Part shown: positions 1-64,000 of the stretch, in pieces
Numbering within the stretch: position 1 is the first letter of the stretch
How the letters are laid out: each line of letters starts with the position of its first letter
DNA from: an uncultured Methanosarcinales archaeon
GTDB taxonomy: Archaea > Nanobdellota > Nanobdellia > Woesearchaeales > JAGVZT01
Length of the DNA stretch: 64,000 nucleotides
Direction: 5' to 3'
Assembly (NCBI GenBank): GCA_964354685.1
Contig: CAYHAM010000005.1
Location: 9,942 to 73,941 of the forward strand
The notes under the pieces: generated by a model
Seen by the model: only the letters and a program-made list of their open reading frames with translations
Told to the model about the DNA's origin: nothing
Database searches by the model: none
Made by a program: the position numbers and the translations under genes

Positions 1-378
1 GCAGGTAATGCCAGCTCTGTTAGTGGTGATTGGTGGATTTATGATAATACTGATTTGAATATAACAGATTCTGGTGATTGGAATCTGACCGTAAAATGTA
101 TTGATTCAGGGTCTAGCTCTGATACAGAGTCTGTTAATTGGAGTGTTGCTTGGGGTGTTCTTGTGCCTTATATTATTACTGGAAGTAGGGGTGCACAGAA
201 CAATAGCGGGTTTACATTTACTGCTGGTGTTAATTGCACTGTTGGTGAGTGTGGCAACATAAATGCTACTCTTGACCCATATAAATTGAGAGATATGATT
301 GAGGAAGAGATTAGGAAGTTGGATGCGACACAAACCATAACATCAAACAAAAAAGAGAGGGTGATAAAGAATGGATAA
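1..378 (+). CDS. C-terminal end of a secreted/surface protein that begins upstream of the window (partial)
   Basis: Frame 1 is open from nt 1 to the stop at 378. It carries N-x-S/T sequons like the surface proteins that follow. Confidence 0.35.
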   Translation, partial: AGNASSVSGDWWIYDNTDLNITDSGDWNLTVKCIDSGSSSDTESVNWSVAWGVLVPYIITGSRGAQNNSGFTFTAGVNCTVGECGNINATLDPYKLRDMIEEEIRKLDATQTITSNKKERVIKNG

Positions 379-569
379 TTTGTTAAGAAAAAAAGAAAGT
401 AGGTTCCATAACCTGGAATTGCCTAGGCATAGGAACCATTTGGCCTCACAGTTGAATGATAATAGAGATGAGGTGATATATAAACCTTTCCACGAATGTA
501 TCGGAAATATTTTGGAAAAGCAGGGTAAAGAGATATTAAGCATTTGTCCAGATATAATATCTGGACAAA

Positions 570-667
570 GCCGTGGTCGCATAATCTGGTATTGCGAATG
601 GTTCAGGACCATTTGGCCTCACAGCCATGCGGGTTCGAACTTCTTTGCGGAAGTCCCGTCCACGGCG
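570..667 (+). tRNA. tRNA-Leu (anticodon CAG), type II with a long variable arm and a ~14-nt insertion in or after the T-loop
   Basis: Acceptor GCCGTGG/CCACGGC with discriminator G. Anticodon stem AATGG/CCATT, loop TTCAGGA. Variable-arm hairpin TGGC-CTCACA-GCCA. T-stem GCGGG/CCCGT, T-loop TTCGAAC followed by extra TTCTTTGCGGAAGT. Confidence 0.7.
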
Positions 668-801
668 TCTAAACCTTTTTCTGGGTTTATTTTTGACACT
701 TTAAAGTCTAATAATTTTTTAATTGATAAAAATAATGAGTTTATATTCACAGATTGTGGATTTCTAAACAATAAAAAAATCAAAAACGAGGTGATTTTGA
801 G

Positions 802-2325
802 ATGAATAAGAAAAGAATAGTTCTAGGATTGGTGGCTTTGAGCCTAGTTTTTTTGTTGGCAGTTGGTGCAAGTGCTAGTTTTTTTGATGCGCTTGCTGAT
901 TTGTTTGGGATAAGATATGCGGCACCAGAGATTGTGAATATCTCTGTTTATCCACAGAAGGTGATGCCTGATAGTGTTATGCTGACAACTGTTGAGGTAG
1001 AAGATAAGTATGGTATTAGTGAGGCAATAGCAATTATACCTAATGAAAAGGGTTCTGACACAATAAAAATGCATTTGATTAGCGGCAGCTCTAAAAAGGG
1101 TGTTTATCAGTGCAGCTGGATTGAGCATGATGCAAAGAATGAGAAGTGGTATAATACAACAGTTATTGTTACAAATGTTAAAGGAATGAGCAGTGAAGCA
1201 AAGATTGAGTGGCAGGATCCAACAAAGAGTCATCCTGCAAGTGAGGTTACTGCTGGAACTTTTGATTCTGGGAATTTCAGTTTTCCTGACAGAGTTGGCA
1301 TAGGGACAACAAATCCTATAGCTAAGCTAGAGGTCAAAGATTCTGGAACCGGTGGATTATCCTTGAATGTGACTGGTGATTTGTATGTTAATGATACTGC
1401 TAACGGCGTAGGTATTGGAACAACAAATCCTGCTGGAGCACTTCAAGTTCTTGGTGATGAAGTTAGAATTGGAACCCCAACATGTTCGGATGCCTATTCA
1501 GCTGGTGACCTTTGTATGAATGGTTCTATTGAATCAGAAGGAGCAATTTTTGTGGGTGATATGTGGCACGTTGGTTCAAAATTAAGGATGGGTATGGATA
1601 CTATGTCAAGTAATCAAACTATTGTAGGCATCGCCACTAATGATGCTGGTGCAACCAATAGATATTACATAAAAATGTGGTCAGACGTTGATGGGACACT
1701 AGATGCAGAGTTTAGATTTGCAACTAATGGTACTGCCTATGCAGACGGCACGTGGCAGACAGGTGGAGCAGACCTAGCAGAAATATTTTATTTCCAGGAT
1801 ATCTCAGTTGAACAAGGTGATCTGGTTGCTTTTGTCGGAGAAGAAATCCTAGGTAAAAGTGGCGGCAAACCTTATGATTCGTCAATTGCTGGAGTAATCT
1901 CCACCAACCCAGGATTTTTGGGCGGAGTCAAAGAAGAAGAAGAAGAAAATCCTCATTTTAAACCTGTGGCTCTTATTGGTCGCGCACCGGTTAAAGTGAA
2001 TTTGGAAAATGGTCCAATTGAGGTTGGTGACCCACTGACATCTTCTTCTCAACCTGGAGTTGCAATGAAGGCAACCAAGCCTGGAATCATCATTGGAAAA
2101 GCATTGGAAAGCTTTGATGGGGAATGTAATGATTCAATTGTTGTTAAGCAGGAAGGAAAGGAATACAAGGTTTGTAAGATAATGACTTTTGTCAATGTTG
2201 GATATTGGGAGCCTGAAAACAATGATGATAGCAGTAAAGATATCAGTGAACTTGAGAATGAAGTTATGAAACTAAGGTATGAGGTTGCAATGTTGAGGAA
2301 AGAGTTGGCTGAAGTACAAAAGTAA
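802..2325 (+). CDS. Secreted protein with tail-fibre-like VGIGTTNP repeats and a C-terminal coiled coil
   Basis: N-terminal signal peptide (hydrophobic stretch, then ASAS). Two GIGTTNP..L.V repeats. C-terminal heptad region ELENEVMKLRYEVAMLRKELAEV. Confidence 0.5.
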   Translation: MNKKRIVLGLVALSLVFLLAVGASASFFDALADLFGIRYAAPEIVNISVYPQKVMPDSVMLTTVEVEDKYGISEAIAIIPNEKGSDTIKMHLISGSSKKGVYQCSWIEHDAKNEKWYNTTVIVTNVKGMSSEAKIEWQDPTKSHPASEVTAGTFDSGNFSFPDRVGIGTTNPIAKLEVKDSGTGGLSLNVTGDLYVNDTANGVGIGTTNPAGALQVLGDEVRIGTPTCSDAYSAGDLCMNGSIESEGAIFVGDMWHVGSKLRMGMDTMSSNQTIVGIATNDAGATNRYYIKMWSDVDGTLDAEFRFATNGTAYADGTWQTGGADLAEIFYFQDISVEQGDLVAFVGEEILGKSGGKPYDSSIAGVISTNPGFLGGVKEEEEENPHFKPVALIGRAPVKVNLENGPIEVGDPLTSSSQPGVAMKATKPGIIIGKALESFDGECNDSIVVKQEGKEYKVCKIMTFVNVGYWEPENNDDSSKDISELENEVMKLRYEVAMLRKELAEVQK

Positions 2326-2356
2326 AGGAGGTTTATAGTGGAAAAGTAATAACTGA

Positions 2357-4120
2357 ATGACCAAAACAAAGCGTGCATTAATTTTTGTATTTTTGTTTTT
2401 GCTAGTGTTAGTTCTTCCTAACCTAGCCAATGCTGCTTTGAATTGTAGTGTCACTAATGAAACTTGTAATTATGCTAATGTTTTCCATATGTCTAATCTA
2501 AGTAATGCCCATGCTGAGCAGAGCAATGAGTCTGATTACAACTGGAGTGTTTGTTGTTATGATGACGAGGGTGTTGCAACCTTAGGAACAGGTTGTACCG
2601 AGTATTCTTATACAATACTACATTTGTCTAATTCAACCAATGCGCATGTTGAGCAGAGCAATGAGTCTGATTATGTATATAATGTTTGTTTGAATACAAC
2701 TCATGATGATATTTCATGTGTTTATGCCTCAAGTTGCAGTGGTTATGATACTTGTGTTGCTTCTATTTCTAATCACAAAGATGCTCATATTGGGGATTGC
2801 GTAACAGATCCTTACTCAATCTTGATTTGTTGTAATTTGCAGAGCAAGGGGGTTATATCAACTACTGTGGGCACACAACCATTTTACACTACTTCAAGTA
2901 ATCCTCAGACTTATTTGAATGAGTCTTGTTTGCAGAATATGAAAAAGGGTAATTCCTGCAATGTTACATGGAATGTTGTTCCAACTGGATTAATAGGGAG
3001 TATTTGGCAGTTCTTTACAATATTTGAATCAACAAATTATTCATCTTATGTTAGCCAGCAACACACATCAAAGGGTAATATCACTATTTCTGGTAATACA
3101 GCACCAAGTATCTCTACTCCAACTATTAATCCTGATCCTGCTTATACAGATAATGATTTATTGTGTTATGCTAATGCAACCGATGATTTTAACACAACCT
3201 TGACAATAGAGTATTGGTGGTATAATAGCAGCATTTTGTTCGCTTCTGGAAATTATACTGGCGCTAGCAATGGTTCTAACACTTTGGTAAACACTCTTGA
3301 TTCAAGCTATACTGTTAAAAATGAGACTTGGAACTGTACTGTTAGGGCTTATGATGGAACTGATTATTCTAATTATGCTAGTGCAACAAGGACTATTAGC
3401 AACTCATTGCCTGAACAAGTTGTTTTGGATTATCCTGAAGATAATGATACCACATTTACAAACAGAACTCCAAGGTATAATTGGACTAATGCAACTGATT
3501 TAGATGGTGATTCTATTAGTTATCATATTGAGGTTAGCAAGACTGAAAACTTTTCTGATGAGACTGTTAATGAGACAAGTATAACCAACAATTATTATGA
3601 CCAGCCAACAGAGCTTGATTTTGCAACCTATTGGTGGAGGGTTAGGGCTAATGACTCGGATGGTTATGGTGAATTCAGTGATGTTTGGAACTTTACATTA
3701 GTTACAAGCCCAACTATAACATTGGTTACTGATGTTGTAAATTTCACCAATATGGAGGTTGGAGAGTCAAATGATACCTCTGATAATAACCCAATACCCT
3801 TCAAGATACAGAATGATGGCAATATAGCAGCCAATGTTAGTGTTAATGCAACTGCTTTGTGGACAAGTAGTTATGCTCCTTTAAACACTTCATATTATCA
3901 GTTCAAAGCAAATTACAGTGATGAGGCTAACTCTTTTGATTATGCTAATTCAGCAACCACTTGGCAGAATATGTCTGATGTGAACAAGGATGTTGTGGCT
4001 ATTTTGAATCATACTGATGCAAATGATGTTGTTAATATTGATATTGGTGTATTGGTTGCATTGGATGAGCCTCCTAACTGGAAAACATCAAATGTTTTGT
4101 TTACAGCTGTGGAAACATGA
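2357..4120 (+). CDS. Cys-rich secreted glycoprotein with an internal NAHxEQSNESDY repeat and an FN3-like segment (YWWRVRA)
   Basis: Signal peptide, many CC and C-x-C motifs, dense N-x-S/T sequons. Its stop overlaps the next gene (ATGA). Confidence 0.45.
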   Translation: MTKTKRALIFVFLFLLVLVLPNLANAALNCSVTNETCNYANVFHMSNLSNAHAEQSNESDYNWSVCCYDDEGVATLGTGCTEYSYTILHLSNSTNAHVEQSNESDYVYNVCLNTTHDDISCVYASSCSGYDTCVASISNHKDAHIGDCVTDPYSILICCNLQSKGVISTTVGTQPFYTTSSNPQTYLNESCLQNMKKGNSCNVTWNVVPTGLIGSIWQFFTIFESTNYSSYVSQQHTSKGNITISGNTAPSISTPTINPDPAYTDNDLLCYANATDDFNTTLTIEYWWYNSSILFASGNYTGASNGSNTLVNTLDSSYTVKNETWNCTVRAYDGTDYSNYASATRTISNSLPEQVVLDYPEDNDTTFTNRTPRYNWTNATDLDGDSISYHIEVSKTENFSDETVNETSITNNYYDQPTELDFATYWWRVRANDSDGYGEFSDVWNFTLVTSPTITLVTDVVNFTNMEVGESNDTSDNNPIPFKIQNDGNIAANVSVNATALWTSSYAPLNTSYYQFKANYSDEANSFDYANSATTWQNMSDVNKDVVAILNHTDANDVVNIDIGVLVALDEPPNWKTSNVLFTAVET

Positions 4121-5316
4121 AAATAAAAACAATATTGTGGATGATTGTAGCATTGGTTTTGGTTAGTCAAAGCCTTGCGCTTGGAGTTGCACCAGGCCAT
4201 GAGGATATTGTTTTTGCTCCAAATGGCGAGCATAGGGTAAAACTAAAGATAATCAACAATGACAACAATGATCTTAGAGTGGTTTTGTATGCAGAAGGCG
4301 AGCTTGCAGAGTTTGTCACTTTTGATGATTTGACTATGGATATTAGAGCAGATGAAAAAGAGAGCTTTACTTATTATACATTGAAATTGCCTGAGAAGTT
4401 TGATAAGCAAGGCTTGCATAGTGCTAACATTGTTGTTAGACAGATTCCTCTAGAGAAAGAGGGTGAGGGTATTAGCATGGCTGCTAGTGTTGCTATTATA
4501 CATAAGCTGAATGTTATGGTGCCTTATTCTGGGAAGTATGTTGAGATAACATTGTTTAGTCCAAACTTTGAGGTTGGCAAGCAGAGCAATTTTGCAGTTG
4601 AGGTTAGGAATTTGGGAACAGATGATATTTTGCAGGCTCAGGCGATAGTCGATATTTACGGGCCTTTGAATAACAAGCTTGATACTGTTTATTCTGATAT
4701 TCAGCCAATAGCAGCAAAGGACAAGAAGATATTGGTTGCAAAGTGGATTCCTGCATTAGGTGCTGGGAGTTATTATGCGGTTGCAACTGTTGTTTATGAT
4801 GAGTTGAATGTTAAGGATGAGGCTCAGTTTAATATTGGGACAATGATTATAGATGTTGTTGATGTTAGTGTTACTGACTTTAAGCTTGGAGGCATAGCAA
4901 AGTTTGATATTTTGTTTAGCAGCAACTGGAACATACCTGTTGAGGGGGTTTATGCTGAGACAACTATAACTGATGAGTCTGGCAAGGTTTATACAAAGTT
5001 TAAGACTGCTGATGTTGATATGCCTGCGTTTGGTAAGGAGCGTGTTGATGCCTATTGGGATACTGCAACAGTTGGGCCAGGCAAGTACAAGATGAATGTG
5101 TTGTTAAATTACTTAGATAAAACTTCTGAGAAGCTGTTTGAAATAATCGTTTCAATGGACAAGATCCAGGCTAGTCCTGTTGGTAAGCTTATAACACCAA
5201 TCCAAGAAGATGGTGAAGAGTTAAAGATAACCTCTTTGGTTTATATACTTGCATTCCTTGTTGTTTCGCTGATAATATTCAATGTATATATGTATTTTAA
5301 AAAGTTTAGAAAGTAG
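4117..5316 (+). CDS. Surface protein with signal peptide and C-terminal TM anchor; paralog of 7704..8855
   Basis: Shares the NLGTxxIxxAxAIxDxY core region with the 7704 ORF. C-terminal hydrophobic helix plus KKFRK tail. Confidence 0.5.
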   Translation: MKIKTILWMIVALVLVSQSLALGVAPGHEDIVFAPNGEHRVKLKIINNDNNDLRVVLYAEGELAEFVTFDDLTMDIRADEKESFTYYTLKLPEKFDKQGLHSANIVVRQIPLEKEGEGISMAASVAIIHKLNVMVPYSGKYVEITLFSPNFEVGKQSNFAVEVRNLGTDDILQAQAIVDIYGPLNNKLDTVYSDIQPIAAKDKKILVAKWIPALGAGSYYAVATVVYDELNVKDEAQFNIGTMIIDVVDVSVTDFKLGGIAKFDILFSSNWNIPVEGVYAETTITDESGKVYTKFKTADVDMPAFGKERVDAYWDTATVGPGKYKMNVLLNYLDKTSEKLFEIIVSMDKIQASPVGKLITPIQEDGEELKITSLVYILAFLVVSLIIFNVYMYFKKFRK

Positions 5317-5361
5317 TAGCTAATATTCTTAGTCTAATGATTTTTAATTTTAAAATTATAA

Positions 5362-5407
5362 TTAGCGAGTTGCCAGTGTCTAACCACAATATTGGCAACT
5401 CGTGGTG
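5362..5407 (+). repeat. Hairpin element copy A (TTAGCGAGTTGCC-N19-GGCAACTCGTGGTG)
   Basis: 9-10 bp inverted repeat with a ~19-nt loop containing AACCACAA. Immediately follows the AT-rich TTTTAATTTTAAAATTATAA. Confidence 0.75.
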
Positions 5408-5477
5408 ATTATTATTGGTTTTTAACTAATAAGAGATGAACAAGGTGGTTTATAAGAAACAAGGGTTAATTAACAGA

Positions 5478-5525
5478 AAAATTTATATATGTAATATATA
5501 ATTAGTTTGAATTAGTATAAAAACA
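5478..5525 (+). promoter_or_regulatory. Archaeal TATA-type promoter region shared by all three cassette copies
   Basis: TTTATATAT and GTATAAAA boxes 20-60 nt upstream of the ATG. The same sequence recurs at 6633..6680 and 9410..9457. Confidence 0.4.
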
Positions 5526-5543
5526 AAAAAAAAGGTTGATAAA

Positions 5544-6242
5544 ATGGCTGAAGAGATTTCTAATAGAACATTGGCAATTATGTTGATTGTTGTTATGGCA
5601 ATATCTTTGGGAGGTACTATAATTAGCTTGAATAGGCTAACTCAATTGGGCTTTCCTGGTATAACAGGTGCTGCAACTGGCACAGGGACATCAACAGTGA
5701 ATATAACATCACAGGCATCGATAATTTTTCATGCTGGCAATAACACGGTTGCTTTTGGTAATGGATGGGTGAATAGCACAGAGAGCAGTGGAATTTGTGT
5801 TATGAGTGCTGTAAATAATAGTATTGGTACAATAAGTGCAGCTTGTAAAGGTAATTGGGCTGCTGGTAAGAGTGGGTTTATAATAGAAAACAATGGAAAC
5901 GTGAATCTTAGTGTTGAGGTTCATTCAGACAAAAACGCAACTGAGTTCTTAGGTGGTCAAACCTCTGGAACTAATAACATGAATTTCACTTTTAGGGCTT
6001 ACAACAATGAAACAGCATCATGCGCTTATATAAACGATAGTTGTAATAGTACTGTGTGGCTTGCTTGGCCAAGCGATGATGCAAAAACAGGGATTTGTAA
6101 TACCACTGGGGGTTTGGGTTATGATGACACTAAAGACTCAATGGTTATTGACCTTAACTTAAGCATAGACTACAGAACCAATAAAACTGGTAATGGTACT
6201 CAAACAGCAACAATAACAGCTACTGGTACTGCCCTTATTTAA
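5544..6242 (+). CDS. Secreted/surface paralog family protein (232 aa) with N-terminal signal-anchor
   Basis: About 85-90% identical to 6960..7661 and 9737..10441. Charged N-terminus, ~20-aa hydrophobic segment, many sequons. Ends TATITATGTAL. Confidence 0.55.
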   Translation: MAEEISNRTLAIMLIVVMAISLGGTIISLNRLTQLGFPGITGAATGTGTSTVNITSQASIIFHAGNNTVAFGNGWVNSTESSGICVMSAVNNSIGTISAACKGNWAAGKSGFIIENNGNVNLSVEVHSDKNATEFLGGQTSGTNNMNFTFRAYNNETASCAYINDSCNSTVWLAWPSDDAKTGICNTTGGLGYDDTKDSMVIDLNLSIDYRTNKTGNGTQTATITATGTALI

Positions 6243-6411
6243 CTAGATTTTTTTATATCTTTTTTTGTTTTTGGAAAAGAGAAAATGAGATTATTTTTTT
6301 CAATGTTATACTTACAAAAACTTATGCGGCTTGTTGTTCTTTTTATGAAACTTTAATAAAATTTAAACTTAGGTTGCTGATAGTCATTATTTTTTAATAT
6401 TATTATGATAA

Positions 6412-6461
6412 CTAGGGTCGCCTGATAAGTGCTCAAACATGTTATGTCAGGCTCCTGGTGC
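6412..6461 (+). repeat. Hairpin element, divergent copy with compensatory stem changes (GGTCGCCTGA..TCAGGCTCCTGGTG)
   Basis: Same architecture, different stem sequence, still perfectly paired. Followed by the conserved tail GTTTCTCTCTATACTCAAGGAGACAAGAAAC. Confidence 0.55.
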
Positions 6462-6700
6462 TTTTGTTTCTCTCTATACTCAAGGAGACAAGAAACCTTA
6501 GACCTTTACCCGCGGGTTAATTGAACGTGGTGTATAATTTGCACTGAATTATTTTAATAGTCTATATAACAGTCATTTGTAACCATTAAGGAATAAACAA
6601 CTGTTTTTTGTAAAGAATAATGGTTAATTAACAGAAAAATTTATATATGTAGTATATAATTGGTTTAAATTAGTATAAAAACAAAAAAAAGGTTGATAAT

Positions 6701-6955
6701 ATGGCTCAAGAGGATATTCCAAAAAGGGTGATTTTTGTTCTTTTGATTTTGACAATTGTTATTTCTGTTTTAGGAACTTGGACTGTTCTGGATGCTGTAA
6801 GCAGTGCCCAGCCAAGGGCTTTGCCAAGCACAGCACAGGGTAATGTTAATATTAACATTTTACCACCAAATTCTGGTCAACAAGAACCTGCAATACAAAA
6901 AGCTGAAGCTCAAGGTGTTGTGGGTTTAACAATTCTTGAACAAAAAGGAGGATGA
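6701..6955 (+). CDS. Small membrane-anchored/secreted protein (84 aa), present in two identical copies
   Basis: MAQEDIPKR, then a hydrophobic helix, then a Q/P-rich tail. Identical to 9478..9732. Confidence 0.45.
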   Translation: MAQEDIPKRVIFVLLILTIVISVLGTWTVLDAVSSAQPRALPSTAQGNVNINILPPNSGQQEPAIQKAEAQGVVGLTILEQKGG

Positions 6956-6959
6956 TAGA

Positions 6960-7661
6960 ATGGCTGAAGAGATCTCAAATAGAACATTAGCTATTTTGTT
7001 GATTGTTGCAATTGCAATATCTTTGGGAGGCACGATAATTAGCTTGAATAGACTGACACAAATGGGTTTTCCTGGTATAACAGGTGCTGCACAAACTGAT
7101 ACAGGGACAGCAACTGTTAACATAACATCACAGGCATCGATAATCTTTCATGCTGGCAATAACACGGTTGCTTTTGGTAGTGGATGGGTGAATAGCACAG
7201 AGAGTAGTGGAATTTGTGTTATGAGTGCTATAAATTCTAGTGATGGTACAGTAAATTCGGCTTGTAAAGGTAGTTGGGCTGCTGGTTTGAGCGGATTTAT
7301 AATAGAAAACAATGGAAACGTGAATCTTACTGTTGAGGTTCATTCAGATAAAAACTCAACTGAGTTCTTAGGTGGTCAAACTTCTGGAACTAATAACATG
7401 GCTTTCACTTTTATGGCTTACAATAATGAATCAGCATCATGTACTAGTTTGAACATTACTTGTGATAATGAGTGGTTTGCTTGGCCAGATAATGATGCAA
7501 AAACAGGTATTTGTAATTCCACTACTGGTGGCTTGGGTTATGATGACACTAAAGACTCAATGGTTATTGACCTTAACTTAAGTATAGACTACAGAACCAA
7601 TAAAACTGGTAACGGCACTCAAACAGCAACAATAACTGCTACTGGTACTGCCCTTACTTAA
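6960..7661 (+). CDS. Secreted/surface paralog family protein; start probably the internal ATG (track ORF 6936 uses an alternative start)
   Basis: Alignment with 5544 places the start at MAEEISNRT. Confidence 0.55.
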   Translation: MAEEISNRTLAILLIVAIAISLGGTIISLNRLTQMGFPGITGAAQTDTGTATVNITSQASIIFHAGNNTVAFGSGWVNSTESSGICVMSAINSSDGTVNSACKGSWAAGLSGFIIENNGNVNLTVEVHSDKNSTEFLGGQTSGTNNMAFTFMAYNNESASCTSLNITCDNEWFAWPDNDAKTGICNSTTGGLGYDDTKDSMVIDLNLSIDYRTNKTGNGTQTATITATGTALT

Positions 7662-7703
7662 CTAGATTTTTTTATATCTTTTTTGTTATTTGGAAAAGAG
7701 AAA

Positions 7704-8855
7704 ATGAGATTATTTAAGAGTTTAGGGTTCTTTGTTGTTTTGGGAGTATTTTTTATTTTTGTTAGCCCATTTGCCTTGGGAGTGAGTATACAGCCTGCTA
7801 AGTATAGCATCAACTTTGAGCCCAATCTTGAAAAAGATTTTGGTTTTTACATTTGTGGTGCTGCTAAAATCGAGACTTATCTTGATGGAGATTTAGTAAA
7901 ATATGCAACAATCATAGATAATGAACCAAATAGCAGTTGTAGGGATATTGTTGTAAGAGTAAGATTGCCTAATAAAATAGAAAAGCCTGGTAAAAACATA
8001 TTGTTGGTTGGTGCCAAGGAATTGATAGAGGTTGGTAGTGGGGTGGCTGGCCGTGCTGCTATACAAGCACCAATTGTTATATTTGTTCCCTATCCTGGGA
8101 TGTATGTTGAATGGAATTTTGTAGCACCAAATGTGAATGAGGGCGAAACTGTGCATTTTATTGTATCTGTCAGCAACCTTGGAACTAATAACATCCAAAG
8201 CGCAAGGGCTATAATAGATGTTTATGATGATAACTCAAAAATAAAAAGTCTTAATACAGATGAAAAATCAATACCATCAAAAGAAAGCGCAGAGTTTCCT
8301 CTGGATATGGAAACAACAGGAATGAAGGCTGGTTCTTACAGGGTTGTTACAACCTTGTATTATGATGGGAGATCTGATTTAAAGGAGAAGTCTTTTAACA
8401 TAGGAAGCTTGTATGTGGCAATAAACAATTACACCAAGGTTCTAGAGCAAGGCAAGATCAATAAAGTTGGTATTGAGATTGAGAGTAAATGGAATAACAA
8501 TTTACAGGATGTTTATAGTGCGGTAACTATAAATGGTGTTAAGGTTAAAACACCAAACTATGACCTAAAGGCATGGGAGACAAAAGAGATAGCTGCTTAT
8601 TACGACACAACTGGAATGGACATCGGAGAGTATGATGCACAAATAACCTTGTATTATGGGGGAAAAACAACAACTGAAGAGGGAAAGGTTTATGTTGTTG
8701 AGCAGAGTGAAGTGCAAAGCTCTGAGGCAAAAGAGGAAAAACCATGGAATATAAGTTTTAATATAACACCAACTACCCTCTTAGTAGCTATAATTATTAT
8801 ATTGGTTGTTGTTGACATTGTGTGGTTGATTATAAGAAGGAAAAATAAAAGGTAG
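7704..8855 (+). CDS. Surface protein with signal peptide and C-terminal TM anchor (paralog of 4117..5316); start likely ATG at 7704 rather than TTG at 7683
   Basis: MRLFKSLGFF signal. C-terminal TM plus RRKNKR tail. Confidence 0.5.
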   Translation: MRLFKSLGFFVVLGVFFIFVSPFALGVSIQPAKYSINFEPNLEKDFGFYICGAAKIETYLDGDLVKYATIIDNEPNSSCRDIVVRVRLPNKIEKPGKNILLVGAKELIEVGSGVAGRAAIQAPIVIFVPYPGMYVEWNFVAPNVNEGETVHFIVSVSNLGTNNIQSARAIIDVYDDNSKIKSLNTDEKSIPSKESAEFPLDMETTGMKAGSYRVVTTLYYDGRSDLKEKSFNIGSLYVAINNYTKVLEQGKINKVGIEIESKWNNNLQDVYSAVTINGVKVKTPNYDLKAWETKEIAAYYDTTGMDIGEYDAQITLYYGGKTTTEEGKVYVVEQSEVQSSEAKEEKPWNISFNITPTTLLVAIIIILVVVDIVWLIIRRKNKR

Positions 8856-8864
8856 TATGTTATA

Positions 8865-9281
8865 ATGAGATTCAAACAACTTTTATTAATACTTGTTCTT
8901 ATAGCTGTTGTTTGTGTTACATCAACAATGTTGTTTTATTCTTTCTATATTGTGGAGGACGTGAAGGTTATCCCAATGGATATGGTTGTTAGTGATCATT
9001 ATGGTTTTAATCTTGATACAGATGCTATGCATTTTGGGATGTCAACCAGCCCAGGCTCTACAAAAAGGGCTTTGAATATTTCCCAAAATGGTGAGCATCC
9101 ACTAATGGTTGAGATCAAGACGTATGGGGATATTGGTAACTGGGTTTATCCTGAAGATAATGGTTTTGTTTTGGAGCCAGGTATAATTAAAGAGGTTATG
9201 CTCAATATAAATGTACCAGAGAATATAGGGTATGGACAATATAATGGGACAATAAGTGTTTTCTTTAAAAGAATAATTTAA
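8865..9281 (+). CDS. Hypothetical secreted/membrane protein (138 aa)
   Basis: N-terminal hydrophobic helix. ORF only. Confidence 0.35.
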   Translation: MRFKQLLLILVLIAVVCVTSTMLFYSFYIVEDVKVIPMDMVVSDHYGFNLDTDAMHFGMSTSPGSTKRALNISQNGEHPLMVEIKTYGDIGNWVYPEDNGFVLEPGIIKEVMLNINVPENIGYGQYNGTISVFFKRII

Positions 9282-9477
9282 TCTTATTATATTATTAATT
9301 CACTGATTTATATTAATAAAATTAATACTATCATTTTTATTGAGGGATATTAGTTGTAACTATTTAGGAATAAACAACAATGTTTTGTAAGAAACAAGGG
9401 TTAATTAACAGAAAAATTTATATATGTAGTATATAATTGGTTTAAATTAGTATAAAAACAAAAAAAAGGTTGATAAT

Positions 9478-9732
9478 ATGGCTCAAGAGGATATTCCAAA
9501 AAGGGTGATTTTTGTTCTTTTGATTTTGACAATTGTTATTTCTGTTTTAGGAACTTGGACTGTTCTGGATGCTGTAAGCAGTGCCCAGCCAAGGGCTTTG
9601 CCAAGCACAGCACAGGGTAATGTTAATATTAACATTTTACCACCAAATTCTGGTCAACAAGAACCTGCAATACAAAAAGCTGAAGCTCAAGGTGTTGTGG
9701 GTTTAACAATTCTTGAACAAAAAGGAGGATGA
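9478..9732 (+). CDS. Small membrane-anchored protein (84 aa), identical copy of 6701..6955
   Basis: 100% identity. Confidence 0.45.
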   Translation: MAQEDIPKRVIFVLLILTIVISVLGTWTVLDAVSSAQPRALPSTAQGNVNINILPPNSGQQEPAIQKAEAQGVVGLTILEQKGG

Positions 9733-9736
9733 TAGA

Positions 9737-10441
9737 ATGGCTGAAGAGATCTCAAATAGAACATTGGCTATTTTGTTGATTGTTGCGATTGCAATATCTT
9801 TGGGAGGCACGATAATTAGCTTGAACAGACTGGCACAGGTGCGTGTTCCTACTATAACAGCTGCTGCATTAACAGACACAGGGACAGCAACTGTAAATAT
9901 AACATCTCAGGCATCGATAATTTTTCATGCTGGCAATAACTCGATTGCTTTTGGTAGTGGATGGGTGAATAGCACAGAAAGCAGTGGAATTTGTGTTATG
10001 AGTGCTATAAATTCTAGTGATGGTACAGTAAATTCAGCTTGTAAAGGTAGTTGGGCTGCTGGTTTAAGTGGGTTTATAATAGAAAACAATGGAAACGTGA
10101 ATCTTACTGTTGAGGTTCATTCAGACAAAAACTCAACTGAGTTTTTGGGAAATCAAACTTCTGGAACTAATAACATGAATTTCACTTTTATGGCTTACAA
10201 CAATGAAACAGCATCATGCGGTCAATTGAACGCTAGTTGTGATGATGAGTGGCTTGCTTGGCCAAATGGGGATGCAAAAACAGGAATATGCTTTAATACA
10301 TCTAATGGTGGCTTGGGTTTTGATGACACTAAAGACTCAATGGTTATTGACATTAACTTGAGTATAGACTATAGAACCGTTCTCACTGGTAATGGTACTC
10401 AAACAGCAACAATAACTGCTACTGGTACTGCCCTTACTTAA
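9737..10441 (+). CDS. Secreted/surface paralog family protein (third copy)
   Basis: Paralog of 5544 and 6960. Confidence 0.55.
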   Translation: MAEEISNRTLAILLIVAIAISLGGTIISLNRLAQVRVPTITAAALTDTGTATVNITSQASIIFHAGNNSIAFGSGWVNSTESSGICVMSAINSSDGTVNSACKGSWAAGLSGFIIENNGNVNLTVEVHSDKNSTEFLGNQTSGTNNMNFTFMAYNNETASCGQLNASCDDEWLAWPNGDAKTGICFNTSNGGLGFDDTKDSMVIDINLSIDYRTVLTGNGTQTATITATGTALT

Positions 10442-10601
10442 CTAGATTTTTTTATATCTTTTTTGTTTTTGGAAAAGAGAAAATGAGGTTATTTAAGGAT
10501 TTATTTCTATTATTAAAATTATGATTAGTAAGTTGCTATAAAACTAGCTAATATTATCTTCTATTAATATAATGATATTAATAACAAAATTTTTAATGAT
10601 A

Positions 10602-10647
10602 TTAGCGAGTTGCCAGTGTTTAACCACAAAATTGGCAACTCGTGGTG
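10602..10647 (+). repeat. Hairpin element copy B, preceded at 10525..10555 by a degenerate half-copy (TAAGTTGCTATAA)
   Basis: TTAGCGAGTTGCCAGTGTTTAACCACAAAATTGGCAACTCGTGGTG. Confidence 0.75.
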
Positions 10648-10835
10648 CGTCTATAATTAGATATTCTCCATGTGGTTTTTCTTATTGTTGATTATCAACT
10701 TTTTTAGCCAATTATTTGTTTATTGTTGATTTTCAACAATATTCCTTGTTTATATATAAACCAATATATGTTTAATATCAACAACAAAAGATTTATATAG
10801 GGGTTTTGTTGATTATAAACAACTGATGTGTTTTT

Positions 10836-11162
10836 ATGTATATTGATGAGTTTGAAAGCATGGTTAATGAAAAAGAGGTTGTGGATTTATTAAAGAAGAG
10901 CTTTGGTTCTAAAGCCAAGTTTAGGTTGATTGTTTTGGTTACATATTCACTTGAAAATCTTAATCATTCTCAGAAAACCTTGTTTGGTTATGCTTTAAAG
11001 GGCAGAACAGGTCAGAAAGGGTTTTTGGATAAACTAGATGGAGAGGCGGTTGGCAGGAACAATGTTCTGATTCCAGTTGATAATCTAACTCAGTTAAAGG
11101 AGTTTTTTGCAACATGGAATGTAAAGTATAATGTTAGAAAATTCATAGAATTAAAAGAATGA
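10836..11162 (+). CDS. Hypothetical protein (108 aa) translationally coupled to the 915-aa surface protein (ATGA overlap)
   Basis: ORF only. Stop/start overlap. Confidence 0.4.
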   Translation: MYIDEFESMVNEKEVVDLLKKSFGSKAKFRLIVLVTYSLENLNHSQKTLFGYALKGRTGQKGFLDKLDGEAVGRNNVLIPVDNLTQLKEFFATWNVKYNVRKFIELKE

Positions 11163-13906
11163 AAAGAACATATAAGAAAAGGAAGGAGAAGCATTTTTCG
11201 AACAACTTAGTTGCGTTGCTTGCAGTTGCCTTTGCAATTATCTCCTTGATTTGTAATATGGAGGTGTATAAAGGAACAGCGAAACTTATGCCTGTTGGAA
11301 GAGCAGTTGCTCAGGGCACAGTTAGTTTCAACATAGCAGGTTATCAACCAGTTCCTTTTGTTACTTACCCAAATGGGTGTGAGGTTGTGAATGGAACTAT
11401 TATGATAAATTCAACAGTGACTGATAAAGATGGTAATGACAGCATAGCTAATGTTAGCTTTTATTATTCAGGCGCGTTTAATGAATCTGGCCAAACATAT
11501 GTTGGTATACAAGTTTATGATGGGGATGTTTATTATGAGCAGAGCTGGAACACAAGCAATGTTTCAGATGGGATATACTACAAAATAAGGATTAATTCTG
11601 TTGACAATAAATCAATAACTGCTCAAGACAAGTCAAACAATTTCTTTGCAGTTAATAACATTGATGAGGTACCAGAGTGGGAGGAGTTCAAGTATGGTGT
11701 TTCAACAAATCTAAGCACGTTGAGCAAATGGTGGAATGTGAGCAATTTGCTGCTTGGTAATAATTATGGAATGATAAACTTCTCTAGCCAAACGCTTAAT
11801 GTGGATGGTGTTAATCTTTCAGCGTATATAGAGATAACTTTTGCAAAAATATTTTTGGATGATGATTACTTGCCATGTATGAGTGTTCCTGCTTACCTTC
11901 ACTTTTTTAATGTGAGCTTGACTGATCCTAGAATATTGAGGGATGGCGTGGAGTGTTCAGCACCTGCTTGTATCTTGATTTCAAATAATGGGAACGATGT
12001 TGTTTATAGGGTTTTAACCTTCTCAACATATGAGGTTTTTGATAATGCACAGCTTGAGATTTGGGATGTTACAGACAAAGGTGTTTATAATGGTAACCAA
12101 ACAAGGTATAAGAATGAGCAAACCGAGTTTTATGCAAATTTAACTTCAAATGGAACAGCAGTAAATGATAATTACACAAGCTGTTGGATAAGGTTCAACA
12201 TATCCGCAGATGAAACAGAATGGGAGGAGATGGAATTTAAGGGAAGCAGTTATCTTTATGAATCCCATCGAAAGTTTAATAATCCTGGTATCTACCCTTG
12301 GAAGGTTGTTTGTAATAACACTCAATCTGTGTATTTCAACTATACTAGAAATGATACTGTTAATATTTCTAACAGAGCTCCTGTTTTGACTTCTGCTTTA
12401 CCAAATATAACAATGCTGGAGGATAGGCAGCTTCTGTATGTTGATCTTGATGATTATTTTGAAGATCCTGATGGTGACACTATGACTTATAATAGTTCTT
12501 ATGTGCCAAATATAGTTATAACAATTGGAATAGGTAATATTGTTACTGTGGCTCCTGCTCAAAACTGGTATGGTAACAGGAGTTTTTTCATTAATGCAAT
12601 AGATGCATTCAACGCAACAACACAGAGTAATAGAATTTATATAACCGTAATCGATGTTCCAGAACCTTTACCAGAAACTGGTGCTGGCGGTGGTGGTGGT
12701 GGCGGAGGAGGCTATACTGAGACAGAATACATTGAAAGACCAGATTGTGTTGATAAGTGGAGGTGTTCATCATGGTCTGCTTGTGAGTTTAGATGGCCTG
12801 ATATTGAGGTTGATGAGATAAATGAGAATGATGGTATAAGAACAAGAAGTTGTGTTGATGTTAATAAGTGCAACTATTTTTGGAAGAAGCCCAATGAGAC
12901 AATGGATTGTTTTTATCAGCCAACATGCGATGATCATATCAAAAACCAAAAAGAGGAAAAAGTGGATTGCGGTGGGCCTAATTGCCCTGTTTGTCCAACA
13001 TGTGAGGATGGGGTTCAAAACCAGAATGAGACTGGCATGGATTGCGGTGGGCCTTGTAAGAGTTGTCCAAGCTGTTATGACGGTATACAAAACCAAGGTG
13101 AGGAAGGGGTTGATTGTGGTGGGCCTTGTAAGAGTTGTGCTTTGTTGGAAAAGCCAGAGCCTATTTTTGATTGGTTGATGATTGGATTGTTTGTTTTGAT
13201 GCTTTCGGTTTTGTTGTTTACAACATACATATTTGTTAGGCCTTACATTGTTAGGATAACCTTGAGTATAATGGGGCTAAAAGAGAGGATAAGGAGGAAA
13301 GAGGTGCCAACAAAGAGTTTGCTTGATTTAGAGTTAGACACATTGTTCAAGTTAGACAAACTAATCAAGATGTTAGAAAAGGGTGATCTAGATGATATAT
13401 CAAAACAATTCAATGCTGTTTTTAGAAGGTTTTTGAAAGAGGCGCTTAAAATAGAGTATGAGTTTACATATGAAGAGTTACAAGAGGAGATTAAGAAGCA
13501 GAATCTGCCTAGGTTATTAAAGATTGCTTTGAGTAATTATGTAAAAGAGCTCACTGAGATTCAGTATGGAAAGAGAAAACTAACAAAAGAATTGTTGAGT
13601 ATGGAGATTAAAAGAGCAAAGGAGCTTGTTGATTTGATTGTAAAAAATCTTCCAAAAGAGGTGGTGGCTGTAGAGAAAAAAGCTAAAGTGAGAGAATCTA
13701 GAGTTGATATAATAAGTGTGTATAAGCTAATTGTGGATGCAGAGAGGGCTTTGGCAAAGAAGGATATTGAGAAGGCAGGTAAGGTTTATAGTGAAATAGC
13801 CTCTGTTTATAAAAGACTACCTGATAAGCAAAAGAGGGAGATTTATCAAAAGGTATCAAAATTGGTGAAAGATATTGATGGTATGTCAAAGGATATGAAA
13901 AGATGA
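11159..13906 (+). CDS. Large surface glycoprotein (915 aa). Has LPETG-Gly9, three DCGGPC-x-C repeats, a TM helix and a ~225-aa cytoplasmic tail with the YEFTYEEL domain
   Basis: Signal/TM near the N-terminus and many sequons. Repeats QNQxExGxDCGGPCKSC occur three times. TM IGLFVLMLSVLLF. The tail is homologous to the N-terminus of the 18137 ORF. Confidence 0.55.
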   Translation: MKRTYKKRKEKHFSNNLVALLAVAFAIISLICNMEVYKGTAKLMPVGRAVAQGTVSFNIAGYQPVPFVTYPNGCEVVNGTIMINSTVTDKDGNDSIANVSFYYSGAFNESGQTYVGIQVYDGDVYYEQSWNTSNVSDGIYYKIRINSVDNKSITAQDKSNNFFAVNNIDEVPEWEEFKYGVSTNLSTLSKWWNVSNLLLGNNYGMINFSSQTLNVDGVNLSAYIEITFAKIFLDDDYLPCMSVPAYLHFFNVSLTDPRILRDGVECSAPACILISNNGNDVVYRVLTFSTYEVFDNAQLEIWDVTDKGVYNGNQTRYKNEQTEFYANLTSNGTAVNDNYTSCWIRFNISADETEWEEMEFKGSSYLYESHRKFNNPGIYPWKVVCNNTQSVYFNYTRNDTVNISNRAPVLTSALPNITMLEDRQLLYVDLDDYFEDPDGDTMTYNSSYVPNIVITIGIGNIVTVAPAQNWYGNRSFFINAIDAFNATTQSNRIYITVIDVPEPLPETGAGGGGGGGGGYTETEYIERPDCVDKWRCSSWSACEFRWPDIEVDEINENDGIRTRSCVDVNKCNYFWKKPNETMDCFYQPTCDDHIKNQKEEKVDCGGPNCPVCPTCEDGVQNQNETGMDCGGPCKSCPSCYDGIQNQGEEGVDCGGPCKSCALLEKPEPIFDWLMIGLFVLMLSVLLFTTYIFVRPYIVRITLSIMGLKERIRRKEVPTKSLLDLELDTLFKLDKLIKMLEKGDLDDISKQFNAVFRRFLKEALKIEYEFTYEELQEEIKKQNLPRLLKIALSNYVKELTEIQYGKRKLTKELLSMEIKRAKELVDLIVKNLPKEVVAVEKKAKVRESRVDIISVYKLIVDAERALAKKDIEKAGKVYSEIASVYKRLPDKQKREIYQKVSKLVKDIDGMSKDMKR

Positions 13907-16900
13907 GTGAAAATAAGAGAAGAGGGATAGTGAAAATATTGTTGTTGGTTTTTGTACTAATATTAAGTATAGTTTTTTTGAATAGTGTAAAAGCCACTGA
14001 TCCATCTTTTGATCCATCGCCTCCTTCAATGTTTAATCTAACACAGGATGTAAATTTTTATTATGATTTGAACGCAACTGATCCTGACAATAACACACCA
14101 TTCGTATTTTCTGATGATGCTGCATCTAGGGGTTGGTACGTATTTTTGATGAATAATGTAACGGGTGAGATAAACTTTACTCCATCAAATGATGATGTTG
14201 GATCAAACCAAGTTACTCTAATTGTTACTGATAGTAATTTAGAGCAGGATTCTAAGCTTGTTAATTTCAATGTGTCGAATGTGAATGACCCTCCGAATAT
14301 AACAGGATATACACCAACAAATTTAACACCAACAATCTATGAGAATGATTCTATTGGGTTTACATTTAATTACAATGCAACTGATCCTGATCTTCCTTAT
14401 GGTGATTCATTAACAAACACGTGGTATATGGATGGGGTTAACCAATCAAACAACCAGTCTTGGACTTACACACCTGACTTTTGTGAACCAAGTAATAGAA
14501 ACATAACCCTGATTGTCTGGGATTTGTATAATGCTACTGACAGTGTTGAGTGGAATGTGACTGTTATCAATGTTAACAGGCCTGTTGAATTTAACTCAAG
14601 CAGTCCAATACAGGATATAACCTGGCCAGAGGACACAGACCTAATAAACAACATATCATTAAACAATTATTTCTATGATCTTGATTATTCTGAGTGTAAT
14701 GATTCTCTGAATTTCAGTGTTGTTGGCAATCAGAGTATTGTGGTTAATATAAGCAGTATAACACCTCACAATGTTAGCTTCCACACACTACCTGACTGGT
14801 TTGGGGTGGAGGTAATTAATTTCACTGCTTGGGATGGTTATGACAATGCAACTAGCAACAATGTTGTGCTCAATGTCACTGATGTGGAAGACGCGCCTGT
14901 TATTGAGAATATCTCTGACCAGGTTGCTTATGCTTATGCTCCCTTTAGTCTACAAGTGAATGCAAGTGACCCTGATAATGATACTTTGACTTATTATGAT
15001 AATACAACTATGTTTGATATCAATCCATCAACTGGTTTGATTTCATTTACACCCAACCAATCTAATGTGGGAAATTATTCTATTATGATTAATGTTACTG
15101 ATGATGCAAACAATGTTTTCACAACCTTTGATTTGACAATTTACAACAATTCTGTACCAGGCATAGATTTAATCACAGATCAAGTTGTTGAGGAGAGCAG
15201 TTTGTTCCAGATAACTGTTAATGGCTCTGATTCTGATGCAGACAATCTCACTTTCCAGACAAATTATTCTGCAATGATAAATCCTGTTTGGAGCAATGCC
15301 ACTTCTGCAACATTTAGCTTTACTCCGTACCAGTATAATGTTGGCAATCATTCAATTAAGGTCACTGTTTTGGATGAGCATGGTGCAAGCAATTTCACGA
15401 TATTTAATTTGAGTGTTACTGATATCAACAACCCTCCTGTTCTAGATTCAATACCAACTCCACAGATTGTGAAGATAAACAAGAGTTTCACAATGCAGTT
15501 AAATGCAAGTGATGCTGATGGTGATGAGTTGAACTTTACCCATAATGCTTCTCCTGTTGATTTTCCAAACTTTTATATGAATAGCAGTGGGTTTATCAAC
15601 TTTACAGCAAATGCATCTGATGAGGGCAATCATAGTTTGAATATTACTGTCTGGGATGTAACTGCTGTGCCAAAGCAGGATTCCCAGATTGTTTTATATA
15701 TAGTTACATATAACAGACCACCAATTATAGATGCAGTGGGTATGCAGAATGGAACAGAGGATGATTTATTTACCTTACAGATAAATGCAACTGATCCTGA
15801 CAATGATCCAATAGTATTTTATACAAACTCAACAATATTTAACATAAGCACTGGTGGTTTGATAAACTTCACTCCTAATGGAAGCCATGTTGGTTTGCAT
15901 AATATCTCTGTTAATGTTAGTGATGGGGATGGCGGGTGGGGGAATATTACATTTTTACTGAATATATCTGATAAGAATGATGCTCCTTACTTCGATCCTC
16001 CTCTAGAAAATTTGAGTATATGGAACAACATATATGAAGATTCGTTGATTGAGATATATGTTAATGCAACTGATGAGGAGAATGATGATTTGACGTTTAC
16101 AAGAACATTCTTAAATGGGTCTACTATATTCAACATAACAAAGATAGGAACAAATCAGGCTCTGATAAATTTCACTCCTACACAGGCTGATGTGGGGTAT
16201 AATTACTCTGTTAATATAACTGTTAGTGATGGTATAAACACAACATGGGTTGTTATAAACTTCAGTGTTTATAATGTGAATGATGCACCAAATATAACTA
16301 GAGTGTATCCTTATGGAACACCATTGTCGAATTATACTGTTTTTGGTTGGGCCAATCATAGCTATTTCCCAAATGGAAGTTGGATAAATGCTTCTGAGAA
16401 TATGAGTATTTTCTTTAATCATAGTAGTACTGATCCTGATAATGCAAGCTTGATTTATATATGGTATTTTAATGGTAATATTGTTAATAACCAATCATAT
16501 TGGAATTATTCTTTGAATTTTAGCTCAAATGGCACTCATAATGTAACTCTAGTTGTTAGTGATGGTAATTTGAGTGATAGCATGTATTGGAACTTGAGTG
16601 TTTCAAATGTGAATAGGCCACCTGTGTTTGGCAAAAAGATTCATGATGATTATGCTGACTTTTCAGGAGGGAGTTTTTATAGAACCAATGTAACTTCAGA
16701 TGGAAGAATAGAGTTAAGCGAGAACTCAAGCTATTATCCAAATGGTTTGTATAATTCCTCTGTTATTAATCTTGATATGGATGATGGGTTTAATTATAGC
16801 ACGATTAGCTGGTCAGCATATGTGCCTAATGGTACAAGTGCAGATATAAAGACAAGAACATCCACAGATGGTTTATCTTGGAGTAGTTGGAGCAGTGCCA

Positions 16901-18090
16901 TTAATATAACTGGTAATGGTAATGTAGAATTTCCCTCACTTAGTTATAGGTATGTTCAATACATGATAAACCTTTCAACATCAAACACATCAATAACACC
17001 TTATATTAGTAGCATTACAATAAATTATGTTGTATCAAACAAAAGTCTGGCTGAAAACCAAGATGTTAATTATGGCGCATGGATTGATTTAGATGATTTC
17101 TTCTATGACCCTGATGGTGATAGCTTAAATTTCAGTGTTGGTGGTGAGTCAAATATTGATGTTATAATACAGAACACAACAAACTTTGTTGGCTTGTTCC
17201 CAGTTAGTGTTGGTACTGATACAATAACATTTAGTGCAATTGATAGCAATGGGGATAACATAACTAGCAACTCTTTCTTAATAATAGTGACTGAGGCAAC
17301 TGGAACAGGGTTGCAAGAGACAAGTAGTAGTGGGGGCACAAGCGTGGTGATTAGGACAAAGGTGAAAGAGGAGGAGAAAGAGGTGGAGAAGATCATCAAC
17401 CTTGATATTATTGTGCCAGAGGCTTTGACGACTTATAGGAACTCAACGATTGTTTCTCCAATTAGACTTAGAAACACTGGAAAAGAGGTTTTGGAGAATA
17501 TTAATTTGTCAGCAAGTTCAAACAATACAGGGCTAACAATGGAGTTTACAAAGAGTTTCTTCAAGAGCTTGGGAGTTAATGAGGAAGAGAAAACAAATCT
17601 TGTTATAACCTCTCCTGAATTTTTAGGTAATTATGAGATTGTGGTGACAGCTAGTGTGCAAAACCCAGAGTTTGAGGATAGTGCAAAAATAATTTTGAAC
17701 ACACTTGAGAAGGGAGAGCTCAACAAGACTCAGCTCTATACAAAAATAACCTTTACTGAAGATTTGTTGCTTGCAAACCCAGAGTGTTTGGAACTGATGG
17801 AGCTTTTGAAGGAGGCTGAGAAGGCTGTGAATGAATCAAGGTTTGTTGATGCAAATGATCAGATAGAGAAGGCAATAAGGGGTTGTAGGTATTTAATAGC
17901 AGCAAAAGAAACCTTTTTAGAAGAGCCAAGTCCTATTGAGAGAATATATGATAGGATATTTGGATTGACCTCAAAGAACAGGGTGTTGAGTTATGTCTTG
18001 ATAATTGCGGGTATATTCACACTTCTGACTTTCTCGCTCTTGTGGGAGAGATTTAGAAAGGGGAGGGAGTTAAAGAAAAAGAAGTCTTAA
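13903..18090 (+). CDS. Giant surface protein (1395 aa) with cadherin-like / Dystroglycan-type repeats and a C-terminal TM anchor
   Basis: Recurrent NATDPDND, FYDPDGD and NVNDAPNIT motifs. C-terminal hydrophobic helix plus RKGRELKKKKS. ATGA overlap with the upstream gene. Confidence 0.6.
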   Translation: MSENKRRGIVKILLLVFVLILSIVFLNSVKATDPSFDPSPPSMFNLTQDVNFYYDLNATDPDNNTPFVFSDDAASRGWYVFLMNNVTGEINFTPSNDDVGSNQVTLIVTDSNLEQDSKLVNFNVSNVNDPPNITGYTPTNLTPTIYENDSIGFTFNYNATDPDLPYGDSLTNTWYMDGVNQSNNQSWTYTPDFCEPSNRNITLIVWDLYNATDSVEWNVTVINVNRPVEFNSSSPIQDITWPEDTDLINNISLNNYFYDLDYSECNDSLNFSVVGNQSIVVNISSITPHNVSFHTLPDWFGVEVINFTAWDGYDNATSNNVVLNVTDVEDAPVIENISDQVAYAYAPFSLQVNASDPDNDTLTYYDNTTMFDINPSTGLISFTPNQSNVGNYSIMINVTDDANNVFTTFDLTIYNNSVPGIDLITDQVVEESSLFQITVNGSDSDADNLTFQTNYSAMINPVWSNATSATFSFTPYQYNVGNHSIKVTVLDEHGASNFTIFNLSVTDINNPPVLDSIPTPQIVKINKSFTMQLNASDADGDELNFTHNASPVDFPNFYMNSSGFINFTANASDEGNHSLNITVWDVTAVPKQDSQIVLYIVTYNRPPIIDAVGMQNGTEDDLFTLQINATDPDNDPIVFYTNSTIFNISTGGLINFTPNGSHVGLHNISVNVSDGDGGWGNITFLLNISDKNDAPYFDPPLENLSIWNNIYEDSLIEIYVNATDEENDDLTFTRTFLNGSTIFNITKIGTNQALINFTPTQADVGYNYSVNITVSDGINTTWVVINFSVYNVNDAPNITRVYPYGTPLSNYTVFGWANHSYFPNGSWINASENMSIFFNHSSTDPDNASLIYIWYFNGNIVNNQSYWNYSLNFSSNGTHNVTLVVSDGNLSDSMYWNLSVSNVNRPPVFGKKIHDDYADFSGGSFYRTNVTSDGRIELSENSSYYPNGLYNSSVINLDMDDGFNYSTISWSAYVPNGTSADIKTRTSTDGLSWSSWSSAINITGNGNVEFPSLSYRYVQYMINLSTSNTSITPYISSITINYVVSNKSLAENQDVNYGAWIDLDDFFYDPDGDSLNFSVGGESNIDVIIQNTTNFVGLFPVSVGTDTITFSAIDSNGDNITSNSFLIIVTEATGTGLQETSSSGGTSVVIRTKVKEEEKEVEKIINLDIIVPEALTTYRNSTIVSPIRLRNTGKEVLENINLSASSNNTGLTMEFTKSFFKSLGVNEEEKTNLVITSPEFLGNYEIVVTASVQNPEFEDSAKIILNTLEKGELNKTQLYTKITFTEDLLLANPECLELMELLKEAEKAVNESRFVDANDQIEKAIRGCRYLIAAKETFLEEPSPIERIYDRIFGLTSKNRVLSYVLIIAGIFTLLTFSLLWERFRKGRELKKKKS

Positions 18091-18104
18091 TAAATTTTTT
18101 TATG
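18091..18104 (+). terminator. T-tract after the giant surface protein gene
   Basis: TAATAAATTTTTTTAT. Archaeal terminators are oligo-T. Confidence 0.3.
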
Positions 18105-18136
18105 AGTAATTTTTAATAATGAATAATAAAATAGAA

Positions 18137-19795
18137 TTATGTCAGTCGTGAGAGTTTAAGATCAATATCAATACCTGTTAGATCATAAGATATTCTCTTT
18201 GAGTCTTCGCTCTTGAGTCTTAGGTATTTTTTGATTTGAAGGGCTTTTGAGTATGTGTCCATTGCTGATGAATAATTTCCTTGGTTTATTAGGTGTTGGG
18301 TTGTTTGAATCAGGTTATCAAGGTCTTCAATTTGTAATTTTGAGGTTGGTTTTTTGATTGGTTGAGTGAGTTCTGTCTTTGTTGATTCTGATTTGGGTTT
18401 TGATATTAAAGTGGTTGTTTTTTCAGATGGGTTTGGTTGAGTTTGGATTTCGTGAGCATAAGATGAAACAAGAATAGACTTTGGTCTAAAAGAGGCGTCT
18501 CCTTTTTGGATTGATTCTAGTTCTAAGGAGGGTATGTTTTCTATTGTTGGTTGTTTTTCAAATTTGGCTTGCTTTGATGGTTGTTGAGGATAGAACTCTA
18601 GTTCTGGTTGTTCTGGTTTAAATTGAGTGGGAGCCTTTTTCTTCATTTCTAAATCAGGGATGACTGGTTTCTTCTTAATACGTGGTTTTAATGATTGTTG
18701 TACTTTTGGTTCACTTATTTTTGGTGTGACCATCTCAGGCAGAGAGTTAATATCTATTTTTGGAGGGGGTGGAGTAGGCATAAGTGGAGGTAGTTCCATT
18801 TCTTCAATGTGTTTTTTTGGTTTGAATAATGATTTCAAGAAAGATTTTTTTGTGGGTTGTTCTTCTTCTGATACAAGTTTCATTTCTTGAGATAGCTCTT
18901 CTTCTAATTCTAACCCAGGCATCGGAGGGGGTGGAGGTAGGTCCAACTCTGGTTGGGTTGTCGGCTTGGTTGTTGGTTCTGTTATTGGTTTTTCTATTGG
19001 CTCTGGCTCTTTTAATGAGTTGACTTCTTTTCTTAATTGTGTTATCTCTTTTTTGATTTGCCTTGCCTCAATAGGTGTAAGTGTATTGTATAGTGCATCT
19101 ATTTTTGATAGTTGTGATTCTGCTTTTGCAATGCGGTTGTTGCTTATATCCTCATAGCTTTCTGCCAACATACTATACAAAAAGGTTAATTTGTCTTGTG
19201 GTGTTTTTCTCAACCACTTTAATGTTAATGCTGATGTTAGGTTAAATTTGAGGTTGGTTATTGTTCTATTTAATTTTCCTTCAGATGGAGCCTTTTTCTT
19301 CAATTTGATTTTTGGTTTGGGAGTAGCAGTCTTTTTTATTCTTAATTTGACTAACAATCTAGAAAGCAAACCATGTTTTGTACTTGTTATAATAGCATGT
19401 TTCTCTTCTAAAACAAGGGGTATTAGGTTTTCAAACTTTTGAAGTTGTTGGTTTAATTCTTCTATGGTGTAGCCCTCTTGCTTAAACTCCATATTGGATA
19501 GATGCTTGAAAAATTCGGTGAGTTCTGATTTTAGCTCTGGGGAGAGTCTTCTATTCTCCATCTCTTTGACAAACTCTTCATAGGTGAAGTAATACCTGAT
19601 TTTAAGTAGTTTCATAAAGAAGAATCTGATAATTGCTGAGAATTCTGAAGAATGGTCTTTTTCAGGAGTGTCAGAGATCTGCTGTCTTAACTTTTGGAGT
19701 TTGTTTTTTGTTATCTCATCTACTCTTATTTCAGGTTCATTTTGTTTTTTGCGCTTAAACCTCTTTTTTAATCTTGATTTGATAGGAATAGCCAT
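18137..19795 (-). CDS. Pro/Lys-rich protein (552 aa) sharing the YxFTYEE domain with the cytoplasmic tail of 11159
   Basis: IRFFFMKLLKIRYYFTYEEF aligns with FRRFLKEALKIEYEFTYEEL. PPPPP and KPK low-complexity stretches. Confidence 0.45.
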   Translation of the reverse strand: MAIPIKSRLKKRFKRKKQNEPEIRVDEITKNKLQKLRQQISDTPEKDHSSEFSAIIRFFFMKLLKIRYYFTYEEFVKEMENRRLSPELKSELTEFFKHLSNMEFKQEGYTIEELNQQLQKFENLIPLVLEEKHAIITSTKHGLLSRLLVKLRIKKTATPKPKIKLKKKAPSEGKLNRTITNLKFNLTSALTLKWLRKTPQDKLTFLYSMLAESYEDISNNRIAKAESQLSKIDALYNTLTPIEARQIKKEITQLRKEVNSLKEPEPIEKPITEPTTKPTTQPELDLPPPPPMPGLELEEELSQEMKLVSEEEQPTKKSFLKSLFKPKKHIEEMELPPLMPTPPPPKIDINSLPEMVTPKISEPKVQQSLKPRIKKKPVIPDLEMKKKAPTQFKPEQPELEFYPQQPSKQAKFEKQPTIENIPSLELESIQKGDASFRPKSILVSSYAHEIQTQPNPSEKTTTLISKPKSESTKTELTQPIKKPTSKLQIEDLDNLIQTTQHLINQGNYSSAMDTYSKALQIKKYLRLKSEDSKRISYDLTGIDIDLKLSRLT

Positions 19796-19895
19796 TCTCA
19801 GAGAGGATATAAGTGTTGGTTTATTTAAATATTTCTGAATTGTTTTAGGAGTTGTTTACTATTTTTGAGTAGAACAATAACATATATATACTAGT

Positions 19896-20909
19896 TTGAT
19901 AGAATATGGCATCATGGCTGTTGGTGTAGAGGCTGATTTTGAAAAAAAGGTGAAGGATTATAAAAGTTATATTCTCAAGATAGAGAAAGAGATATCAAAG
20001 GTTGTTATTGGCCAGCATGATGTTGTAAGGGGTTTTCTGAGGGCGATGATTTGTAATGGTCATGTGCTTGTTGAGGGTGTGCCTGGAATTGGGAAGACAT
20101 TGCTTGTTAACACACTGTCAACAATAACTGGGTGCAAGTTTTCAAGAATTCAGTTTACACCAGATTTGTTGCCATCTGACATTGTTGGTTTGACAAGCTA
20201 TCAAAGGGAGGAGGGTTTTTACACAATAAAAGGACCAATATTCTCAAACTTTGTGCTAGCAGACGAGATTAACAGAGCCCCTCCCAAGGTTCAGAGTGCG
20301 CTGCTTGAGGCAATGCAGGAGCGTCAGGCAACTATTGGTAAAGAAACTTTTGAGATAACTCCTCCTTTTTTTGTTCTTGCAACTCAAAACCCAATTGAGC
20401 ATGCTGGTACTTACCCATTGCCAGAGGCACAGATTGATAGGTTCTTGTTTAAGATGTTGATGGGCTATCCTACAATAGAGGAGGAACAGAATATACTAAC
20501 AACAAATATACAGATAAAGAAATTCAATGAGTATGATCTAAATAAGATAATATCTCCAGAAGAAATAATAAGGATGCAACGTGAGATGCAGAAGGTTTAT
20601 CTTGATCCTAAGCTTGAAAAGTATATTGTTGCCTTGGTTGATTGTACAAGGCATCCAGACAAGTACAAGTTAAAGTTGAGCAAATATATTGAATATGGTT
20701 CATCACCAAGGGCTTCTATTGGTTTGTACATTGGATCAAAGGCAGAGGCTTTGATGAATGCCAAGGCCTTTGTTACACCACAGGACATTAAGAAGATAGC
20801 AAAAGATGTGCTAAGGCATAGGATAATTCTCAACTATGAGGGGCAGGCTGAGGGCATTTCCGCTGATCAGATTATAGAAGAGATCCTTGCTAGGGTTCCG
20901 GTGCCGTAA
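19896..20909 (+). CDS. MoxR-family AAA+ ATPase
   Basis: Walker A GVPGIGKT, Walker B LADEINRA, MoxR-type length. Confidence 0.8.
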   Translation: MIEYGIMAVGVEADFEKKVKDYKSYILKIEKEISKVVIGQHDVVRGFLRAMICNGHVLVEGVPGIGKTLLVNTLSTITGCKFSRIQFTPDLLPSDIVGLTSYQREEGFYTIKGPIFSNFVLADEINRAPPKVQSALLEAMQERQATIGKETFEITPPFFVLATQNPIEHAGTYPLPEAQIDRFLFKMLMGYPTIEEEQNILTTNIQIKKFNEYDLNKIISPEEIIRMQREMQKVYLDPKLEKYIVALVDCTRHPDKYKLKLSKYIEYGSSPRASIGLYIGSKAEALMNAKAFVTPQDIKKIAKDVLRHRIILNYEGQAEGISADQIIEEILARVPVP

Positions 20910-21806
20910 ATGAGAGTTAAGGAGTTGAGGCTTAATCTGAAGCCTTTGATCAAGAAGTTAGAAATTGGGCTAAAGAGGGGCCAAAGTGAAGAAACATTGA
21001 CATCTAGTTTTAAGAGTGTTTTCAAGGGCCGAGGGCTTGAGTTCGAGGGTTTTAGGGTTTATACAGCTGATGATGATGCAAAGGAGATTGATTGGAAGGC
21101 TTCTTTGAGGGCACAAGAGCTTTTGATCAGGGTTCTAACAGAAGAGCGAAATATTCATGTTTTTTTTCTTCTAGATGTGAGTGATAGTATGATATTTTCA
21201 TCCACTGATAAGTTAAAGTGTGAGTATGCAGCTGAGTTTATAGCAACCCTTGCCTATGGTGTTATTGAGGCTGGTGATAGTGTTGGGCTCTGCATATTTA
21301 ATGATAAGGTTGTTCAGCTAATTCAAGGAAATATTGGGATGAATCAGTTTTACAAGGTTACAAAGAATCTGAGTGATCCTAAGCACTATGGAGGTGGCTT
21401 TGATTTGAATTTTATTTTGAAGTATGCCACTAGTTTTTTGAAGAGGAACACAGTGGTTTTCATTGTGTCTGATTTCATTGGATTGAAGCCTGGTTGGAAG
21501 CAGCACTTGGAGATAATGTCAAAGAAGTTTGAGTTGGTTGGGATTATGATTAGGGATCCTCGGGATAATAAGTTGCCAAAGGATGCTGGGCAGTTTGTGC
21601 TGGGTGATCCCTATTCAAACGCAGACATTCTTGTAGACGTGAAACTAATAAAGGATAAGTATGAGGAGTATGCAAACCAGCAGATTGCAGAGGTCAAGAA
21701 TGCTTTCCAGGACTTGGGTGCAGACTTTTTGTTGGTGAATACAGATGAGAGTTTTGTTTATCCAATTCTAGAGCTTTTTAATAGGAGGAAGCAGAGATGG
21801 AGATAA
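20910..21806 (+). CDS. DUF58-family protein (MoxR partner)
   Basis: Position immediately after MoxR. FKGRGLEFEGFRVY motif typical of DUF58. Confidence 0.6.
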   Translation: MRVKELRLNLKPLIKKLEIGLKRGQSEETLTSSFKSVFKGRGLEFEGFRVYTADDDAKEIDWKASLRAQELLIRVLTEERNIHVFFLLDVSDSMIFSSTDKLKCEYAAEFIATLAYGVIEAGDSVGLCIFNDKVVQLIQGNIGMNQFYKVTKNLSDPKHYGGGFDLNFILKYATSFLKRNTVVFIVSDFIGLKPGWKQHLEIMSKKFELVGIMIRDPRDNKLPKDAGQFVLGDPYSNADILVDVKLIKDKYEEYANQQIAEVKNAFQDLGADFLLVNTDESFVYPILELFNRRKQRWR

Positions 21807-22732
21807 CTTTTCTTAGGCCTTTGTATTTAACATTCTTGATTAGCGTACCTTTTTTTGTTGTGATGCACTTCTTGATATTGCAGCATGTGAAGAGGCGTGC
21901 ATTGAAGTTTGCCAACTTTGAGGTTATTGAGAGAGCAACTGGTGGACAAATATTGAATAAGAATGTTGTTATCTTGATCATTAGGTTGTGCGCTCTTGTT
22001 TTGTTCACTTTTTCAGCAGCTGGAACAATATTTTGGTATGAGGGGCAAACCACTAATTTTGATTATATTATAACACTTGATGCTTCGAGTAGTATGCTTG
22101 CAGACGATTTTAGTCCAAACCGTATTGAAGTAGCTAAGCAAGCTGCTATTGAATTTGTTGAGATGTTGCCTCTCCAAACCAATATTGGTATTGTTAGTTT
22201 TGCTGGAACAAGTTTTGTTGAGCAACCTCTTACTGATGATCATGGTCTTGTTAAGGACAAAATAAATGAGATTGGTGTGAAGCCTGTTGGAGGTACTGAT
22301 TTGGGAGAGGCTTTGGTAACTGCATCTAATATGCTGTTGTCAGAAGAGGATAAAGCGCGATCAATAATTCTTTTGACAGATGGACAGAGCAATGTTGGAA
22401 CAGATCCTATTTTTGGTGCAGAGTATGCGAATGAGAATCAGATAACTGTTTTTACAATAGGTATAGCGACCTTAGAAGGAGGAAAGTTTTCTAAGGTTGA
22501 GGCTATTTCAAGGCTTGATGAGGACACATTAAAACTGATTGCTCAGAACACTGGTGGAGTGTATTATAGGGCAGAGAACAGGGAAGAGCTGCAGCAGGCA
22601 TATGTGAATATTGCTGCCTCAACAAAGCAGAAGATTTCTGTTAATTTGCAATTGCCATTGTTGTTGATTGCTTTGTTCCTCTTGTTTGTTGAATGGGGTT
22701 TGATTAATACGAAGTATAGGACATTACCTTAG
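21797..22732 (+). CDS. von Willebrand factor A domain membrane protein (BatA-like)
   Basis: N-terminal TM helices. VWA MIDAS motif DASSSM and GGTDLGEAL. Confidence 0.7.
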   Translation: MEITFLRPLYLTFLISVPFFVVMHFLILQHVKRRALKFANFEVIERATGGQILNKNVVILIIRLCALVLFTFSAAGTIFWYEGQTTNFDYIITLDASSSMLADDFSPNRIEVAKQAAIEFVEMLPLQTNIGIVSFAGTSFVEQPLTDDHGLVKDKINEIGVKPVGGTDLGEALVTASNMLLSEEDKARSIILLTDGQSNVGTDPIFGAEYANENQITVFTIGIATLEGGKFSKVEAISRLDEDTLKLIAQNTGGVYYRAENREELQQAYVNIAASTKQKISVNLQLPLLLIALFLLFVEWGLINTKYRTLP

Positions 22733-22797
22733 ATTCGTAGATGACCAATACTTTTCTAAATAGAATTTTTAAATACACTTAAATATTAAAAATCATT

Positions 22798-22843
22798 TTA
22801 GCGAGTTGCCAGTGCTTAATCACAATAAAGGCAACTCGTGGTT
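22798..22843 (+). repeat. Hairpin element copy C (plus orientation)
   Basis: TTAGCGAGTTGCCAGTGCTTAATCACAATAAAGGCAACTCGTGG. Confidence 0.7.
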
Positions 22844-22880
22844 CGTCAGTTACAATCTTTTTCAGGAATAAATAAAAAGA

Positions 22881-22933
22881 ATCACCACGGGGTTGCATAT
22901 AACTTGGTTGTGAACAAGCAACCCCGCGAGTTA
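22881..22933 (-). repeat. Hairpin element copy C', inverted, with compensatory stem changes (CGGGGTTGC/GCAACCCCG)
   Basis: Reverse complement reads CTCGCGGGGTTGC-N21-GCAACCCCGTGGTGATT. Convergent with copy C. Confidence 0.65.
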
Positions 22934-22996
22934 TTTTAATAATAATAAAATTATAGAATATCATATCAAACACGAATTATTGTTTTAATAATAAAC

Positions 22997-24142
22997 TCAG
23001 CTATCTCTAAAGTAATTTATCTGATTAACAGCATATATGAACAATCCAGAGCTCCATGCAAAGGGGTGTTCTGATTTGTATCTGGATCTTTTAACTGGTT
23101 TTCCATTTTGTTCGTATATTTCGTAGACACCATTGTGTCTTACTATGAGTTCTGCAATTTGGTTTAGTAGTTCTATAGCTTGTTTTCTCATTCCAATTTT
23201 GTTTTTTGCAACTGCATCTAAGCATCCAAGCCATAACCAGCTTAGACCATTGTGATAGTCTCCTATCCCTCCTATGTAATTGATTAGGCTAATTTTGGTA
23301 AAGGGGTATTTAGGATAATTTGTTTTAGAGGGTATGTGTTGATTTATCCTAAATTCTTGAATAGCCTTTTGGATTTTTAATTGTTGATTTTTGTTTGCAA
23401 TATCAAATAGTATGGCTAAAATGTTTCCATCTGTTGAAAAATAATCATATCCTTTCTTGTCTATCCAGTCTATGTAATAGTCCTGTTTCCAGAACAAATC
23501 ATTTATTTTTTGTTTAACATCTCTATGTAAATCTAAATAATGTTTGGAATCCTCTTTTTTTCCAATGGTTTTACACATGTCTGAAAATTCTCTTAGTGCT
23601 TCACAATGTAAAATATTTGTGTAGAGTACTTTTCCACTTTTTTTGATTGAGTCTGTCCATGCTGCGTAATGCTCTTCTTCTATTAAAAGGTCGTTATCTG
23701 TATCACGGGTTAGGTTCCATTGCATAGCCTTTTTCAGATTTGGGAAATATTTTTTTAGGAATTCTTTGTCTTTGGTTGTTTTGAGGTAGTTGTAGAATAA
23801 GATTACAAACAAAGAGTTTTGGTCAGTTGAGGTGTGGAAGAATTTGTCTTCGGTATACCTTGCTCTCATCTTCTGCACAGGTCTTATTCCGAATAATTTT
23901 AAAGCAATAAAGTAGTCACCTATTCGAAGAGGTATTTGTCCTTGTTTGTTTTGGTATTTGATGAATAATTTTAGGTTTTTTTTAACTATGTCAAAGTCTT
24001 TTAGATAAAGGGCGCCAAGGCCTGCAAAAAAACCATCTCTGGCCCAGTAATCATCAAAGTGATGGGACCCAGCTAGGATACCATCTTTAGAATAGCAACT
24101 CCTAAGGTTGTTCTTGGCAATAGCATATGCTTTTTCTATCAT
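22997..24142 (-). CDS. Six-hairpin (alpha/alpha)6 glycoside hydrolase, GDE_C/GH63-like (putative amylo-1,6-glucosidase/glucoamylase-type)
   Basis: Motifs typical of GDE_C-like barrels: GSHHFDDYWARDG, HNGLSWLWL, AWTDS. Confidence 0.45.
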   Translation of the reverse strand: MIEKAYAIAKNNLRSCYSKDGILAGSHHFDDYWARDGFFAGLGALYLKDFDIVKKNLKLFIKYQNKQGQIPLRIGDYFIALKLFGIRPVQKMRARYTEDKFFHTSTDQNSLFVILFYNYLKTTKDKEFLKKYFPNLKKAMQWNLTRDTDNDLLIEEEHYAAWTDSIKKSGKVLYTNILHCEALREFSDMCKTIGKKEDSKHYLDLHRDVKQKINDLFWKQDYYIDWIDKKGYDYFSTDGNILAILFDIANKNQQLKIQKAIQEFRINQHIPSKTNYPKYPFTKISLINYIGGIGDYHNGLSWLWLGCLDAVAKNKIGMRKQAIELLNQIAELIVRHNGVYEIYEQNGKPVKRSRYKSEHPFAWSSGLFIYAVNQINYFRDS

Positions 24143-24316
24143 ACACAGTAAAGGAAACCTCTATCTTAAGGTTGAGGTATCCTTCCTCCTTTACTTTGTC
24201 AAGAACCAAAGGTTCTTGATCATGATCAGAATTTTCCTTATTTCCCTATACGAAGTGTAAGCCACCAGTCAGAGACTGAATGGAAAATTCTGACATTTCT
24301 GGGTTTCCTTTACTGG

Positions 24317-24363
24317 TCGACCTCCTCCCATGGAAACCCACAACTTCAGTTGTGGGAGGAGGT
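24317..24363 (-). terminator. Perfect 12-bp stem hairpin abutting the stop of the 24363..25373 gene
   Basis: GACCTCCTCCCA-N22-TGGGAGGAGGTC. Confidence 0.35.
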
Positions 24364-25373
24364 CATTTGGAGTTATTGACAAAGTCTCTCCTTATTGTTC
24401 TTATGTAGCTTGTTCCATGGTAGATGTAGAATATCACACCAGAGACTATCCACATAAAGTCACGAGTTCGTACTAGTAAAGATAATGCTACAGCAACTGC
24501 TGGTGGAATACCAACAAGGATAGCTATACCGATCTGGCTGAGTTCTAATACACCGATAGATGCTGGTATGGGAAACATCATTGCAAAGCCTGTCATTGTG
24601 ACAACAAGGTATATTTGAGCAAGGGAAGCGTTATAGCCTACTATCATTAAAGCTGTTTTGAATTCCAGAATCATTAAGAACCACAGCAAGCATGATATTA
24701 TCAATGCAACCAAGAATGCTTTTTTTCTGTGATTGAAAAATCTGATTAGGTTTGTTTCTGTTTCCATTATCTTCTTTTTAAATGGTTGTAATTTTTTTAT
24801 TCTGCCCAATTTCAATTTATCAAATAAAGGGGTGAAGAAATATTCTTTATGATACATTTTGTAATAAAATACTATTCCAATAAACACAAGGATTGCAATA
24901 ATAATCGCCAGAAATACTAGTAGTAGTTTTGGTAGATCAAGTGTGTGTACAACTAAGAAGAACATAACACAAGCAAGGAAGAAGTTCATTGGTAGCTCTA
25001 CTGCCCGGTCTATTATCACTGAGGATATTGCATCTGTTAGTGGAACTTTGTGTTTTTTTAGAAAAAATGCCCTAACGGTTTCTCCACCTATATAAAAAGA
25101 GGGTATTACATAACCCACTGCATATCCCATTTGCCTGTACATGAAGAGATTGTGGAAGGGGATTTTGAATCCAAGGGCGTTTAGGATTAGTTTCCATTTT
25201 ATTATGAGTACTGTTACAAGAGTTGCTGATATCATCAAATAGAATATTATATGAGTGGGTTGGATTGTTTTAAATTGATTGATAATTGCTTGGATACCAA
25301 TAAATTTGATAGTTATTACAAAAAGGACAATACCTACTAAAAGTGATCCTAAACCAAATATTATTTTCTTCAT
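24363..25373 (-). CDS. Polytopic membrane protein, UPF0104/flippase-like (LPG-synthase TM-region family)
   Basis: About 8 TM helices. Family assignment from length and profile is tentative. Confidence 0.35.
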   Translation of the reverse strand: MKKIIFGLGSLLVGIVLFVITIKFIGIQAIINQFKTIQPTHIIFYLMISATLVTVLIIKWKLILNALGFKIPFHNLFMYRQMGYAVGYVIPSFYIGGETVRAFFLKKHKVPLTDAISSVIIDRAVELPMNFFLACVMFFLVVHTLDLPKLLLVFLAIIIAILVFIGIVFYYKMYHKEYFFTPLFDKLKLGRIKKLQPFKKKIMETETNLIRFFNHRKKAFLVALIISCLLWFLMILEFKTALMIVGYNASLAQIYLVVTMTGFAMMFPIPASIGVLELSQIGIAILVGIPPAVAVALSLLVRTRDFMWIVSGVIFYIYHGTSYIRTIRRDFVNNSK

Positions 25374-25451
25374 TTATATCCTCAAATGCCAAAAATGCTT
25401 TGCATTTTTGAGCATGCCAAAAACGGCTTTGCCGTTTTTTAGCATAATAAA

Positions 25452-25641
25452 CGAGCCTGGGGGGACTCTCGTGCTAATTAGCATTTCGAACCCCCGACCT
25501 ACAGCTTACTATGCTTCAGCTAGTTCTCTTCATACTCATTAGAGTACTACTCCGAGACTCTTCATAAGCTTAGGAGGCTTACAAAAGGTAAAATTAAGTA
25601 TTTTAACCTTTGTTGCCCTATCCAGACTAGGCTACAGGCTC
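25452..25641 (-). tRNA. tRNA-like gene with large insertions (about 190 nt); anticodon undetermined
   Basis: Perfect acceptor pair GAGCCTG/CAGGCTC. D-arm GCCT-AGTCTGGATA-GGGC. T-stem GGGGG/CCCCC with TTCGAAA loop, but about 100 nt of extra sequence. Confidence 0.45.
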
Positions 25642-25696
25642 AAAGCTCAGAAATAAGATAAGGTTTTAATATCTTTTGGATTTTTGTATATAAATA

Positions 25697-26656
25697 ATGT
25701 ATAAGATAAAGCAGCTGCCAGAGGATTTTTTTGTTGAGGAGATTAATAGTGTTCAACATGTCGAGTCTGGTAGTTTTACTTATTTCTTATTAACTAAGAA
25801 GAATTACACAACAGAAGATGCTATTCAGAGATTAGCAAGATATTTTAATATTAAAAGAAGGTTTTTTGGGTATGCTGGTAATAAAGATAAGAAGGCTTTT
25901 ACCAAACAGCTTTGTTCTGTTAAAGGTAAAATAAGGAATATTAAGTTAAGGGGTTTGGAGGTTGAGATTGTTGGTAGGGGTAGTAAACCAATAAGCTTGG
26001 GTGATTTAGAAGGTAATAGGTTTGAGATTGTTGTTAGAAATATTGACAGGCCACCTAATAAGATTGAGAGGGTTGTAAACCTTTTTGATAAACAAAGGTT
26101 TGGTATTAAGAAAAATAATCATTTAATAGGCAAAATTATTTTAAGGAGGGATTTTAGGAGGGCGGTTGGGCTTATAATAGAGGGCGAGAAAAAGAGAGAG
26201 ATATTAGATCATTTAAGGGACCATCCTAATGATTATGTTGGTGCCTTGAGGCTTATACCAAAGAAAATTCTGACAATGTACATCAATGCTTATCAGAGCC
26301 ATGTTTGGAATGAATGTGTAAAGGAATGTATCCAAGTAAATAAAGAGCCGGATTATTCTGTAGAGTTGCCTATTGTTGGTTTTGGTACAGAATTAAAGGA
26401 AGATAATATTGGGAAAGTGATAAAAGGTATTTTGAAAAGGGATGGATTATCATTGAAAGACTTTGTAATAAGGGAAGTTCCAGAGCTGAGTAGTGAGGGT
26501 TCTTCAAGAAAGGTTTTTGTTGAGGTAAATGATTTAAGGGTTGGTGGATTAGAGGATGATGAATTAAACAAAGGTAAGAGAAAGGTGAAGGTTTGTTTTG
26601 GCTTGCAAAAAGGGAGTTATGCTACCATAGTAATAAGGGAAATGTTTACTTTTTAA
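25697..26656 (+). CDS. truD: tRNA pseudouridine synthase TruD (Pus7-like)
   Basis: PEDFFVEE and the GxKDK catalytic motif (FGYAGNKDKKAFT). Confidence 0.65.
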   Translation: MYKIKQLPEDFFVEEINSVQHVESGSFTYFLLTKKNYTTEDAIQRLARYFNIKRRFFGYAGNKDKKAFTKQLCSVKGKIRNIKLRGLEVEIVGRGSKPISLGDLEGNRFEIVVRNIDRPPNKIERVVNLFDKQRFGIKKNNHLIGKIILRRDFRRAVGLIIEGEKKREILDHLRDHPNDYVGALRLIPKKILTMYINAYQSHVWNECVKECIQVNKEPDYSVELPIVGFGTELKEDNIGKVIKGILKRDGLSLKDFVIREVPELSSEGSSRKVFVEVNDLRVGGLEDDELNKGKRKVKVCFGLQKGSYATIVIREMFTF

Positions 26657-26957
26657 TAATTCCTGTTTTGTTTTTGTATTTTTTTGTTTTTTCTATAAAG
26701 CAGAATTTTTCCATGAATGTGTGTTGGATTATGATTCCAATTCCCAGGCCAATGAAGAAGATTTGAAGTGGAATACTTATTTTAAAGATATAGAGTAGTA
26801 AAGCAATGAGAAAGCTGATGACACAATACATGCTGTGATGGAAGTGGTAGCCTTTAACAACAAACATCATGTTTTTGGTTTTGTGGGTGTAGATGATCAT
26901 AAGGATTAAGCCTATAATAATTGAAAGAGAAAAGATATATGGATTGATGGTTTGCAT
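26646..26957 (-). CDS. Small membrane protein (103 aa)
   Basis: Three hydrophobic helices. ORF only. Confidence 0.3.
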   Translation of the reverse strand: MQTINPYIFSLSIIIGLILMIIYTHKTKNMMFVVKGYHFHHSMYCVISFLIALLLYIFKISIPLQIFFIGLGIGIIIQHTFMEKFCFIEKTKKYKNKTGIIKK

Positions 26958-26963
26958 TTTTTT

Positions 26964-27076
26964 AAAATGAAAAAGCCTCCGGAGGGAGTTGAACCCTCGA
27001 CCTGCGGATCACTTGCATAAGGGCTACAAGTTTCGGCTTTAGAAATCCGCCGCAATAGCCACTATGCTACGGAGGC
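26964..27076 (-). tRNA. tRNA-Arg (anticodon TCT) with a canonical-position intron (~30 nt)
   Basis: Reverse complement has GCCTCCG/CGGAGGC acceptor, GCGGA-TTTCTA-(intron)-A-TCCGC, and T-arm GAGGG-TTCAACT-CCCTC. Confidence 0.7.
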
Positions 27077-27094
27077 TTAGGGTAATGGATTAAA

Positions 27095-27115
27095 GCCTTG
27101 TTTATATAATTTTCT
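27095..27115 (-). promoter_or_regulatory. TATA box for tRNA-Arg (TTTATATAA about 25-35 nt upstream on the minus strand), preceded by GGATTAAAG
   Basis: The same GGATTAAA-N-TTTTATATA arrangement precedes tRNA-Asn at 30432..30450. Confidence 0.45.
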
Positions 27116-27148
27116 ATATGGTTTTTTAATTTTATTATAATAATCTAC

Positions 27149-27195
27149 TTTAGCGATTTGCTAGTGTTTAACCACAATAAGGGCAAATCGTGGTG
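27149..27195 (+). repeat. Hairpin element copy D (stem variant GATTTGCT/GGCAAATC) plus conserved tail 27196..27230
   Basis: TTAGCGATTTGCTAGTGTTTAACCACAATAAGGGCAAATCGTGGTG, then TGTTTCTCTATACCCAAGGTAGAAAGAAAC. Confidence 0.7.
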
Positions 27196-27323
27196 CTACT
27201 GTTTCTCTATACCCAAGGTAGAAAGAAACGACTGATAATTACACGCTTGATACTAGCATGCGGTAAATCACTCGTGAATTTAATAAAAAATTAAAATGAA
27301 GTCAACAATGATATTAAATATCT

Positions 27324-27929
27324 CTAACCAAACTTACGGTGTGGTTCCCACAAGAGCTCGCTTTCAGGTATGAACTTCTTCCTTTCTAGGAAGTTTTTGA
27401 TAACGCCTTGAAGGCGGTAAGCATCCTGTAGTAATAGCTCTTCTCTTTTTAGCATGTCTTCTTTAAATATTCTCTTTTGAAAGAAGGTGTTGAAGTGTTT
27501 TAATATTGGGTGCTTTGCCCACCTATCTTTGTAGTCATATTCTATCCAGGGTTTTATTGATATTGTTATTTCTCCATGTTGTGCCTTGTATTTTTCTCCC
27601 TCATGCATGACCTCAACATCTCTTGAACCTAACATCATAAAGTTAACGTTCATAAAATAGCGATAGTAACTGTTGCCTGTTGGCTTTTGCAGCCTCCACC
27701 ACACCCACAGCTTTTTATTACCAGGTGCGTGGTTGTCATATAATAAGGTTTCCTCGTACTCATCAGTTGTTGTTTCTTCCCAAGGGCCATTGCAGGGAAT
27801 CCAGCCCTCCTCGCGCCACCACGAGTGCATTGCAATGTAAAGGCTCTTTAAGTGAAAGACCTCTTGGTAAATCAGAACAAGATAATTGTGGGATTCTGGT
27901 TGAACATATATTCGGTTGTGATGGCTCAT
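27324..27929 (-). CDS. Hypothetical Trp/His-rich protein (201 aa) with locally elevated GC
   Basis: ORF only. Composition differs from its neighbours. Confidence 0.35.
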   Translation of the reverse strand: MSHHNRIYVQPESHNYLVLIYQEVFHLKSLYIAMHSWWREEGWIPCNGPWEETTTDEYEETLLYDNHAPGNKKLWVWWRLQKPTGNSYYRYFMNVNFMMLGSRDVEVMHEGEKYKAQHGEITISIKPWIEYDYKDRWAKHPILKHFNTFFQKRIFKEDMLKREELLLQDAYRLQGVIKNFLERKKFIPESELLWEPHRKFG

Positions 27930-27990
27930 ATTAGTCTTTTTTTTTGATTACACATATATAAATTTTTCGTATATCAGTATATATATCCCA

Positions 27991-29553
27991 TCATTTATAA
28001 TCTGCAAGGCTGATTTGGCCTTTTCTTTTTCTTGGCTTTACCTTTATCTTTGACTCAGCATAGTCTTGTCCAACTTGTTGCTTGATGTCAATTGCAATGC
28101 GCTTTCCCAATAGTTGAGTTAGGGTCATAATATTTGCGCTTTTAACATCTGCTATTGTTCTTACCTTGTTGTTGTATAGCCTTCTTGCTCTTACCCTACC
28201 TATGTTTCTGAGCTTTAATAAAGGAAGCAACTCTTCTTTTGCACCATGCTTTATCCTTAATCTTGTTTTGATTAGCTCTTTTAATAATGGTTTTAGTTGT
28301 AGGATTCTTGCAATCTCGTATGAAGAGTAGAGTAACCAGTCTGCTATCTCAAGCTTTACTCTAAGTTCGCCAGGTCTGATATCATATTTCTCTAATAGAT
28401 ATTCCTCTTCTTTTTCCTCAATCCAATCATAGAACATTAAAGCTGTTTTTATTGAGTTTAGAAAGTCTTCATACTCTGGGTCGTACAATGAAGGTTCATT
28501 TGACAAAATGATGTTGTCATATTCAACAATCTTTTCTTGGGTTTGCTCCCATTCTTTTGTTTTTACTCTGAGCAATGGCCTCATCTCAAGTGTTTGGGAT
28601 ATTATTTGTAGGAAGGAGAATTCTCTAACAAGCTTTGTTTTTGCTCTTTTTTGGCAAACAACTATTTGGTGTGCTGTTAGTGGATCAAGGTAGAGTTGTG
28701 CCACTCTTTTTCCAAGGTTTGTTGCATTTATGCATTCTTTGTCAAGTTGTTCTGCTGATACAAACTCTTTTCTAGAGGTTTTTATGAATTCCCATTCTTC
28801 TAGTTGTCCTAGTGTTTTTGTTATTATCTTCCTTAGCTTGGGCATGTCCTCAAACTGCATTGCCCAGAATGTTTTTGAGAAGAAGTCAAAGATTTGTTGC
28901 TTTGTTTTTACAAAATCCGTTGCTATTAAAGATAAGAGGTATGTTCTCAGAACTGGTTCTACTGCTAATTTCGAGTAGATTTCTTCTGGTTCTCCAAGGA
29001 TGTATTTTTCATAGATGTTGTTTTTTTCTGCACTTGAGGTTGCTATTGAAATTGCTTCGCCATATTTGTCAAAGCTTGGTCTGCCTGCTCTGCCTGCTTG
29101 TTGATGGTATTCCAAAACAGGTATCCAGTCTAAGCCATGATGTCCATATCTTTTTAGGTCTCGGATTATTGTTCTAAATGCTGGCAAATCTACGCCAGCT
29201 GCAAGTGTTGGTGTGCAGCATATTATTTTTATTGTGCCTTTTCTGAATTCATCTTCTATTAGGCTGCGCTGCTTTTGAACTAAGCCAGCATGGTGGAATG
29301 CAATTCCTTTTTTAGCAACCTCTGCAAGCCTTTCACATTGTTTTGTTGGTTTTGAGAGTGCTTTTAGGAGTTGGGTGGATAGCTGTTCATATTTTGGATC
29401 TTTTGTTTTGATCTTTTTTGCTATGTCTTCTGCACATTTTTCTGCACTGCGCTTTGTGTTGACAAATATTAATGCTTGTTTATTTTTTTTGGTTGTGTCT
29501 AATGCGAGGTCAATTACAGGGTTTGCAGTTATTTGCTCTATTTTCGTTTTCAT
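27991..29553 (-). CDS. Hel308/Ski2-like helicase, C-terminal two-thirds only (RecA2, winged helix, ratchet, HhH); RecA1 not encoded here
   Basis: Motif VI QQAGRAGRP. Helicase-C region IICCTPTLAAGVDLP. Begins at the RecA2 boundary. Confidence 0.65.
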   Translation of the reverse strand: MKTKIEQITANPVIDLALDTTKKNKQALIFVNTKRSAEKCAEDIAKKIKTKDPKYEQLSTQLLKALSKPTKQCERLAEVAKKGIAFHHAGLVQKQRSLIEDEFRKGTIKIICCTPTLAAGVDLPAFRTIIRDLKRYGHHGLDWIPVLEYHQQAGRAGRPSFDKYGEAISIATSSAEKNNIYEKYILGEPEEIYSKLAVEPVLRTYLLSLIATDFVKTKQQIFDFFSKTFWAMQFEDMPKLRKIITKTLGQLEEWEFIKTSRKEFVSAEQLDKECINATNLGKRVAQLYLDPLTAHQIVVCQKRAKTKLVREFSFLQIISQTLEMRPLLRVKTKEWEQTQEKIVEYDNIILSNEPSLYDPEYEDFLNSIKTALMFYDWIEEKEEEYLLEKYDIRPGELRVKLEIADWLLYSSYEIARILQLKPLLKELIKTRLRIKHGAKEELLPLLKLRNIGRVRARRLYNNKVRTIADVKSANIMTLTQLLGKRIAIDIKQQVGQDYAESKIKVKPRKRKGQISLADYK

Positions 29554-29555
29554 TT

Positions 29556-30107
29556 TTACAGCATACTCAACACCCTCTCAGCAAAGTGTGTGAAGAGGAA
29601 TAGGTTTATAAGCATGTTTAATGTGAAAGAAATAATACTATTTATTGGATTAAAGCCTAAAGCTAATATGTAAGTGGTATGAATAACTAAGTTAAAGACA
29701 AGTGTTAATATTATGCCTGCTATTGATACATTCAAACCCAAAAGAAGAAAAGAGAGCAAACAGATTATGAAGTAGGCAGCTATTTGAATAAACATTGGGA
29801 TGCATAGGCGTCCATTGAGAATTGAGCCAATAATTAACATGGTTGTTGCTGCAAGCATTGCAAACAATGGAGAAAAGGCAAAGCAAAATATTATTGTTAT
29901 GAATGTTATGAGCTCAAATCCCAATGATAGTTGAATGAACCTTTTCCAAAATATTGAGATTATTCCAATTGAGATTAGTAACAATGTTAGGATTATTGCT
30001 TTAAATCTTTGGAAGAGTATTAAAATAATGAGAATTGATACAAGTAGAATAACATACTTCTTGATGTAATTTTTAGCATCCTGTGATAATACGTATTTGT
30101 TTATCAT
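29556..30107 (-). CDS. Hydrophobic membrane protein (183 aa)
   Basis: About 6 TM helices. Confidence 0.35.
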   Translation of the reverse strand: MINKYVLSQDAKNYIKKYVILLVSILIILILFQRFKAIILTLLLISIGIISIFWKRFIQLSLGFELITFITIIFCFAFSPLFAMLAATTMLIIGSILNGRLCIPMFIQIAAYFIICLLSFLLLGLNVSIAGIILTLVFNLVIHTTYILALGFNPINSIISFTLNMLINLFLFTHFAERVLSML

Positions 30108-30170
30108 TTTTTAATATACAAATATTCTAGATTGGTTTATAAGTATTGTGTCAGAATGTTTTGTGAAAAA

Positions 30171-30303
30171 TGGGCCCGCGGAGACTTTCACTTTTAAAGT
30201 TTTGAACTCCGGACCACCCGATTTCTAAAGCTTTTATCAGTCGGGCACTCCAATACCCAATCTTTTACTTCTGTAAAAGTTTACCAGGCTAAGCTACGGG
30301 CCC
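30171..30303 (-). tRNA. tRNA with multiple non-canonical introns (tentatively Ile, anticodon GAT)
   Basis: Acceptor GGGCCCG/CGGGCCC. Anticodon stem CCCGA/TCGGG, loop CTGATA+A. T-stem CGGAG/CTCCG with TTCAAAA loop plus 16 extra nt. D-region insert of about 30 nt. Confidence 0.5.
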
Positions 30304-30329
30304 ATTAAAGCTAGCCACAAGGGCTAGAA

Positions 30330-30413
30330 CGCCCCGGGCCAGGTTTGAACTGGCGACCTTGCGGTTTCTAGGCAAGCTAACAGCCGCACGCTCCACCACT
30401 AAGCTACCGGGGC
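30330..30413 (-). tRNA. tRNA-Asn (anticodon GTT) with a 12-nt intron at 37/38
   Basis: GCCCCGG/CCGGGGC acceptor. TGCGG-CTGTTA(intron)A-CCGCA. T-arm GCCAG-TTCAAAC-CTGGC. Confidence 0.65.
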
Positions 30414-30431
30414 TTAGGGATATGGATTAAA

Positions 30432-30450
30432 TATCCTTTTATATAGTTTT
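30432..30450 (-). promoter_or_regulatory. TATA box for the tRNA-Asn / tRNA-Ile dicistron
   Basis: GGATTAAATATCCTTTTATATAG upstream of 30413. Confidence 0.4.
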
Positions 30451-30539
30451 CTATATATTATGTATATAAATGGTAATTTTTGTTTTATTAATAGAATTAA
30501 CGAGGTTGCTATTATCCTTTTTTTATTTTAATATAATAA

Positions 30540-30585
30540 TTAGCGAGTTGCCAGTGCTCAACCACAAAAAAGGCAACTCGTGGTG
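30540..30585 (+). repeat. Hairpin element copy E, preceded by half-copy at 30489..30508 (AACGAGGTTGCTATTA)
   Basis: TTAGCGAGTTGCCAGTGCTCAACCACAAAAAAGGCAACTCGTGGTG. Confidence 0.75.
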
Positions 30586-30696
30586 ATGGTGTTTGTAGAT
30601 ACCCTATGTATAAAGAGACTATAAAGAGACTATAAAGAAACAAAAGAATTTAACGATAGTTTTATATATAAAATAGGTATTTAGATTCTTGAAAAA

Positions 30697-31245
30697 ATGG
30701 TGAGTGAGAAGCAAAAGGAGTTTAATAAGTATATACACAGTTACTTGAAAAAGCTTCCAAAGGATAGGTATAAGCGTTCTGGAAGTGATTTTGTGCCTAA
30801 GAAAAAGCCTATGGAAGAGGCCGAGGTTCTTGAAGAAAAAGAGTTGGAAAGAGCAGATAAAGATGTTGCGAAGAGGGGTGTTTTCTCAAGGGTTTATGAT
30901 TGGGTTTTTGGTTCTAGGGCAAAGGTTGTTACAGAAGAGGATTTCGGTGATGAGGTTGAACACATAGAAGAAAAGCCTGATATCAAGGAGAAGAAGAGAA
31001 GATCCTACCTTAATTCAATAATGAAAACAGTGGTGAGAGAGAAGAGGACTCAAGTTGATTCTGAAGAACCAGAGACAGTTATAAAAAAGGTTGTTTTGGT
31101 TAGGCCAGAGATTGAAAGGGATATGAAGGTTGTTTTAAGCCTAGTGGATTCTATGATAGTGAAGATAAACACATATGACAGGGCCAAATTTCTAAAGTCT
31201 CAGGAGTATAAGGTTTATCAGGACTTAAGAAAAAGGTATAGGTAG
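30697..31245 (+). CDS. Highly charged Lys/Glu-rich hypothetical protein (182 aa)
   Basis: ORF only. Confidence 0.35.
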   Translation: MVSEKQKEFNKYIHSYLKKLPKDRYKRSGSDFVPKKKPMEEAEVLEEKELERADKDVAKRGVFSRVYDWVFGSRAKVVTEEDFGDEVEHIEEKPDIKEKKRRSYLNSIMKTVVREKRTQVDSEEPETVIKKVVLVRPEIERDMKVVLSLVDSMIVKINTYDRAKFLKSQEYKVYQDLRKRYR

Positions 31246-31280
31246 ATAGATTTAAATATTTAATAATTGCCAAAACTCCT

Positions 31281-32870
31281 ATGATTGAAAAAAAGAGGGT
31301 TTTGCTGTTGTTGTTGATATTTGTGTTTTTTGTTCCTACTGTTTTGGCAGCTTCTTATGATAAATGGGTTGTTGCTGGTGAAGATATAAGCTTTGATAAT
31401 ACAGTTTTCACAACTGCTATTAACCCAAGGTGGGATATTGCAACAATTGGTTTTGATTCTGAGCTTTTTCTTATTGGAAAGGGTGAGTGTCAGGCTAGTG
31501 CATTGTATAGGGTTTGTTTTAATGATACTAGGTTTGATGTGGTTAAGGGTTATGGGGTGTATAATGTAACAACAGATACTATGACACCTGAGCTTCATAT
31601 AATAATAAGTACTCTTACACCCACTGTTGAGATAACAAGGACTATTGATAAGACACAGCTTTTGATAAATGATGTGGCAACAATATCTGTTAAGGTTGCG
31701 AATGAGGGTGAGAAAAAGGTTTATGACCTCGAGTATATAGATGTTATTCCTAATGAATTCACAATAATAGAAAGGAAGGGTGTTGTTTCTGATGGTAATG
31801 CAATTAAGTGGATTTGGCCATCCCTATCAGGAGAGACTAGTTTTTCTTATAAGATCAAGCTTATTAAGCCTATTAATGTGAGTTGGAAAGCAAGTCTGAG
31901 TTATGTTTTTGAATCAAAAAGTGTTTTTAAAAATACAAGTAGTATAACTGTAAAGAAGATTGAAGCCACTAATCCTCTAAATGTTGAGAGATCATTATCT
32001 CCTACCAATATTAAGGTTGGTGAGGATACATTATATATAATAACTTTAAAAAACACTGATGAGAAGAATGATGTTGAAGTAGAGAGCTTTGTTGTTAGTA
32101 TTCCAAAAAAGGTTGAAATAAAAGGCTATGGTGAGCTTAAAAAAGATCAAAATGATTTAAGCTGGAGCGGAGTAATGGGTCCTGCTACCAACAAAACTTT
32201 TGAGGTTGAGTTAAAGTGTGACTACACTGGGGAATATAAAATAAATATTAGTTTAGAGAATTCTTTTTACAATGAGATAGAGAAGAAAACCCATACTAAA
32301 TTGCAGAACTATTCAAATACATTAAAATCTGATTTTACAAGGCTAGAGCCCTCTGTAAAGTTTATGTTTGACAAAAAAACACTGAATTATGATGATGAGT
32401 CCAATATAAGGGCATTTATTGAGAACAAAGATAGCAAGATTCCATTGTTTGAGGTTGAGTTTGAAGTTAAGAGTGAATTGTTTGATGATTTTGAGAACAC
32501 TTTGGAACACATTTTGCCTGGACAAAAGGTTGAAGCCTTTTATTATCCTTTTAGGACACCATCTTTGTTTGAGGATAAGGTGTACAAGGTAAAGTTTAGT
32601 GGTAGGTATAGAACAGTGTATTATGAGTATTTTAATTTTAGCTCTGAAGGTAGCATAACTGTAAAAAAGGATCCAGACGCGGTTTTTGAAGATGAGGAAC
32701 AACAAACCATTGAAGAAGAACAAGAGGTTGAGCAGACAAGCAACGAGTCTTTGCAAGAGGATATCGTTGTTGAGAAGAATGAATCAGGGGAGCCATTGAT
32801 ACAAAAGAAGGAGAATTTTTTTGTCAAGTTTTTCAAGGCATTGGCTAGTCTAATAAAAGATTTGTTCTAA
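31281..32870 (+). CDS. Secreted protein with DUF11/CARDB-like beta-sandwich repeats and acidic C-terminus
   Basis: Signal peptide. Repeated ..VANEGEKKVYD.. and ITLKNTDEKN.. modules typical of conserved-repeat-domain adhesins. Confidence 0.45.
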   Translation: MIEKKRVLLLLLIFVFFVPTVLAASYDKWVVAGEDISFDNTVFTTAINPRWDIATIGFDSELFLIGKGECQASALYRVCFNDTRFDVVKGYGVYNVTTDTMTPELHIIISTLTPTVEITRTIDKTQLLINDVATISVKVANEGEKKVYDLEYIDVIPNEFTIIERKGVVSDGNAIKWIWPSLSGETSFSYKIKLIKPINVSWKASLSYVFESKSVFKNTSSITVKKIEATNPLNVERSLSPTNIKVGEDTLYIITLKNTDEKNDVEVESFVVSIPKKVEIKGYGELKKDQNDLSWSGVMGPATNKTFEVELKCDYTGEYKINISLENSFYNEIEKKTHTKLQNYSNTLKSDFTRLEPSVKFMFDKKTLNYDDESNIRAFIENKDSKIPLFEVEFEVKSELFDDFENTLEHILPGQKVEAFYYPFRTPSLFEDKVYKVKFSGRYRTVYYEYFNFSSEGSITVKKDPDAVFEDEEQQTIEEEQEVEQTSNESLQEDIVVEKNESGEPLIQKKENFFVKFFKALASLIKDLF

Positions 32871-33901
32871 AAGAATAAACCTCCAAAAATATTTTTAAGG
32901 AAAACAGATAAAAAGGTGTATGAGAATATTGCTGTTACCAAATAGATTGGGATGTATTTTAATCCGCCTTTTATACTACCTGTGGTTATTTCAGAAACAA
33001 TCATTGATGAGCATACTGCAACAACACCAACTGCCACCCTAGAGAAAAGAACAAAGTCATCTATTTTTATTGAGAGGCTTTCAAAACTTAATGGCAAGTC
33101 CACTGCAGATGTTGTTAGAACGCCCATCTTGCCAGAGAGTGACTGGAGTATAAGAAGGAGCTGGTGGGAGAGTGCAAATAGTGCTGGGGCTATGATTATG
33201 ACTATAAAGGAGATGAATATCACATAGGTCATGTTTGTTGCAACAATATCCTGTTTTAGTAGTTTTGTTTCTATTATGTTGTCCACAACTTTGTCTATTA
33301 GTGTGGCCATTTCACCTCCACCTTTTGCGCCTTCGATTATTAGATCAAATGCTCTTCTTGTCATGGGTGAATCATATTTTAGGGTGAATTCTCTCAAAGC
33401 CTCTTCAACATCTTCACCTGTTGCAACCTTTTTTGAGGTAATCTGTATCTCTTTTGACAAAACCCCAAACTCTGGTTTTATTGCCTCCCATAGGGCTTTG
33501 TCAAGGCTCATTCCTCCTTTTAGGTTTTCAGATACAAAGCTTAGAAAGCTATCAAGCACATCTTCGATTTTTTTGGTTCTATTATATATAACAACATCAA
33601 GGTATGAGTAGATGGCGAGTATAAAAAAAGCACTTATTCCTATCTGTATCATGAACCAAACAGCAAAGGTTATTAACAAGAAGAAAAGCATATTGATTTC
33701 TTTTGCTTGAAGTAGGGGATAGACTAGGTAGAAATAAATAAGGTATGTAACTATAAGACTAACATAAAAGAGCAATCCAAAAAATTTGTAAGGAACTTCA
33801 GTTATGCCTGCTTTTAGTAGATACTTTCTTAGGTGGGGTCTGATTCTCTCTGGAACAAATGCCCTTCCAAACTCCTCTAAGAATAATATTTTGAGTTTCA
33901 T
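32867..33901 (-). CDS. T2SSF-domain membrane protein, TadC/FlaJ-like (second half of a split pair)
   Basis: GspF-like soluble domain (LDKALWEAI..ATLIDKV) flanked by TM helices. Confidence 0.55.
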   Translation of the reverse strand: MKLKILFLEEFGRAFVPERIRPHLRKYLLKAGITEVPYKFFGLLFYVSLIVTYLIYFYLVYPLLQAKEINMLFFLLITFAVWFMIQIGISAFFILAIYSYLDVVIYNRTKKIEDVLDSFLSFVSENLKGGMSLDKALWEAIKPEFGVLSKEIQITSKKVATGEDVEEALREFTLKYDSPMTRRAFDLIIEGAKGGGEMATLIDKVVDNIIETKLLKQDIVATNMTYVIFISFIVIIIAPALFALSHQLLLILQSLSGKMGVLTTSAVDLPLSFESLSIKIDDFVLFSRVAVGVVAVCSSMIVSEITTGSIKGGLKYIPIYLVTAIFSYTFLSVFLKNIFGGLFF

Positions 33902-34716
33902 ATGTCCACCATTGGCCTTGAAGACCTTATTATTGATATAAAGAATAGTTGTATAAGTGTTATAAAAAATAAGAAAATGAACAAGGTTGAGAGATCAAGT
34001 TGGAACTTCATTAGGCCTGCAATAATTATGAACATTGCTATTCCTAGTGAGGGCATTACACAAGCAATTATAAGGTAGAATAGTATGATGGAGTTGAGTT
34101 TTCTTGAGTAGGATTTTATTTCTATTTGCTGTTCTCTTGTTATTTCATCAAGAAGCTTTTTTAGAGATGTTGAGATATCTACTCCTGTCTTTAATGAATT
34201 TAGGATCTGTCTTAGTACCAACTTAAATGAACGTGAGGTGTTGTATTCAATGGCATCTTCTAGGGCTTGTTCTATTGGTTTTCCAAGGTTTATGTCGTCA
34301 ACTATCTCCTTGAAGAATTTACCACCAACGCCGTAGCCTTTTGATGCATCTGTGAGTGCATTTAGCAGGGGTATACCAGAGTCAATCTTTATTAGCAAAT
34401 AGCGTGTTGCAAATAGTACATCTTTGTTGATTTCTCTTTCTCTTCTTCTTATGTAAACCTTTGGGGTGTTCATAAAGAAGGTGTAGAGTAAGATAAATAA
34501 GACAGGAAATGACAATATTATGTAGCCTAGTGGGATTCCCCTTTTTGAGAATAGTAGAAAAAGCAAAAAAGCGAGACCAATTGAGGAGTATAATGAGACG
34601 ATAATGTTTCTTTTTATGAATTTTTTTGGTTTTATATCTAGGTGAGCTGCCTTGAGCATTAGCTTGAGCTTTCTGCTAGGCTTGAATAGCGCATCAAAAG
34701 GTTCTAGGTCTCTCAT
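33898..34716 (-). CDS. T2SSF-domain membrane protein, TadB/FlaJ-like (first half of a split pair)
   Basis: GspF-like domain (IPLLNALTDA..LKKLLDEITREQQ) plus TM helices. 4-nt overlap with the downstream gene. Confidence 0.55.
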   Translation of the reverse strand: MRDLEPFDALFKPSRKLKLMLKAAHLDIKPKKFIKRNIIVSLYSSIGLAFLLFLLFSKRGIPLGYIILSFPVLFILLYTFFMNTPKVYIRRREREINKDVLFATRYLLIKIDSGIPLLNALTDASKGYGVGGKFFKEIVDDINLGKPIEQALEDAIEYNTSRSFKLVLRQILNSLKTGVDISTSLKKLLDEITREQQIEIKSYSRKLNSIILFYLIIACVMPSLGIAMFIIIAGLMKFQLDLSTLFIFLFFITLIQLFFISIIRSSRPMVDI

Positions 34717-34717
34717 C

Positions 34718-36166
34718 TTAGATCTTTATCATAAGCCTTCCTGAGTAGTATTTTGCAAAGAACAAACCAAGCTTGTGGATATCAGTAACGTTGTTTTTTA
34801 CAAGTTGTTGGAGTATTGATTTCTTTTCTTCAAGGTCGTTTATTATCTCTTGTGAGGTTAGTCCAGTGTAAAGTGTTAGTGTATCTAACAGTCGTGTCCA
34901 TTCCCTTATTTTGTTGAATTGGTCTGTTTTGTGGTCATATTGATAAACCACTCTTGGGTCACCTGTTTCAGTTATTTCTGCGAACTGGAATGTTCTTCTT
35001 ATACCTGTTCTGCGATTTCTTGTTTGTACTAGTATTAGTGCAACTGCTGGCAGCATCATCTTTGGAATATTTATAGGAGGATTTGTTAGTCTAATCATTG
35101 TTTCTCGAGCATCATTGGCGTGTATTGTTGTGTATACACTATGGCCTGTGTGCATTGCCTCAAAGAGCACTTCTGCCTCGCGTTGTCTTCTTATTTCTCC
35201 AACAACAATTCTGTCAGGTCTCATTCTAAGGGAGTTAACAACAAGGTCAAGCATTGTAACTTCTCCTTTGCCTTCTGGGTTTGGTATCCTGGTTTCCATA
35301 GGTACCCAATGGAGGTTTTCTGGTAGTATTATCTCACGTGTATCTTCTATGCTTATTATTCTCTGGTTTGGTGGGAAGAAGTTACAAACCACGTTCAGGG
35401 TTGAGGTCTTGCCAGTGCCTGTTCCTCCTGCTATTATCATGGAGAGCTCGTTTTGAACTGCCATCCATGTTAAAGCAGCTGCTTCATAGGTTATTGTTTT
35501 GTTGTTGATGAAGTCTGTTATTGTCCATGGCTTTTCAGCAAACTTCCTTATTGTGATTGTGTTTCCCTTTGTTGAGATGGGATATAGAGTTGCATTCACT
35601 CTGTCTCCAGTAGCAAGATTTGCATCAAGTAATGGTTTTAGCAGTGTTATTTCTTTCTGGATGTCTCTACCAATCATGGTTGAGTAGTGTCTTATCCTTG
35701 CTTCTGATGGAATTCTAATATTTGTTTTTAGCCAGCCGTGTTTCTTGTGATAGACCCACAAAGGCTCTTTTGAATTGTTTACAACAATCTCTTCTAGTTG
35801 CCTGTCTTTTAGTAGTATCTCTATGTTACCCATTCCAATGTTCTCTCTCATCACATATGCGACCAATAAGTCTGAGTTTCTCTTGTCAATGTTTGGGAAG
35901 TATTTTTTTATCAGCAATTGTATCTCTTTTTGGAATCTTTGCTGAATGGCTTCTCTGCCACCAGATTCTGAAACTTGAATAGTTCCTGCTGCAACATTTG
36001 TTACAAACTCCTCTTTTAGCTTTTCTAAAATTATGTTGGTGATGGGGCTTATGTTTAAGATGGATATTGAGTATAAGGGTACAAAATCTTTTTCTTTGAG
36101 TGTTATCTCTACATTAACCATCATTTGTCCAACTTCTATTTTGTACGAATCTAGCTTTGTATCCAT
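34718..36166 (-). CDS. Type II/IV secretion ATPase, archaeal FlaI/TadA (GspE/VirB11) family
   Basis: Walker A IIAGGTGTGKTS. His-box region HTGHSVYTTIHA. Asp box. Confidence 0.8.
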   Translation of the reverse strand: MDTKLDSYKIEVGQMMVNVEITLKEKDFVPLYSISILNISPITNIILEKLKEEFVTNVAAGTIQVSESGGREAIQQRFQKEIQLLIKKYFPNIDKRNSDLLVAYVMRENIGMGNIEILLKDRQLEEIVVNNSKEPLWVYHKKHGWLKTNIRIPSEARIRHYSTMIGRDIQKEITLLKPLLDANLATGDRVNATLYPISTKGNTITIRKFAEKPWTITDFINNKTITYEAAALTWMAVQNELSMIIAGGTGTGKTSTLNVVCNFFPPNQRIISIEDTREIILPENLHWVPMETRIPNPEGKGEVTMLDLVVNSLRMRPDRIVVGEIRRQREAEVLFEAMHTGHSVYTTIHANDARETMIRLTNPPINIPKMMLPAVALILVQTRNRRTGIRRTFQFAEITETGDPRVVYQYDHKTDQFNKIREWTRLLDTLTLYTGLTSQEIINDLEEKKSILQQLVKNNVTDIHKLGLFFAKYYSGRLMIKI

Positions 36167-36167
36167 T

Positions 36168-38975
36168 TTATGCTGTTATGGGAGTATTTAACCTCTGTGC
36201 CTTATTTTCCTTTTTTGCAGATGTTATTTGCATCAAGATTTGCTTTGCCTCTGTGCTGTCTGGGTTTATTTCTAGAATCGAGTTTAGAGTTGATATAGCT
36301 TCTTGAAGGCGGTTTTGTTCAGCAAACTCTTTTGCTTTTTTTAGTTTTATATTTGTGAGCATATTTAGTCTCTCTTTTTTTCTGTCAACTGATGGTTGTG
36401 TTTTTGTTTCTAGTTTTGGTTCTTGTACTTGAGTTAAGGTTGTTGGTTCTTCTAGCTTTTTGTGCTCTGCTTTGATTTCCTTGAGCATTTCCCTCAACTC
36501 GTCTTTGTCTTGCTCTCTTGTGGAGTTATGCAACATTTTTTGTACATCCTTGAAGTTCGGGTCTTGTTTTTTTATTTCTCTAAATAGCTTTGTAGCATGG
36601 TAATAGTCTTTTTGTTCATAGTATTTTTTTGCATCTTTGTAAAGATCTTCTAAACTCTTTGTGTGGATTTCTCTTATTGGTGCTTGCTTGGTTTGGTGTT
36701 CTATCTTTTTTGTTTGCTTAATTACCATGGGTGTTTGTTTTGTTCTCTTTGGATACAATTGTAGGGGTGTTTCAACCCTTGTTAGGGTTCTGGTTTCTTG
36801 TTGTGATTTTACATTGGATATGCTTTTCTGGTATATATCTCTAGCTTCTAGAGGTTTGTTCTGATATTCTATCATGGATTGTCCTGATTTTGCTATTGGG
36901 TTGTTGGGCTCAAGATTCAATACTCTTTTAAATAGGTCTTGTGCAAGGTCAAGGTTGTTTTTGTTTAGATGATACTCTGCTTGGGATAGAAGATTTTTTA
37001 CAAGTTGTGGTGTTGAAGTTTTTGGCATCACAGGTTGGCTTCTGGAAAGTGGTTGAGGGGTTGTGTAGTAGTCAAGCTTTTGTCTGACAAAAGTGAATAG
37101 GTTTTCATCACCAACACAGACGCTCATGAGGGTGTTGTAAAGGTTGCTTGTTTGTTTTAACAAGAGGTTAAGCTCCATTGGATTGTTTTTGTTTTCATCA
37201 AGCTGCTTTGCTTTTTTGTACATATCTACCAAGTTTTGGAGCTTTGAAACCTCTTGTCTGAGCTTTGTATTCTGCTCCACGAGCGAAAATGGCAGATTAC
37301 CATAAATTTGTTTTATTTTTTCATACTCTGATTCAAATATTTCAAATTGTGATTCTTCTATGAATTGGTGCGCTTTGACTATCAAATGAACGAGTTGCTT
37401 GTATTTTTTGTCAGCAGCCTCATCAAATTCCTTTAAAACAGATTCATCTGATTTTAATAAGATTTCTCTGTACAAATCAAGTATCTGGACCCTTAAAGCA
37501 GTGTTGTGTTGCAAGAAGCCTTGTGGTAGAGAGGTATAGTTGTGTTCAATCTCACGGTGTATGCTTTCTGCAATCTCTGTTTCACCGATTTTCAAATGCT
37601 CTTTTGCTTTTTTTATCATAGAGTTTATCTTTTGTGTCCCCACCCCTAAGGTTGTTATGTGTTGTTGGTTTAATCTTCTTGTGATCTCTTTGTGAAGGTC
37701 TAGAATTTGTTCCTCAAGGTCAACTTTTGTTTTCAAAAATCCTGCTGGTAATTCAGTGTATAATCCTTTTAGTTGTTGGTATTGTTTGTCTGCTTCCTCA
37801 ACAAGATTTTTGTTTAGCAAATCTTTGGTTGAGATTAGCAATGATTTTATCTTTTGTGTGTTTTCTGCCACTTTCTTTGCAGAGAGTTCCTGTTTGTTTG
37901 AAACAAGCACAAGTGAAAGTTGTAATATTTCTCTCTCAAGCTGAGGATGGTCTTGTAAAAAGCCTTTTGGTATTTTGTTGTAGATCTTCCTAAGTTCTTC
38001 ATAGTTTTCAAAAGCCTTGTCAATGTGTCTTTCGTTTAGATCTGTTTTTATCTCCTGTACCAATATTTCTATTTCACTTGTTTTTGTTTCTATGTATCTT
38101 GTTATAAGGTGATTTTTATGTTTTACAAGAGTTTGGTAGGTGTCTAGAATATTGTTTTGGAGATGTGTTTTTTGTATCACAAAACCGTCTGGGAACCTTG
38201 AGTAGAGCTCTTCAACCTCTTTGAAGATTGATTCTGCTTTTTTGATATCCTTTTTTATTAATGAGAACTTTATTCTCCTTAACTCTGAGCTTATTAATTT
38301 TGATAGAAGATTTGCTTGCTTGGCAGATGCTCTATGCAGATTTATTGACATATCCTTGTTGAGCTTTGTTAGGTTTGTTTCTAGTTCCTTTTTCATTTCT
38401 ATAAAATTGGTTGGCAAGCCTTCATAGTTTTGTTTTATCATAGAATAAACATGTTGTGCACTTTCAAAATCACCTTTTTCAATGAATTCGTAAGCTTTTT
38501 CTAACAGATCATTCAACCCTTTTGTTAATTCTAGGTTTATCTCTATTGGCTTGAGTTCTGGCTTTGATTTTTTGAATCTTTTTGTAGAGATTTTTTCTGT
38601 TGTCTCGAGTTCTGTTTTTTCTTCAGCTTTTGGCTCAGCTGTTTTTTCAACAAGGTAAGGTGTTGTGAGTTTATATTTCACTGAAATAATTCCCTCCTCT
38701 TCTAAAAACCCTGCCCATGCCTCAATCGTTGCTAAACTAACTTTAAGTTGCTTTGCTGCATCACTCATAGAAATCTCTTTTTTTGTTTTTACAAGATCAA
38801 CTAGATCATCAACATCAGTTGTGATAACAAGATCAGAAGTGATTGTATGTAGAATTTCATTTGGTTTAGGCTCTTCCATTTTCGCTAACGCTCTTTTTAT
38901 TTCCACTATACTAGTATCTATATTGTATATAAGAACCACACTAGTATATAAAAGTTTTGATGGTTGATATAGCAA
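36168..38975 (-). CDS. Winged-helix N-terminus + long coiled-coil protein with six or more ~65-aa Y..LP.GF repeats and C-terminal TPR-like region (pilus-operon lead gene)
   Basis: wHTH-like AAKQLKVSLATIEAWAGFLEEEGIISV. Repeats (LYTELPAGFL, NYTSLPQGFL, IYGNLPFSLV, NYEGLPTNFI). TPR-like AEYHLNKNNLDLAQDLF. Confidence 0.45.
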   Translation of the reverse strand: MLYQPSKLLYTSVVLIYNIDTSIVEIKRALAKMEEPKPNEILHTITSDLVITTDVDDLVDLVKTKKEISMSDAAKQLKVSLATIEAWAGFLEEEGIISVKYKLTTPYLVEKTAEPKAEEKTELETTEKISTKRFKKSKPELKPIEINLELTKGLNDLLEKAYEFIEKGDFESAQHVYSMIKQNYEGLPTNFIEMKKELETNLTKLNKDMSINLHRASAKQANLLSKLISSELRRIKFSLIKKDIKKAESIFKEVEELYSRFPDGFVIQKTHLQNNILDTYQTLVKHKNHLITRYIETKTSEIEILVQEIKTDLNERHIDKAFENYEELRKIYNKIPKGFLQDHPQLEREILQLSLVLVSNKQELSAKKVAENTQKIKSLLISTKDLLNKNLVEEADKQYQQLKGLYTELPAGFLKTKVDLEEQILDLHKEITRRLNQQHITTLGVGTQKINSMIKKAKEHLKIGETEIAESIHREIEHNYTSLPQGFLQHNTALRVQILDLYREILLKSDESVLKEFDEAADKKYKQLVHLIVKAHQFIEESQFEIFESEYEKIKQIYGNLPFSLVEQNTKLRQEVSKLQNLVDMYKKAKQLDENKNNPMELNLLLKQTSNLYNTLMSVCVGDENLFTFVRQKLDYYTTPQPLSRSQPVMPKTSTPQLVKNLLSQAEYHLNKNNLDLAQDLFKRVLNLEPNNPIAKSGQSMIEYQNKPLEARDIYQKSISNVKSQQETRTLTRVETPLQLYPKRTKQTPMVIKQTKKIEHQTKQAPIREIHTKSLEDLYKDAKKYYEQKDYYHATKLFREIKKQDPNFKDVQKMLHNSTREQDKDELREMLKEIKAEHKKLEEPTTLTQVQEPKLETKTQPSVDRKKERLNMLTNIKLKKAKEFAEQNRLQEAISTLNSILEINPDSTEAKQILMQITSAKKENKAQRLNTPITA

Positions 38976-39056
38976 AAGTTTAAAAATGAATATTGAGAAG
39001 TTATGTATAATAATAAAAACAGTTTATATGTTTTTTTTTGAGCAAATAAGGATTTT

Positions 39057-39662
39057 TTGAATATGGTTGAAATAAAAGCGTTTAATAAATGGAGTACAGA
39101 TGGAATAGAGGTTAAAGACCTTGGTTTAAGGGGTTATATAACCTTAGAGCCAAAGATAGTTCCAAAAACAGGCGCTAGATATGCTAAACAGAGGTTTTAC
39201 AAGTCTAAAGTATTTATTGTTGAGCGTTTGATTAATAAGCTAATGGTACCTGGGCATAAGGGTAAAAAGCATTTTAAGACTTCTTATAAGAATACTGGCA
39301 AGGGGCATACTGCCTATGACCTTGTTGAGGAAGCTTTGAAGATAGTTGAGGCTCGTACTAAGAAGAATCCAATAGAGGTTTTGGTTAGGGCTATAGAAAA
39401 CGGGGCTCCAAGAGAGGAGATTATCACTATAGAATATGGTGGGGCTCGTTATCCAAAGGCAGTTGAGTGTGGACCTCAGAGAAGGGTTGATTTGGCTCTT
39501 AAGAATATGGTACAGGGTGCATATCAAAAAAGCTTTGGAAAAAAAATGCAGTCTGCTGATGCTTTGGCAGCAGAGATTGTTGATGCATATGAGAGCCAGG
39601 TTTCTTCAATGGCTATTTCTAAGAAGCATGAGCTTGAAAGGCAGGCAGATGCTTCTAGGTAG
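39057..39662 (+). CDS. rps7: Ribosomal protein uS7 (S7p/S5e)
   Basis: Archaeal S7 signature ARYAKQRFYKSKVFIVERLINKLM. About 200 aa. Confidence 0.8.
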   Translation: MNMVEIKAFNKWSTDGIEVKDLGLRGYITLEPKIVPKTGARYAKQRFYKSKVFIVERLINKLMVPGHKGKKHFKTSYKNTGKGHTAYDLVEEALKIVEARTKKNPIEVLVRAIENGAPREEIITIEYGGARYPKAVECGPQRRVDLALKNMVQGAYQKSFGKKMQSADALAAEIVDAYESQVSSMAISKKHELERQADASR

Positions 39663-39709
39663 GGCTTGGTTCTATTTATTTTTAGTATTTATTATGGTCC
39701 AATTTAAAA

Positions 39710-39755
39710 CTAGCGAGTTGCATGTGTACAATTACATGTTCTGCAACTCGTGGTG
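39710..39755 (+). repeat. Hairpin element copy F (stem variant GAGTTGCA/TGCAACTC)
   Basis: CTAGCGAGTTGCATGTGTACAATTACATGTTCTGCAACTCGTGGTG. Confidence 0.65.
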
Positions 39756-39772
39756 CTATATCTTGTATTTGC

Positions 39773-40687
39773 TTAAGTGATAAAGTTTATTCCTAATTTT
39801 TCAGCAAGTTCTATAACTTTCTCAAACTCCTCATGCTTTAATCTTCTGTTTATGTCTTCGTGTTCTTTTGCCCTGTATTCTGGTCTGTACTGGTCCATTA
39901 TGTTTACAACTGCCTTGTCTTTGAAGTTTTCTGAGATAAATTCCAGGATTGGTTTTGTGCAGCATTCAAAATGGTTTGGCAATACTAAATGGCGTATTAC
40001 TAGTTCTGAATCTTTGAATGCCAATAAGTGGTTTCTTTTTACAGTTTCTAGATAGTTTGGAGCCTTGCTTAGTCTTTCAGCGCATTTGTTGCTCCAATAC
40101 TTCCAGTCGCTTAGGTAAACATCAACTATGTCTTTTAGCAGTTCCATTGATTTTTCTGACATGTAGAAGTTTGAGTTCCACACAACTGGCATGTTGGAAT
40201 GAACGTGCTTTAAGGTTTGTAGAATGAATGGCAAATTGGGTGTTGGCTCTCCTCCCACAAGGTTTATGTTTTTGCAATGAGAGTTTTTGTCAATTATTTC
40301 TGCTAAATCTTTTGGCAAAAACATTATCCCTGTCTCTAGTCTTTGGCTAATGGTCCAGTTTTGGCAGAATTGGCAGCTGAATGTGCATGACCAGAAGAAT
40401 ATTGTAAAGCTGGGAACAAAGAAGTATTCTTCTCCTAAATGAGTAAAGTATGAATTGACAATTGCTTTATCACCCACTTGGCAAAAGCCTTTTTCTCCTT
40501 TTGTTCTGATGGCATGACATTTTCTTTCACAGAGTTCGCAGTTTTCTATGATTTTTAGTGCTTTTTTTATTTTTGGGTCTAATAATCTATAGTTTGTTTT
40601 GAATTTTGGTTTTGCTTTGTCATTTAGAATATCATAGTAATTCTTTAATGCCGATCTTACTTTTAGGTCTTGTTCTGTGGTGACCAT
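39773..40687 (-). CDS. Radical SAM enzyme, PflA/AmrS-like activase family
   Basis: CTFSCQFCQNW (C-x3-C-x2-C) and GGEPT glycine-rich motif. Confidence 0.55.
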   Translation of the reverse strand: MVTTEQDLKVRSALKNYYDILNDKAKPKFKTNYRLLDPKIKKALKIIENCELCERKCHAIRTKGEKGFCQVGDKAIVNSYFTHLGEEYFFVPSFTIFFWSCTFSCQFCQNWTISQRLETGIMFLPKDLAEIIDKNSHCKNINLVGGEPTPNLPFILQTLKHVHSNMPVVWNSNFYMSEKSMELLKDIVDVYLSDWKYWSNKCAERLSKAPNYLETVKRNHLLAFKDSELVIRHLVLPNHFECCTKPILEFISENFKDKAVVNIMDQYRPEYRAKEHEDINRRLKHEEFEKVIELAEKLGINFIT

Positions 40688-40725
40688 AAGAGAAACTAAG
40701 AATTAGAGATTTATAAAGGTTGTTT

Positions 40726-41460
40726 TTAATCTTCCTGTTTAAGCTTTCTTTTTTCCTTTACTGCAAACTTATGCGCTAATCTTACTGGCTCTGGGAGTTT
40801 GTTGCCTTCTTTAAGACAATACTTGGTTATTTCTAAACTTTTTTTTAGACTTACCTTGTGGCCAGGGCTCACGTATAATGGCTTTGCATGGTGTTTTGTT
40901 TCTAACAAAAATGCTCTTTGCTCGTTATCAATAAAAACCTTGCCTTGTTTTACTTCTCCACATAGCAATTTTTTTGCCACTCCAATTGTTGGTATATCTA
41001 GCAATAATCCAACATGTGATGCACAACCAATTCTTCTTTGGTGCAAGATACCATTTGCATCGCACATTAGTATGTCTGGTTTGTTTTCTAAAAGATTAAA
41101 TGCCTCAACAATTGGTGGTGATTCGCGATAGCTTAAGAATGTTGGAATATAAGGGATTTGGGGTTTGGTTATGATATGTTTTTCTTCTATTAGTTCAAAT
41201 GTTTTGTAGTCAAGAACAACCACAACTGCAACCATCTCATTTTCAGTATAAGCTAGGTCACAGCCCCCAATAGTTCTAATCTCAGAGAAATCATCCTTTA
41301 CAATTACCTTTTTTGCTAGTTTGAGCTGTTCCTCTTTTAGCTTCTTGATATCCATGTTCTCCACCCTTTTGGTATATAAAAAAGGTAGAAGTTTGGATAT
41401 AAATATCTTTTGTTTTGTTACTATCTTGTTGGGACTAATGATAAAATAAAAGAACTTCAC
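40726..41460 (-). CDS. nfi: Endonuclease V (deoxyinosine 3'-endonuclease); true start probably the internal Met (MDIKKLKEE, near 41355)
   Basis: GGCDLAY and YIPTFLSYRE motifs characteristic of Nfi. Confidence 0.7.
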   Translation of the reverse strand: MKFFYFIISPNKIVTKQKIFISKLLPFLYTKRVENMDIKKLKEEQLKLAKKVIVKDDFSEIRTIGGCDLAYTENEMVAVVVVLDYKTFELIEEKHIITKPQIPYIPTFLSYRESPPIVEAFNLLENKPDILMCDANGILHQRRIGCASHVGLLLDIPTIGVAKKLLCGEVKQGKVFIDNEQRAFLLETKHHAKPLYVSPGHKVSLKKSLEITKYCLKEGNKLPEPVRLAHKFAVKEKRKLKQED

Positions 41461-41858
41461 TACTTAGGTGGTTGCATATAGCCCTGATTATACAGATGGT
41501 TGTAAACTAATGCTCTCAAATGCATATTATCCCATGCTTGTGGATTTTGGTCATCCAATTCTCGGTCCTCCAATTTATGTACAACCAATGACTTCACAGT
41601 TTCAGAAAGAACATCGTCCTTGTCTAGTTGACCTGAATAAACCCTAAGAAGAGCTACATTAACCAGTCTAGATACGACTTGATATTGTCTACCTCCTATA
41701 TTAAGAGTACCATACTCTTTAATTGCTGTAACATTAGGTTCTGTAAAAATCTCATCAGCTGGGTTCGCTAAAATCTCACATAAAGATTTAACATCTCCTC
41801 CTGACAATTCTCCTAGTAGTTGAGAAAAAAATCCAACATAAGCTCGTTTATCTATCAT
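41460..41858 (-). CDS. Hypothetical protein (132 aa)
   Basis: ORF only. Confidence 0.3.
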   Translation of the reverse strand: MIDKRAYVGFFSQLLGELSGGDVKSLCEILANPADEIFTEPNVTAIKEYGTLNIGGRQYQVVSRLVNVALLRVYSGQLDKDDVLSETVKSLVVHKLEDRELDDQNPQAWDNMHLRALVYNHLYNQGYMQPPK

Positions 41859-41881
41859 TTTGGTTCACGTTGTGAAGGTTT

Positions 41882-42379
41882 TTATTGACTCTCTGCACCT
41901 AATTCTCCACCATGGAAATCAGTTATTTGAGATCCATACCTTGAACTGCGCCAATCATTAATCTTTGTTTTAGCCTTTCTGGCTAAATATGGAATTCCTA
42001 CACGAACTGAGTATGGAACTCCTACACGAAAAGCCTTACGCACATTCTCAAAGAGCAGAACTGCTCCTGTTGCTAATCCAGCCTCAACTATGAGCTCTTT
42101 ACAATTGTTAGCGTATTGTACATAAGGTGCTATGAATGCATAAGCCAAAAAAATCTTTGCTCCAGTAGTAGGATTAATTGCATTTTCAACCCAACCAACT
42201 TGTTCTCTTCCTCTATTAACCAAGGCTTCAACAGTCCCTGCTGCAGCACTTAATCCAACGATACTTGCAGTATACCTTCCAATATCTCCAATACTTGGAA
42301 TAACTTCCTGTATTATATTCGCCTCTTGGAGATGATTTATCATATCAGTAAGTTCATTTGTAGCTATTAATCCACTCAT
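41882..42379 (-). CDS. Hypothetical protein (165 aa), Gly/Ala-rich
   Basis: ORF only. Locally higher GC. Confidence 0.3.
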   Translation of the reverse strand: MSGLIATNELTDMINHLQEANIIQEVIPSIGDIGRYTASIVGLSAAAGTVEALVNRGREQVGWVENAINPTTGAKIFLAYAFIAPYVQYANNCKELIVEAGLATGAVLLFENVRKAFRVGVPYSVRVGIPYLARKAKTKINDWRSSRYGSQITDFHGGELGAESQ

Positions 42380-42523
42380 TTTTAACCACCCTTTAATGAT
42401 AAAAATAACTATTAGAAAAGGAGAGTTGTATATAAAGGTTTGGTTTTTTATAATTCAGATATTTTGTGATTACTTATAAATAGTAATATTTAGAAAAATT
42501 TATATATATGGGAAAATTCCCAA

Positions 42524-43252
42524 GTGAATATGGATATCTATGGAGAATTTGTTGGAGCATGGTCTTTGGAAGAGCTATGTGACAAAGCTGAGTCTCCACA
42601 AGATTTTGTTGATATATATGAAATATTCAAAGATATATTCCACATAGTACAAGGATATCGAGGATGGTATAAATCAACTTTACCCGTACTAGAATCAAAA
42701 TCAGATTTAATGATCAGGGCCATATTGATAGAAGAGGGGTATAAAACACTTCTCAGGGATTATTTAATGCTTGCCAAATTGGCTGGTGATGTTGAGGATA
42801 TGCAGGTTGATAGTGAAGGAAATGTTATGAGATTAAGATTATATGGTCAAGATGAGGGTTATGTGCCTATATGGCCTATCCAGTTTGAGTCTTTGGTTTT
42901 TGCTGCTTATATTATGCATGAGATAGGGGTGGCATATTTTAAAAGTGAGATGTATGAAAAAGCTTTTGGATTTTTTCAAAACGCTATTTTGATTGAAAAA
43001 GAGGCAGGCATGGTTTATGATGATGATATTGATGGATTCGTGAGGCTGTGTAATCTACCTAATCAGTCTGAGCTTAAGCCACGTGAATTAGAATATATCA
43101 AAAAAACACTGGGAGAGTTTAGTGATATGTTTGAAAGAGATAGGAAAATAAACTTTGATAACTTAGTGGATTTAGCAGACCCAGCAACATTGGGTGAGGA
43201 TGATCCTTTAAAGATAAGATATAGGGGCCCAATTATAAGAGAGAATAATTAG
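42524..43252 (+). CDS. Hypothetical protein (242 aa)
   Basis: ORF only. Confidence 0.3.
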   Translation: MNMDIYGEFVGAWSLEELCDKAESPQDFVDIYEIFKDIFHIVQGYRGWYKSTLPVLESKSDLMIRAILIEEGYKTLLRDYLMLAKLAGDVEDMQVDSEGNVMRLRLYGQDEGYVPIWPIQFESLVFAAYIMHEIGVAYFKSEMYEKAFGFFQNAILIEKEAGMVYDDDIDGFVRLCNLPNQSELKPRELEYIKKTLGEFSDMFERDRKINFDNLVDLADPATLGEDDPLKIRYRGPIIRENN

Positions 43253-43275
43253 GTTTCTTGATTAAATTATAGAGG

Positions 43276-44511
43276 TTGGATTATAAAATGAAACGTCTGA
43301 AACGTCCAAAACTCTCTTTTTTGGAAAGAGCAGGAATGGCTTTGTCAGCTGGATTTTTTTGTTTTGGTATATTTTATTGTGGGTTGGAATTGTATAAAGC
43401 AAGACCAGTTTCAGCACAAATCGACAAAACACCTACTCCGACTGTTAGTTTTGAAAGAACACCAACTCCAGATTTTCCTCTTCCTAGCCCTACTTATCCT
43501 GCTGATCCTACATCAACAAGCATAATAACACCAACTCCTACTATAACCCAAGAGAGTATAGATGATGTTGTTGAGCCTCCTACTCCAACACCTACAGTTT
43601 TAACTTTAGATCAAGCAAATGTTTCACAAATACCTGATTTAGGTATGGGTACAGAGGTTCAAAATGCTTACTGTAAGATAATTGTTCCAAGGAGTGTTCT
43701 TATTAATCCAACCTTAGCTGATTGGCCAAATCATGTTTTCAAATATCAACATATGCAGCCTGGTTGGATAGTTGATATTGATAGATTGCATATTGAAGAG
43801 GGTCAGAGGTTTTGTGAAGGAGATTATAGGATTTGGGCAAGGATAGATATCAAAAGTAATACAAATCAAGAGCTTGATCAAGGCTGGTTTTTGGTAAGGG
43901 ATAATGACGAGATATCTGCATTGTGTGGGAAGTGGTTGGTAGAAGGGGAAGACTTACAACAACGTGTTAATCAATATCTAGCAAATCATTCTGGGCTTAG
44001 CAGTTTTGATTATAATAGAAATGGTACCTATACTATCCATTTTAGAAATCAGGAAGAGGCTCTTTTGTGGACTTATATTTTATCAGAGGGTAATTATGAT
44101 CCAAGTATACAGGCTTTACCACAACCATTTATGCAACAACAGTATGATTTGGCTGATGGAGCTATATTGAATGTGTTACAAAATGACATGGAACTTCACA
44201 ATGATACAGTTGTTGCAAGGCTTGCTTCTGGCAGGTATTATGGTGTTTTATATGGTGACCCTTTCAATAATTTATACATACAATCATTGAATCATCCATG
44301 GGATATTACAGTTAGTGCAGCAAGTATTAGCCCAGAGCGTGCTGAAAGGGTGAGGGCAATAATTTCAATTGAACCCCAGGTAATTCCAGATGGTCTCTAT
44401 ATTTACATTATTAATCCGAAATATGATCACGTTAATATGCCTGAGGTACTTAATTTACTAAGAGCGCTTTTGGAAGGACCAATAGGACTGCATTGCTATG
44501 GTAGTGCTTGA
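43276..44511 (+). CDS. Membrane-anchored extracellular protein with Pro/Thr-rich linker (411 aa)
   Basis: N-terminal TM. TPTPT.. linker. Confidence 0.35.
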   Translation: MDYKMKRLKRPKLSFLERAGMALSAGFFCFGIFYCGLELYKARPVSAQIDKTPTPTVSFERTPTPDFPLPSPTYPADPTSTSIITPTPTITQESIDDVVEPPTPTPTVLTLDQANVSQIPDLGMGTEVQNAYCKIIVPRSVLINPTLADWPNHVFKYQHMQPGWIVDIDRLHIEEGQRFCEGDYRIWARIDIKSNTNQELDQGWFLVRDNDEISALCGKWLVEGEDLQQRVNQYLANHSGLSSFDYNRNGTYTIHFRNQEEALLWTYILSEGNYDPSIQALPQPFMQQQYDLADGAILNVLQNDMELHNDTVVARLASGRYYGVLYGDPFNNLYIQSLNHPWDITVSAASISPERAERVRAIISIEPQVIPDGLYIYIINPKYDHVNMPEVLNLLRALLEGPIGLHCYGSA

Positions 44512-44619
44512 GAATTCTGGTTTTATCAATAATAAATTAAAAAATAAAAAGGCTCCCTTAAATCTTTTCCGAGAGAGGGGTTAATGGGGTGGTAAAGAAG
44601 ACAGCAGGGAGCCTTATGA

Positions 44620-44982
44620 TCAGGATTTGCCAAACTCTTCTATCCACATCTCAGCTATCTTTTGAATAGCTGAGGCAAAGTTTTTTGATAGTGAATATGT
44701 TCTTTTGTACATGTCATAGTTTACTATGCCCATCGCCTTCATTGGAGTTAGTATACGATCATAAAATTGACGCTTGTTGTATGAGATGTTTTTGCCTTCA
44801 TGCTTGATTTTGCCCTCATGCAAATCAGTGGCAAAGCTTGACATCTCTGCCTTGTTAACAGAGCCCTTGTGCTGTTTTATATATTTAATAAGGAGCTCTG
44901 CAACTACCTTTTGTTGCTCAGTTGCAAATATTACCTCATATACACTCTCTGGTAAGTTATACTGATCAAACAAAATAACCAT
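44620..44982 (-). CDS. Hypothetical protein (120 aa)
   Basis: ORF only. Confidence 0.3.
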   Translation of the reverse strand: MVILFDQYNLPESVYEVIFATEQQKVVAELLIKYIKQHKGSVNKAEMSSFATDLHEGKIKHEGKNISYNKRQFYDRILTPMKAMGIVNYDMYKRTYSLSKNFASAIQKIAEMWIEEFGKS

Positions 44983-45140
44983 GATATTTGGATAAGAAAG
45001 AATACTAGTATATAAATGTTTCTATTTGAGATATTAGTATAGTAAAATGTATATTAAATATTATATTGGTGTAATAGTTACTTATAAGTAACAATAAATC
45101 AAAAGATTTATAAAGATGAATTTTTAATAGTTTTTATTAG

Positions 45141-45659
45141 TTGTTCAAAATGACAAAAATAACACCTGAACAAGCACAGAAGATCTTAGAAGAACATCCA
45201 GCTGATAGTGATTTCTTAAATGCCCATCTAAGAGCCATCATAGACGGAACATTAGCCGAATACTATATCACCTTACTTAAAGACTCAAAAGACTATTCAG
45301 ATGAATTACCTCAAGGAAGATCTGTTGGTCCTTGGCACCCTGATTTCCCTTTTATGAAGTGTAGAGGTAATATAATAACATCCATAAGTCTTCTCCTTCA
45401 AGGAGTAATTGGTGATGGAATTATCCATGATGAAAGTGTAATTAATATAATAGAACAATATGTAACTCATGAATGGAATGCTTTTAGAGGAAAAAAATAT
45501 TGGACAACACCAGAGGAAATACAATTAATTAATGATACAATAGATGCTGTTATTGCTTGTATTGAACAAACACACACATTAGATCAGGATAAAATACGAT
45601 CAATTAGTGAAACACTAAATACTGCGAAAGCTCTTGAATATAATAAATGGTATGTTTAA
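45141..45659 (+). CDS. Hypothetical protein (172 aa)
   Basis: ORF only. Confidence 0.3.
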   Translation: MFKMTKITPEQAQKILEEHPADSDFLNAHLRAIIDGTLAEYYITLLKDSKDYSDELPQGRSVGPWHPDFPFMKCRGNIITSISLLLQGVIGDGIIHDESVINIIEQYVTHEWNAFRGKKYWTTPEEIQLINDTIDAVIACIEQTHTLDQDKIRSISETLNTAKALEYNKWYV

Positions 45660-45669
45660 GTACAAAAAG

Positions 45670-47541
45670 TTATTTCTTAAAAAACTCTTCCAACCTCTCC
45701 TTATACAGCTTTGTTATTACTATCTTCCATGTTTTTGGGAAGCACCTATAGTAGTGCTGCCAGGAGTAGCGTTCATCCAGGAATATTATAGCACCTCTGT
45801 CTGTCTCAGATCTTATAACCCTGCCTGCATTTTGCATTGCCTTGTTCATTGCAGGGAATACATAGCCATAATCCCATCCTTTGCCGAACTTTTCGTCATA
45901 GTAATCAATAAGAGCTTTTGTTTCCAAATCTGGAACTTGTAATGGCAAGCCTGCAACAACTGCTGCTTTTAGAAAATCTCCTGGCAGGTCAATGCCTTCT
46001 CCAAATGAGCCTGAGACAACTGCTAGCATTACTGCTCCTTGTTTGCTGTATTTTTTGAATTTGTCAAGAAACTCGCGTTTCTCGCGTTTGCTCATGTTTG
46101 ATATTTCTAAGAATGTTGTTTTTTTGCAGAGCCTTGTAAAGGTTTTATCTACCTTATCTCTGATTTCATAGCTAGGAAAATAGATTATTGTGTTACCAGG
46201 GATTGTATTAGCCAAATCTGAGGAAATTTCTGCTATTCTTTTGTATTGCGCTGCATTCCTTTCAGTGTATTTAGTTGTTGTCTCTGGAATTATTAGTGTT
46301 AGCTTGTTCTGCTCTGGAAATGGGCTCTTGTACTCTTGCATTTCTGCGTGCTCAAAGCCAAGAATGTCATTGTACATTGTTATTGGTGTTAATGTTCCGC
46401 TCATTACAATTGTTGAATAGGCATTATCTACAACCTGTTTTGATATCAAGCTTGGGTCAAGGCATCTATAACTCAAGGTTATAAAAGGTTTTTTGAGTTG
46501 TTTTTTGGAGATTATTCTTACAAAGCCAGAATCTTGTCCGAGCCATGCGTCAAGGAATTTTGATATAGAGCCAATATAGCTTTGCTTTTCTGTCTCGCGT
46601 ATGTCATCTGCAACAAATGCAAAGTCTGCTATTAATTGGTTGTATTCAGAGAACTCCTCGATCTCATTAATGAAATCCTGTTTCTTTGTTAGCTTTTCAC
46701 TGTTTTCTAAGCCATGTGCAAGTTCTTCAATTAGGGATTTTATTTTTTCAAGGTTTGATTTTGTTTCTTCATAGCCAAATTTTTTTGCCTCTCGGATTGC
46801 TCTGTCAAGCATGAACGTGGATAAGCGCTGTGTCATTAAATCACGCAATCTAAAAGGCAGGTTGTGGCCTTCATCAACAATTATTATTGATTTTTCTAGC
46901 TCTTTTCCAGTTTTTTTAAAGAATAAGTCTCTTATCTGGGGATTAAAAATATAATAATAATCTGTAATAACAACTAATGAGTCTTTTGCAAGTGCTGTTG
47001 CTAGTTCATATGGGCAGAGCTTTTCTTGTGCACATATTTTTATTAACTTTTCAGAGTGTGTTGGGCTAATCTGTTTAAGCTCTTTTAGAACCTTTTTTGC
47101 ATTTGGTGTTAGTCTTCCCTTTTTTCTTGTATTCAAGTAAAATTCACACTTATCCTCTTCTCTGACTGCTTTACAATAGTCTGCAAACTCGTTTGAGTAG
47201 AGATTTTCCACTCCAGGCACAGCACACATCCATTTTTTGCCAACAATGTCTGTTGTTATAATATCTAAATCATACTTTTCTTTGATTGCCTTCAGTGTTT
47301 CAATTGCAATAAGGTGTTGGGTGTGCCTTGAGGTTAGAAAGAATATTGTTAAATCTTTTTTGGTTGCATGTTTTAGTGCAGGGCTTAGCATTGCAACTGT
47401 TTTTCCTAGTCCTGTTGGAGCATGCACAATAAAGTTTTGTTTTTTTTCTAGGGTTTCATCTACTTTTTTTATAAGCTCATCTTGGGTTTGTCTTATTTTA
47501 GAAAAAGGAAAGAAAAGTTCCTCAAGTTTCTTATCTACCAT
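45670..47541 (-). CDS. xpd: XPD/Rad3-family 5'-3' DNA helicase with FeS domain
   Basis: Walker A HAPTGLGKT. DEAH box VDEGHNL. Four-Cys cluster (C..C..C..C) between motifs I and II. Confidence 0.8.
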   Translation of the reverse strand: MVDKKLEELFFPFSKIRQTQDELIKKVDETLEKKQNFIVHAPTGLGKTVAMLSPALKHATKKDLTIFFLTSRHTQHLIAIETLKAIKEKYDLDIITTDIVGKKWMCAVPGVENLYSNEFADYCKAVREEDKCEFYLNTRKKGRLTPNAKKVLKELKQISPTHSEKLIKICAQEKLCPYELATALAKDSLVVITDYYYIFNPQIRDLFFKKTGKELEKSIIIVDEGHNLPFRLRDLMTQRLSTFMLDRAIREAKKFGYEETKSNLEKIKSLIEELAHGLENSEKLTKKQDFINEIEEFSEYNQLIADFAFVADDIRETEKQSYIGSISKFLDAWLGQDSGFVRIISKKQLKKPFITLSYRCLDPSLISKQVVDNAYSTIVMSGTLTPITMYNDILGFEHAEMQEYKSPFPEQNKLTLIIPETTTKYTERNAAQYKRIAEISSDLANTIPGNTIIYFPSYEIRDKVDKTFTRLCKKTTFLEISNMSKREKREFLDKFKKYSKQGAVMLAVVSGSFGEGIDLPGDFLKAAVVAGLPLQVPDLETKALIDYYDEKFGKGWDYGYVFPAMNKAMQNAGRVIRSETDRGAIIFLDERYSWQHYYRCFPKTWKIVITKLYKERLEEFFKK

Positions 47542-47578
47542 CTAACAAAATAATGAAAGTTGGTATTTAAATCTTTAG

Positions 47579-48295
47579 CTAGTGCTTTGATCTTTCTTTC
47601 AGCTTTTTAGAAATATCTTCCTTTTTTGCCTTGAATTTTTCAGATAGAGTTTGTCTTTGTTCTTTTGTTATTTTGTCAATGTCCTTTGCAGTTTCCTTTG
47701 CAACTTTTATTGTCCTTCCAAGAATATTGTGGTCCCAGAGTACTCCACCCATGTCTTTTATTCTATGTACATTACCATAGCCGTTGAGGTAAACCATGTT
47801 CTCTAATCTTAGTCTGTATGTTGGCTTTGGCTTTTCATCTGGGTATCCAATTGGTAAGATAACCTGGGGGCGTGAGTTGTCTGGTATGCTAAGGGCTCTT
47901 TGTAGTAGGTTTTCCTCAAAAGCCCCCACCCAGCAGGTTGCTAGCCCAAGTGAGTGGGCTGTTAGTATCATATATGTGGCAGCAATAGCACAGTCCTGGA
48001 TTGAGTAAAGCCTTTCTCCCCTAACACCATATTGCCTTTTTATCTTGTCAATATCAGAGCATATTATTATTATGACTGGTGCCTTTGATATCCAATATTG
48101 TTTTAGAGCAGATTCTGCAACCTTTTTCCTGAGCTCTGGCTCTGTTATCACTATGAATTTCCAGTCCTGTACATTGCCAGCAGAGGGCGCAAGCCTACCT
48201 GCCTCTAGTATTTGACTAATCTTTTCCCATTCAACAGGTGAGTCTAGAAACTTTCTAACAGAATGTCGTTCGCTTATGATATCAAAAACATCCAT
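47579..48295 (-). CDS. Nitroreductase-family flavoprotein with C-terminal Lys-rich extension
   Basis: RHSVRKF, then PSAGNVQDWKFIV. Confidence 0.6.
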   Translation of the reverse strand: MDVFDIISERHSVRKFLDSPVEWEKISQILEAGRLAPSAGNVQDWKFIVITEPELRKKVAESALKQYWISKAPVIIIICSDIDKIKRQYGVRGERLYSIQDCAIAATYMILTAHSLGLATCWVGAFEENLLQRALSIPDNSRPQVILPIGYPDEKPKPTYRLRLENMVYLNGYGNVHRIKDMGGVLWDHNILGRTIKVAKETAKDIDKITKEQRQTLSEKFKAKKEDISKKLKERSKH

Positions 48296-48417
48296 AACAG
48301 GAAAATTATCTATCTACAATATATATTTTTTGGTTTTTAATCAGTATTTGGCTTTTTTTAATTATAAGTACTATAATTAATTGATTCAATAAAAAAGTTG
48401 AATAATTAAAAAACTCT

Positions 48418-48846
48418 CTATCCAATTCTTGGGAAGAGATATACTGTCATTATCAGCCCCACCAATAGGCCTATCAAAAACCCTGCTGCAAACTCTCTTA
48501 TGCCACAACCAATGTGCTCTTTTGGGCAAGCCTTTTCTCCAGATGAATGATGTATTTCCTTGATCCTTTTTCTTACCACTTTCAGAGCATCTTTTCTGTT
48601 CTTGGTCTCATGCAACATCAAACTTAGTTCTTTATCTTTGATAATATCTCCAACCCAGTTTGCAAAGTCGTTCCTATCTTCTGTAACATGGTGATTGTAG
48701 CTTTCATCACTCATTATCTCTAGTGCATCTGCCAATTCAAACAGGTTGTTTATCTCAATCTCTGTTTTGTGCAGCTTGAAGGTGTGCTCATTTGGCACAT
48801 CTCTTAGTAGGGGTACAGCATCGTGGCCATGTAGTTTTTCAGTCAT
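48418..48846 (-). CDS. Paralog 1 of a three-member family (conserved L..LA..LE...D..YxHHV...RNDFAxW domain) with C-terminal TM
   Basis: Aligns with 48851 and 49417 ORFs across about 65 aa. Confidence 0.45.
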   Translation of the reverse strand: MTEKLHGHDAVPLLRDVPNEHTFKLHKTEIEINNLFELADALEIMSDESYNHHVTEDRNDFANWVGDIIKDKELSLMLHETKNRKDALKVVRKRIKEIHHSSGEKACPKEHIGCGIREFAAGFLIGLLVGLIMTVYLFPRIG

Positions 48847-48850
48847 GTCC

Positions 48851-49420
48851 TTACCTCTTTTTTCTTTTTTTTATTTTTTTCTTCTTGATTTTTCTAACGA
48901 CTCTCTTTCCTATTTTTCTCTTTAGTCGTTTGCTTGGTTTTTTCTTAATGATCCTTCTTTCTTTTCTAATAGATTTTCTTTTTCTGATTGTTTTTTTAGG
49001 TTTTTTTACCCTTATTTTTTTCTTGGGCTTTTTCATTCCAACCTTTCTCTTTTTAACCTTTTTCTTTGGTCTCTTCTTAACCTTCTTTCTTTTCTTTGCC
49101 AATGTTTTGTATTTTGAAACAATTTCTCTTGATTCTTCAACCTTTTCTTTTATCTTCCTCACCAATGTTTCCTTTGTTTTTATCCTTGATATCTCTCTTG
49201 CAAAATCATTATCACCCACAACATCACGTACCCATGCGCTGAAATCATTTTTGTATTTGTTTACATGGTATCTAAACACATCGTCGTTTACTTCCTCCAA
49301 GGTATTGGCCAATGTGTTCAAGCTCCTTAGATCTTGATTTGTGCACAACCAAAAGCTTTGCTTAGTTGGAACAACGTTGAGCAAATTCTTTGCCCTAGAG
49401 AGATTTATCTTCTTACTCAT
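48851..49420 (-). CDS. Paralog 2, same conserved domain plus a ~100-aa poly-lysine/arginine tail
   Basis: RYHVNKYKNDFSAWV core. KKRKKVKKRPKKK tail. Confidence 0.45.
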   Translation of the reverse strand: MSKKINLSRAKNLLNVVPTKQSFWLCTNQDLRSLNTLANTLEEVNDDVFRYHVNKYKNDFSAWVRDVVGDNDFAREISRIKTKETLVRKIKEKVEESREIVSKYKTLAKKRKKVKKRPKKKVKKRKVGMKKPKKKIRVKKPKKTIRKRKSIRKERRIIKKKPSKRLKRKIGKRVVRKIKKKKIKKRKKR

Positions 49421-49794
49421 TTTATAAACCTCTTAATCATATGCTTCAAAATTTCAATTTGATGCCTTTCCTTTGAGTTAAGTTTTTGAAGCTTTTCAGC
49501 AAGCTCAACCTCTTTGAAGGTCTCCTTTGTCCAGGTTGCGAAATCATTCCTGAATTCATTTACATGGTGGTGGAAGATTTCATCAGTCATCTCGTCCATT
49601 GCTTCTACAAGTTCAAATAAATTTTTTAATGGCCTGCCATCAAGGAGTATAAAGTAGTGCTCTGGTTTTGCGTTTTTTAGTTTAACTCTTGTATTTTTCT
49701 CAGGAGATTTTTCTTTTACTCTCTTTTCAACTTCCTTAACTATTCTCTTCTTTACTTTAGCTTTTTTTATTTTTTCCTCTTTTTTCTTTGTCAT
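49417..49794 (-). CDS. Paralog 3, Lys-rich N-terminus plus the conserved domain
   Basis: HHHVNEFRNDFATW core. 4-nt overlap with paralog 2. Confidence 0.45.
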   Translation of the reverse strand: MTKKKEEKIKKAKVKKRIVKEVEKRVKEKSPEKNTRVKLKNAKPEHYFILLDGRPLKNLFELVEAMDEMTDEIFHHHVNEFRNDFATWTKETFKEVELAEKLQKLNSKERHQIEILKHMIKRFIK

Positions 49795-49804
49795 AAAACC
49801 ACCC

Positions 49805-51034
49805 CTAAGTCAAAGACTTTGCCTCTTCAAAGGCTTTGTTGGTTTCAACTTTTGAATTGTGTTCTTTGAGTCGTATAACCAAATCATTGAATATGTTCAT
49901 AAATGAAATAAAAGCATCATATGGGTTATCATACGGGTTAAAGTATTTGTGAACATCACCATCATTGAACCACTTTGTGCACATATAGTAAAAGTGGTCA
50001 CTAACTTGCAGTTTTCTCCAATCGGCGATTAACTCAGGATTGTTAGTTGCTAAGATTTGTTTTTCAATCATGTAGAGCTCTTTTATTGCTGATTGTTGCA
50101 TGCTATTGCCTAGCCATGCGCTCACATCTCTCTCAACATCTGCCCAAGAGACTATGTTGTGCACATCAAGCTCTGCAACTGTCTCATAATCCTTGATAAG
50201 CTCTGAGGGTGTTTTGAAGTTGTTGTCTGGGTGCCTTAGTAATTCAGGAGGTAAAGCGGACATAAACTTGAATATTCCGGTTGAGGGCCATTGGTGTTCA
50301 CCAAAGGTCTCATAGTCCATGAAGAGGTTTATTGTGTGGCCATTGCCATTTGCAGCATTCAACCATTGAACATATTTTGGAACAGTTAAAGGCCATTCTT
50401 GCCAGCTGCGTTCTGAAAATCTAAAGGCAATGTCATCACTTAGGCGATAGTTTTTGAGTAATAGCTTTATCTTTTCTGTTCCTTTTGGCCTGTATAGAAA
50501 GTTGGGTGAACGCCAACCAAGGATGTGATCTGCACCTTCTGCTAAAATACCTTTATATCCAAGCTTTTCTACAAGCATTGCAAGTTCATTGTTGTAGATG
50601 AGCTCGGTGTTTCTAAAAACCTGAGGGGTTTTTTTGAAGAGTTGTTGTATCCTTTGTCTGTGCATTTTTATTTGATTAACAAACTCCTCTTTTGAGTAAA
50701 GGAATGCAAGTGAATGGTAATATGTCTCATCCAGAATCTCAACATTACCTGTCTTTACCAGCTCTTGGAATGACTGGAGTACATCTGGAGCATGCTCTTC
50801 AAATTGTTCAAGTATTATTCCTGAGAATGAGAAGCTTGCTTTGAAGTTGTATCTGTTAATCAAGCTCATTATGATGTTATTCATCGGGATATAGCATTTT
50901 TTTGCTACTTTTTCTAGTATTGCAAGATTTTTGCTGGTGTCAAAGTAATTGCTGTTGTTGCCAACATCAAACACAGAGTATTTTCTAAGTCTATATGGCT
51001 GGTGAACATGGAAGTAGAAGCATACACTAACCAT
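49805..51034 (-). CDS. Glycoside hydrolase family 57 enzyme (alpha-amylase/glucanotransferase/branching-type)
   Basis: N-terminal FHVHQPYR signature of GH57. Confidence 0.65.
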   Translation of the reverse strand: MVSVCFYFHVHQPYRLRKYSVFDVGNNSNYFDTSKNLAILEKVAKKCYIPMNNIIMSLINRYNFKASFSFSGIILEQFEEHAPDVLQSFQELVKTGNVEILDETYYHSLAFLYSKEEFVNQIKMHRQRIQQLFKKTPQVFRNTELIYNNELAMLVEKLGYKGILAEGADHILGWRSPNFLYRPKGTEKIKLLLKNYRLSDDIAFRFSERSWQEWPLTVPKYVQWLNAANGNGHTINLFMDYETFGEHQWPSTGIFKFMSALPPELLRHPDNNFKTPSELIKDYETVAELDVHNIVSWADVERDVSAWLGNSMQQSAIKELYMIEKQILATNNPELIADWRKLQVSDHFYYMCTKWFNDGDVHKYFNPYDNPYDAFISFMNIFNDLVIRLKEHNSKVETNKAFEEAKSLT

Positions 51035-52223
51035 TGTTCATCACCAACATATGGTTGTAAACATCAATGCATTTTCTTGCTGGCTCATTCCAACCAATTC
51101 CTGTTACTTCAAATGATGCATTCTCCATGAGTGTGTGTGCAAGTGAGGGGTATTTTAAAACACACACTATCTTGTTTGTTAGTTCATTTATGTCCCAGAA
51201 GTCAACTTTCAAGCAGTTTTTGATGACCTCTGAAACTCCAGATTGCTTTGAGATAATTACTGGAGTCCCATTTGCCATTGCCTCTAGAGGTGTTATACCA
51301 AATGGTTCTGATACAGATGGCATCACATAAACATCTGCCATTCTATACACTCTGTCAACATCCTTTCCACGTAAAAACCCTGTGAATAAAACATTTTTGC
51401 TTAGGCCAAGCTCTGCCACTTTGTTTATGATATAAGACTCCATGTCACCAGAGCCTGTAATAACAAACTTCACGTTTGGCATTTGTTCAAGAACCTTTTT
51501 TGCAGCATAGATAAAGTAATCTGGGCCTTTTTGAACAGTGATTCTTCCTAAGAACAAAACTATCTTGTCCTCTTTTTTTATGCCAAAGTCATCTTCAATT
51601 GAATAATTATTTATTTCAACAGCATTGTGAACAACATTTATCTTTTCTGGGTTAATTCCATAGTGGGTTGTTATCTTGTTTTTTGTGAAGTTGCTTACTG
51701 CTATTATTGAATCTGCCTTGTGCATGCCCATTTTCTCAACCTCATAGACAATCTGGTTCACATTGTTGTTAGCTGTCCTATCAAACTCAGTTGCATGAAC
51801 ATGTATTACTAGTGGTTTGTTGGATACTGTTTTTGCATTTATTCCTGCTTGGAATGTCATCCAGTCATGGGCGTGTATTACATCAAAGTCTTCTTGCATT
51901 GCGATTTCAGCTACTCTTTTTGAAAATCTGTAGACCTCTTTGAAGAGATCATAGCCATACATTGAGGATGTGCTTCTTAAGAATGTTTTTTGATAGCCCT
52001 CTGATGTCATGTAACCTCTAATCGGAGAGTCTACTGGAACTATCTTGATGTTTGCTCCTATTAGCTTTACAAACTCTGCCTGTATATTATCCCTGAGCGT
52101 AGGTAATACAAAGGTTATGTCCACTCCTTGGTTTGAAAGGCCTTTTGTGAGGCCATAACAGGCAGTTCCTAAGCCACCTGTTGAATAGGGCGGGAACTCC
52201 CACCCAAGCATTAACACTTTCAC
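51027..52223 (-). CDS. Glycogen-synthase-like glycosyltransferase (GT4/GT5, GlgA-type)
   Basis: KVLMLGWEFPPYSTGGLG N-terminus. C-terminal E-x7-E-type region. Confidence 0.65.
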   Translation of the reverse strand: MKVLMLGWEFPPYSTGGLGTACYGLTKGLSNQGVDITFVLPTLRDNIQAEFVKLIGANIKIVPVDSPIRGYMTSEGYQKTFLRSTSSMYGYDLFKEVYRFSKRVAEIAMQEDFDVIHAHDWMTFQAGINAKTVSNKPLVIHVHATEFDRTANNNVNQIVYEVEKMGMHKADSIIAVSNFTKNKITTHYGINPEKINVVHNAVEINNYSIEDDFGIKKEDKIVLFLGRITVQKGPDYFIYAAKKVLEQMPNVKFVITGSGDMESYIINKVAELGLSKNVLFTGFLRGKDVDRVYRMADVYVMPSVSEPFGITPLEAMANGTPVIISKQSGVSEVIKNCLKVDFWDINELTNKIVCVLKYPSLAHTLMENASFEVTGIGWNEPARKCIDVYNHMLVMNNG

Positions 52224-52369
52224 TCTATCGCCTCTCTTTTAGAGTTATAACTACTTTATTTAAGAAACAGAACTAGCTCATATATAATATTTGTTTATAA
52301 CTAATAAGTGACACAGTTATATTTAAGTTATATATAAAGATAAACAAGGGTCATTAATAAATGTTTGGG

Positions 52370-52990
52370 TTAGTTTTTGTTCAGCTTTTCTAGGATTGGA
52401 ATAATTTCCATTGGGTTGTTGATATTAAAGTTTCCTTTAACATCTTTGTTTTTGTAGATTATTGAGGGCATTCCAGCGTTTTTTGCTGCCAAAGCATCTG
52501 TTTGTGCATCACCAATGTAGATTGCTTCTTCTGGTTTGACACCAAACCTTTTTGAAGCTAACAATAATGACTCTGGATGTGGTTTGTGGTGTTTGACATC
52601 AAAGATTGTAACTGCATGTTCAAAATAATGATCTATTCCAAGGTGCTTGAGTACATTAATAGATACACGGCTTGTAACAATACCTAAATGATAATTTTTT
52701 GAAATTTGCTTTAATAGTTTTTCAACATATGGCTCAAGTTTAACATACTTGTAGAACTTCTTGTAATTTTGCGCACCGTAGTTTTCTATTGATCTAACTT
52801 TTGATGGAGGAAGATCTGGTCTTATTCTTAACGTCTGTTCTTTTATTGAGAGATGGTGTAGTTTTTTGTATTCATCAAGGGTTATACTTGTATTAAAAAA
52901 TTTACCAAAGATGTGTTTATAAAATTCAAAGTTTGCTTTTACTGAGTCAATTAACACCCCATCTATATCAAACAGAACAACTTTTATCAT
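52370..52990 (-). CDS. HAD-superfamily hydrolase (beta-phosphoglucomutase/phosphatase-like)
   Basis: Motif I VLFDIDGVL. Motif IV GDAQTD. Confidence 0.6.
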   Translation of the reverse strand: MIKVVLFDIDGVLIDSVKANFEFYKHIFGKFFNTSITLDEYKKLHHLSIKEQTLRIRPDLPPSKVRSIENYGAQNYKKFYKYVKLEPYVEKLLKQISKNYHLGIVTSRVSINVLKHLGIDHYFEHAVTIFDVKHHKPHPESLLLASKRFGVKPEEAIYIGDAQTDALAAKNAGMPSIIYKNKDVKGNFNINNPMEIIPILEKLNKN

Positions 52991-52992
52991 TT

Positions 52993-55428
52993 TTATTTAA
53001 AGAATTTATCGAGCTTTTTCTGATCAAGGCTTGCTAGCAAGTCTTCTTTTGAGTAGCCAAGAACCTCAAAGATCTTTTCCACTGATGGTATGATTTGGTT
53101 GTTGATGTAGTAATCAGCATCATACTCTCCTTCTCCACATTCTTCTGGGAGTCTTGCTTTGTCACGAATTTTGTCTCCTGTTGAACATATAACATATCTT
53201 ATCATTGTGCCTGGTCCAACATCATAGCCTTGTTGCTTGAGCCTTTTTGCAACTGCAACATGAGGGCCAACTGATTCATACTCTTTTATTGTTTTTTTGA
53301 GCTGGGTGTAAATAATAACCTCTTGGATTGGAATCTTTTTCTTCTTGATCTTGTCAATAACTTCTCTGACATGGTTGAATGCTTTTTGTGTGTTGTTATC
53401 TTTTAAAATTATATTAAGGATTTCCTCTTGTGTGTTCTTTGCAACTTCAGAGATGTTTCTACGCACTGTTTCAAAACCTATTATTTTAATTTTTCCGTCT
53501 TCATTTAGCAGAGCATACTTTTTCTTTGCACCATAGGTGCCAATCTTTGCTGACACAAATATGCCTCTTGGGTAAAGGCCCTCAAACTCAAGCTCCATGA
53601 GCTCTGGTAATTTGAGGTTGAACCCGTCAACAAACTTGATTGCATCTTTCCTTGTTTTTCCGTCAAGGGTTAAGAAGACAGAGTCTGTGTCACCATATAA
53701 TATTTGGAAGCCCTCTTTTTCTGCTTTTTCTATTAGTTGTTTTATGTAGTACCTTCCATATGCTGTTATGCTCTGTGCACACTCAAGACAGTACCATCTT
53801 GCCATAAAGAATCCAAGGTAGCCGTACATTGCGTTTGCTATTGTTTTTAGTGCATATTGTCTTGCAAAGAGTATTTTTGAGTCTTTAGTTTTTGTTATCT
53901 CTTTTATTCTCATTCTTCTTGTTATTAACTCTTCAATAACTGTTGAGATAAATCCCTTCTTTTTTTTGCAGAACCAGTTGTGCTCATCTGGTGGAACATC
54001 CTTTCCTTCACAACACTTGCAGTTCAATGTTTCAGGACTGATATTATGTGTAGTTATTATGCTTGGGTACAAGCTCCTGAAGTCAAGCACAACTATGTCT
54101 TTGTATAAGCCTGGCTTTGGTTTGTACACAAATGCTCCTTTGTATGTTACAGATTTCCTTGCTGTTATCTCTTCATGGGTTGGTTTGTTTGGTACAAGCT
54201 CATTTGAGTATTGACTTCTTTTGATTAAGTACCATTCAACTAGTTGAGAGTAGCCCATACGGCTTATATCATATATTGGTTGGCCAACAACCTTAACAAT
54301 CTCTACTATGTTTGGCAAGAGGTTTGTTGCGAGTTTGTGTGTTAGCTCTGCGTCTGTTAGGTTGTATTCGCAGAATTTGTCTAGATTCTCTGGTTTTTTG
54401 TCAAATACCTCATGTAGCTTGTCAATGTCAACATTCTCTTTTGTTTGGTCTAGTAGCTCTTTTGAAACAGAGTTAAGGTCATATGTTGGTGTTTCTAATG
54501 TCACTGCAAAAACACGTCTTATAAATTGGAAGATGTCTAGATACACTATTCCTGTTATTCTTGCATTTATGTCTCCTATTCTGTCAATTTCCAACTCTGA
54601 GTAGTCTAGGCCTAAGTCAAGTTTTATGTTGTTCTTGCTTGCCCTTTTTTCAATGTATGGTAAGTCAAAACCGTCTGAGAAGTATCCTGTTAATATGTCT
54701 GGTTTGTATTTTTCTATAGACTCTTTGAATTTTGTTATTAACTGAGCCTCGTTCTCTACTGGCTCAACATAATCTAGCTTTGTTTTGAATTTTTTTGAGA
54801 CAAATACCTTCTCGAAACCTTTGCCATAAAGCGCAATCATCACAATAGGGTTTTCTTCTGGAAGCATTTGTTTTCCCAGTGGGTTGTAGGTTTCAATATC
54901 AAGTGCGAGGATTTTTAGGTCATTAATTATTTCAGTTGATGTTTGGGTTATTGAGTCAGCGTTTATAACAGAGACTTTTGATTTTTGGTTTACAAATTCT
55001 CCTTCAACCTCTGTGAGGACCATTGGTGTAATGTTTTTGTCAATTAGGTAGCGTCTTGTGAATAAGATATCAGACTCATATGCTTGGAAGTGGTCTTTGA
55101 GGTGGTTTCTTATTGTTGGAATGTCTTGAGGGAATCTTGTGTATGCTTTAATTAGTTTGAGCTTTTTGCCATTATATCTTTTTTCAACAATCTCTGTTTT
55201 TGTTATTGTTACTTTTCTTTCTCTTTTTTCTATACTCAAAGTTTTAAGTGTTTTTGATGCTTCCTCTGCATCTTTTTGTTTTGAATAAACATATAGGTAT
55301 GGCTCAAAGTTTGAATCCTGTACACAAATCTGTTTGTCATCGGTTGTTCTCCCATATAGCTGAACAACTGTTTTTTCTCCTAATGTCTTGTATACTATGT
55401 CAATTGGATAGAAGCTTATTTTGGGCAT
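52993..55428 (-). CDS. polB: Family B DNA polymerase
   Basis: Exo I LALDIET. Motif A DFRSLYPSII. Motif C YGDTDS. Confidence 0.9.
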   Translation of the reverse strand: MPKISFYPIDIVYKTLGEKTVVQLYGRTTDDKQICVQDSNFEPYLYVYSKQKDAEEASKTLKTLSIEKRERKVTITKTEIVEKRYNGKKLKLIKAYTRFPQDIPTIRNHLKDHFQAYESDILFTRRYLIDKNITPMVLTEVEGEFVNQKSKVSVINADSITQTSTEIINDLKILALDIETYNPLGKQMLPEENPIVMIALYGKGFEKVFVSKKFKTKLDYVEPVENEAQLITKFKESIEKYKPDILTGYFSDGFDLPYIEKRASKNNIKLDLGLDYSELEIDRIGDINARITGIVYLDIFQFIRRVFAVTLETPTYDLNSVSKELLDQTKENVDIDKLHEVFDKKPENLDKFCEYNLTDAELTHKLATNLLPNIVEIVKVVGQPIYDISRMGYSQLVEWYLIKRSQYSNELVPNKPTHEEITARKSVTYKGAFVYKPKPGLYKDIVVLDFRSLYPSIITTHNISPETLNCKCCEGKDVPPDEHNWFCKKKKGFISTVIEELITRRMRIKEITKTKDSKILFARQYALKTIANAMYGYLGFFMARWYCLECAQSITAYGRYYIKQLIEKAEKEGFQILYGDTDSVFLTLDGKTRKDAIKFVDGFNLKLPELMELEFEGLYPRGIFVSAKIGTYGAKKKYALLNEDGKIKIIGFETVRRNISEVAKNTQEEILNIILKDNNTQKAFNHVREVIDKIKKKKIPIQEVIIYTQLKKTIKEYESVGPHVAVAKRLKQQGYDVGPGTMIRYVICSTGDKIRDKARLPEECGEGEYDADYYINNQIIPSVEKIFEVLGYSKEDLLASLDQKKLDKFFK

Positions 55429-55569
55429 TGTAGTGTCAATATAAAGTTTAAAAGTTTATAAACCTTGCTGTGTGTGGATATATGAAAATGTTACTTTTAT
55501 TATTATAATAATTAGCGATGTTGCTATTAAAATACTCATTTTTATTACAAAATTATTACAAAAATTATA

Positions 55570-55615
55570 ATTAACGAGTTGCCAGTGTTCAATCGCATAA
55601 AAGGCAACTCGTGGT
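55570..55615 (+). repeat. Hairpin element copy G, preceded by half-copy at 55512..55530 (TTAGCGATGTTGCTATT)
   Basis: TTAACGAGTTGCCAGTGTTCAATCGCATAAAAGGCAACTCGTGGTG. Confidence 0.7.
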
Positions 55616-55687
55616 GATGTTGTTTCTATTTGCTTAGGTAATGAAGAGATAACAGATTTTCAAAATCTTTATAAATCAAACTGATAT

Positions 55688-55882
55688 TTGGGTGGTGTTA
55701 AGATGGATAGGGAGCAACCTGTTGATCCTTATAAGGAGATTATGGAGAATATTGACTTGCTTAGTCCTGTTAAGAGATGTCCAAAGTGTAATGCCTTGAC
55801 TTTGCAATATGATGAGAAGAGTGGCAGAATATATTGTGAGGATTGTGGCTTTGAGAGATTCTTGCCAAGAGTGAAAAAATGA
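55688..55882 (+). CDS. Small zinc-ribbon protein (64 aa)
   Basis: CPKC-x14-CEDC. Overlaps the start of the first EamA gene. Confidence 0.4.
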   Translation: MGGVKMDREQPVDPYKEIMENIDLLSPVKRCPKCNALTLQYDEKSGRIYCEDCGFERFLPRVKK

Positions 55883-56769
55883 GTTGGTTAATTTTTGCTT
55901 TGTTGGCTGCTTTGTTTTTTTCTATTGGTTATATCCTTGACAAAATCCTGCTTGATAAACATTTTAAGCATCCACTTACATTGCTCGTTTTCAAAACCAT
56001 TATCTGGCTGAGCATATGGTTAGTTTTGCCTTTTACTGGATTTAGTATCCCTAGCAAAGAGTTGTTGTTCTTTATTATTGTGATTAGCTTGATTGATACA
56101 CTAGCATTTTTACCTTTTTTAAAGGCTATGTCGTTGGAGGAGGCATCAAGGATTGCACCTTTGCACGAGCTTCGGGCAGTTGTTGCCTTTGTGTTGGCTT
56201 TTTTGTTTCTAGGGGAGAGATTGAGTTCTAATCAGTTGATTGCGTTTGTTCTGATTCTTATTGGTGGATTTATTATCTCAGTTAAGGATGTTAAGGGTAT
56301 TTTCAAGATTAGAAGGGCATTTTGGTTGATGTGCTTGGTTATTGTAATGCGGGGGACCAACATAATTCTTCTTAAATATCTTTTTACTAATGCAGAGTAT
56401 TGGTCTGCCATTGCTCTCCTCATGTTGTTTGATTTTTTCATAGCCATTTGTTTTTTGGTTATTAAGAGCATAAGGTCTGAATTTTTAAGGACGTTTAGAT
56501 CTGGTAAGAGTATTTGGTTGTTGATAATTGCAAATGGTTTGATGTACATAGGTGGTATTCTCGCGAATAATTACGCGCTCAAGAGTGGACCTGCATCAAT
56601 CATTTCTGTTATAGGTGGGGTTAGAACCTTGTTTGTTTTTTTGATTGCAATATTGATTTCGAGGTATCTACCTAAAGTTTTAAAAGAGGAGCTTAGTTGG
56701 AATGTTTTGTTAGTGAAGATCATCGCTATTGGAATGATATTTGTTGGATTGTATTACTTGTATATTTGA
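55879..56769 (+). CDS. EamA/DMT-family transporter (paralog 1 of 3)
   Basis: 10 TM helices. Duplicated EamA-domain pattern. Confidence 0.6.
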   Translation: MSWLIFALLAALFFSIGYILDKILLDKHFKHPLTLLVFKTIIWLSIWLVLPFTGFSIPSKELLFFIIVISLIDTLAFLPFLKAMSLEEASRIAPLHELRAVVAFVLAFLFLGERLSSNQLIAFVLILIGGFIISVKDVKGIFKIRRAFWLMCLVIVMRGTNIILLKYLFTNAEYWSAIALLMLFDFFIAICFLVIKSIRSEFLRTFRSGKSIWLLIIANGLMYIGGILANNYALKSGPASIISVIGGVRTLFVFLIAILISRYLPKVLKEELSWNVLLVKIIAIGMIFVGLYYLYI

Positions 56770-56772
56770 GGA

Positions 56773-57669
56773 ATGAAAATGGATTGGTTGATATTTGCTT
56801 TGCTGGCACCTTTTTTGTGGAGCTTTACGAATATATTGGACAGAATTTTGACTTCAAGATATGTAAATCCAATGCATTATATGATAATCGGTGGTTTTAC
56901 ATGGTTGGCTAATTTGGTGTTTTTCCCTTGGTCAAATCTTAAGATTATTAGCCTCACTTTTGTTTTGCTTGTGCTTCTTGTTGGGTTGCTGAGAATATCC
57001 ACTTTTTTGTTTTATCTCAAGGCAATGCAGATAGAAGAGGCATCTATAGTGGCTCCTTTAGGTAATCTGAGTACTTTGTTTATTTTGATTATGTCTGCTG
57101 TTTTTTTGAAAGAGATCTTAACTAAAAATCAATTAATTGCATTTTTCTTGATTTTGATTGGTGCATTTATACTTAGTGTTAAGAAGGCAAAGGGTCTGTT
57201 TAAGTTGAGAAAGGCTTTGTGGTTTATATTGATAAACACTTCTCTGTGGGCGGTTTCTTATGTGTTGTTGAAATTTGCCTACAAATATGTGACATTGTGG
57301 GATGCTCTTGTGCTGATAGCTATTGGAGAGGCACTTGGTTGCTTTCTTTTGTTGTTAAATAAAAAACAAAGAGACAGCTTTGTAAAGAATGTAAAAAGAT
57401 ACAAAAGAAATGTGTGGTTGCTAATAGCGGTAAGTAGTTTTTTTGCTATCTTGGGAGGATTGGCTTCATGTGCTGCAATTTTGCTTGGTTCAGTTTCACT
57501 AGTTTCAGTTGTTGGTGGGTTCCAAGGATTATTTGTTCTTATCATGGCATTGTTGCTCTCAAAATATTTCCCTAAAATATTGAAGGAAGAGTTGGATAGA
57601 AAAGTATTACTAACCAAGTTTGTTGCAATTGCTTTGATGATCATAGGATTATATTTTTTGAATTTATAG
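56773..57669 (+). CDS. EamA/DMT-family transporter (paralog 2 of 3)
   Basis: Conserved C-terminus PKILKEEL..LL.K..AI..M..GLY.L. Confidence 0.6.
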   Translation: MKMDWLIFALLAPFLWSFTNILDRILTSRYVNPMHYMIIGGFTWLANLVFFPWSNLKIISLTFVLLVLLVGLLRISTFLFYLKAMQIEEASIVAPLGNLSTLFILIMSAVFLKEILTKNQLIAFFLILIGAFILSVKKAKGLFKLRKALWFILINTSLWAVSYVLLKFAYKYVTLWDALVLIAIGEALGCFLLLLNKKQRDSFVKNVKRYKRNVWLLIAVSSFFAILGGLASCAAILLGSVSLVSVVGGFQGLFVLIMALLLSKYFPKILKEELDRKVLLTKFVAIALMIIGLYFLNL

Positions 57670-57678
57670 GAGATAAAA

Positions 57679-58575
57679 ATGGAATGGGTATTTTTTGCAG
57701 TGTTGGCAGCGTTGCTGTGGGCTGTTGAGAGTGTTGCTGATAAGATAATAATAAGCAAATTCATTAAGGATCCAAGTGTTATGACAATTATTTGGGGTTT
57801 TTTGCAGCTTCTTGTCTTCTTTGTGTTGCTGTTTCATAATTTGGATGTTAGTAATGGTCTTATAATTTTATTAGCAATAATTAGTGGTATGATCGGCATG
57901 CTTGCAGCTGTACCTTATTTCAAAGCTTTGAACCTTGAAGAGGCCTCTCGTATTATTCCAATCATATATTTTTCCCCATTAATTGTTTTGATTTTATCAT
58001 TTATTTTCTTGGGTGAGAGGTTGGGTTTTATTCAGATTATTGCATTTTTTTTGATTCTTATTGGTGGATTTTTGCTGTCATTGAGGAATATTAAAGATAT
58101 GTTTACACTAAAGCGAGCATTTTGGCTAATGGTGTTTGTGGCTTTTTTGTCTGCAGTTTGGCAGATATTAATGAAGCATGTGTATTCAAATATCACTTTT
58201 TTAGATGGATTTTTTTGGTTTAAGATAGGGGGATTTTTTGGGGGCATTATATTGTTATTGTTGAAGAAAAACAGGGTGTCTTTTATTCAGAACTTACAAA
58301 CAATCAAAAGCAAGGTTTTTATTTTTGTTATGTTAGGTGTAGGGTTAGTATCTCTCGCAGATAGTTTAAGTTATGGTTATGCTATTAAGCTTGGTCCTGT
58401 TTCATTAGTTTCTGTTTTGGATGGGATAGCACCTTTGTTTATTTTAATAATAACTATCCTATTATCAAAATACTTACCAAAAATACTTAAAGAGGAGATA
58501 GATAAGAAAATTTTATTAACTAAAGCGTTTGCCATTGCTCTAATGATTGTGGGGTTGTGGTTTTTGTACATATGA
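57679..58575 (+). CDS. EamA/DMT-family transporter (paralog 3 of 3)
   Basis: Same as the two preceding paralogs. Confidence 0.6.
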   Translation: MEWVFFAVLAALLWAVESVADKIIISKFIKDPSVMTIIWGFLQLLVFFVLLFHNLDVSNGLIILLAIISGMIGMLAAVPYFKALNLEEASRIIPIIYFSPLIVLILSFIFLGERLGFIQIIAFFLILIGGFLLSLRNIKDMFTLKRAFWLMVFVAFLSAVWQILMKHVYSNITFLDGFFWFKIGGFFGGIILLLLKKNRVSFIQNLQTIKSKVFIFVMLGVGLVSLADSLSYGYAIKLGPVSLVSVLDGIAPLFILIITILLSKYLPKILKEEIDKKILLTKAFAIALMIVGLWFLYI

Positions 58576-58578
58576 AAA

Positions 58579-59007
58579 ATGAAACCTGAGTATCATCTTG
58601 TGGCTTCTGCATTCCTTGGTTTGGTTGTGTTGTATTTTACAAAATCACCATTAGCAGCTTTGATGTGTTTTGTTTCAGGGTTTTTGATTATTGACCTTGA
58701 TCATTTTTTGGATTTTTGGGTTTACAAGAAAAAAATCACTTTTAGCAGAGAATTTTTTGAAAAGTATTGTGAAAGATCAGGAAAGATGTATATCTTTTTC
58801 CATTCATTCGAGCTTATTTTACTACTTTGGGTTTTGTTTGTAGTTTTTGATGTTGGTGTTGTGGGGATTGGGATAATGGTTGGGTTGCTATCGCATTTAT
58901 TAATAGATCTTTTAGGTAATGGTGTGCATCCTTTGGGTTATTTTCTAACCTATAGAGTTTTAAAAGGGTTTGATTTCAAACATTTTAATATAAAGGAGGG
59001 CTATTAG
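58579..59007 (+). CDS. Small membrane protein with His-rich motifs (possible membrane-bound metal-dependent hydrolase fold)
   Basis: IIDLDHFLD and SHLLIDLLGNG. Three TM helices. Confidence 0.3.
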   Translation: MKPEYHLVASAFLGLVVLYFTKSPLAALMCFVSGFLIIDLDHFLDFWVYKKKITFSREFFEKYCERSGKMYIFFHSFELILLLWVLFVVFDVGVVGIGIMVGLLSHLLIDLLGNGVHPLGYFLTYRVLKGFDFKHFNIKEGY

Positions 59008-59056
59008 GAAAGTTTTATTAATCAAAAGGTTTATCATAGCAAAAGAGGTAATTAAA

Positions 59057-59581
59057 ATGACAAGGCATAGAGAGCAACGAATAGGTGTTTTTGTGGATGT
59101 GCAGAATTTGTATTATTCTGCAAAGAATTTGTATAAGAGGAAGGTAAATTTCAGAATAATATTGAATGAAGCAGTTGATGGGAGAAGGCTGTTAAGGGCC
59201 ATTGCATATGTTATAAAAGCAGATGTTAAGGACGAGAAAAACTTTTTTGTTGCATTAGAGAATATAGGTTTTGAGGTTAGGGCCAAGGATTTACAGGTTT
59301 TTTGGGGAGGTGCTAAGAAGGGTGATTGGGATGTTGGCATAGCTATGGATACCATGAGGATTGCCTCAAAGCTTGACACTGTTGTATTGGTTAGTGGTGA
59401 TGGAGATTTTACTGACCTGCTTCATCATTTGAAGGCATTGGGTTGTAGAACAGAGGTTATGGCATTTGGGAAAACAGCTTCCTCAAAGCTAATAGCAGAA
59501 GCAGATTATTTTGTGGATTTGGATAAAAATATAAGAAAGTTCCTGATAGCACCAACTAAAACAAGTTCAAAACCCTTCTAA
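59057..59581 (+). CDS. NYN/LabA-like (PIN-related) domain protein
   Basis: GVFVDVQNLYYS and VLVSGDGDF motifs. Confidence 0.6.
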   Translation: MTRHREQRIGVFVDVQNLYYSAKNLYKRKVNFRIILNEAVDGRRLLRAIAYVIKADVKDEKNFFVALENIGFEVRAKDLQVFWGGAKKGDWDVGIAMDTMRIASKLDTVVLVSGDGDFTDLLHHLKALGCRTEVMAFGKTASSKLIAEADYFVDLDKNIRKFLIAPTKTSSKPF

Positions 59582-59905
59582 CCCATTAAGAACTTTGCTT
59601 AATTCATTAAAGATGTCTTTGATATTTGAGAAATCTCTTTTTAGACTTAGGTTGACTATGCCCTCACTCTCTTCAGCTAGTATAATATTCTTAACCTTTT
59701 CAATTAGATCTTCTAGGAATTCAAGATGGTCGCGAACCTCTTCAATGTCTTTGTAAGAACCTTCTTGAATTCTCCTTTTTATCTCTCGGCAAGATTCTTT
59801 ATCATGCCTTGGAAGCTCATACTCTTTTCCACCTTTTTTTTCATGCTCTTTGAATGGGCGACCATCTAGGTCATAATCATTATCTGGAGAGTTATGGTAT
59901 GGCAT
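59567..59905 (-). CDS. Hypothetical acidic protein (112 aa)
   Basis: ORF only. 15-nt overlap with 59057 ORF. Confidence 0.3.
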   Translation of the reverse strand: MPYHNSPDNDYDLDGRPFKEHEKKGGKEYELPRHDKESCREIKRRIQEGSYKDIEEVRDHLEFLEDLIEKVKNIILAEESEGIVNLSLKRDFSNIKDIFNELSKVLNGLEGF

Positions 59906-60036
59906 CTTTATTTATAAGATAAGAGATTTTATAAAATTTTCTACTATAGCCTCTAAAACTATTGAAAAAGGGTCTCTAGAACAGCTCTTTTTATATTAGG
60001 TCATATATATGAAAAATATATGAAAAATAAAAAATT

Positions 60037-60183
60037 TATGCTTTTCCAATGATCCTACTAACCTTAGTACCACACTTTGGGCATAAGCCCATGACCATTT
60101 TCATCTTATTTTTTGTTACTCTTTCTTTTGGATCCTTTATTTCAACCTGTTTTTTGCATTTCATACATCTTCCTTGTACCATA
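60037..60183 (-). CDS. Unannotated 48-aa zinc-ribbon protein (DUF5679-like; MVQGRCMKCKKQVEIKDPKE..GLCPKCGTKVSRIIGKA)
   Basis: Hand-translated minus-strand ORF below the 60-aa track cutoff. Two C-x2-C pairs. Resembles a small protein family widely conserved in archaea. Confidence 0.45.
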
Positions 60184-60292
60184 TACTTCACCTGTTTTTT
60201 ATTTGATATATAATCAAATATACATTTAATATATAAATTTATGTGTTTTTGACATCAAAAAATATAAAAACACAGCTACATACGTATATAAT

Positions 60293-60622
60293 ATGGAAAG
60301 AGGCAGGCCTGTTTTTAGCCAGATAAGGCAGAATATTATTGAAATACTCTATTTTTTGGGTAAAAGCTATGGTTATGATATTTACAAGGTTTATATGGCT
60401 GTTTTTCCAAAAATAACAATGAGGAGTGTTTATTATCAGCTTAGAAAGGGTGTAGAGCTTGGGGAACTTAAGGTTGAAAGGGTAATTAAGGAGAAGGGCA
60501 ATTACTCTTGGGGTTCTGAGGCTGAGAAAATATATTATAAGCTTGGAGCAAATGCCAAACCTAGTGGAGATAAGAGGATAAGGGAGTATTTGGAAAAGAT
60601 TGGAAAACATGGTAAGGGTTAA
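60293..60622 (+). CDS. Winged-helix DNA-binding protein (109 aa)
   Basis: SVYYQLRKGVELGEL recognition-helix-like segment. TATA (AATATAAAAA) about 25 nt upstream of the ATG suggests a leaderless mRNA. Confidence 0.4.
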   Translation: MERGRPVFSQIRQNIIEILYFLGKSYGYDIYKVYMAVFPKITMRSVYYQLRKGVELGELKVERVIKEKGNYSWGSEAEKIYYKLGANAKPSGDKRIREYLEKIGKHGKG

Positions 60623-61247
60623 GATTTGTGGGATTACTAATGAAAAAGATGCTCTTTCTATTGCAAAGTTAGGGGTTGATGCTCTTGGTTTTGTGATAAC
60701 AGAAGGTAAATTTCCAAATAAGATCTCTGTTGAGGATGCAAAGAAGATTGTTGCTAAGTTGCCTCCTTTTGTGAGTTCTGTTATAAGTAGTAATCTTGAT
60801 TTAGATAATTTTGTCGAAATCTGTAAAACAATAAGGCCAGATGCTGTTGAGATACATTCTGATATGTGTATTAAAGACTTGAAATTAATTAGGAAAAGGC
60901 TTGAGGGAGTAAAACTAATAAGAACAGTGTTTGTTAAAGATGAAAGTGCTATTAAAGTTGCTAAAAGTATCAATGATTATGTTGATGCAATAACTTTAGA
61001 TAATCCACAAGGTATCTCTGGTGTCCTTGACTGGGATATCTGTAGTGAGATTGTCAAGCAATGTTCAAAGCCAGTTATACTAGCTGGTGGATTAAATCCA
61101 AACAATATTAGAGAAGCTATTCTAAAAGTCAAACCCTATGCTGTTGATGTTATATCTGGTGTTGAGAAAGAGCAAGGGAAGATGGATTTAGGGAAGGTTG
61201 AGAAATTTGTTAGAATTGCTAAGAGTGTAAATCTACCAAGGGTTTAG
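60600..61247 (+). CDS. trpF: Phosphoribosylanthranilate isomerase
   Basis: VKICGIT N-terminus. (beta/alpha)8-barrel PRAI pattern. About 215 aa. Confidence 0.7.
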   Translation: MENMVRVKICGITNEKDALSIAKLGVDALGFVITEGKFPNKISVEDAKKIVAKLPPFVSSVISSNLDLDNFVEICKTIRPDAVEIHSDMCIKDLKLIRKRLEGVKLIRTVFVKDESAIKVAKSINDYVDAITLDNPQGISGVLDWDICSEIVKQCSKPVILAGGLNPNNIREAILKVKPYAVDVISGVEKEQGKMDLGKVEKFVRIAKSVNLPRV

Positions 61248-61838
61248 TCTTGAAGTTAGGTTTCTATCAACCCTTCCTTTTGGTGCAGGGCTCATAAATA
61301 ACAGATTTAATGCTGGGGCTTGATAATTTCTAATTTGATGTGCATGTCCAGGTTTAACAGCTCTCCATTTAACATGTCTATCTTTCCTCCCTAGGGTTAT
61401 GATCTCATTTTCATCATTTAATCTTGATTGTCCACCTAAGGGTACATAAACCTCTAATGAAGGTGTTGCAGACTTTTGGTGTTCATGTTCATCTGATTCG
61501 TACGATGGAGCAAGTATTTGGACTAAATATAAAACAACATGATCCGGTCCTCTTGTTTCGCTCCACGGTACATAACCTGTTTTTGTACTGGTTGGTCTAA
61601 TAATTTCTCCTCTGGAATCTTTGTCCAATAACAATAAGTGATAACAGTGATAACAATATTTTCCACTCTCAATCAAAAAACCTTCTGCTATTCCAACATC
61701 CCCATAACAATCAATTAGTATAGGATCACAATCTTCCATTGGTGTTGTCACTGTTACAAAATATCCCCTTCCCATAGATTTCCGGATAATTCCCTGTAGT
61801 CCAGTATATGCTGCTCCAATTTCATCAACTATTCGCAT
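61233..61838 (-). CDS. Hypothetical protein with GHAHQ motif (possible metallophosphoesterase-like); may be the 3' part of a frameshifted gene extending to about 61990
   Basis: Upstream frame-1 ORF MELDVLVLPKHNQ.. (61990..61900) runs into frame 2, which continues into this ORF without a start codon. Confidence 0.3.
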   Translation of the reverse strand: MRIVDEIGAAYTGLQGIIRKSMGRGYFVTVTTPMEDCDPILIDCYGDVGIAEGFLIESGKYCYHCYHLLLLDKDSRGEIIRPTSTKTGYVPWSETRGPDHVVLYLVQILAPSYESDEHEHQKSATPSLEVYVPLGGQSRLNDENEIITLGRKDRHVKWRAVKPGHAHQIRNYQAPALNLLFMSPAPKGRVDRNLTSRLNPW

Positions 61839-62066
61839 GGATATTAAAGAGAAGCCCCTAGATGATGCACTTTCGAAATCTAGAGCATCATCAATACCCT
61901 CAAAATTTCCATAGACCTCTTCTATTGGGTAATATTCAGAAAATTATCTTGAATCTCTGCTAACACTTCTTCTCTTTGGTTATGTTTTGGAAGGACTAGT
62001 ACATCTAATTCCATTTTATAATATAAAAACTGTAACATATATATAAAATTTGTTATTTTTTAGTAG

Positions 62067-62753
62067 TCACTTTTCAAGTTTTCCCAAAAATCCTAGCAAT
62101 GCAAAGGCCTCTCTTTTTGTGAGCATTGATTTTGTTATTAGGCGCTTCCACACTTTTCTTTGGGTTTCTCGTTTTTGTTCTGTTGCAAAGTACATCTTCT
62201 CAAGTATATTGTCAACCTTTTTTAGTATAACCTCTTTTTCCTTTTTTGACATTGGTGTTATTTTGTCACCAAGTTTTGTTTTTTTAGAGCTTTTGAATAA
62301 TTCATACAGCACAATTGCAACTGCATGGCTTATGTTCATTGCTGGATAGTTTTTAGAGGTAGGTATTGTGATTATAAAATCACATAACTTTAGTTCGTGG
62401 TTTGTTAGGCCATGGCTTTCTCTTCCAAAAAGTAAGGCAATTTTAGCTTTTTTGTTTATTGTTAGTGCAAACTGTTCTGGACTAATAGGCACCCTCGGAA
62501 TATTGTAATCAGAGCCTATCTTTGAGGTTGTTCCAATCACATAATCAAATTTTTTAAAGTAATCAAAGCTTGCTATCTTTGCTTTTTTTAGGATTGATTT
62601 GGCATGCTTTGATCTGTCAAGAGCTTCTTCAGCTAATGGCTCACATTCTGGGTTTATTAGAACCAAATCATTTAACCCAAAGTTTTTCATTACTCTTGCT
62701 ATTGCTCCTAAATTTCCTGGGTTCTGAATACCTACTAACACAAGCGTTATCAT
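62067..62753 (-). CDS. SpoU-class RNA 2'-O-methyltransferase (TrmJ/TrmH-like)
   Basis: N-terminal VLVGIQNPGNLGAIARVMKNFG. SPOUT knot motifs. Confidence 0.7.
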   Translation of the reverse strand: MITLVLVGIQNPGNLGAIARVMKNFGLNDLVLINPECEPLAEEALDRSKHAKSILKKAKIASFDYFKKFDYVIGTTSKIGSDYNIPRVPISPEQFALTINKKAKIALLFGRESHGLTNHELKLCDFIITIPTSKNYPAMNISHAVAIVLYELFKSSKKTKLGDKITPMSKKEKEVILKKVDNILEKMYFATEQKRETQRKVWKRLITKSMLTKREAFALLGFLGKLEK

Positions 62754-62786
62754 AGATCAAAGAAAGGGTAAATTGTATATAAATCT

Positions 62787-63971
62787 TCACCTAAACAGAG
62801 GGAGTAATATACCTAAAGCAATATTCATTATCAGCACAACTAGACAAAGTATGCTAATATTTTTCCAGAGTTTGTTTCCTTTTTTTGTACCTATTGTGTT
62901 TTGTAGTGAGATTTGCAACATTCTACCTCCATCAACAAGGCCTAATGGCAAGAGATTGGCAACACCTATGCCTAAGCTTAGGAAGAACACTAGACCCAAA
63001 ACTTCGGTTAGAATGAGTAAAATATGGTAAATAGGATTTATGTTCTGAAAGTTCTGCTTAAGACTGAATTCATTTTTTATTCCTAACACACCAATGTATG
63101 CTTTTTCAGGATCTTCTGAGTGTTTGGTTGTGGTTATTGTGAATGTTTGTTGCTCTGTGCTTAGGGTGATTACTTGACCAGGTTTTGTTTTGTTCAATAA
63201 TTCAATAAATGGCTCATAACCTGTTATTGGCTCTTCATTTACCATATTAAAGATCATTCCTGGCTTTAGCCCAGCAAGTTCAGCAGGTGTTCCAGGTTCT
63301 ACCCCCTCTATGGAAAAACCAATCGGCTCTGTTATCTTATCCATGGCTGGATTTATTGAAAATTGTAGAATAACGACAATTAGGAGAGCTAGGATTATGT
63401 TAGAGAAAGGCCCTGCTGCAAAAACAGAGTACTGTACAGCGTCTGATTTTTTTCTTAGTTGTTTTTCATCAGGCTCAACAAATGCCCCCATCAAAGGACC
63501 AAAGAAGAAAATGCCAGATGACTTAACATTGATTTTATGTGCGATGGATACAATTCCGTGTGAGAACTCATGAACAAGGATAACTAAGAATAATGCTATC
63601 CACCCAGATATTAGAGGTATGAATATAGGCGAACCAGGAACTTTAACACCAGGCAAGACAAGTGCAATTGCTGGTTGCGCATTTGGTAGTGTTGCTAACT
63701 CATACAGATTTTTTATTAGTAGATAAGAAATATAAAACATAAACAAAAAGCCAACACCTATTCCAATATAACCAAGTATTTTTACTAGCCCTTTTTGTTT
63801 TGTGCCAATGTTCTTGATTACTTTTAAACCAAACTTTGTTCTGTATAAGGCGATGATTTTTGATTGAAAATCAAACTTCTTTCTATTAACATAGACAAGA
63901 AAAATTATTGCTGTGTAGAAGAGTATAACAAATTTGTGTTCTAAAAAGAAATTCAATATTCCAAAACCCAT
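62787..63971 (-). CDS. Site-2 protease (M50 family) with PDZ domain
   Basis: HEFSHG (HExxH) in a TM helix. LDG motif NLLPLGLVDGGRM. PDZ-like GVEPGTPAELAGLKPG. Confidence 0.75.
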   Translation of the reverse strand: MGFGILNFFLEHKFVILFYTAIIFLVYVNRKKFDFQSKIIALYRTKFGLKVIKNIGTKQKGLVKILGYIGIGVGFLFMFYISYLLIKNLYELATLPNAQPAIALVLPGVKVPGSPIFIPLISGWIALFLVILVHEFSHGIVSIAHKINVKSSGIFFFGPLMGAFVEPDEKQLRKKSDAVQYSVFAAGPFSNIILALLIVVILQFSINPAMDKITEPIGFSIEGVEPGTPAELAGLKPGMIFNMVNEEPITGYEPFIELLNKTKPGQVITLSTEQQTFTITTTKHSEDPEKAYIGVLGIKNEFSLKQNFQNINPIYHILLILTEVLGLVFFLSLGIGVANLLPLGLVDGGRMLQISLQNTIGTKKGNKLWKNISILCLVVLIMNIALGILLPLFR

Positions 63972-64000
63972 CTTTACCTCTTTTTTTGGGCGCTTATTTC

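Follow-up and report, generated by a model that had tools for sequence, protein, structure and literature searches.

Partial duplication and gene conversion around the putative major-subunit gene of a conserved woesearchaeal operon

Filament genes that are carried in several copies and evolve in concert are familiar from the tandem archaellin flaB genes and from multiple pilin paralogs, and in B. cereus TasA and CalY are paralogous major subunits. In the TasA/TapA system of Bacillus and the AbpA/AbpB system of Pyrobaculum, subunits assemble into the fibre by donating an N-terminal strand (PMC9245690). In the WxL/csc clusters of Gram-positive bacteria, a domain-only protein, often present in two copies, is accompanied by a large protein that carries the same domain at its C-terminus together with N-terminal binding domains, and by an Ig-Ig-transmembrane partner, a strand of which is predicted to insert into that domain (PMC9772566, PMC10599100).

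The locus described here is within a 64,000-nt stretch (the window) of contig CAYHAM010000005.1 from a tiny symbiotic-type archaeon (Woesearchaeota). It contains three direct repeat units of 0.85-1.1 kb (5446-6296, 6604-7715 and 9381-10495), confirming the original prediction of three tandem cassettes, each with a promoter and a secreted gene (Table 1). All three contain a BRE/TATA promoter, a gene for a secreted glycoprotein of 232-234 aa (the major protein), an oligo-T tract and the opening codons of gene 3; the three major paralogs are 82-88% identical as proteins. The promoter region proposed to be shared was recovered in all units as an 87-nt block (repeat family D5, 89-94% identity), in which CAGAAAAA and TTTATATA are followed by AAGGTTGATAA ahead of the ATG. 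In promoter copy 1, the BRE-like CAGAAAAA (5474-5481) and the TATA box TTTATATA (5482-5489) precede an A9 tract and the SD-like AAGGTTGAT. Judged from its sequence, the block probably has promoter activity, and TATA-like boxes were found at the equivalent position 5' of the small gene at locus L001 and ten other loci. The oligo-T tracts of all three units resemble an archaeal terminator signal and may serve as attenuators.

Unit 1 was correctly predicted to lack the 84-aa ORF and to have its promoter fused to the major gene; the deletion is clean and in-frame, and its junction lies within TGATAnnATGGCT, a microhomology common to the start regions of the small and major genes. It also proved right that gene 3 is complete only after unit 2. 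After units 1 and 3, where the right edges of repeat family D2 are at 6296 and 10495, there are remnant ORFs of 23 codons (ATG 6285, ORF 6285-6356) and 13 codons (ATG 10483, ORF 10483-10524), the starts of which resemble that of gene 3.

Table 1. Features of the duplicated locus and its surroundings, in window coordinates.
Feature	Position	Strand	Details and basis
587-aa secreted protein	2357-4120	+	Ordinary signal peptide, Cys-rich repeats, Ig-like domain, major-like C-terminus
399-aa gene 3 paralog	4117-5316	+	Signal peptide, Ig/CARDB-like domains, C-terminal membrane anchor
Hairpin H1	5361-5407	+	10-bp perfect stem GCGAGTTGCCA.../...TGGCAACTCG, directly 3' of 399-aa gene
Putative promoter copy 1	5446-5543	+	Fused to major copy 1; repeat family D5, promoter alignment
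Major-subunit paralog 1	5544-6242	+	232 aa, 15 N-glycosylation sequons
Oligo-T tract (terminator-like) and 23-codon remnant ORF	6243-6356	+	MRLFFSML...FMKL; sequence
Hairpin H2	6411-6459 (approx.)	+	Diverged copy; alignment A3
Putative promoter copy 2	6604-6700	+	TATA 6640-6647, A8 tract; repeat and promoter alignment
Small protein copy A	6701-6955	+	84 aa, unit 2
Major-subunit paralog 2	6960-7661	+	233 aa, 13 sequons
Oligo-T tracts T7 and T6	7662-7703	+	Between major gene and gene 3; sequence, repeat family D2
Gene 3, 383 aa	7704-8855	+	Unit 2 operon
Gene 4, 138 aa	8865-9281	+	Unit 2 operon
Putative promoter copy 3	9381-9477	+	TATA 9417-9424; repeat and promoter alignment
Small protein copy B	9478-9732	+	100% identical to copy A, unit 3
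Major-subunit paralog 3	9737-10441	+	234 aa, 14 sequons
Oligo-T tract and 13-codon remnant ORF	10442-10524	+	MRLFKDLFLLLKL; sequence
Copy of 399-aa gene 3' end and hairpin H3	10530-10647	+	H3 at 10601-10647; local alignment to 5302-5407
Four palindromes TTGTTGATnnTCAACAA	10685-10822	.	Starts 10685, 10723, 10768, 10806; 5' of 108-aa gene
108-aa protein, 915-aa membrane protein, 1395-aa Big_9/cadherin-like surface protein	10836-18090	+	Pfam; conserved partners

Unit 2 opens a four-gene operon (84, 233, 383 and 138 aa), which was found again at 44 other DPANN/Woesearchaeota loci, with the gene order unchanged in L001-L005. Across these 44 further distinct loci, the small gene precedes the major gene at 34 of 40, gene 3 follows it at 37 of 39, and gene 4 is present at 27 of 35. 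A gene of the 399-aa type lies 5' of the operon at 12 of the 34 loci with enough flank, a 915-like gene is found within 5 kb downstream at 19 of 29, and a 1395-like gene comes after the latter at no fewer than 11 loci. The operon is widespread, although hitherto uncharacterised, and the duplication itself is ordinary. Most relatives carry a single major copy, and seven of the 44 carry two or three. Among the eight multi-copy loci (the window and the seven others), identity within the genome is higher than to any other genome in seven, the window and six others (60-93% against at most 56%). By this comparison, the extra copies at the other loci are nearly all lineage-specific; amplification occurred independently at seven of the 44.

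Because unit 2 starts an operon conserved across Woesearchaeota/DPANN, units 1 and 3 are best read as partial segmental duplicates of its first one or two genes. We put at roughly 60% the probability of the whole reading that follows, in which the major subunit of a conserved surface operon has been increased in dose and diversified by partial duplication and conversion, in a fibre or complex that is strand-complemented. Each duplicate would have started as a copy of everything from the promoter to the opening codons of gene 3, taking in the small and major genes and the oligo-T tract; unit 1 would later have lost its small gene through the TGATAnnATGGCT microhomology. The major subunit would then have three independent transcription units, and presumably an extra dose, next to a single set of accessory genes. 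Gene conversion would continue among the copies, most recently in the tract identical between units 2 and 3, while their divergence is concentrated in a single loop region and at N-glycosylation sequons. Amplification could thus both raise the dose of, and diversify, the most abundant building block of the structure. Beta-strand complementation is the most likely means of joining or holding the subunits; the anchored, Ig-like 383-aa and 399-aa proteins would act as membrane-side partners or chaperones.

The major protein belongs to a family of about 2,550 clusters at 50% identity (E<=1e-3), all of ~200-250 aa, for which searches with Pfam and NCBIfam models gave no match. In paralog 2, an N-terminal helix (residues 7-30) is followed by a linker with conserved P..TG.A and tGTAxVNIT, and by a domain that is modelled by AlphaFold2 (pLDDT 82, pTM 0.71) as a beta-sandwich with an unpaired N-terminal strand segment (residues 48-58); the domain has three cysteines that are invariant in the family alignment (A2). 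Residues 1-30 hold 14 of the 24 invariant or near-invariant columns of the family. In an alignment of 43 homologues, the small protein begins with a conserved membrane segment resembling that of the major protein, after which a beta-strand motif occurs twice (GNVNINI, GVVGLTI). The two proteins have in common a conserved N-terminal membrane/sorting segment and, after it, a strand motif (tGxAxVxI). The gene 3 product has a signal peptide, three Ig-like beta-sandwich domains and a C-terminal transmembrane helix (AlphaFold2 pLDDT 88), and the 399-aa protein, which has a weak CARDB match (E 4e-4), is 28% identical to it (BLASTP E 1e-33). The gene 4 product, which had no match in Pfam or NCBIfam, combines an N-terminal membrane anchor with a single beta-sandwich-like domain. 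All these proteins are predicted to be located at the cell surface.

Upstream, the 587-aa protein shows homology to the major protein over residues ~480-583 (jackhmmer search with the major family, E 3.6e-19; hhalign of A2, probability 71%, E 3.7e-5, residues 480-583), and homologues occupy the equivalent position at L001, L005, L015, L031, L035, L036, L041, L043, L045 and others. This protein is a candidate for the large or tip adhesin of the system. The putative donor-strand segment has an apparent counterpart inside the 587-aa protein (in a translation compared by eye, outside the hhalign match) and therefore could be merely the first strand of the domain.

The best structural matches of the major protein are weak and fall almost entirely on donor-strand filament subunits (FimA, CupE, Csu, the Sulfolobus thread 7pnb, PapE and CanA; Foldseek E 0.025-0.5), and none of the fold or profile comparisons with filament families was significant, the best Foldseek match being that at E 0.025; the test for membership of the donor-strand pili was negative. 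The locus resembles chaperone-usher pili (FimA/FimH, Pap, Csu) in having a large adhesin with a subunit-like C-terminal domain, as in FimH and PapG, and Sulfolobus threads (Saci_0406/0405) in its heavy N-glycosylation and in a small protein that could be a strand donor but not an acceptor, as proposed for the Saci_0405 cap (PMC9715654). It differs in having no PapD-family chaperone, usher or outer membrane, and in a larger major protein with a Cys-rich insertion and a long conserved N-terminal membrane segment. With TasA/TapA and AbpA/AbpB it shares a secreted beta-sandwich major subunit of ~200-260 aa and, encoded after it, a ~400-aa protein that combines a signal peptide with three beta-rich domains (PMC9245690), and three local motif parallels occur in the same order (SLGGT..SLN against GGGTWAAFND, tGTAxVNI against FASGTLDL, IENNGN against FENNGS). 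In contrast to those systems, gene 3 here encodes a C-terminal membrane anchor, there are additional small strand-only and anchored 138-aa proteins, and the lineage is DPANN; PF12389 was unmatched, hhalign against the TasA family gave a probability of 2%, and the test for membership of TasA/AbpA was negative.

Another possibility, less probable but deserving consideration, is a non-filamentous surface display complex of WxL/csc type, in which the domain-only major protein and the large adhesin have a docking domain in common, the membrane-anchored Ig-like proteins hold both at the envelope, and extra major copies diversify the displayed layer. The cluster grammar is the same, with a domain-only protein, a large protein (here the 587-aa protein with its major-like C-terminal domain) and an Ig-transmembrane partner, and a small anchored protein occurs in both (PMC9772566, PMC10599100). 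Gene 3 also matches WxLIP_HBD weakly (E 0.058) and WxLIP structure 9i1y by Foldseek (E 4.9e-8). However, the latter is only rank 48 among generic matches to tandem Ig/ASH, macroglobulin and RbmA structures, the partner here has three Ig-like domains rather than two, and the lineage is archaeal, not bacterial. The WxL motif pair and a PF13731 match are absent, the test for membership was negative, and archaea of this group have no peptidoglycan to serve as target. The display complex also leaves the conserved N-terminal segment and the strand-only small protein unexplained.

The relation among the copies bears on a further alternative, that the array exists to switch or shuffle an exposed protein by recombination, copy-number change or slippage in the leader, which we regard as unlikely. 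No base differs between units 2 and 3 along 367 bp (6622-6988 and 9399-9765), slightly more than the ~340 bp first reported, through the promoter, the entire 84-aa ORF and the first 29 nt of the major ORF. Outside the tract dS for this pair is about 0.24, and at ~90% identity such a run would have a chance of ~0.9^367, roughly 1e-17, and is not expected, which supports the earlier suggestion of a recent, localised conversion. The three copies are mosaics from patchy conversion, with 55 runs of the three site patterns (49, 37 and 23 sites) where shuffling gives 70.5 +/- 4.8 (p ~6e-4). Replacements concentrate at residues ~160-190 and alter sequons, with both gains and losses behind the counts of 15, 13 and 14, so surface diversification is possible; the leader carries an A9 tract in unit 1 and an A8 tract in each of the other two, and slipped-strand regulation may occur; and the direct repeats would permit unequal crossing-over. 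Against this, the copies are under purifying selection overall (dN/dS 0.3-0.4, and 0.09-0.14 in the N-terminal segment), with ratios below 1 nearly everywhere and reaching 0.75-1.0 in domain segments (columns 60-140 for copies 1 and 3, 140-200 for copies 2 and 3). Since all three copies are full-length with nearly the same promoter and start site, there are no silent or promoterless donor cassettes. A repeat search revealed no inverted repeats around the promoters, no recombinase or invertase was found among the scanned ORFs of >=120 aa, and there are only three copies here and mostly one in relatives. A locus built for surface-antigen or copy-number variation, as first envisaged, is thus unsupported as stated, and the data fit ordinary amplification and concerted evolution of a major structural subunit. 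The tandem archaellins and pilins are similar in carrying copies of the most abundant subunit, transcribed separately or jointly, at 80-90% identity with conversion tracts and single-copy accessory genes; here each copy has its own duplicated promoter and terminator-like tract, and the subunit family is uncharacterised.

Equally doubtful is that the major and small proteins are unusual type IV pilins with the N-terminal segment as core helix, the extra copies being extra pilin genes, as with multiple archaellins, assembled by the ATPase/platform system whose genes lie 22-29 kb away. In favour, conservation in the family is highest over the N-terminal 30 residues, which are predicted to be helical; the window encodes a T2SSE (34718-36166) and two T2SSF proteins (32867-34716), all on the minus strand and lacking a canonical class III pilin gene beside them; and at L019 two T2SSF genes lie immediately 5' of the small-major pair. 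On the other hand, the [KR][GA] class III cleavage motif is absent, the Pfam archaeal Pilin_N and NCBIfam archaellin/pilin N-terminal models were unmatched, and a 25-30-residue linker with a signal-peptidase-I-like TG.A motif parts helix from domain. T2SSE was in the flanks of none of 49 loci, and the constant neighbours are all-beta anchored proteins rather than type IV pilus machinery.

It is very improbable that the array is an artefact in which the assembly multiplied one gene or merged strain variants into a spurious tandem, for although the source is a metagenome-assembled contig, the 367-bp stretch could confuse a short-read assembler and the three complete major proteins are on record from the NCBI contig only, the copies differ by 12-18% in protein with specific flanks and junctions, the unit 1 deletion is clean and in-frame, multi-copy arrangements recur among unrelated MAGs, and an independent Logan contig (run ERR3804374), which ends at repeat edges, matches 7658-9417 at 100%, from gene 4 across the junction into the unit 3 promoter.

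The most likely role of the array is dosage and paralog diversification of the main subunit of a surface fibre or complex that resembles donor-strand pili, TasA/AbpA and WxL clusters, and what the operon builds may be a fibre or an adhesion complex of a hitherto unknown kind on the cell surface.

The array runs in the order H1, unit 1, H2, unit 2 with its two further genes, unit 3, H3. Hairpin H1 (-25.4 kcal/mol, z -4.5; no match in Rfam) recurs as H3 with 2 mismatches, where no copy is expected by chance, and the alignment that joins H3 to the end of the 399-aa gene scores 96 (z 24.6). H2 (-20.6 kcal/mol, z -2.2) has the flanks of H1 and H3 (TTTTTAAT...TAG / TGGTG), but its stem is different and its similarity to H1 is weak. 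That hairpins bracket the units is only roughly right, because the interval between the operon and unit 3 has none. With H3 and the 399-aa gene tail 3' of unit 3 and H1 5' of unit 1, one simple tandem duplication is insufficient as an explanation. The four palindromes are operator-like and mark the right border of the duplicated region; similar ones lie 5' of the orthologous 94-aa gene at L001. Large adhesin-like proteins are encoded downstream of the array.

The tandem triplication in the original prediction was recovered by self-comparison of positions 4500-11500 for direct-repeat families, which tile three co-oriented units, and a three-way alignment of the units agrees. Every unit opens with the proposed common promoter region, one upstream block of 87-100 nt (89-94% identity), and encodes a secreted paralog of 232-234 aa, referred to here as the major protein. 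The block consists of CAGAAAAA, followed by TTTATATA, an A8/A9 tract and AAGGTTGATAA immediately 5' of the ATG. At their 3' ends the units carry TAACTAGATTTTTTTATATCTTTTTTG...GGAAAAGAGAAAATGAG(A/G)TTATTT, comprising an oligo-T tract, a ribosome-binding site and the first 4-5 codons of the next gene. Unit 1 does lack the 84-aa ORF (the small gene) of units 2 and 3; its promoter-type leader GGTTGATAA continues into the major-type start ATGGCTGAAGAGAT. This can be explained by a microhomology deletion, because TGATAnnATGGCT, read directly from the sequence, is common to both start regions. The next gene, gene 3, is complete only behind unit 2, as had been claimed, and start remnants of it follow the other two units, whose right edge lies 12-15 nt inside gene 3.

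Each unit is plausibly a complete transcription unit, with putative BRE/TATA elements, leader, ORF(s) and oligo-T tract, the promoter and terminator activities being predicted from the archaeal consensus. A TATA-like box at the matching place 5' of the small gene in L001 (L numbers denote comparison loci from other genomes or contigs) and in ten other loci was counted as support for the unit promoters. The leader A tract differs in length between unit 1 and units 2 and 3, the T tracts 3' of the major genes differ too (T7/T6), and such differences could possibly be material for slipped-strand effects.

Features of the locus and its surroundings (window positions)
Feature	Position	Strand	Remarks
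587-aa protein	2357-4120		ordinary signal peptide, Cys-rich repeats, Ig-like domain
399-aa gene-3 paralog	4117-5316
Hairpin H1	5361-5407
Unit 1	5446-6296
Leader A tract, unit 1	5526-5534		A9
Major gene, copy 1	5544-6242
Gene-3 start remnant behind unit 1	ATG 6285		23 codons
Hairpin H2	~6411-6459
Unit 2	6604-7715
Leader A tract, unit 2	6684-6691		A8
Small gene, unit 2	6701-6955		84 aa
Major gene, copy 2	6960-7661
Gene 3	7704-8855		383 aa
Gene 4	8865-9281		138 aa
Unit 3	9381-10495
Leader A tract, unit 3	9461-9468		A8
Small gene, unit 3	9478-9732		84 aa
Major gene, copy 3	9737-10441
Gene-3 start remnant behind unit 3	ATG 10483		13 codons
Hairpin H3	10601-10647
Four palindromes	10685-10822		TTGTTGATnnTCAACAA, spacing 38/45/38 nt
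108-aa protein	10836-11162
915-aa protein	11159-13906
552-aa protein	18137-19795	minus
Bat-like trio	19896-22732		MoxR AAA+ ATPase (AAA_3), DUF58, VWA
tRNA gene (Rfam)	26974-27076		103 nt
tRNA gene (Rfam)	30330-30413		84 nt
T4P/archaellum-like set	32867-38975	minus	includes 935-aa TPR protein
T2SSF	32867-33901	minus
T2SSF	33898-34716	minus
T2SSE ATPase	34718-36166	minus
Three tandem EamA-family transporters	55879-58575		296, 298 and 298 aa

Unit 2 together with genes 3 and 4 (7704-9281) is the canonical operon, since the gene row recurs across loci. An identical four-gene row was found in L001, L002/L003, L004 and L005 (small 81-100, major 218-227, then 374-458 and 137-147 aa). All ORFs of 44 further loci, taken from species-representative genomes, were classified by iterated HMM search. 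Over 44 distinct loci, with loci that have enough flank as the denominators, the small gene stood 5' of the major gene in 34 of 40, a gene-3-type protein followed the major gene in 37 of 39, and gene 4 lay behind in 27 of 35. Units 1 and 3 are partial extra copies of the operon's 5' part. In the closest syntenic genome (L001, 7189-11395) the four-gene operon occurs once, in the opposite orientation to that in the window with respect to the shared flanking genes, with a 396-aa and a giant protein on one side and 94-, 923- and 1402-aa proteins on the other.

The window is archaeal, with a G+C content of about 35%, and homologues of the 233-aa major protein were found only in Woesearchaeota and other DPANN metagenome bins, all 'hypothetical', 200-250 aa long and without a Pfam domain. 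An exhaustive profile search gave 2,550 clusters (50% identity) at E≤1e-3; with the limit set to E≤1e-30, it gave 606. Pfam and NCBIfam scans returned only sub-threshold noise for all locus proteins (CARDB, DUF11, WxLIP_HBD, Rifin) and no consistent family for 40 members of the major family; an exact-sequence look-up of major copy 2 gave no further contig. A description of the operon was not found in the literature on Woesearchaeota or DPANN with pili, donor strand or TasA. The operon and the extended locus, absent from Pfam, NCBIfam and the searched literature, are the new part of this analysis. Tandem surface-subunit paralogs with concerted evolution are a familiar pattern, so the triplication as stated is ordinary.

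The major protein was modelled with AlphaFold2 from a 40-sequence alignment (pLDDT 82, pTM 0.71) as a beta-sandwich (61-231) preceded by an N-terminal helix (7-30) and an unpaired linker of 30 residues; residues 48-58 are unpaired in the monomer. Within the family, the first 30 residues hold 14 of the 24 invariant or near-invariant columns (ISNRTLAILLIVAIAISLGGTIISLN), and are followed in conserved order by P..TG.A, a strand-like tGTAxVNIT, IENDGN, three invariant cysteines and a C-terminal TATITATGT strand. Nothing in the PDB was significant for this model by Foldseek, and a PDB sequence-profile search with the major family gave no match at E≤10, to the archaeal thread protein Saci_0406 or otherwise. 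The top of the Foldseek list (E 0.025-0.5, TM on target up to 0.5) consists nearly entirely of donor-strand filament subunits (FimA, CupE, Csu, the Sulfolobus thread, PapE, CanA), together with some viral jelly rolls. The small protein has an N-terminal segment of the major's kind (DISNKTIVVLVVLTVIISILGTWTVL), and its remainder is a strand motif present twice (sGxVsLtI ... PP ... tGxVtLeI), with nothing else. Gene 3 was modelled with confidence (pLDDT 88): three Ig-like sandwiches follow its signal peptide, and a linker joins them to a C-terminal transmembrane helix; its PDB sequence-profile matches were CARDB-like single domains only (E ~0.01), and its Foldseek matches were generic tandem Ig/ASH and macroglobulin domains and RbmA, with the enterococcal WxLIP at rank 48.

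The operon lies within a wider, likewise conserved block (2357-18090) in which all proteins are secreted or anchored and encoded on one strand. The 587-aa protein shares homology with the major protein over its C-terminal ~105 residues (480-583; jackhmmer 3.6e-19; hhalign 71%, E 3.7e-5). Its N-terminal part contains three copies of a Cys-flanked motif, (H/S)xSNxxNAHxEQSNESDY...VC(C/L), and its relatives elsewhere are giant proteins, from 1,000 to more than 2,600 aa, in which LamG and further adhesion domains occur. The gene directly after it encodes the 399-aa paralog of gene 3 (28% identity, E 1e-33), and in many loci a much larger 587-type protein and a gene-3 paralog stand 5' of the operon. 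Downstream, 19 of 29 loci have a 915-type membrane protein no more than 5 kb from the operon, a protein of the Big_9/cadherin-like 1395-aa type lies behind the 915-type gene in at least 11 loci, and a 108-aa-type protein is often placed between the operon and the 915-aa gene.

Several further observations concern this block. By eye, the N-terminus of the 915-aa protein (FSNNLVALLAVAFAIISL...PVGRAVAQGTVSFNI) is like the N-terminal module of the small and major proteins; with an HMM of that module the 915-aa protein was not significantly detected and its L001 orthologue (4421-7192) alone scored (E 0.015). The palindromes 5' of the 108-aa gene, with similar ones 5' of the orthologous 94-aa gene in L001 (7510-7600), look like operator sites, perhaps for the 108-aa-type small protein itself. 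The 552-aa protein has a region in common with the 915-aa protein (phmmer 8.8e-10) and is probably part of the conserved block, since its homologues are placed likewise in several loci, on the opposite strand behind the 1395-like gene. Between the 399-like and small genes, L022 (715-1620) and L043 (3002-4107) contain 2-3 tandem small ORFs (..IPVSIFKE..LSPFEAIVKYLKE..YH.IG.LLNRDERNIWTVYNRARKK), the product of which is probably a DNA-binding protein; the same stretches encode a short membrane protein with KPKGITG(F/L)AV, a motif found after the membrane segment of the major protein.

Because the N-terminus of the major protein and its ENNG motif are by eye like TasA, membership of that family was tested with a TasA sequence verified against PDB 8aur and a 36-member TasA family profile. 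TasA/camelysin membership was rejected: hhalign of the major-family alignment gave a probability of 2% (E 0.022) against the 36-sequence TasA alignment and 0.3% against TasA alone, and neither the window proteins nor 40 family members matched PF12389 (TasA/camelysin, including archaeal AbpA) at E≤10. The single aligned stretch, not significant in score, places SLGGTiiSLNRL...TG.A..tGTa.v.I against SLVGGGTWAAFND...FA.GTLdL, which is the signal and donor-strand region of the TasA family with its SipW-type signal (GGT..AF.D). AbpB and TapA adjoin AbpA and TasA (PMC9245690), and gene 3, with a signal peptide and three beta-sandwiches, is a candidate for such a partner; its macroglobulin MG matches (Foldseek ~1e-9) stand among many generic Ig-like matches.

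For the chaperone-usher systems, no locus gene had a PapD, usher or related Pfam match, and the partners here are anchored Ig-like proteins. A possible likeness to their pilins lies in the non-significant Foldseek matches of the major protein to FimA, CupE, Csu and PapE and in its residues 48-58, unpaired in the monomer model, and the C-terminal major-like domain of the 587-aa protein is an architectural analogy only with the two-domain adhesins. A possible likeness to the archaeal threads comes from Foldseek (7pnb_A, E 0.099, TM 0.27-0.32). The locus would resemble strand-complemented pili or WxL clusters in its working, and the membership tests placed it in none of these systems.

We favour assembly by beta-strand complementation for several reasons, none of which is proof. 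The structural neighbours of the major protein, although not significant, are nearly all strand-complemented filament subunits; the strand segment past the membrane helix has no pairing partner in the monomer model despite its conservation; and the small protein is little more than that segment, twice. In addition, the candidate large adhesin has an acceptor-type domain at its extreme C-terminus, like FimH/PapG, and the constant neighbour is an anchored multi-Ig protein, like AbpB/TapA or WxLIP. The unpaired-strand argument is weakened by the 587-aa protein, which by eye, outside the hhalign match, seems to hold a counterpart of the 'donor' strand.

The boldest reading, tentative and with a probability of roughly 0.3, is that the locus could encode a surface fibre of a class not yet described in archaea and typical of Woesearchaeota/DPANN. 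The major protein, a beta-sandwich with heavy N-glycosylation, would polymerise through N-terminal strand donation, with a large adhesin attached by its C-terminal acceptor domain at one fibre end, the strand-only 84-aa protein acting as cap, nucleator or anchor, and membrane-anchored Ig-like proteins standing in for periplasmic chaperone and usher. Amplifying and converting the major gene time and again would tune and diversify the fibre for host or surface contact. Our best reading, broader and more probable than not, is that the organism has multiplied the transcription unit for the main component of a surface fibre or complex, its most abundant building block, resulting in more product and three glyco- and sequence variants, all served by a single set of partner proteins.

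The prevailing view of DPANN archaea, Woesearchaeota included, is that they live attached to other cells, and to our knowledge the molecules mediating this contact are largely unknown. The locus is a conserved block of six to nine genes for secreted or anchored proteins without family annotation, present in dozens of genomes, with the major protein in thousands of clusters. If it does specify a fibre or adhesion complex, interest would be high because DPANN biology would gain a concrete, testable candidate attachment apparatus, and strand-complemented filaments would possibly have a fourth independent lineage among the archaea. In itself the triplication is of lesser weight; it marks the 233-aa protein as the component whose amount and surface are under pressure, and the three copies are natural variants in which structure and antigenicity can be compared.

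A WxL-like, non-filamentous display complex is a credible alternative, though an unlikely one. WxLIP proteins stand beside WxL proteins, and strand insertion between them has been predicted (PMC10599100). Gene 3 ends in a transmembrane helix, as does the WxLIP partner (DUF916, DUF3324 and TM), and matched WxLIP 9i1y by Foldseek at E 4.9e-8, rank 48 among generic Ig-like matches; the WxLIP_HBD score was E 0.058 (13.8 bits against a cutoff of 28.9). No Pfam match to WxL (PF13731) was found, and the family consensus retains a single Trp with no paired WxL motif.

It is doubtful that the major proteins are type IV pilins of an atypical kind, with the T2SSE/T2SSF genes at 32867-36166 providing their machinery. 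L019 (7-1424) has two T2SSF genes directly 5' of its small-major pair, but this is the only locus where T2SSF adjoins; T2SSE/T2SSF lie 22-29 kb off in the window, and in 48 of 49 loci the flanks contain neither. The set in the window has no canonical class III-signal pilin gene close by. The major-family alignment is without the [KR][GA]-hydrophobic motif, and no pilin or archaellin N-terminal match was found in Pfam or NCBIfam.

The sequence history of the copies bears on the predicted 100% identity between units 2 and 3 over ~340 bp, which measures 367 bp (6622-6988 = 9399-9765) and is the most recent conversion tract; outside it these units differ at dS ~0.24. Among 109 informative sites in the major genes, 49 group copies 2 and 3, 37 group 1 and 2, and 23 group 1 and 3. 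Along the genes the sites cluster (55 runs, where shuffles give 70.5 ± 4.8; p ~6e-4), therefore the major copies are mosaics from repeated conversion. The dN/dS between copies is 0.31-0.41 overall and 0.09-0.14 in the N-terminal segment, and is highest in the beta-sandwich domain, with a peak of 1.03 between copies 1 and 3 (alignment columns 60-140) and 0.41-0.75 in columns 140-200, around residues 160-190. Of 50 variable columns, two are insertion columns, and 31 of the 48 with a secondary-structure call lie in coil. The N-glycosylation sequons of the mature domain number 13-15 per copy, and at four positions a sequon has been gained or lost among copies. The pattern is that of purifying selection, with pressure that is relaxed or diversifying on the exposed loops, and not an arms-race signature.

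Two or three major genes are also present in 7 of the 44 other loci, arranged as small-major-small-major, as major-major, or with extra copies behind gene 3 or gene 4, and the accessory genes remain single-copy where the major gene is amplified. Eight loci, with the window, have more than one copy, and in seven of these the identity is 60-93% within a genome and no more than 56% to any copy elsewhere, so either the amplification was repeated and lineage-specific or the copies are kept alike by conversion. The suggestion that the locus was built for surface-antigen variation gained no support as it stood: neither silent cassettes nor invertible promoters were seen, every copy having a promoter and a complete ORF. 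With no inverted repeats flanking the promoters and no recombinase nearby among the scanned ORFs of at least 120 aa, programmed variation is an improbable account.

Behind unit 3, 10530-10647 is a copy of the last codons of the 399-aa gene and its hairpin (matching 5302-5407, z = 24.6), whereas the element behind unit 1 is more diverged, with flanks as in the other hairpins and a different stem. The hairpins matched no Rfam family at E≤1, and no comparable hairpin was found between the 399-like and small genes of other loci; they are treated as local 3'-end elements copied along with the duplication and not as conserved RNA. A tandem duplication that began at the end of the 399-aa gene and reached into the first codons of gene 3 would be expected to leave a gene-3 start fused to the tail of the 399-aa gene and a hairpin. 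One simple tandem duplication, which accounts for unit 1 and H2, was rejected on the positions of H1, H2 and H3 and the 399-tail copy behind unit 3; it leaves unit 3 and H3, beyond gene 4, unexplained. At least two events of different age are needed.

An assembly artefact is highly improbable, as the copies differ by 12-18% at the protein level, the junctions are too specific for assembly expansion, and an independent Logan contig (run ERR3804374) equals window 7658-9417 exactly, running through genes 3 and 4 to where unit 3 begins and breaking at repeat edges as a de Bruijn assembler would. The row small-major-gene 3-gene 4 is also present in L051, from a related strain whose DNA is 86-88% identical to the three units.

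Elsewhere in the window, the Bat-like trio lies immediately past the surface-protein block. The two tRNA genes are longer than usual and both probably contain introns of the archaeal kind; ARAGORN reported one of them only, with a 4-base anticodon unresolved. The tandem EamA-family paralogs are another local triplication.

Follow-up and report, generated by a model that had tools for sequence, protein, structure and literature searches.

What is the strongly base-paired spacer of 220 nt (24143-24362) that separates two minus-strand genes in the window analysed here, a 64-kb stretch of DNA? Judging from the flanking proteins, the host is a Woesearchaeota (DPANN) archaeon. The initial annotation regarded the spacer as a candidate structured noncoding RNA, with nested helices that were atypical for a simple terminator, and suggested a missing SRP RNA, an RNase P-like RNA or a novel sRNA. 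Part of this interpretation survived our analysis: the region is indeed structured and does not look like a terminator. The housekeeping RNA had to be given up. We conclude, with a probability of roughly 0.85, that positions 24143-24366 are a non-autonomous element of the IS200/IS605 family, a palindrome-associated transposable element (PATE) with neither tnpA nor tnpB. The helices can be explained as subterminal hairpins and internal palindromes of this IS200/IS605-derived mobile element.

All the complements listed in the initial annotation were present, with coordinates shifted by +1 (Table 1). The minimum free energy of the RNA fold was -85 kcal/mol on the + strand (z = -7.75) and -87.7 kcal/mol on the - strand (z = -6.78), and the single-stranded DNA fold had a z score of -7.61. 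In each test (RNA +, RNA - and single-stranded DNA), none of the 200 shuffled sequences folded as well. Strong structure was thus borne out on both strands, at z scores of about -7. G-U pairs were few, 5 of 78 on one strand and 3 of 80 on the other, and both strands folded equally well. Such strand-symmetric, nearly pure Watson-Crick folding hints at palindromes at the DNA level and is not expected of an RNA gene read from one strand. The doubt about a simple terminator was also justified, as we found neither a T-run nor a terminator-like site. If the operon were read through, its mRNA (bottom strand) would contain a very stable intercistronic structure of -93 kcal/mol.

We did not find any support for a housekeeping RNA in the Rfam models. 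At the gathering threshold, Rfam 15 detected only two tRNAs in the whole 64 kb, and no SRP RNA, RNase P RNA or other family in the spacer. A permissive scan of 601 nt (23950-24550, E ≤ 10) gave chance hits only, such as sRNA154 and mir-4477, with neither SRP RNA nor RNase P RNA among them. Three resemblances seen by eye, a hammerhead-like CUGAUCA, look-alikes of the RNase P regions CR-I and CR-V, and a CRISPR-repeat-like GTTTCC...GGAAAC, had no model support and were dropped. A TATA-like TTAAGATA lies about 20-27 nt upstream of the glycosidase ATG; it is not conserved in a related copy of the element (L034, described below), and we do not claim it as a promoter.

The origin of the spacer became clear from the corresponding locus in related genomes. 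The nearest homologues of the glycosidase have protein identities of 71%, 62% and 60%, and all three contigs are syntenic with the window: the LPG_synthase_TM gene is followed by the glycosidase gene, with VWA and DUF58 genes on the opposite strand. In all three relatives, the LPG_synthase_TM and glycosidase genes share 4 nt, or 20 nt in one relative, and no spacer separates them. The empty site of one relative (L005) reads AAT AAC ACA AAA TGA overlapping ATG ATA AAA AAG GCT, that is AAAATGATA, with a single ATGA. The minus strand of the window reads AAT AAC TCC AAA TGA, then 220 nt, then ATG ATA GAA AAA GCA. The insertion point therefore falls exactly within the ATGA stop/start overlap, and both ORFs are intact. 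The inserted DNA consists of the 220 nt and one extra TCAT (ATGA on the minus strand), which makes 224 nt, 24143-24366, with the + strand as its top strand. In two more distant relatives (L001 and L002, 50-54% identical), synteny was lost and the site was uninformative. The SRP and RNase P suggestion fails here as well as in Rfam, and conservation as a single-copy RNA gene was not seen: the syntenic locus is empty in the relatives, and the only homologues are transposon-like copies.

The element has a GC content of 42.7%, compared with 35.4% for the whole window. It has no long ORF. The ORFs touching it are spurious and not longer than 50 amino acids, which is too short for a transposase. Exact protein matches of the window genes were limited to a 1078-nt Logan contig, which ends 24 nt into the element.

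Table 1. Coordinates of the element, its parts and its flanks in the window (+ is the top strand of the element).
Feature	Position	Strand	Remark
Whole element, non-autonomous IS200/IS605-type (PATE-like), about 0.85 probable	24143-24366	+	Precise insertion relative to relatives; copies L034, L035, L036
Downstream flanking gene, GH116/GDE-like glycosidase	22997-24142	-	Intact
Target / left cleavage tetranucleotide C_L, TCAT	24139-24142	+	Left flank; ATGA of the minus strand holds the glycosidase ATG start
14-bp perfect long-range stem	CAGTAAAGGAAACC 24146-24159 with GGTTTCCTTTACTG 24302-24315	+	
5' arm of the 14-bp stem	24146-24159	+	Includes G_L and extends 2 nt into IP_L
Left guide G_L, GAAA	24154-24157	+	Directly 5' of the IP_L foot (4 nt); matches the right guide in position and sequence
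Left subterminal hairpin IP_L, CCTCTATC-TTAA-GGTTGAGG	24158-24177	+	4-nt loop on an 8-bp stem that includes one T:T and one T:G
9-bp hairpin	TCAAGAACC 24199-24207 with GGTTCTTGA 24211-24219	+	
Internal 100-nt block	24200-24299	+	Missing from the short copy L034; contains hairpin 24199-24219, palindrome 24217-24228 and hairpin 24226-24293
Palindrome	TGATCATGATCA 24217-24228	+	
12-bp stem	TCAGAATTTTCC 24226-24237 with GGAAAATTCTGA 24282-24293	+	
3' arm of the 14-bp stem	24302-24315	+	
12-bp outer stem	GACCTCCTCCCA 24319-24330 with TGGGAGGAGGTC 24353-24364	+	Encloses a 9-bp hairpin
5' arm of the outer stem	24319-24330	+	Pairs with 24353-24364, hence competes with IP_R
Right guide G_R, GAAA	24333-24336	+	4th base covaries with the cleavage site
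Right subterminal hairpin IP_R, CCCACAAC-TTCA-GTTGTGGG	24337-24356	+	Homologous to a motif downstream of tnpB
Inner 9-bp hairpin	24337-24345/24348-24356	+	
Linker AGGAGG and right cleavage tetranucleotide C_R, TCAT (24363-24366)	24357-24366	+	Minus strand of C_R supplies the TGA stop of LPG_synthase_TM
Putative 16-nt omegaRNA guide TTGGAGTTATTGACAA	24367-24382	+	Flank; antisense to the LPG_synthase_TM 3' end; inferred from PMC8612924
Upstream flanking gene, LPG_synthase_TM family membrane protein	24363-25373	-	Intact

The ends defined by the empty site have the architecture of an IS200/IS605 element. From left to right, we found TCAT, 15 nt up to the foot of IP_L, IP_L itself, and, in the right part, GAAA, IP_R, AGGAGG and TCAT, so that C_R ends 10 nt 3' of the IP_R foot. 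Both hairpins have an 8-bp stem and a 4-nt loop, are preceded by GGAAA and lie on the same strand. In the window copy, the sequence of IP_L differs from that of IP_R, and a covariance model of the right end misses IP_L. Terminal inverted repeats are absent: the ends ACACAGTAAAGG... and ...GGAGGAGGTCAT are not complementary, and the 14-bp repeat is internal. In IS608, TnpA binds the subterminal hairpins IP_L and IP_R on the top strand, and 4-nt guides directly 5' of the hairpin feet read the cleavage sites (PMC3201880, PMC5934647). The same relation between guide and cleavage site was found here, with GAAA 5' of the hairpin foot matching TCAT. The + strand has a positive GC skew around 24 kb. 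The top strand of IS200/IS605 elements is reported to lie on the lagging-strand template, and the skew agrees with this, which is weak evidence in an archaeal metagenome-assembled genome.

The right end of the element, GGAAA-CCCACAAC-TTCA-GTTGTGGG-AGGAGG-TCAT, is not restricted to the window. A BLAST search of the region against plasmids returned matches confined to the last ~35 nt, GGAAACCCACAACTTCAGTTGTGGGAGGAGGTCA (24332-24366), in four haloarchaeal plasmids, and these matches carry a compensated change in the hairpin. The motif follows the annotated tnpB by 15-18 nt in three of the loci compared (L030, L031 and L039). It lies 15 nt past the annotated TnpB gene in Halorubrum salinarum pHAR01, 18 nt past a 451-aa "transposase" in Halobellus and 16 nt past TnpB in Halorubrum sp. 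PV6. In Natribaculum and Haloterrigena (L028 and L038), it occurs after TnpB fragments. The identity of tnpB was confirmed by the Pfam domains OrfB_IS605 and Cas12f1-like_TNB and by the NCBIfam model guided_TnpB (200 and 144 bits). We counted the haloarchaeal version of the motif 286 times in 114 plasmids, with as many as 17 occurrences in one plasmid. Some of these occurrences have no tnpB nearby. Using a degenerate motif, we also found a bacterial-like contig (L032) in IMG/VR, in which the motif is about 150 nt downstream of tnpA (Y1_Tnp, E = 3e-36) and of a divergent TnpB-like gene, whose guided_TnpB match (E = 9e-17) is below the curated cut-off. As the motif lies 3' of tnpB in haloarchaea and of both tnpA and a tnpB-like gene in this contig, we take it for the right end (RE) of elements belonging to the IS200/IS605 family. 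Beyond the last ~35 nt, the window element is not similar to the tnpB-proximal regions of L028-L032, and the motif was not found in the Haloquadratum supplements that we searched.

Covariation, a check suggested in the initial annotation, was found both at the right end and in the gene-less mini-elements. The covariance model of the right end matched IP_R of the window with 61.9 bits. In an alignment of ten right ends, 100% of the hairpin cells are paired, and two stem pairs of IP_R change on both sides (AA/TT, GA/TC, GG/CC and CC/GG). The fourth bases of guide and cleavage site switch together, from T:A to A:T, and always pair. Among the distinct rows of the alignment, GAAT occurs with TCAA in six sequences (haloarchaea and L032), and GAAA occurs with TCAT in three (the window and close relatives). 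These changes come from few lineages, namely two Woesearchaeota-like subfamilies, the haloarchaea and one bacterial-like contig, and represent few independent events. The covarying pairs are nevertheless exactly those predicted by the mechanism of IS608.

A metagenome scan with the GAAA...TCAT variant revealed three further contigs (L034, L035 and L036), with about 35% GC and archaeal genes. All three copies are gene-less, and their flanks differ from those of the window locus. L034 contains a 124-nt version whose LE and RE are identical to those of the window element, without the segment corresponding to 24200-24299. It shares the junction TCAT/ACACAG with the window element and was also inserted exactly where two minus-strand genes overlap by ATGA, with ATA TGA at the end of the upstream ORF and ATG AAA AAG at the beginning of the downstream one. 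Thus, the window element and L034 were both inserted 3' of TCAT. L035 and L036 each carry a copy of a related element of 134 nt; the two copies are nearly identical and their flanks are unrelated. Both have TTTA in the left flank and TCAT at the right end. Their unlike flanks indicate that TCAT belongs to the element and that no target sequence is duplicated; this argument is provided by L035 and L036 only, as the TCAT on both sides of the window copy fits a 4-bp target duplication equally. The insertion in L036 interrupted a TAA stop codon and lengthened the ORF by six codons. The LE and RE hairpins of L035 and L036 are alike (both matched the covariance model, on the same strand), as is usual in the IS200/IS605 family.

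When the four mini-elements were compared, 96% of the cells in the helices could pair, and nine pairs had changed on both sides. Five of these changes are in IP_L, which has eight pairs, three in the 14-bp stem between LE and pre-RE, and one (C:G to A:T) in the outer stem over IP_R. The three in the 14-bp stem and the one in the outer stem were contributed by L035 and L036. On this sequence evidence, the long helices are conserved features of the mini-element family. As they share nucleotides with the guides and hairpins, the two kinds of pairing must alternate. The internal 100-nt block contains no coding remnant and resembles neither the tnpB-proximal regions nor any other locus compared.

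No second copy was found in the 64-kb window by a pattern search allowing mismatches, sensitive blastn, a fuzzy regular expression or the covariance model with its filters off. Similarly, tblastn with two haloarchaeal TnpB proteins and a Pfam scan of 12 ORFs (272-411 aa, including every TnpB-sized one) revealed neither tnpA nor tnpB in the window. In a scan of viral contigs with the 14-bp arm, only single-arm matches were obtained, mostly of one unrelated recurring sequence, while a copy of the element should match twice, once with each arm. A comparison of the region with phages by BLAST returned nothing meaningful, and two protein searches with translations of the element (spurious ORFs that might run over other copies) gave no match.

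PATEs are defined by the absence of terminal inverted repeats, by near-terminal palindromes like those of IS605 and by the absence of target duplication (PMC3119063). The element has no terminal inverted repeats, has IS605-like near-terminal palindromes and leaves no room for a transposase gene, and its sister copies L035 and L036 show no duplication, so the published definition fits. PATEs are believed to move with the help of proteins supplied in trans and, in many cases, to encode omegaRNAs for a TnpB encoded elsewhere (PMC10055086). We infer that a cognate TnpA or TnpB is encoded in the host genome. A TnpA, i.e. a Y1 (HUH) transposase encoded elsewhere, would bind IP_L and IP_R on single-stranded DNA. 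The GAAA 5' of each hairpin foot would pair with TCAT, in the left flank (24139-24142) and at the end of the element (24363-24366). The top strand would leave as a circle and re-insert 3' of another TCAT, without target duplication. In the window, the element landed at a TCAT which reads ATGA on the other strand and is there the stop/start overlap of two genes with the same orientation. Since the last four bases of the element are TCAT as well, its insertion restored the upstream TGA stop together with the downstream ATG, and neither ORF was damaged.

The stem between LE and pre-RE and the outer stem probably serve the biology of the element itself, either as an omegaRNA/reRNA-like scaffold for a TnpB acting in trans or as a conformer that masks the TnpA sites. 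The novel sRNA of the initial annotation might be retained in this sense only, as the scaffold of a TnpB guide RNA (omegaRNA/reRNA). In the reRNA model, the scaffold ends at the right end of the transposon, the adjacent flank is the guide, and the TAM is the TnpA target (PMC8612924). By analogy, a + strand transcript of the right part, if it is made, would end in the guide TTGGAGTTATTGACAA and could be aimed at the vacated junction. Effects on the operon, such as lost translational coupling and the stable intercistronic structure, would be a consequence of the insertion and not its cause.

The most serious competing explanation is that a full-length IS605 or IS1341 element decayed in place by deletion of its core, and that the mini form never transposed. 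In Haloquadratum, IS605-type elements are known to have become PATEs through loss of their core (PMC3119063). The window copy holds an internal block of 100 nt which L034 lacks, and there is only one copy in 64 kb. However, L034, in another organism and at another locus, agrees with the window copy in its left end, in the sequence of its LE/pre-RE junction and in its long-range stem. This shared gene-less architecture suggests descent from a mobile ancestor that already lacked genes. L035 and L036 are also near-identical gene-less copies in different flanks, and the block contains nothing that recalls a coding sequence or a tnpB region. We therefore regard decay in place as quite unlikely. A conventional MITE moved by a DDE transposase is much harder to accept. 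Its size would be typical, the 14-bp inverted repeat is perfect and could be taken as the termini, and the TCAT on both sides could be read as a 4-bp target-site duplication. But mapping against the empty site made this repeat internal: 3 nt separate it from the left end and 51 nt from the right end. In addition, the right end is homologous to the right ends of IS605-type elements next to tnpB and tnpA, and the sister copies have unlike flanking tetranucleotides (TTTA and TCAT). A MITE of this kind seems hardly credible.

The remaining explanations do not involve a mobile element. A cellular gene for a structured RNA (SRP, RNase P or another sRNA), a riboswitch or a leader of the glycosidase would agree with the very strong folding energy, the GC content above that of the surrounding genome and the lack of an SRP or RNase P RNA elsewhere in the window. 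The folding is, however, as strong on one strand as on the other and almost free of G-U pairs, the ends carry transposon signatures, Rfam yielded only chance-level hits even at E ≤ 10, and the genes of the relatives overlap at the very site where such an RNA should be. We give this explanation next to no credence. Only slightly less improbable is a locally evolved terminator or an intercistronic hairpin that stabilises the mRNA. The 12-bp hairpin begins at the upstream stop codon, and the bottom strand of a read-through transcript would be very stable, as noted above. Nevertheless, the T-run of a terminator is missing, the ancestral state was a translationally coupled overlap, at which a terminator is not needed, and the same sequence occurs at unrelated loci.

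Both TCAT-type copies (window and L034) are located in ATGA overlaps. In the window, 6 of the 699 TCAT sites are of the ATGA-overlap kind, or 6 of the approximately 58 sites at which an insertion would not be disruptive. With n = 2, a preference for ATGA junctions is suggestive only. A wider hypothesis can be built on it. In the DPANN mini-element family, the left target and the element's own right terminus would both be TCAT, insertion at coupled junctions would restore the stop and the start codon and leave no scar, and operon junctions would be a safe haven in genomes that are tiny and densely packed with genes. The scaffold at the right end would serve as the omegaRNA of a TnpB from another locus and would re-target the vacated junction. 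We offer this as a speculation that is rather unlikely to be right. If the junction preference were true, it would be a transposon design that spares compact genomes. If a TnpB partner exists, the right part would be a compact archaeal omegaRNA scaffold with a TCAT TAM.

Irrespective of this hypothesis, a false candidate for a "missing" housekeeping RNA has been removed from a DPANN genome. Similar candidates can be recognised by an empty site in relatives, by boundary tetranucleotides and by the geometry of guide, hairpin and cleavage site. Gene-less elements of IS200/IS605 type are now documented in Woesearchaeota-like genomes. The right-end motif, with its compensatory changes, is common to haloarchaeal plasmids, a bacterial-like IMG/VR contig and Woesearchaeota-like contigs.

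Among the known systems, IS608 of Helicobacter pylori provides the closest mechanistic comparison. It also has subterminal hairpins on the same strand, guides 5' of the hairpin feet and no terminal inverted repeats, and it inserts 3' of a specific tetranucleotide without duplication. Its C_L (TTAC) is 19 nt 5' of IP_L and its C_R (TCAA) 10 nt 3' of IP_R, and no target is duplicated (PMC3201880, PMC5934647); its guides are AAAG on the left and GAAT on the right (PMC5934647). The right spacing of 10 nt is shared with the window element, and the left spacing differs (19 and 15 nt). The guide/cleavage pairs of IS608 are AAAG/TTAC (left) and GAAT/TCAA (right), whereas the window element has GAAA/TCAT at both ends, no tnpA or tnpB, and an archaeal host. 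The right pair of IS608, GAAT/TCAA, is identical to that of the haloarchaeal and L032 relatives of the window right end. Haloarchaeal IS1341-type elements, which carry tnpB only, have a homologous right end of ~35 nt, GGAAT-CCCACNNC-TTCA-GNNGTGGG-AGGAGG-TCAA, directly 3' of tnpB and on the same strand. Unlike the window element, they are GC-rich and encode TnpB, and the similarity does not extend upstream of the last ~35 nt.

The likeness to the omegaRNA/reRNA of TnpB systems such as ISDra2 is one of position only, and the TAM would be TCAT. In contrast to those systems, the 64-kb window has no tnpB, and the element matches none of the described omegaRNAs, either in sequence or by covariance model. 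The PATEs of Haloquadratum walsbyi and the PATE-like elements of Geobacillus stearothermophilus are gene-less, lack terminal inverted repeats and have near-terminal palindromes, just as the window element does. They cause no target duplication, in agreement with L035 and L036, and are believed to have arisen by core deletion from IS605-type elements (PMC3119063, PMC10055086). Our literature search found no description that links DPANN archaea with IS605 or PATEs. The window element differs from the PATEs named above in its Woesearchaeota (DPANN) host, in its single copy per contig, in having TCAT at both ends, and in two independent insertions into ATGA gene overlaps.

The 134-nt mini-element of contig L036, which is related to the 224-nt element of the window, sits 3′ of TTTA. 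On the opposite strand, the insertion at this TTTA split the TAA with which an ORF of 183 aa had ended, and the ORF gains six codons (MTSSHN) from the right end of the element. Contig L004 (Logan ERR3804374) encodes an LPG_synthase_TM protein identical to that of the window, and it stops 24 nt into the right end of the element. Low coverage could explain why the assembly breaks there, as could a repeat or an insertion that is polymorphic between strains.

Contig L032, from IMG/VR, carries the right-end motif downstream of tnpA and a gene for a TnpB-like protein of 504 aa. This protein had no match in Pfam, and its score against the NCBIfam model guided_TnpB was 61 bits, which is below the cut-off of 100. 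Judged by eye, the zinc-ribbon cysteines are seemingly missing. The protein is a divergent TnpB lineage, yet it is accompanied by the conserved right-end motif. In the haloarchaeal loci L037 and L040, the motif lies in gaps of about 300-430 nt, and these sites are probably PATE-like or terminal-only copies. The Natribaculum breve plasmid CP095391 has the motif at 17 places.

Elsewhere in the window, Rfam matched two tRNAs, one over 103 nt (56.5 bits) and the other over 84 nt (56.6 bits). ARAGORN called no tRNA at the former, which is probably an intron-containing archaeal tRNA; it gave the latter a four-base anticodon (gtta) under the label "tRNA-???", and here the tRNA probably contains an intron or its anticodon loop is unusual. 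The repeats within 5526-10495 appear to be a family of paralogous genes amplified in tandem.

Coordinates of the features in the window and in the related loci
Feature	Location	Strand	Remark
Mini-element	L036 1665-1798	-	
183-aa ORF	L036 1134-1685	+	
Right end of element, 24 nt	L004 1055-1078		
TnpB-like protein	L032 864-2378	-	adjoins Y1 tnpA
Right-end motif	L037 (Natronomonas pharaonis PL131) 2001-2039		no annotated tnpB in gap
Right-end motif	L040 (Halapricum) 2001-2041		no annotated tnpB in gap
tRNA, 103 nt	window 26974-27076	-	
tRNA, 84 nt	window 30330-30413	-	
~0.8-kb segment, three copies	window 5526-6296, 6942-7715, 9719-10495		83-94% identity
300-nt repeat pair	window 6577-6876, 9354-9653		97% identity
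390-aa ORF	window 7683-8855	+	no Pfam family at E<=0.001
411-aa ORF	window 43276-44511	+	no Pfam family at E<=0.001
201-aa ORF	window 27324-27929	-	no Pfam family at E<=0.001
Inner block, 100 nt	window 24200-24299		

The short copy in metagenome contig L034 is without the 100-nt inner block of the element. An imperfect inverted repeat, TGTCAAGAA ... TTCTGACA, bounds this block, and TCATGA, which reads TCAT on both strands, occurs within it. We sought similar sequences and found none anywhere, including the tnpB-proximal regions and the other loci compared. L034 could be a deletion derivative. Alternatively, the block could be a nested small element, comparable to the SMR-A repeats, whose targets in Haloquadratum are PATEs.

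Follow-up and report, generated by a model that had tools for sequence, protein, structure and literature searches.

How does a helicase gene function when it encodes only the second half of its motor? The question is raised by a 520-amino-acid (aa) open reading frame (ORF) that lies between tRNA genes, together with two smaller ORFs (Table 1), in the window analysed here, a 64-kb stretch of a 76-kb contig. Judging from comparisons of protein sequences and gene order, we consider it likely that this ORF encodes the larger, C-terminal subunit of the DNA-repair helicase Hel308, whose gene was split by fission in a large clade of Woesearchaeota (DPANN archaea).

Table 1 Features in and around the tRNA-flanked segment
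Feature	Position	Strand	Basis or remark
tRNA-Arg(UCU), 32-nt intron	26974..27076	(-)	Rfam RF00005, 56.5 bits
Hairpin repeat copy, 51 nt (10-bp stem, 19-nt loop)	27148..27198	(+)	Near tRNA-Arg; covariance model R1, 74.3 bits
ORF201, 201 aa	27324..27929	(-)	Function unassigned; 61 nt downstream of C-half, same strand
Putative Hel308/Hjm C-terminal subunit gene (C-half), 520 aa	27991..29553	(-)	Pfam, PDB alignment, NCBIfam, stand-alone homologues
Parts of the C-half			RecA2 minus first ~19 residues, winged helix, ratchet domain 4, HhH domain 5
Multi-pass membrane ORF, 183 aa	29556..30107	(-)	ORF call and hydropathy
tRNA-Ile(GAU)	30171..30303	(-)	Upstream of helicase unit; three insertions
tRNA-Asn(GUU), 13-nt intron	30330..30413	(-)	Rfam RF00005, 56.6 bits
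Hairpin repeat copy	30538..30588	(+)	Near tRNA-Asn; covariance model R1, 76.4 bits

A Hel308 homologue lacking RecA1

Pfam models for Helicase_C (E=6e-15), HTH_61 (the winged helix; 27.7 bits, cut-off 24.3) and Helicase_dom4_arc (the ratchet; 109 bits, E=1.7e-31) match the 520-aa ORF, HHH_5 scores 25.2 bits, slightly below its cut-off of 27, and no DEAD domain is found by Pfam. The PDB alignment extends across residues 228–711 of the 720 in Pyrococcus furiosus Hjm (2zj2, E=2e-93), and residues 237–677 of Archaeoglobus fulgidus Hel308 are also aligned. The ORF carries RecA2 motifs IV (LIFVNTK), IVa (FHHAGL), V (TPTLAAGVDLPA) and VI (QQAGRAGRP), and its winged helix, ratchet and HhH follow the motor core as in Hel308; RecA1, with motifs Q, Walker A, Ia, Ib, II (DExH) and III, is not part of the same polypeptide. 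An initial annotation had described a Hel308 homologue without its Walker A/DEAH half, flanked by two other ORFs, and our analysis agrees on the domain content and on the position of all three ORFs. Its statement that the helicase begins exactly at RecA2 needs correcting: domain 2 of Hjm begins at residue 198 (PMC2636818), and the ORF starts about 17–20 residues inside this structural domain. NCBIfam scores are partial, at 451 bits for PRK02362 (cut-off 887) and 327 bits for helicase_Hel308 NF040935 (cut-off 1200). The composition of the gene is typical of the window (GC z=0.2).

No RecA1 half was found in the window by tblastn with the A. fulgidus and P. furiosus domains, the best match in any frame having E=2.4, and the sole other superfamily 2 (SF2) Walker A is that of a full-length XPD helicase (45670–47541). 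As the initial annotation had pointed out, there is no space for the missing half directly upstream: the TAA stop of the membrane ORF is followed by 2 nt and then the helicase ATG, and the helicase frame upstream of this ATG is packed with stop codons. The junction is identical in an independent Logan assembly (contig L001), which, together with the stop-filled frame and the lack of RecA1 in the window, argues against a frameshift or assembly error having severed an upstream RecA1. One scan of a genome collection returned fused Hel308 genes only, an effect of its ranking by coverage.

Two stand-alone families tile the fused protein

The closest homologues of the ORF, the best 120 of thousands of database clusters, are all stand-alone proteins of 510–578 aa (median 518) that share 60–78% identity with it and lack a DEAD domain; they come from Woesearchaeota/Nanoarchaeota metagenome-assembled genomes, on contigs of up to 272 kb. 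All 120 have a common start point, with Met as the first residue in 119, and they retain an FHHAGL-type motif IVa (119/120) and the motif VI pattern Q..GR[AS]GR (120/120). Inteins interrupt some of these C-halves at motif V and motif VI, which implies that the proteins are translated and functionally constrained.

A profile of the RecA1 halves of the closest fused relatives retrieved about 110 DEAD-only proteins of 215–235 aa, revealing a stand-alone RecA1 family (median 221 aa) from the same lineage, on contigs of up to 439 kb. One such N-half is identical on 17 contigs, and in the longer of these other genes lie on either side. Among 120 N-halves, out of thousands of database clusters, a PTASGKT-type Walker A is kept in 118, DE[IV]H in all and SAT in 119. 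With motifs preserved in 98–100% of the 120 + 120 sequences, uniform lengths and inteins retained in C-halves, both halves are by these measures under purifying selection and not pseudogenes.

Fused Woesearchaeota Hel308 genes are single ORFs of about 700–725 aa, and alignment to those of L017–L020 and P0140 places the break precisely: N-halves stop at ...IEF[YF] and C-halves begin 2–4 residues later, without overlap or loss. In the same way, an N-half covers positions 1–217 of PRK02362 (281 bits, cut-off 887) and the 520-aa ORF covers positions 222–715 of 739. An AlphaFold2 (AF2) model of an N-half (pLDDT 91) superposes on Hjm across all 220 residues (TM 0.90 to 2zj5, rmsd 2.0 Å); since domain 2 of Hjm starts at residue 198, the tail of the N-half belongs to RecA2.

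An exact N-half (P0375) and an exact C-half (P0071) occur on separate contigs in both ENA ERZ27248895 and Logan SRR8437217, and these contigs are alike in composition (r=0.98; GC 0.352 vs 0.359); the co-occurrence of halves is that of this one pair, at the level of the sample. Two more pairing attempts gave zero samples in common, and an apparent N/C match on one contig turned out to be a coincidence. N-half and C-half genes are unlinked and sit in differing, variable neighbourhoods. The earlier suggestion that the missing half is encoded elsewhere is therefore supported for the family, by the ~221-aa RecA1 proteins, the exact tiling and the one pair, whereas for the window's own genome we infer the presence of an N-half.

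In a neighbour-joining tree, fused and split genes of Woesearchaeota are intermingled, a pattern compatible with either single or repeated fission, and no intermediate with adjacent ORFs was seen among the 80 best metagenomic loci. The split state appears to be derived, not ancestral, because fused forms exist in other Woesearchaeota.

A conserved gene order around the C-half

The C-half lies in a co-oriented string that begins with tRNA-Asn and continues with tRNA-Ile, the membrane ORF, the C-half and ORF201, from which it is probably expressed, possibly by co-transcription. The order tRNA-Asn, tRNA-Ile, C-half, ORF201 is kept in two related loci, L106 and L107, including the tandem tRNA pair, with C-halves 62–68% identical and ORF201 directly downstream at gaps of 41 and 35 nt, respectively. 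Beyond it, a flank of TruD, LPG synthase, GH116, VWA, DUF58 and MoxR genes is collinear in L106 (52–78% aa identity). At the low-coordinate end, where the initial annotation drew its boundary, the gene table of L106 shows no counterpart of tRNA-Arg, and a methyltransferase and a 134-aa ORF separate ORF201 from TruD; tRNA-Arg is outside the conserved unit.

ORF201 is compositionally atypical, as had been noted, being the window maximum for both GC (z=2.0) and GC3 (z=2.6) and rich in Trp and His. It has 15 homologues of about 200 aa, one of them truncated at 136 aa, and all those with a named source are from Woesearchaeota. Together with its place in L106 and L107, this distribution makes ORF201 a conserved gene downstream of the C-half within one sub-clade of Woesearchaeota. 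Pfam, NCBIfam, PHROGs and PADLOC return no match for it, and its AF2 model (pLDDT 75) has no fold match in the PDB (best E=5.6e-3, TM<=0.31).

The 183-aa ORF has about 5–6 hydrophobic segments, in agreement with its earlier description as a membrane protein, and no family match in Pfam, NCBIfam, PHROGs or PADLOC. In L106 and L107 it is missing, and the C-half comes immediately after tRNA-Ile; L002, L097 and L103 lack it as well. By this comparison it is an insertion between tRNA-Ile and the C-half that is specific to the window's lineage. A 181-aa ORF preceding an N-half in L003 is not homologous to it.

A proposed two-chain motor and its alternatives

In the split Hel308 that we propose, the N-subunit (~221 aa), encoded at an unlinked locus, would contribute RecA1, which holds motifs Q, I, Ia, Ib, II and III, and would also keep the opening ~19 residues of structural RecA2, made up of WRPVKL and then a β-hairpin. 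Everything else would come from the C-subunit: what remains of RecA2, including motifs IV, IVa, V and VI and the arginine fingers of motif VI, followed by the winged-helix, ratchet and HhH domains. The two polypeptides are expected to associate non-covalently, with the C-terminal strands of the N-subunit completing the RecA2 fold and RecA1 packing against the winged helix and the ratchet in the manner of the single-chain ring. Two polypeptides are probably needed to build the ATP-driven motor; its ATP site would form in trans, one chain supplying Walker A/B and the other motif VI, and the heterodimer is predicted to move 3′–5′ on single-stranded DNA as ordinary Hel308 does. A more doubtful extension is that the split Hel308 is a regulated two-component machine, in which the C-subunit alone would anneal or bind DNA and docking of RecA1 would switch on translocation, the separately expressed RecA1 subunit latching on through its β-hairpin tail by strand complementation. 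Nature would then have produced a ‘split motor’ in which the annealase and translocase activities, both under current debate for Hel308/HELQ, are uncoupled, and ORF201 could serve the C-subunit as an accessory factor peculiar to the lineage.

Functionally independent halves, the C-half acting as an ATP-independent DNA-binding or annealing protein and the N-half having another role or other partners, seem unlikely. Their unlinked genes in differing, variable neighbourhoods would fit such independence, as would the C-half having a conserved neighbour of its own, ORF201, in a sub-clade, and two reports describe Hel308/HELQ as annealases whose annealing is controlled by domain 5 and motif IVa (PMC13623763; PMC10484726). 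However, the near-invariance of the motif VI arginine fingers (120/120), motif V and the Walker A/B of the N-half is hard to explain without a shared ATPase site, and an exact break that leaves the first RecA2 strands on the N-half is structurally meaningful only for halves that come together again. Reassembly could in principle be covalent, by mRNA trans-splicing or a split intein that restores a single-chain Hel308; Nanoarchaeota join tRNA halves in trans (PMC3491384), and inteins are known within the C-half family. We regard this as very improbable, given that the stop codon of N-halves comes right after ...EF[YF] and that Met is the first residue of 119/120 C-halves, without extra sequence at either side. 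Split-intein halves are typically ~100 aa plus ~35 aa, and the exact tiling of the fused protein by the two ORFs leaves no room for them; neither the 520-aa ORF nor the N-half P0375 contains a Hint/intein domain.

The initial annotation had also raised the possibility of a truncated remnant, or pseudogene, on a horizontally acquired segment bounded by tRNAs. The location between tRNA genes, the extreme GC and GC3 of ORF201 and the lineage-specific membrane ORF speak for it, and tRNA-targeted integrated elements and genomic islands are likewise tRNA-flanked with one ORF of atypical composition. Unlike such elements, the segment has no integrase or recombinase detectable by Pfam, NCBIfam, PHROGs or PADLOC among its three non-nested ORFs of at least 50 aa, and no att-like direct repeat of a tRNA 3′ part at its ends. 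Its sole long direct repeat (27059–27119 and 30396–30456) consists of the 5′ ends and promoter/leader of two different tRNAs, the other repeat, the hairpin, belongs to a dispersed and apparently genome-wide family, and PHROGs matches neither ORF201 and the membrane ORF nor two ORFs next to them. The unit is not absent from the same site in relatives, as an island would be, but kept in L106 and L107, with the flank conserved in L106; the helicase gene is typical in composition; and relatives conserve the stand-alone form, motifs intact and some with inteins, their copies not being independent truncations with differing end points. A remnant on an acquired segment is refuted by this conservation and synteny, and the locus is best read as an ancestral, vertically inherited housekeeping gene, not an island. 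Still harder to credit is an assembly or frameshift artefact, against which stand the junction reproduced by Logan, the stop-filled upstream frame and the absence, from all frames of the window, of sequence that could encode RecA1, or a Hachiman HamB-like helicase with two accessory ORFs. PADLOC HamB models do match the RecA2 part, with scores reaching 87 bits, and HamB is among the PDB matches, but the Hel308 model reaches 451 bits; the likeness to Hachiman (HamAB) is confined to the HamB core helicase, as the flanking ORFs have no PADLOC match and hence provide no adjacent HamA-like (DUF1837) partner.

Relation to known helicases and split genes

The 520-aa ORF has the same RecA2–winged helix–ratchet–HhH order and all the C-terminal motifs of archaeal Hel308/Hjm (Ski2-like SF2; 2zj2, 2p6r, 2va8), and the N-half family matches domain 1 of these enzymes. 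In contrast to the single-chain proteins, the halves come from separate, unlinked genes, divided ~19 residues past the start of structural domain 2. Scores below the equivalog cut-offs probably explain why the halves are named ‘helicase-related protein’, ‘hypothetical protein’ or ‘DEAD/DEAH box helicase’. If our reading of a split Hel308 is right, thousands of Woesearchaeota/Nanoarchaeota proteins under such vague names would be the two subunits of one Hel308, and Hel308 would be called absent or partial there by any survey that asks for DEAD and Helicase_C on a single protein, or for equivalog scores.

Naturally split helicase systems such as Cas3′/Cas3″ also distribute helicase function over two polypeptides. 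In these, the helicase core is parted from an accessory nuclease domain, whereas the split Hel308 parts RecA1 from RecA2. Closer counterparts are the split genes of Nanoarchaeota and other DPANN archaea, which include reverse gyrase (NEQ318/434), a large helicase-related protein (NEQ003/409), DNA Pol I, AlaRS and Dph2 (PMC3655853 Table 1, PMC6349945). As in those cases, an information-processing enzyme of a reduced-genome DPANN host would be encoded by two dispersed ORFs, which together span end to end what relatives make as one continuous protein. Unlike them, the host is a mesophilic Woesearchaeota lineage rather than Nanoarchaeum, the split is seen across thousands of database clusters, a clade of very large size, instead of in one or two genomes, and, by comparison with the listed genes other than the large helicase-related protein, the cut passes through the SF2 motor itself, such that the ATP site would have to form between chains. 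Hel308 is not among the published split-gene lists examined, and we found no description of a split form in the literature searched; the conserved split Hel308 would be an addition to the known class of DPANN split genes. Fission of genes for informational proteins would accordingly reach beyond the extremely reduced Nanoarchaeum lineage and could go to fixation even in a mesophilic DPANN clade of very large size, while fused genes persist in sister Woesearchaeota. A natural SF2 helicase with a putative between-chain ATP site may offer a ready system for studying RecA1–RecA2 coupling, as well as a means of separating annealing from translocation in Hel308/HELQ.

Flanking tRNAs and hairpin repeats

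All three tRNAs of the initial annotation are present, tRNA-Arg and tRNA-Asn by Rfam and tRNA-Ile by a modified search. The last is missed by standard ARAGORN and Rfam, and ARAGORN reports tRNA-Ile(gat) after removal of its three insertions, in the D-loop (~31 nt), anticodon loop (~12 nt) and T-loop (~16 nt); it aligns with the tRNA-Ile of L106 and L107, both without the D-loop insertion. The hairpins had been placed just outside each tRNA. Both in fact lie on the high-coordinate side of their tRNA, the copy near tRNA-Arg inside the segment and that near tRNA-Asn outside it. A pattern search of the window finds five copies of the repeat against zero expected, folding also yields the stem-loop, and the covariance model detects at least seven co-oriented copies in the window.

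A Hel308 helicase gene without its RecA1 domain

The window has a GC content of about 35%, and the names of its homologs point to a Woesearchaeota-type DPANN archaeon. All three ORFs that the initial annotation had placed between the tRNAs are present (see table). The 520-aa ORF contains the Pfam domains Helicase_C, HTH_61 (winged helix), Helicase_dom4_arc (ratchet, E=1.7e-31) and HHH_5, and no DEAD domain. Over its full length it can be aligned with Pyrococcus furiosus Hjm, residues 228-711 (2zj2, E=2e-93), and residues 237-677 of Archaeoglobus fulgidus Hel308 are aligned as well. Its ATG lies 2 nt after the stop codon of the membrane ORF, and upstream of this ATG the helicase frame is riddled with stops. 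The junction of the two genes is identical in an independent Logan assembly, which excludes an assembly artefact, an error that had been considered at the outset. Across the whole 64 kb, neither a Walker A/DExH motif scan nor tblastn with the RecA1 domains of A. fulgidus and P. furiosus found a Hel308-type RecA1. The sole other SF2 Walker A in the window belongs to a 623-aa ORF, rejected as a RecA1 partner because it is a complete XPD helicase. With the ORFs in place, C-terminal domains only, the tRNAs confirmed and no RecA1 in 64 kb, the observation of a helicase lacking RecA1 is confirmed.

Coordinates of features in the window
Feature	Position	Strand	Remarks
ORF201	27324-27929	-	201 aa
Helicase C-half	27991-29553	-	520 aa
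Membrane ORF	29556-30107	-	183 aa
tRNA-Arg(UCU)	26974-27076	-	intron-containing; Rfam
tRNA-Ile(GAU)	30171-30303	-	called after splicing out three insertions; aligns with relatives' tRNA-Ile
tRNA-Asn(GUU)	30330-30413	-	intron-containing; Rfam
Direct repeat, tRNA-Arg side	27059-27119
Direct repeat, tRNA-Asn side	30396-30456
51-nt repeat	5360-5410	+	strong
51-nt repeat	10600-10650	+	strong
51-nt repeat	22796-22846	+	strong
51-nt repeat	22880-22932	-	weak, inverted
51-nt repeat	27148-27198	+	strong; within the tRNA-bounded segment, next to tRNA-Arg
51-nt repeat	30538-30588	+	strong; outside the tRNA-bounded segment, next to tRNA-Asn
51-nt repeat	39708-39758	+	strong
51-nt repeat	55569-55619	+	strong
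Low-Lys paralogs	5544-6242, 6936-7661, 9713-10441	+	232-242 aa
Tandem paralogs	55879-56769, 56773-57669, 57679-58575	+	296-298 aa

Two separate families tile Hel308

Two readings of this gene had been proposed, a truncated remnant or one half of a split gene. The 120 best database homologs of the C-half are uniform, stand-alone proteins of 510-578 aa (median 518, 60-78% identity), without a DEAD domain and with the starting Met at the same position, and they come from Woesearchaeota and Nanoarchaeota MAGs on contigs of up to 272 kb. Motif IVa (FHHAGL) is present in 119 of them and motif VI (Q..GR[AS]GR) in all 120. The nearest relatives in an exhaustive search of representatives are again stand-alone C-halves, and several forms of ~1,000 aa are stand-alone C-halves plus an intein, located in motif V in protein P0121 (TPTL/C...HN/S) and in motif VI in P0122 (EQQ/C...HN/CGRAGRP), with Intein_splicing and LAGLIDADG_3 domains confirmed. 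Inteins persist in proteins that are translated and functionally constrained. The remnant reading fails against these uniform homologs, intact motifs and inteins in relatives; judged from these comparisons, the 520-aa ORF is not a truncated remnant. The window's own C-half has no intein. Another stand-alone C-half with a LAGLIDADG intein is encoded in a relative's locus, L052.

A RecA1 profile built from the closest full-length Hel308 proteins (P0140, P0155, P0157 and P0164, 45-48% identical) retrieved almost exclusively DEAD-only Woesearchaeota proteins of 219-225 aa. These N-halves are 57-65% identical to P0140, the first profile sequence, occur on contigs of up to 439 kb and retain Walker A (118/120), DE[IV]H (120/120) and SAT (119/120). 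One of them recurs unchanged on 17 contigs drawn from many samples; the gene is complete, and where the contig is longer it is flanked by other genes on either side. Compared with the fused Woesearchaeota Hel308 of loci L017-L021, verified single ORFs of ~700-725 aa, the N-halves stop at ...IEF[YF] and the C-halves start 2-4 residues later; on NCBIfam PRK02362, the N-half covers positions 1-217 and the window C-half 222-715. In these alignments the two families tile fused Hel308 exactly, and an N-half encoded elsewhere, the second of the two readings, is thereby upheld at the family level, with a separate RecA1 family in the same lineage. Neither half reaches the PRK02362 equivalog cut-off, the probable reason why their names in databases say so little.

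The best direct evidence for both halves in one genome comes from one pair, N-half P0375 and C-half P0071: exact copies of both co-occur in ENA ERZ27248895 and again in Logan SRR8437217, on different contigs that match in composition (r=0.98). Proximity of GenBank accessions gave no overlap between N- and C-halves among named entries. Other candidate pairs, some suggested by longest contigs of equal or nearly equal length, were rejected: for P0033/P0282 the equal length (6042 nt) is a coincidence, P0046/P0370 (22,498 versus 22,488 nt) lie on different contigs from different samples, and P0295/P0090 have no samples in common.

Gene neighbourhoods vary between N- and C-halves and from genome to genome. 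RIO1, KH and Topo VI B/A lie near the N-half in L003 and near the C-half in L002, PRPP synthase neighbours the C-half in L002 and the N-half in L098, and SRP54/FtsY adjoins N-halves in L098 and L109. Overlapping neighbour sets of the two halves are seen across L002, L003/L004, L098-L101 and L109. These recurring neighbours hint at, and are compatible with, a single ancestral locus that dispersed later. The window has no synteny with L002 or L003, and a 181-aa ORF upstream of the N-half in L003, considered as a counterpart of the 183-aa membrane ORF, is not homologous to it.

GTDB genomes and metagenomes were scanned with a synthetic N+C fusion, and loci were ranked by coverage. Because of this ranking the GTDB scan gives fused loci only: its best 80 are all fused Hel308, among them the fused Woesearchaeota relatives. 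The metagenome scan was dominated by fused genes in the same way, and no intermediate with an N-half beside a C-half as adjacent ORFs occurs among its 80 best loci. In a quick neighbour-joining tree, the 38 bona fide split forms all fall within the same half of the tree as the few fused Woesearchaeota genes, and the tree does not tell one fission event from several. A fused Hel308 with 55% identity to the N+C query is encoded on a 788,373-nt metagenomic contig (L135, Ga0233437_1000005) that may be a nearly complete DPANN genome; it would serve well as an outgroup when the fission is dated.

A candidate two-chain helicase

In Hjm, domain 1 comprises residues 1-197 and domain 2 begins at residue 198 (PMC2636818), the W of WRPVKL. 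The N-halves reach ~19 residues past W198, so the break falls inside the structural RecA2, whose first strands are held by the N-subunit. In an AF2 model of one N-half (pLDDT 91), the tail is a beta-hairpin (residues 210-219), and the entire model, 220 residues, superposes on Hjm with a TM of 0.90 and an rmsd of 2.0 Å. We propose that this hairpin would complete the RecA2 fold of the C-subunit via strand complementation, and that RecA1 would pack on the winged-helix and ratchet domains in the manner of the single-chain ring, where domains 1, 3 and 4 make the tunnel (PMC2636818). The ATP site would then form between the two chains. The main rival explanation gives each half a separate function today, the C-half, for example, as an ATP-independent annealase, which is hard to square with ATPase motifs that hardly vary in either chain. 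We favour two chains working together, and infer both their association and their activity.

Among known systems, this one comes nearest to the archaeal Hel308/Hjm family and to the informational genes that are split in Nanoarchaeota, such as those for reverse gyrase and Lhr (PMC3655853 Table 1; PMC6349945). The window ORF has every C-terminal hallmark of Hel308/Hjm but falls outside the single-chain definition because RecA1 is absent. The system fits what defines split genes in DPANN, except for the presence of both halves in one genome, which is seen only in a pair from relatives. In the searchable literature, including a survey of archaeal Ski2-like proteins (PMC10946056) and a 2026 Hel308/HELQ review, we found no report of DPANN archaea with a split Hel308. 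The split form introduces no new principle; its value lies in annotation and in being a good natural model of a two-chain SF2 motor.

The locus is conserved in relatives

The initial annotation had also suggested an acquired, tRNA-bounded segment. In two relatives' loci, L106 and L107, tRNA-Asn(GUU) and tRNA-Ile(GAU) likewise lie directly upstream of the C-half, with ORF201 homologs directly downstream (L106 10001-10609, L107 5384-5995). L106 is collinear with the window over TruD, LPG synthase, GH116, VWA, DUF58 and MoxR (52-78% identity), and the 183-aa membrane ORF alone is specific to the window's lineage. Neither an integrase nor an att-like repeat was found at the segment. On this evidence the locus is not an acquired island. 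PADLOC similarity to Hachiman HamB is generic, limited to the helicase core, and that identity was rejected.

The helicase gene is typical in composition, and ORF201, correctly singled out as atypical, is the window extreme in GC (z=2.0) and GC3 (z=2.6). It has 15 homologs, and all those with a source name are from Woesearchaeota. ORF201 represents a small, lineage-specific Trp/His-rich family, just downstream of the C-half wherever context is known. It has no match in Pfam, NCBIfam, PHROGs or PADLOC; its AF2 model (pLDDT 75) combines a beta-sheet with a long C-terminal helix and matches no PDB fold significantly, with faint START/helix-grip-like matches at TM<=0.31. ORF201 possibly assists the C-subunit as an accessory factor.

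A dispersed hairpin repeat and paralogous genes

The two hairpins reported to flank the segment exist and are not specific to it: they are two of seven dispersed, co-oriented strong copies of a 51-nt repeat, with a 10-bp stem, a 19-nt loop and a 3' GTGGTG tail. All seven are intergenic and preceded by an AT-rich TATA-like box, and four are followed by ~40 nt more of semi-conserved sequence. The stem remains paired in 98.8% of cells and shows three compensatory pairs, a number reached by 1 in 500 shuffles. A possible pseudoknot would join the CCAC of the loop to the 3' GTGG. The repeat has no match in Rfam or IMG/VR, its exact pattern is absent from 108 loci, and a covariance model gave one weak match only in 17 relatives' loci. 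The copies could represent small-RNA genes of one family, or else a REP/PATE-like ssDNA hairpin element.

The low-Lys paralogs are 80-88% mutually identical, and a Pfam search with one of them (5544-6242) found no match; two copies of the repeat adjoin this set. The tandem paralogs are 38-42% identical.

tRNA genes with insertions and a common leader

The tRNA-Arg and the tRNA-Asn/Ile pair noted initially are all genuine. ARAGORN and Rfam both miss the intact tRNA-Ile, which is interrupted in the D-loop (~31 nt), anticodon loop (~12 nt) and T-loop (~16 nt). Its counterparts in L106 (~8300-8406) and L107 (~3524-3650) have the anticodon-loop and T-arm insertions in common with it and lack the D-loop insertion, indicating a recent gain in the window's gene. 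tRNA counts in genomes with such insertion-bearing tRNA-Ile genes will be too low.

The direct repeat (80% identical) spans the 5' ends of tRNA-Arg and tRNA-Asn plus ~45 nt upstream. Its upstream part contains a TATA box and a conserved leader, GCTTAGGGnnATGGATTAAA, which suggests a promoter/leader module common to both tRNAs.
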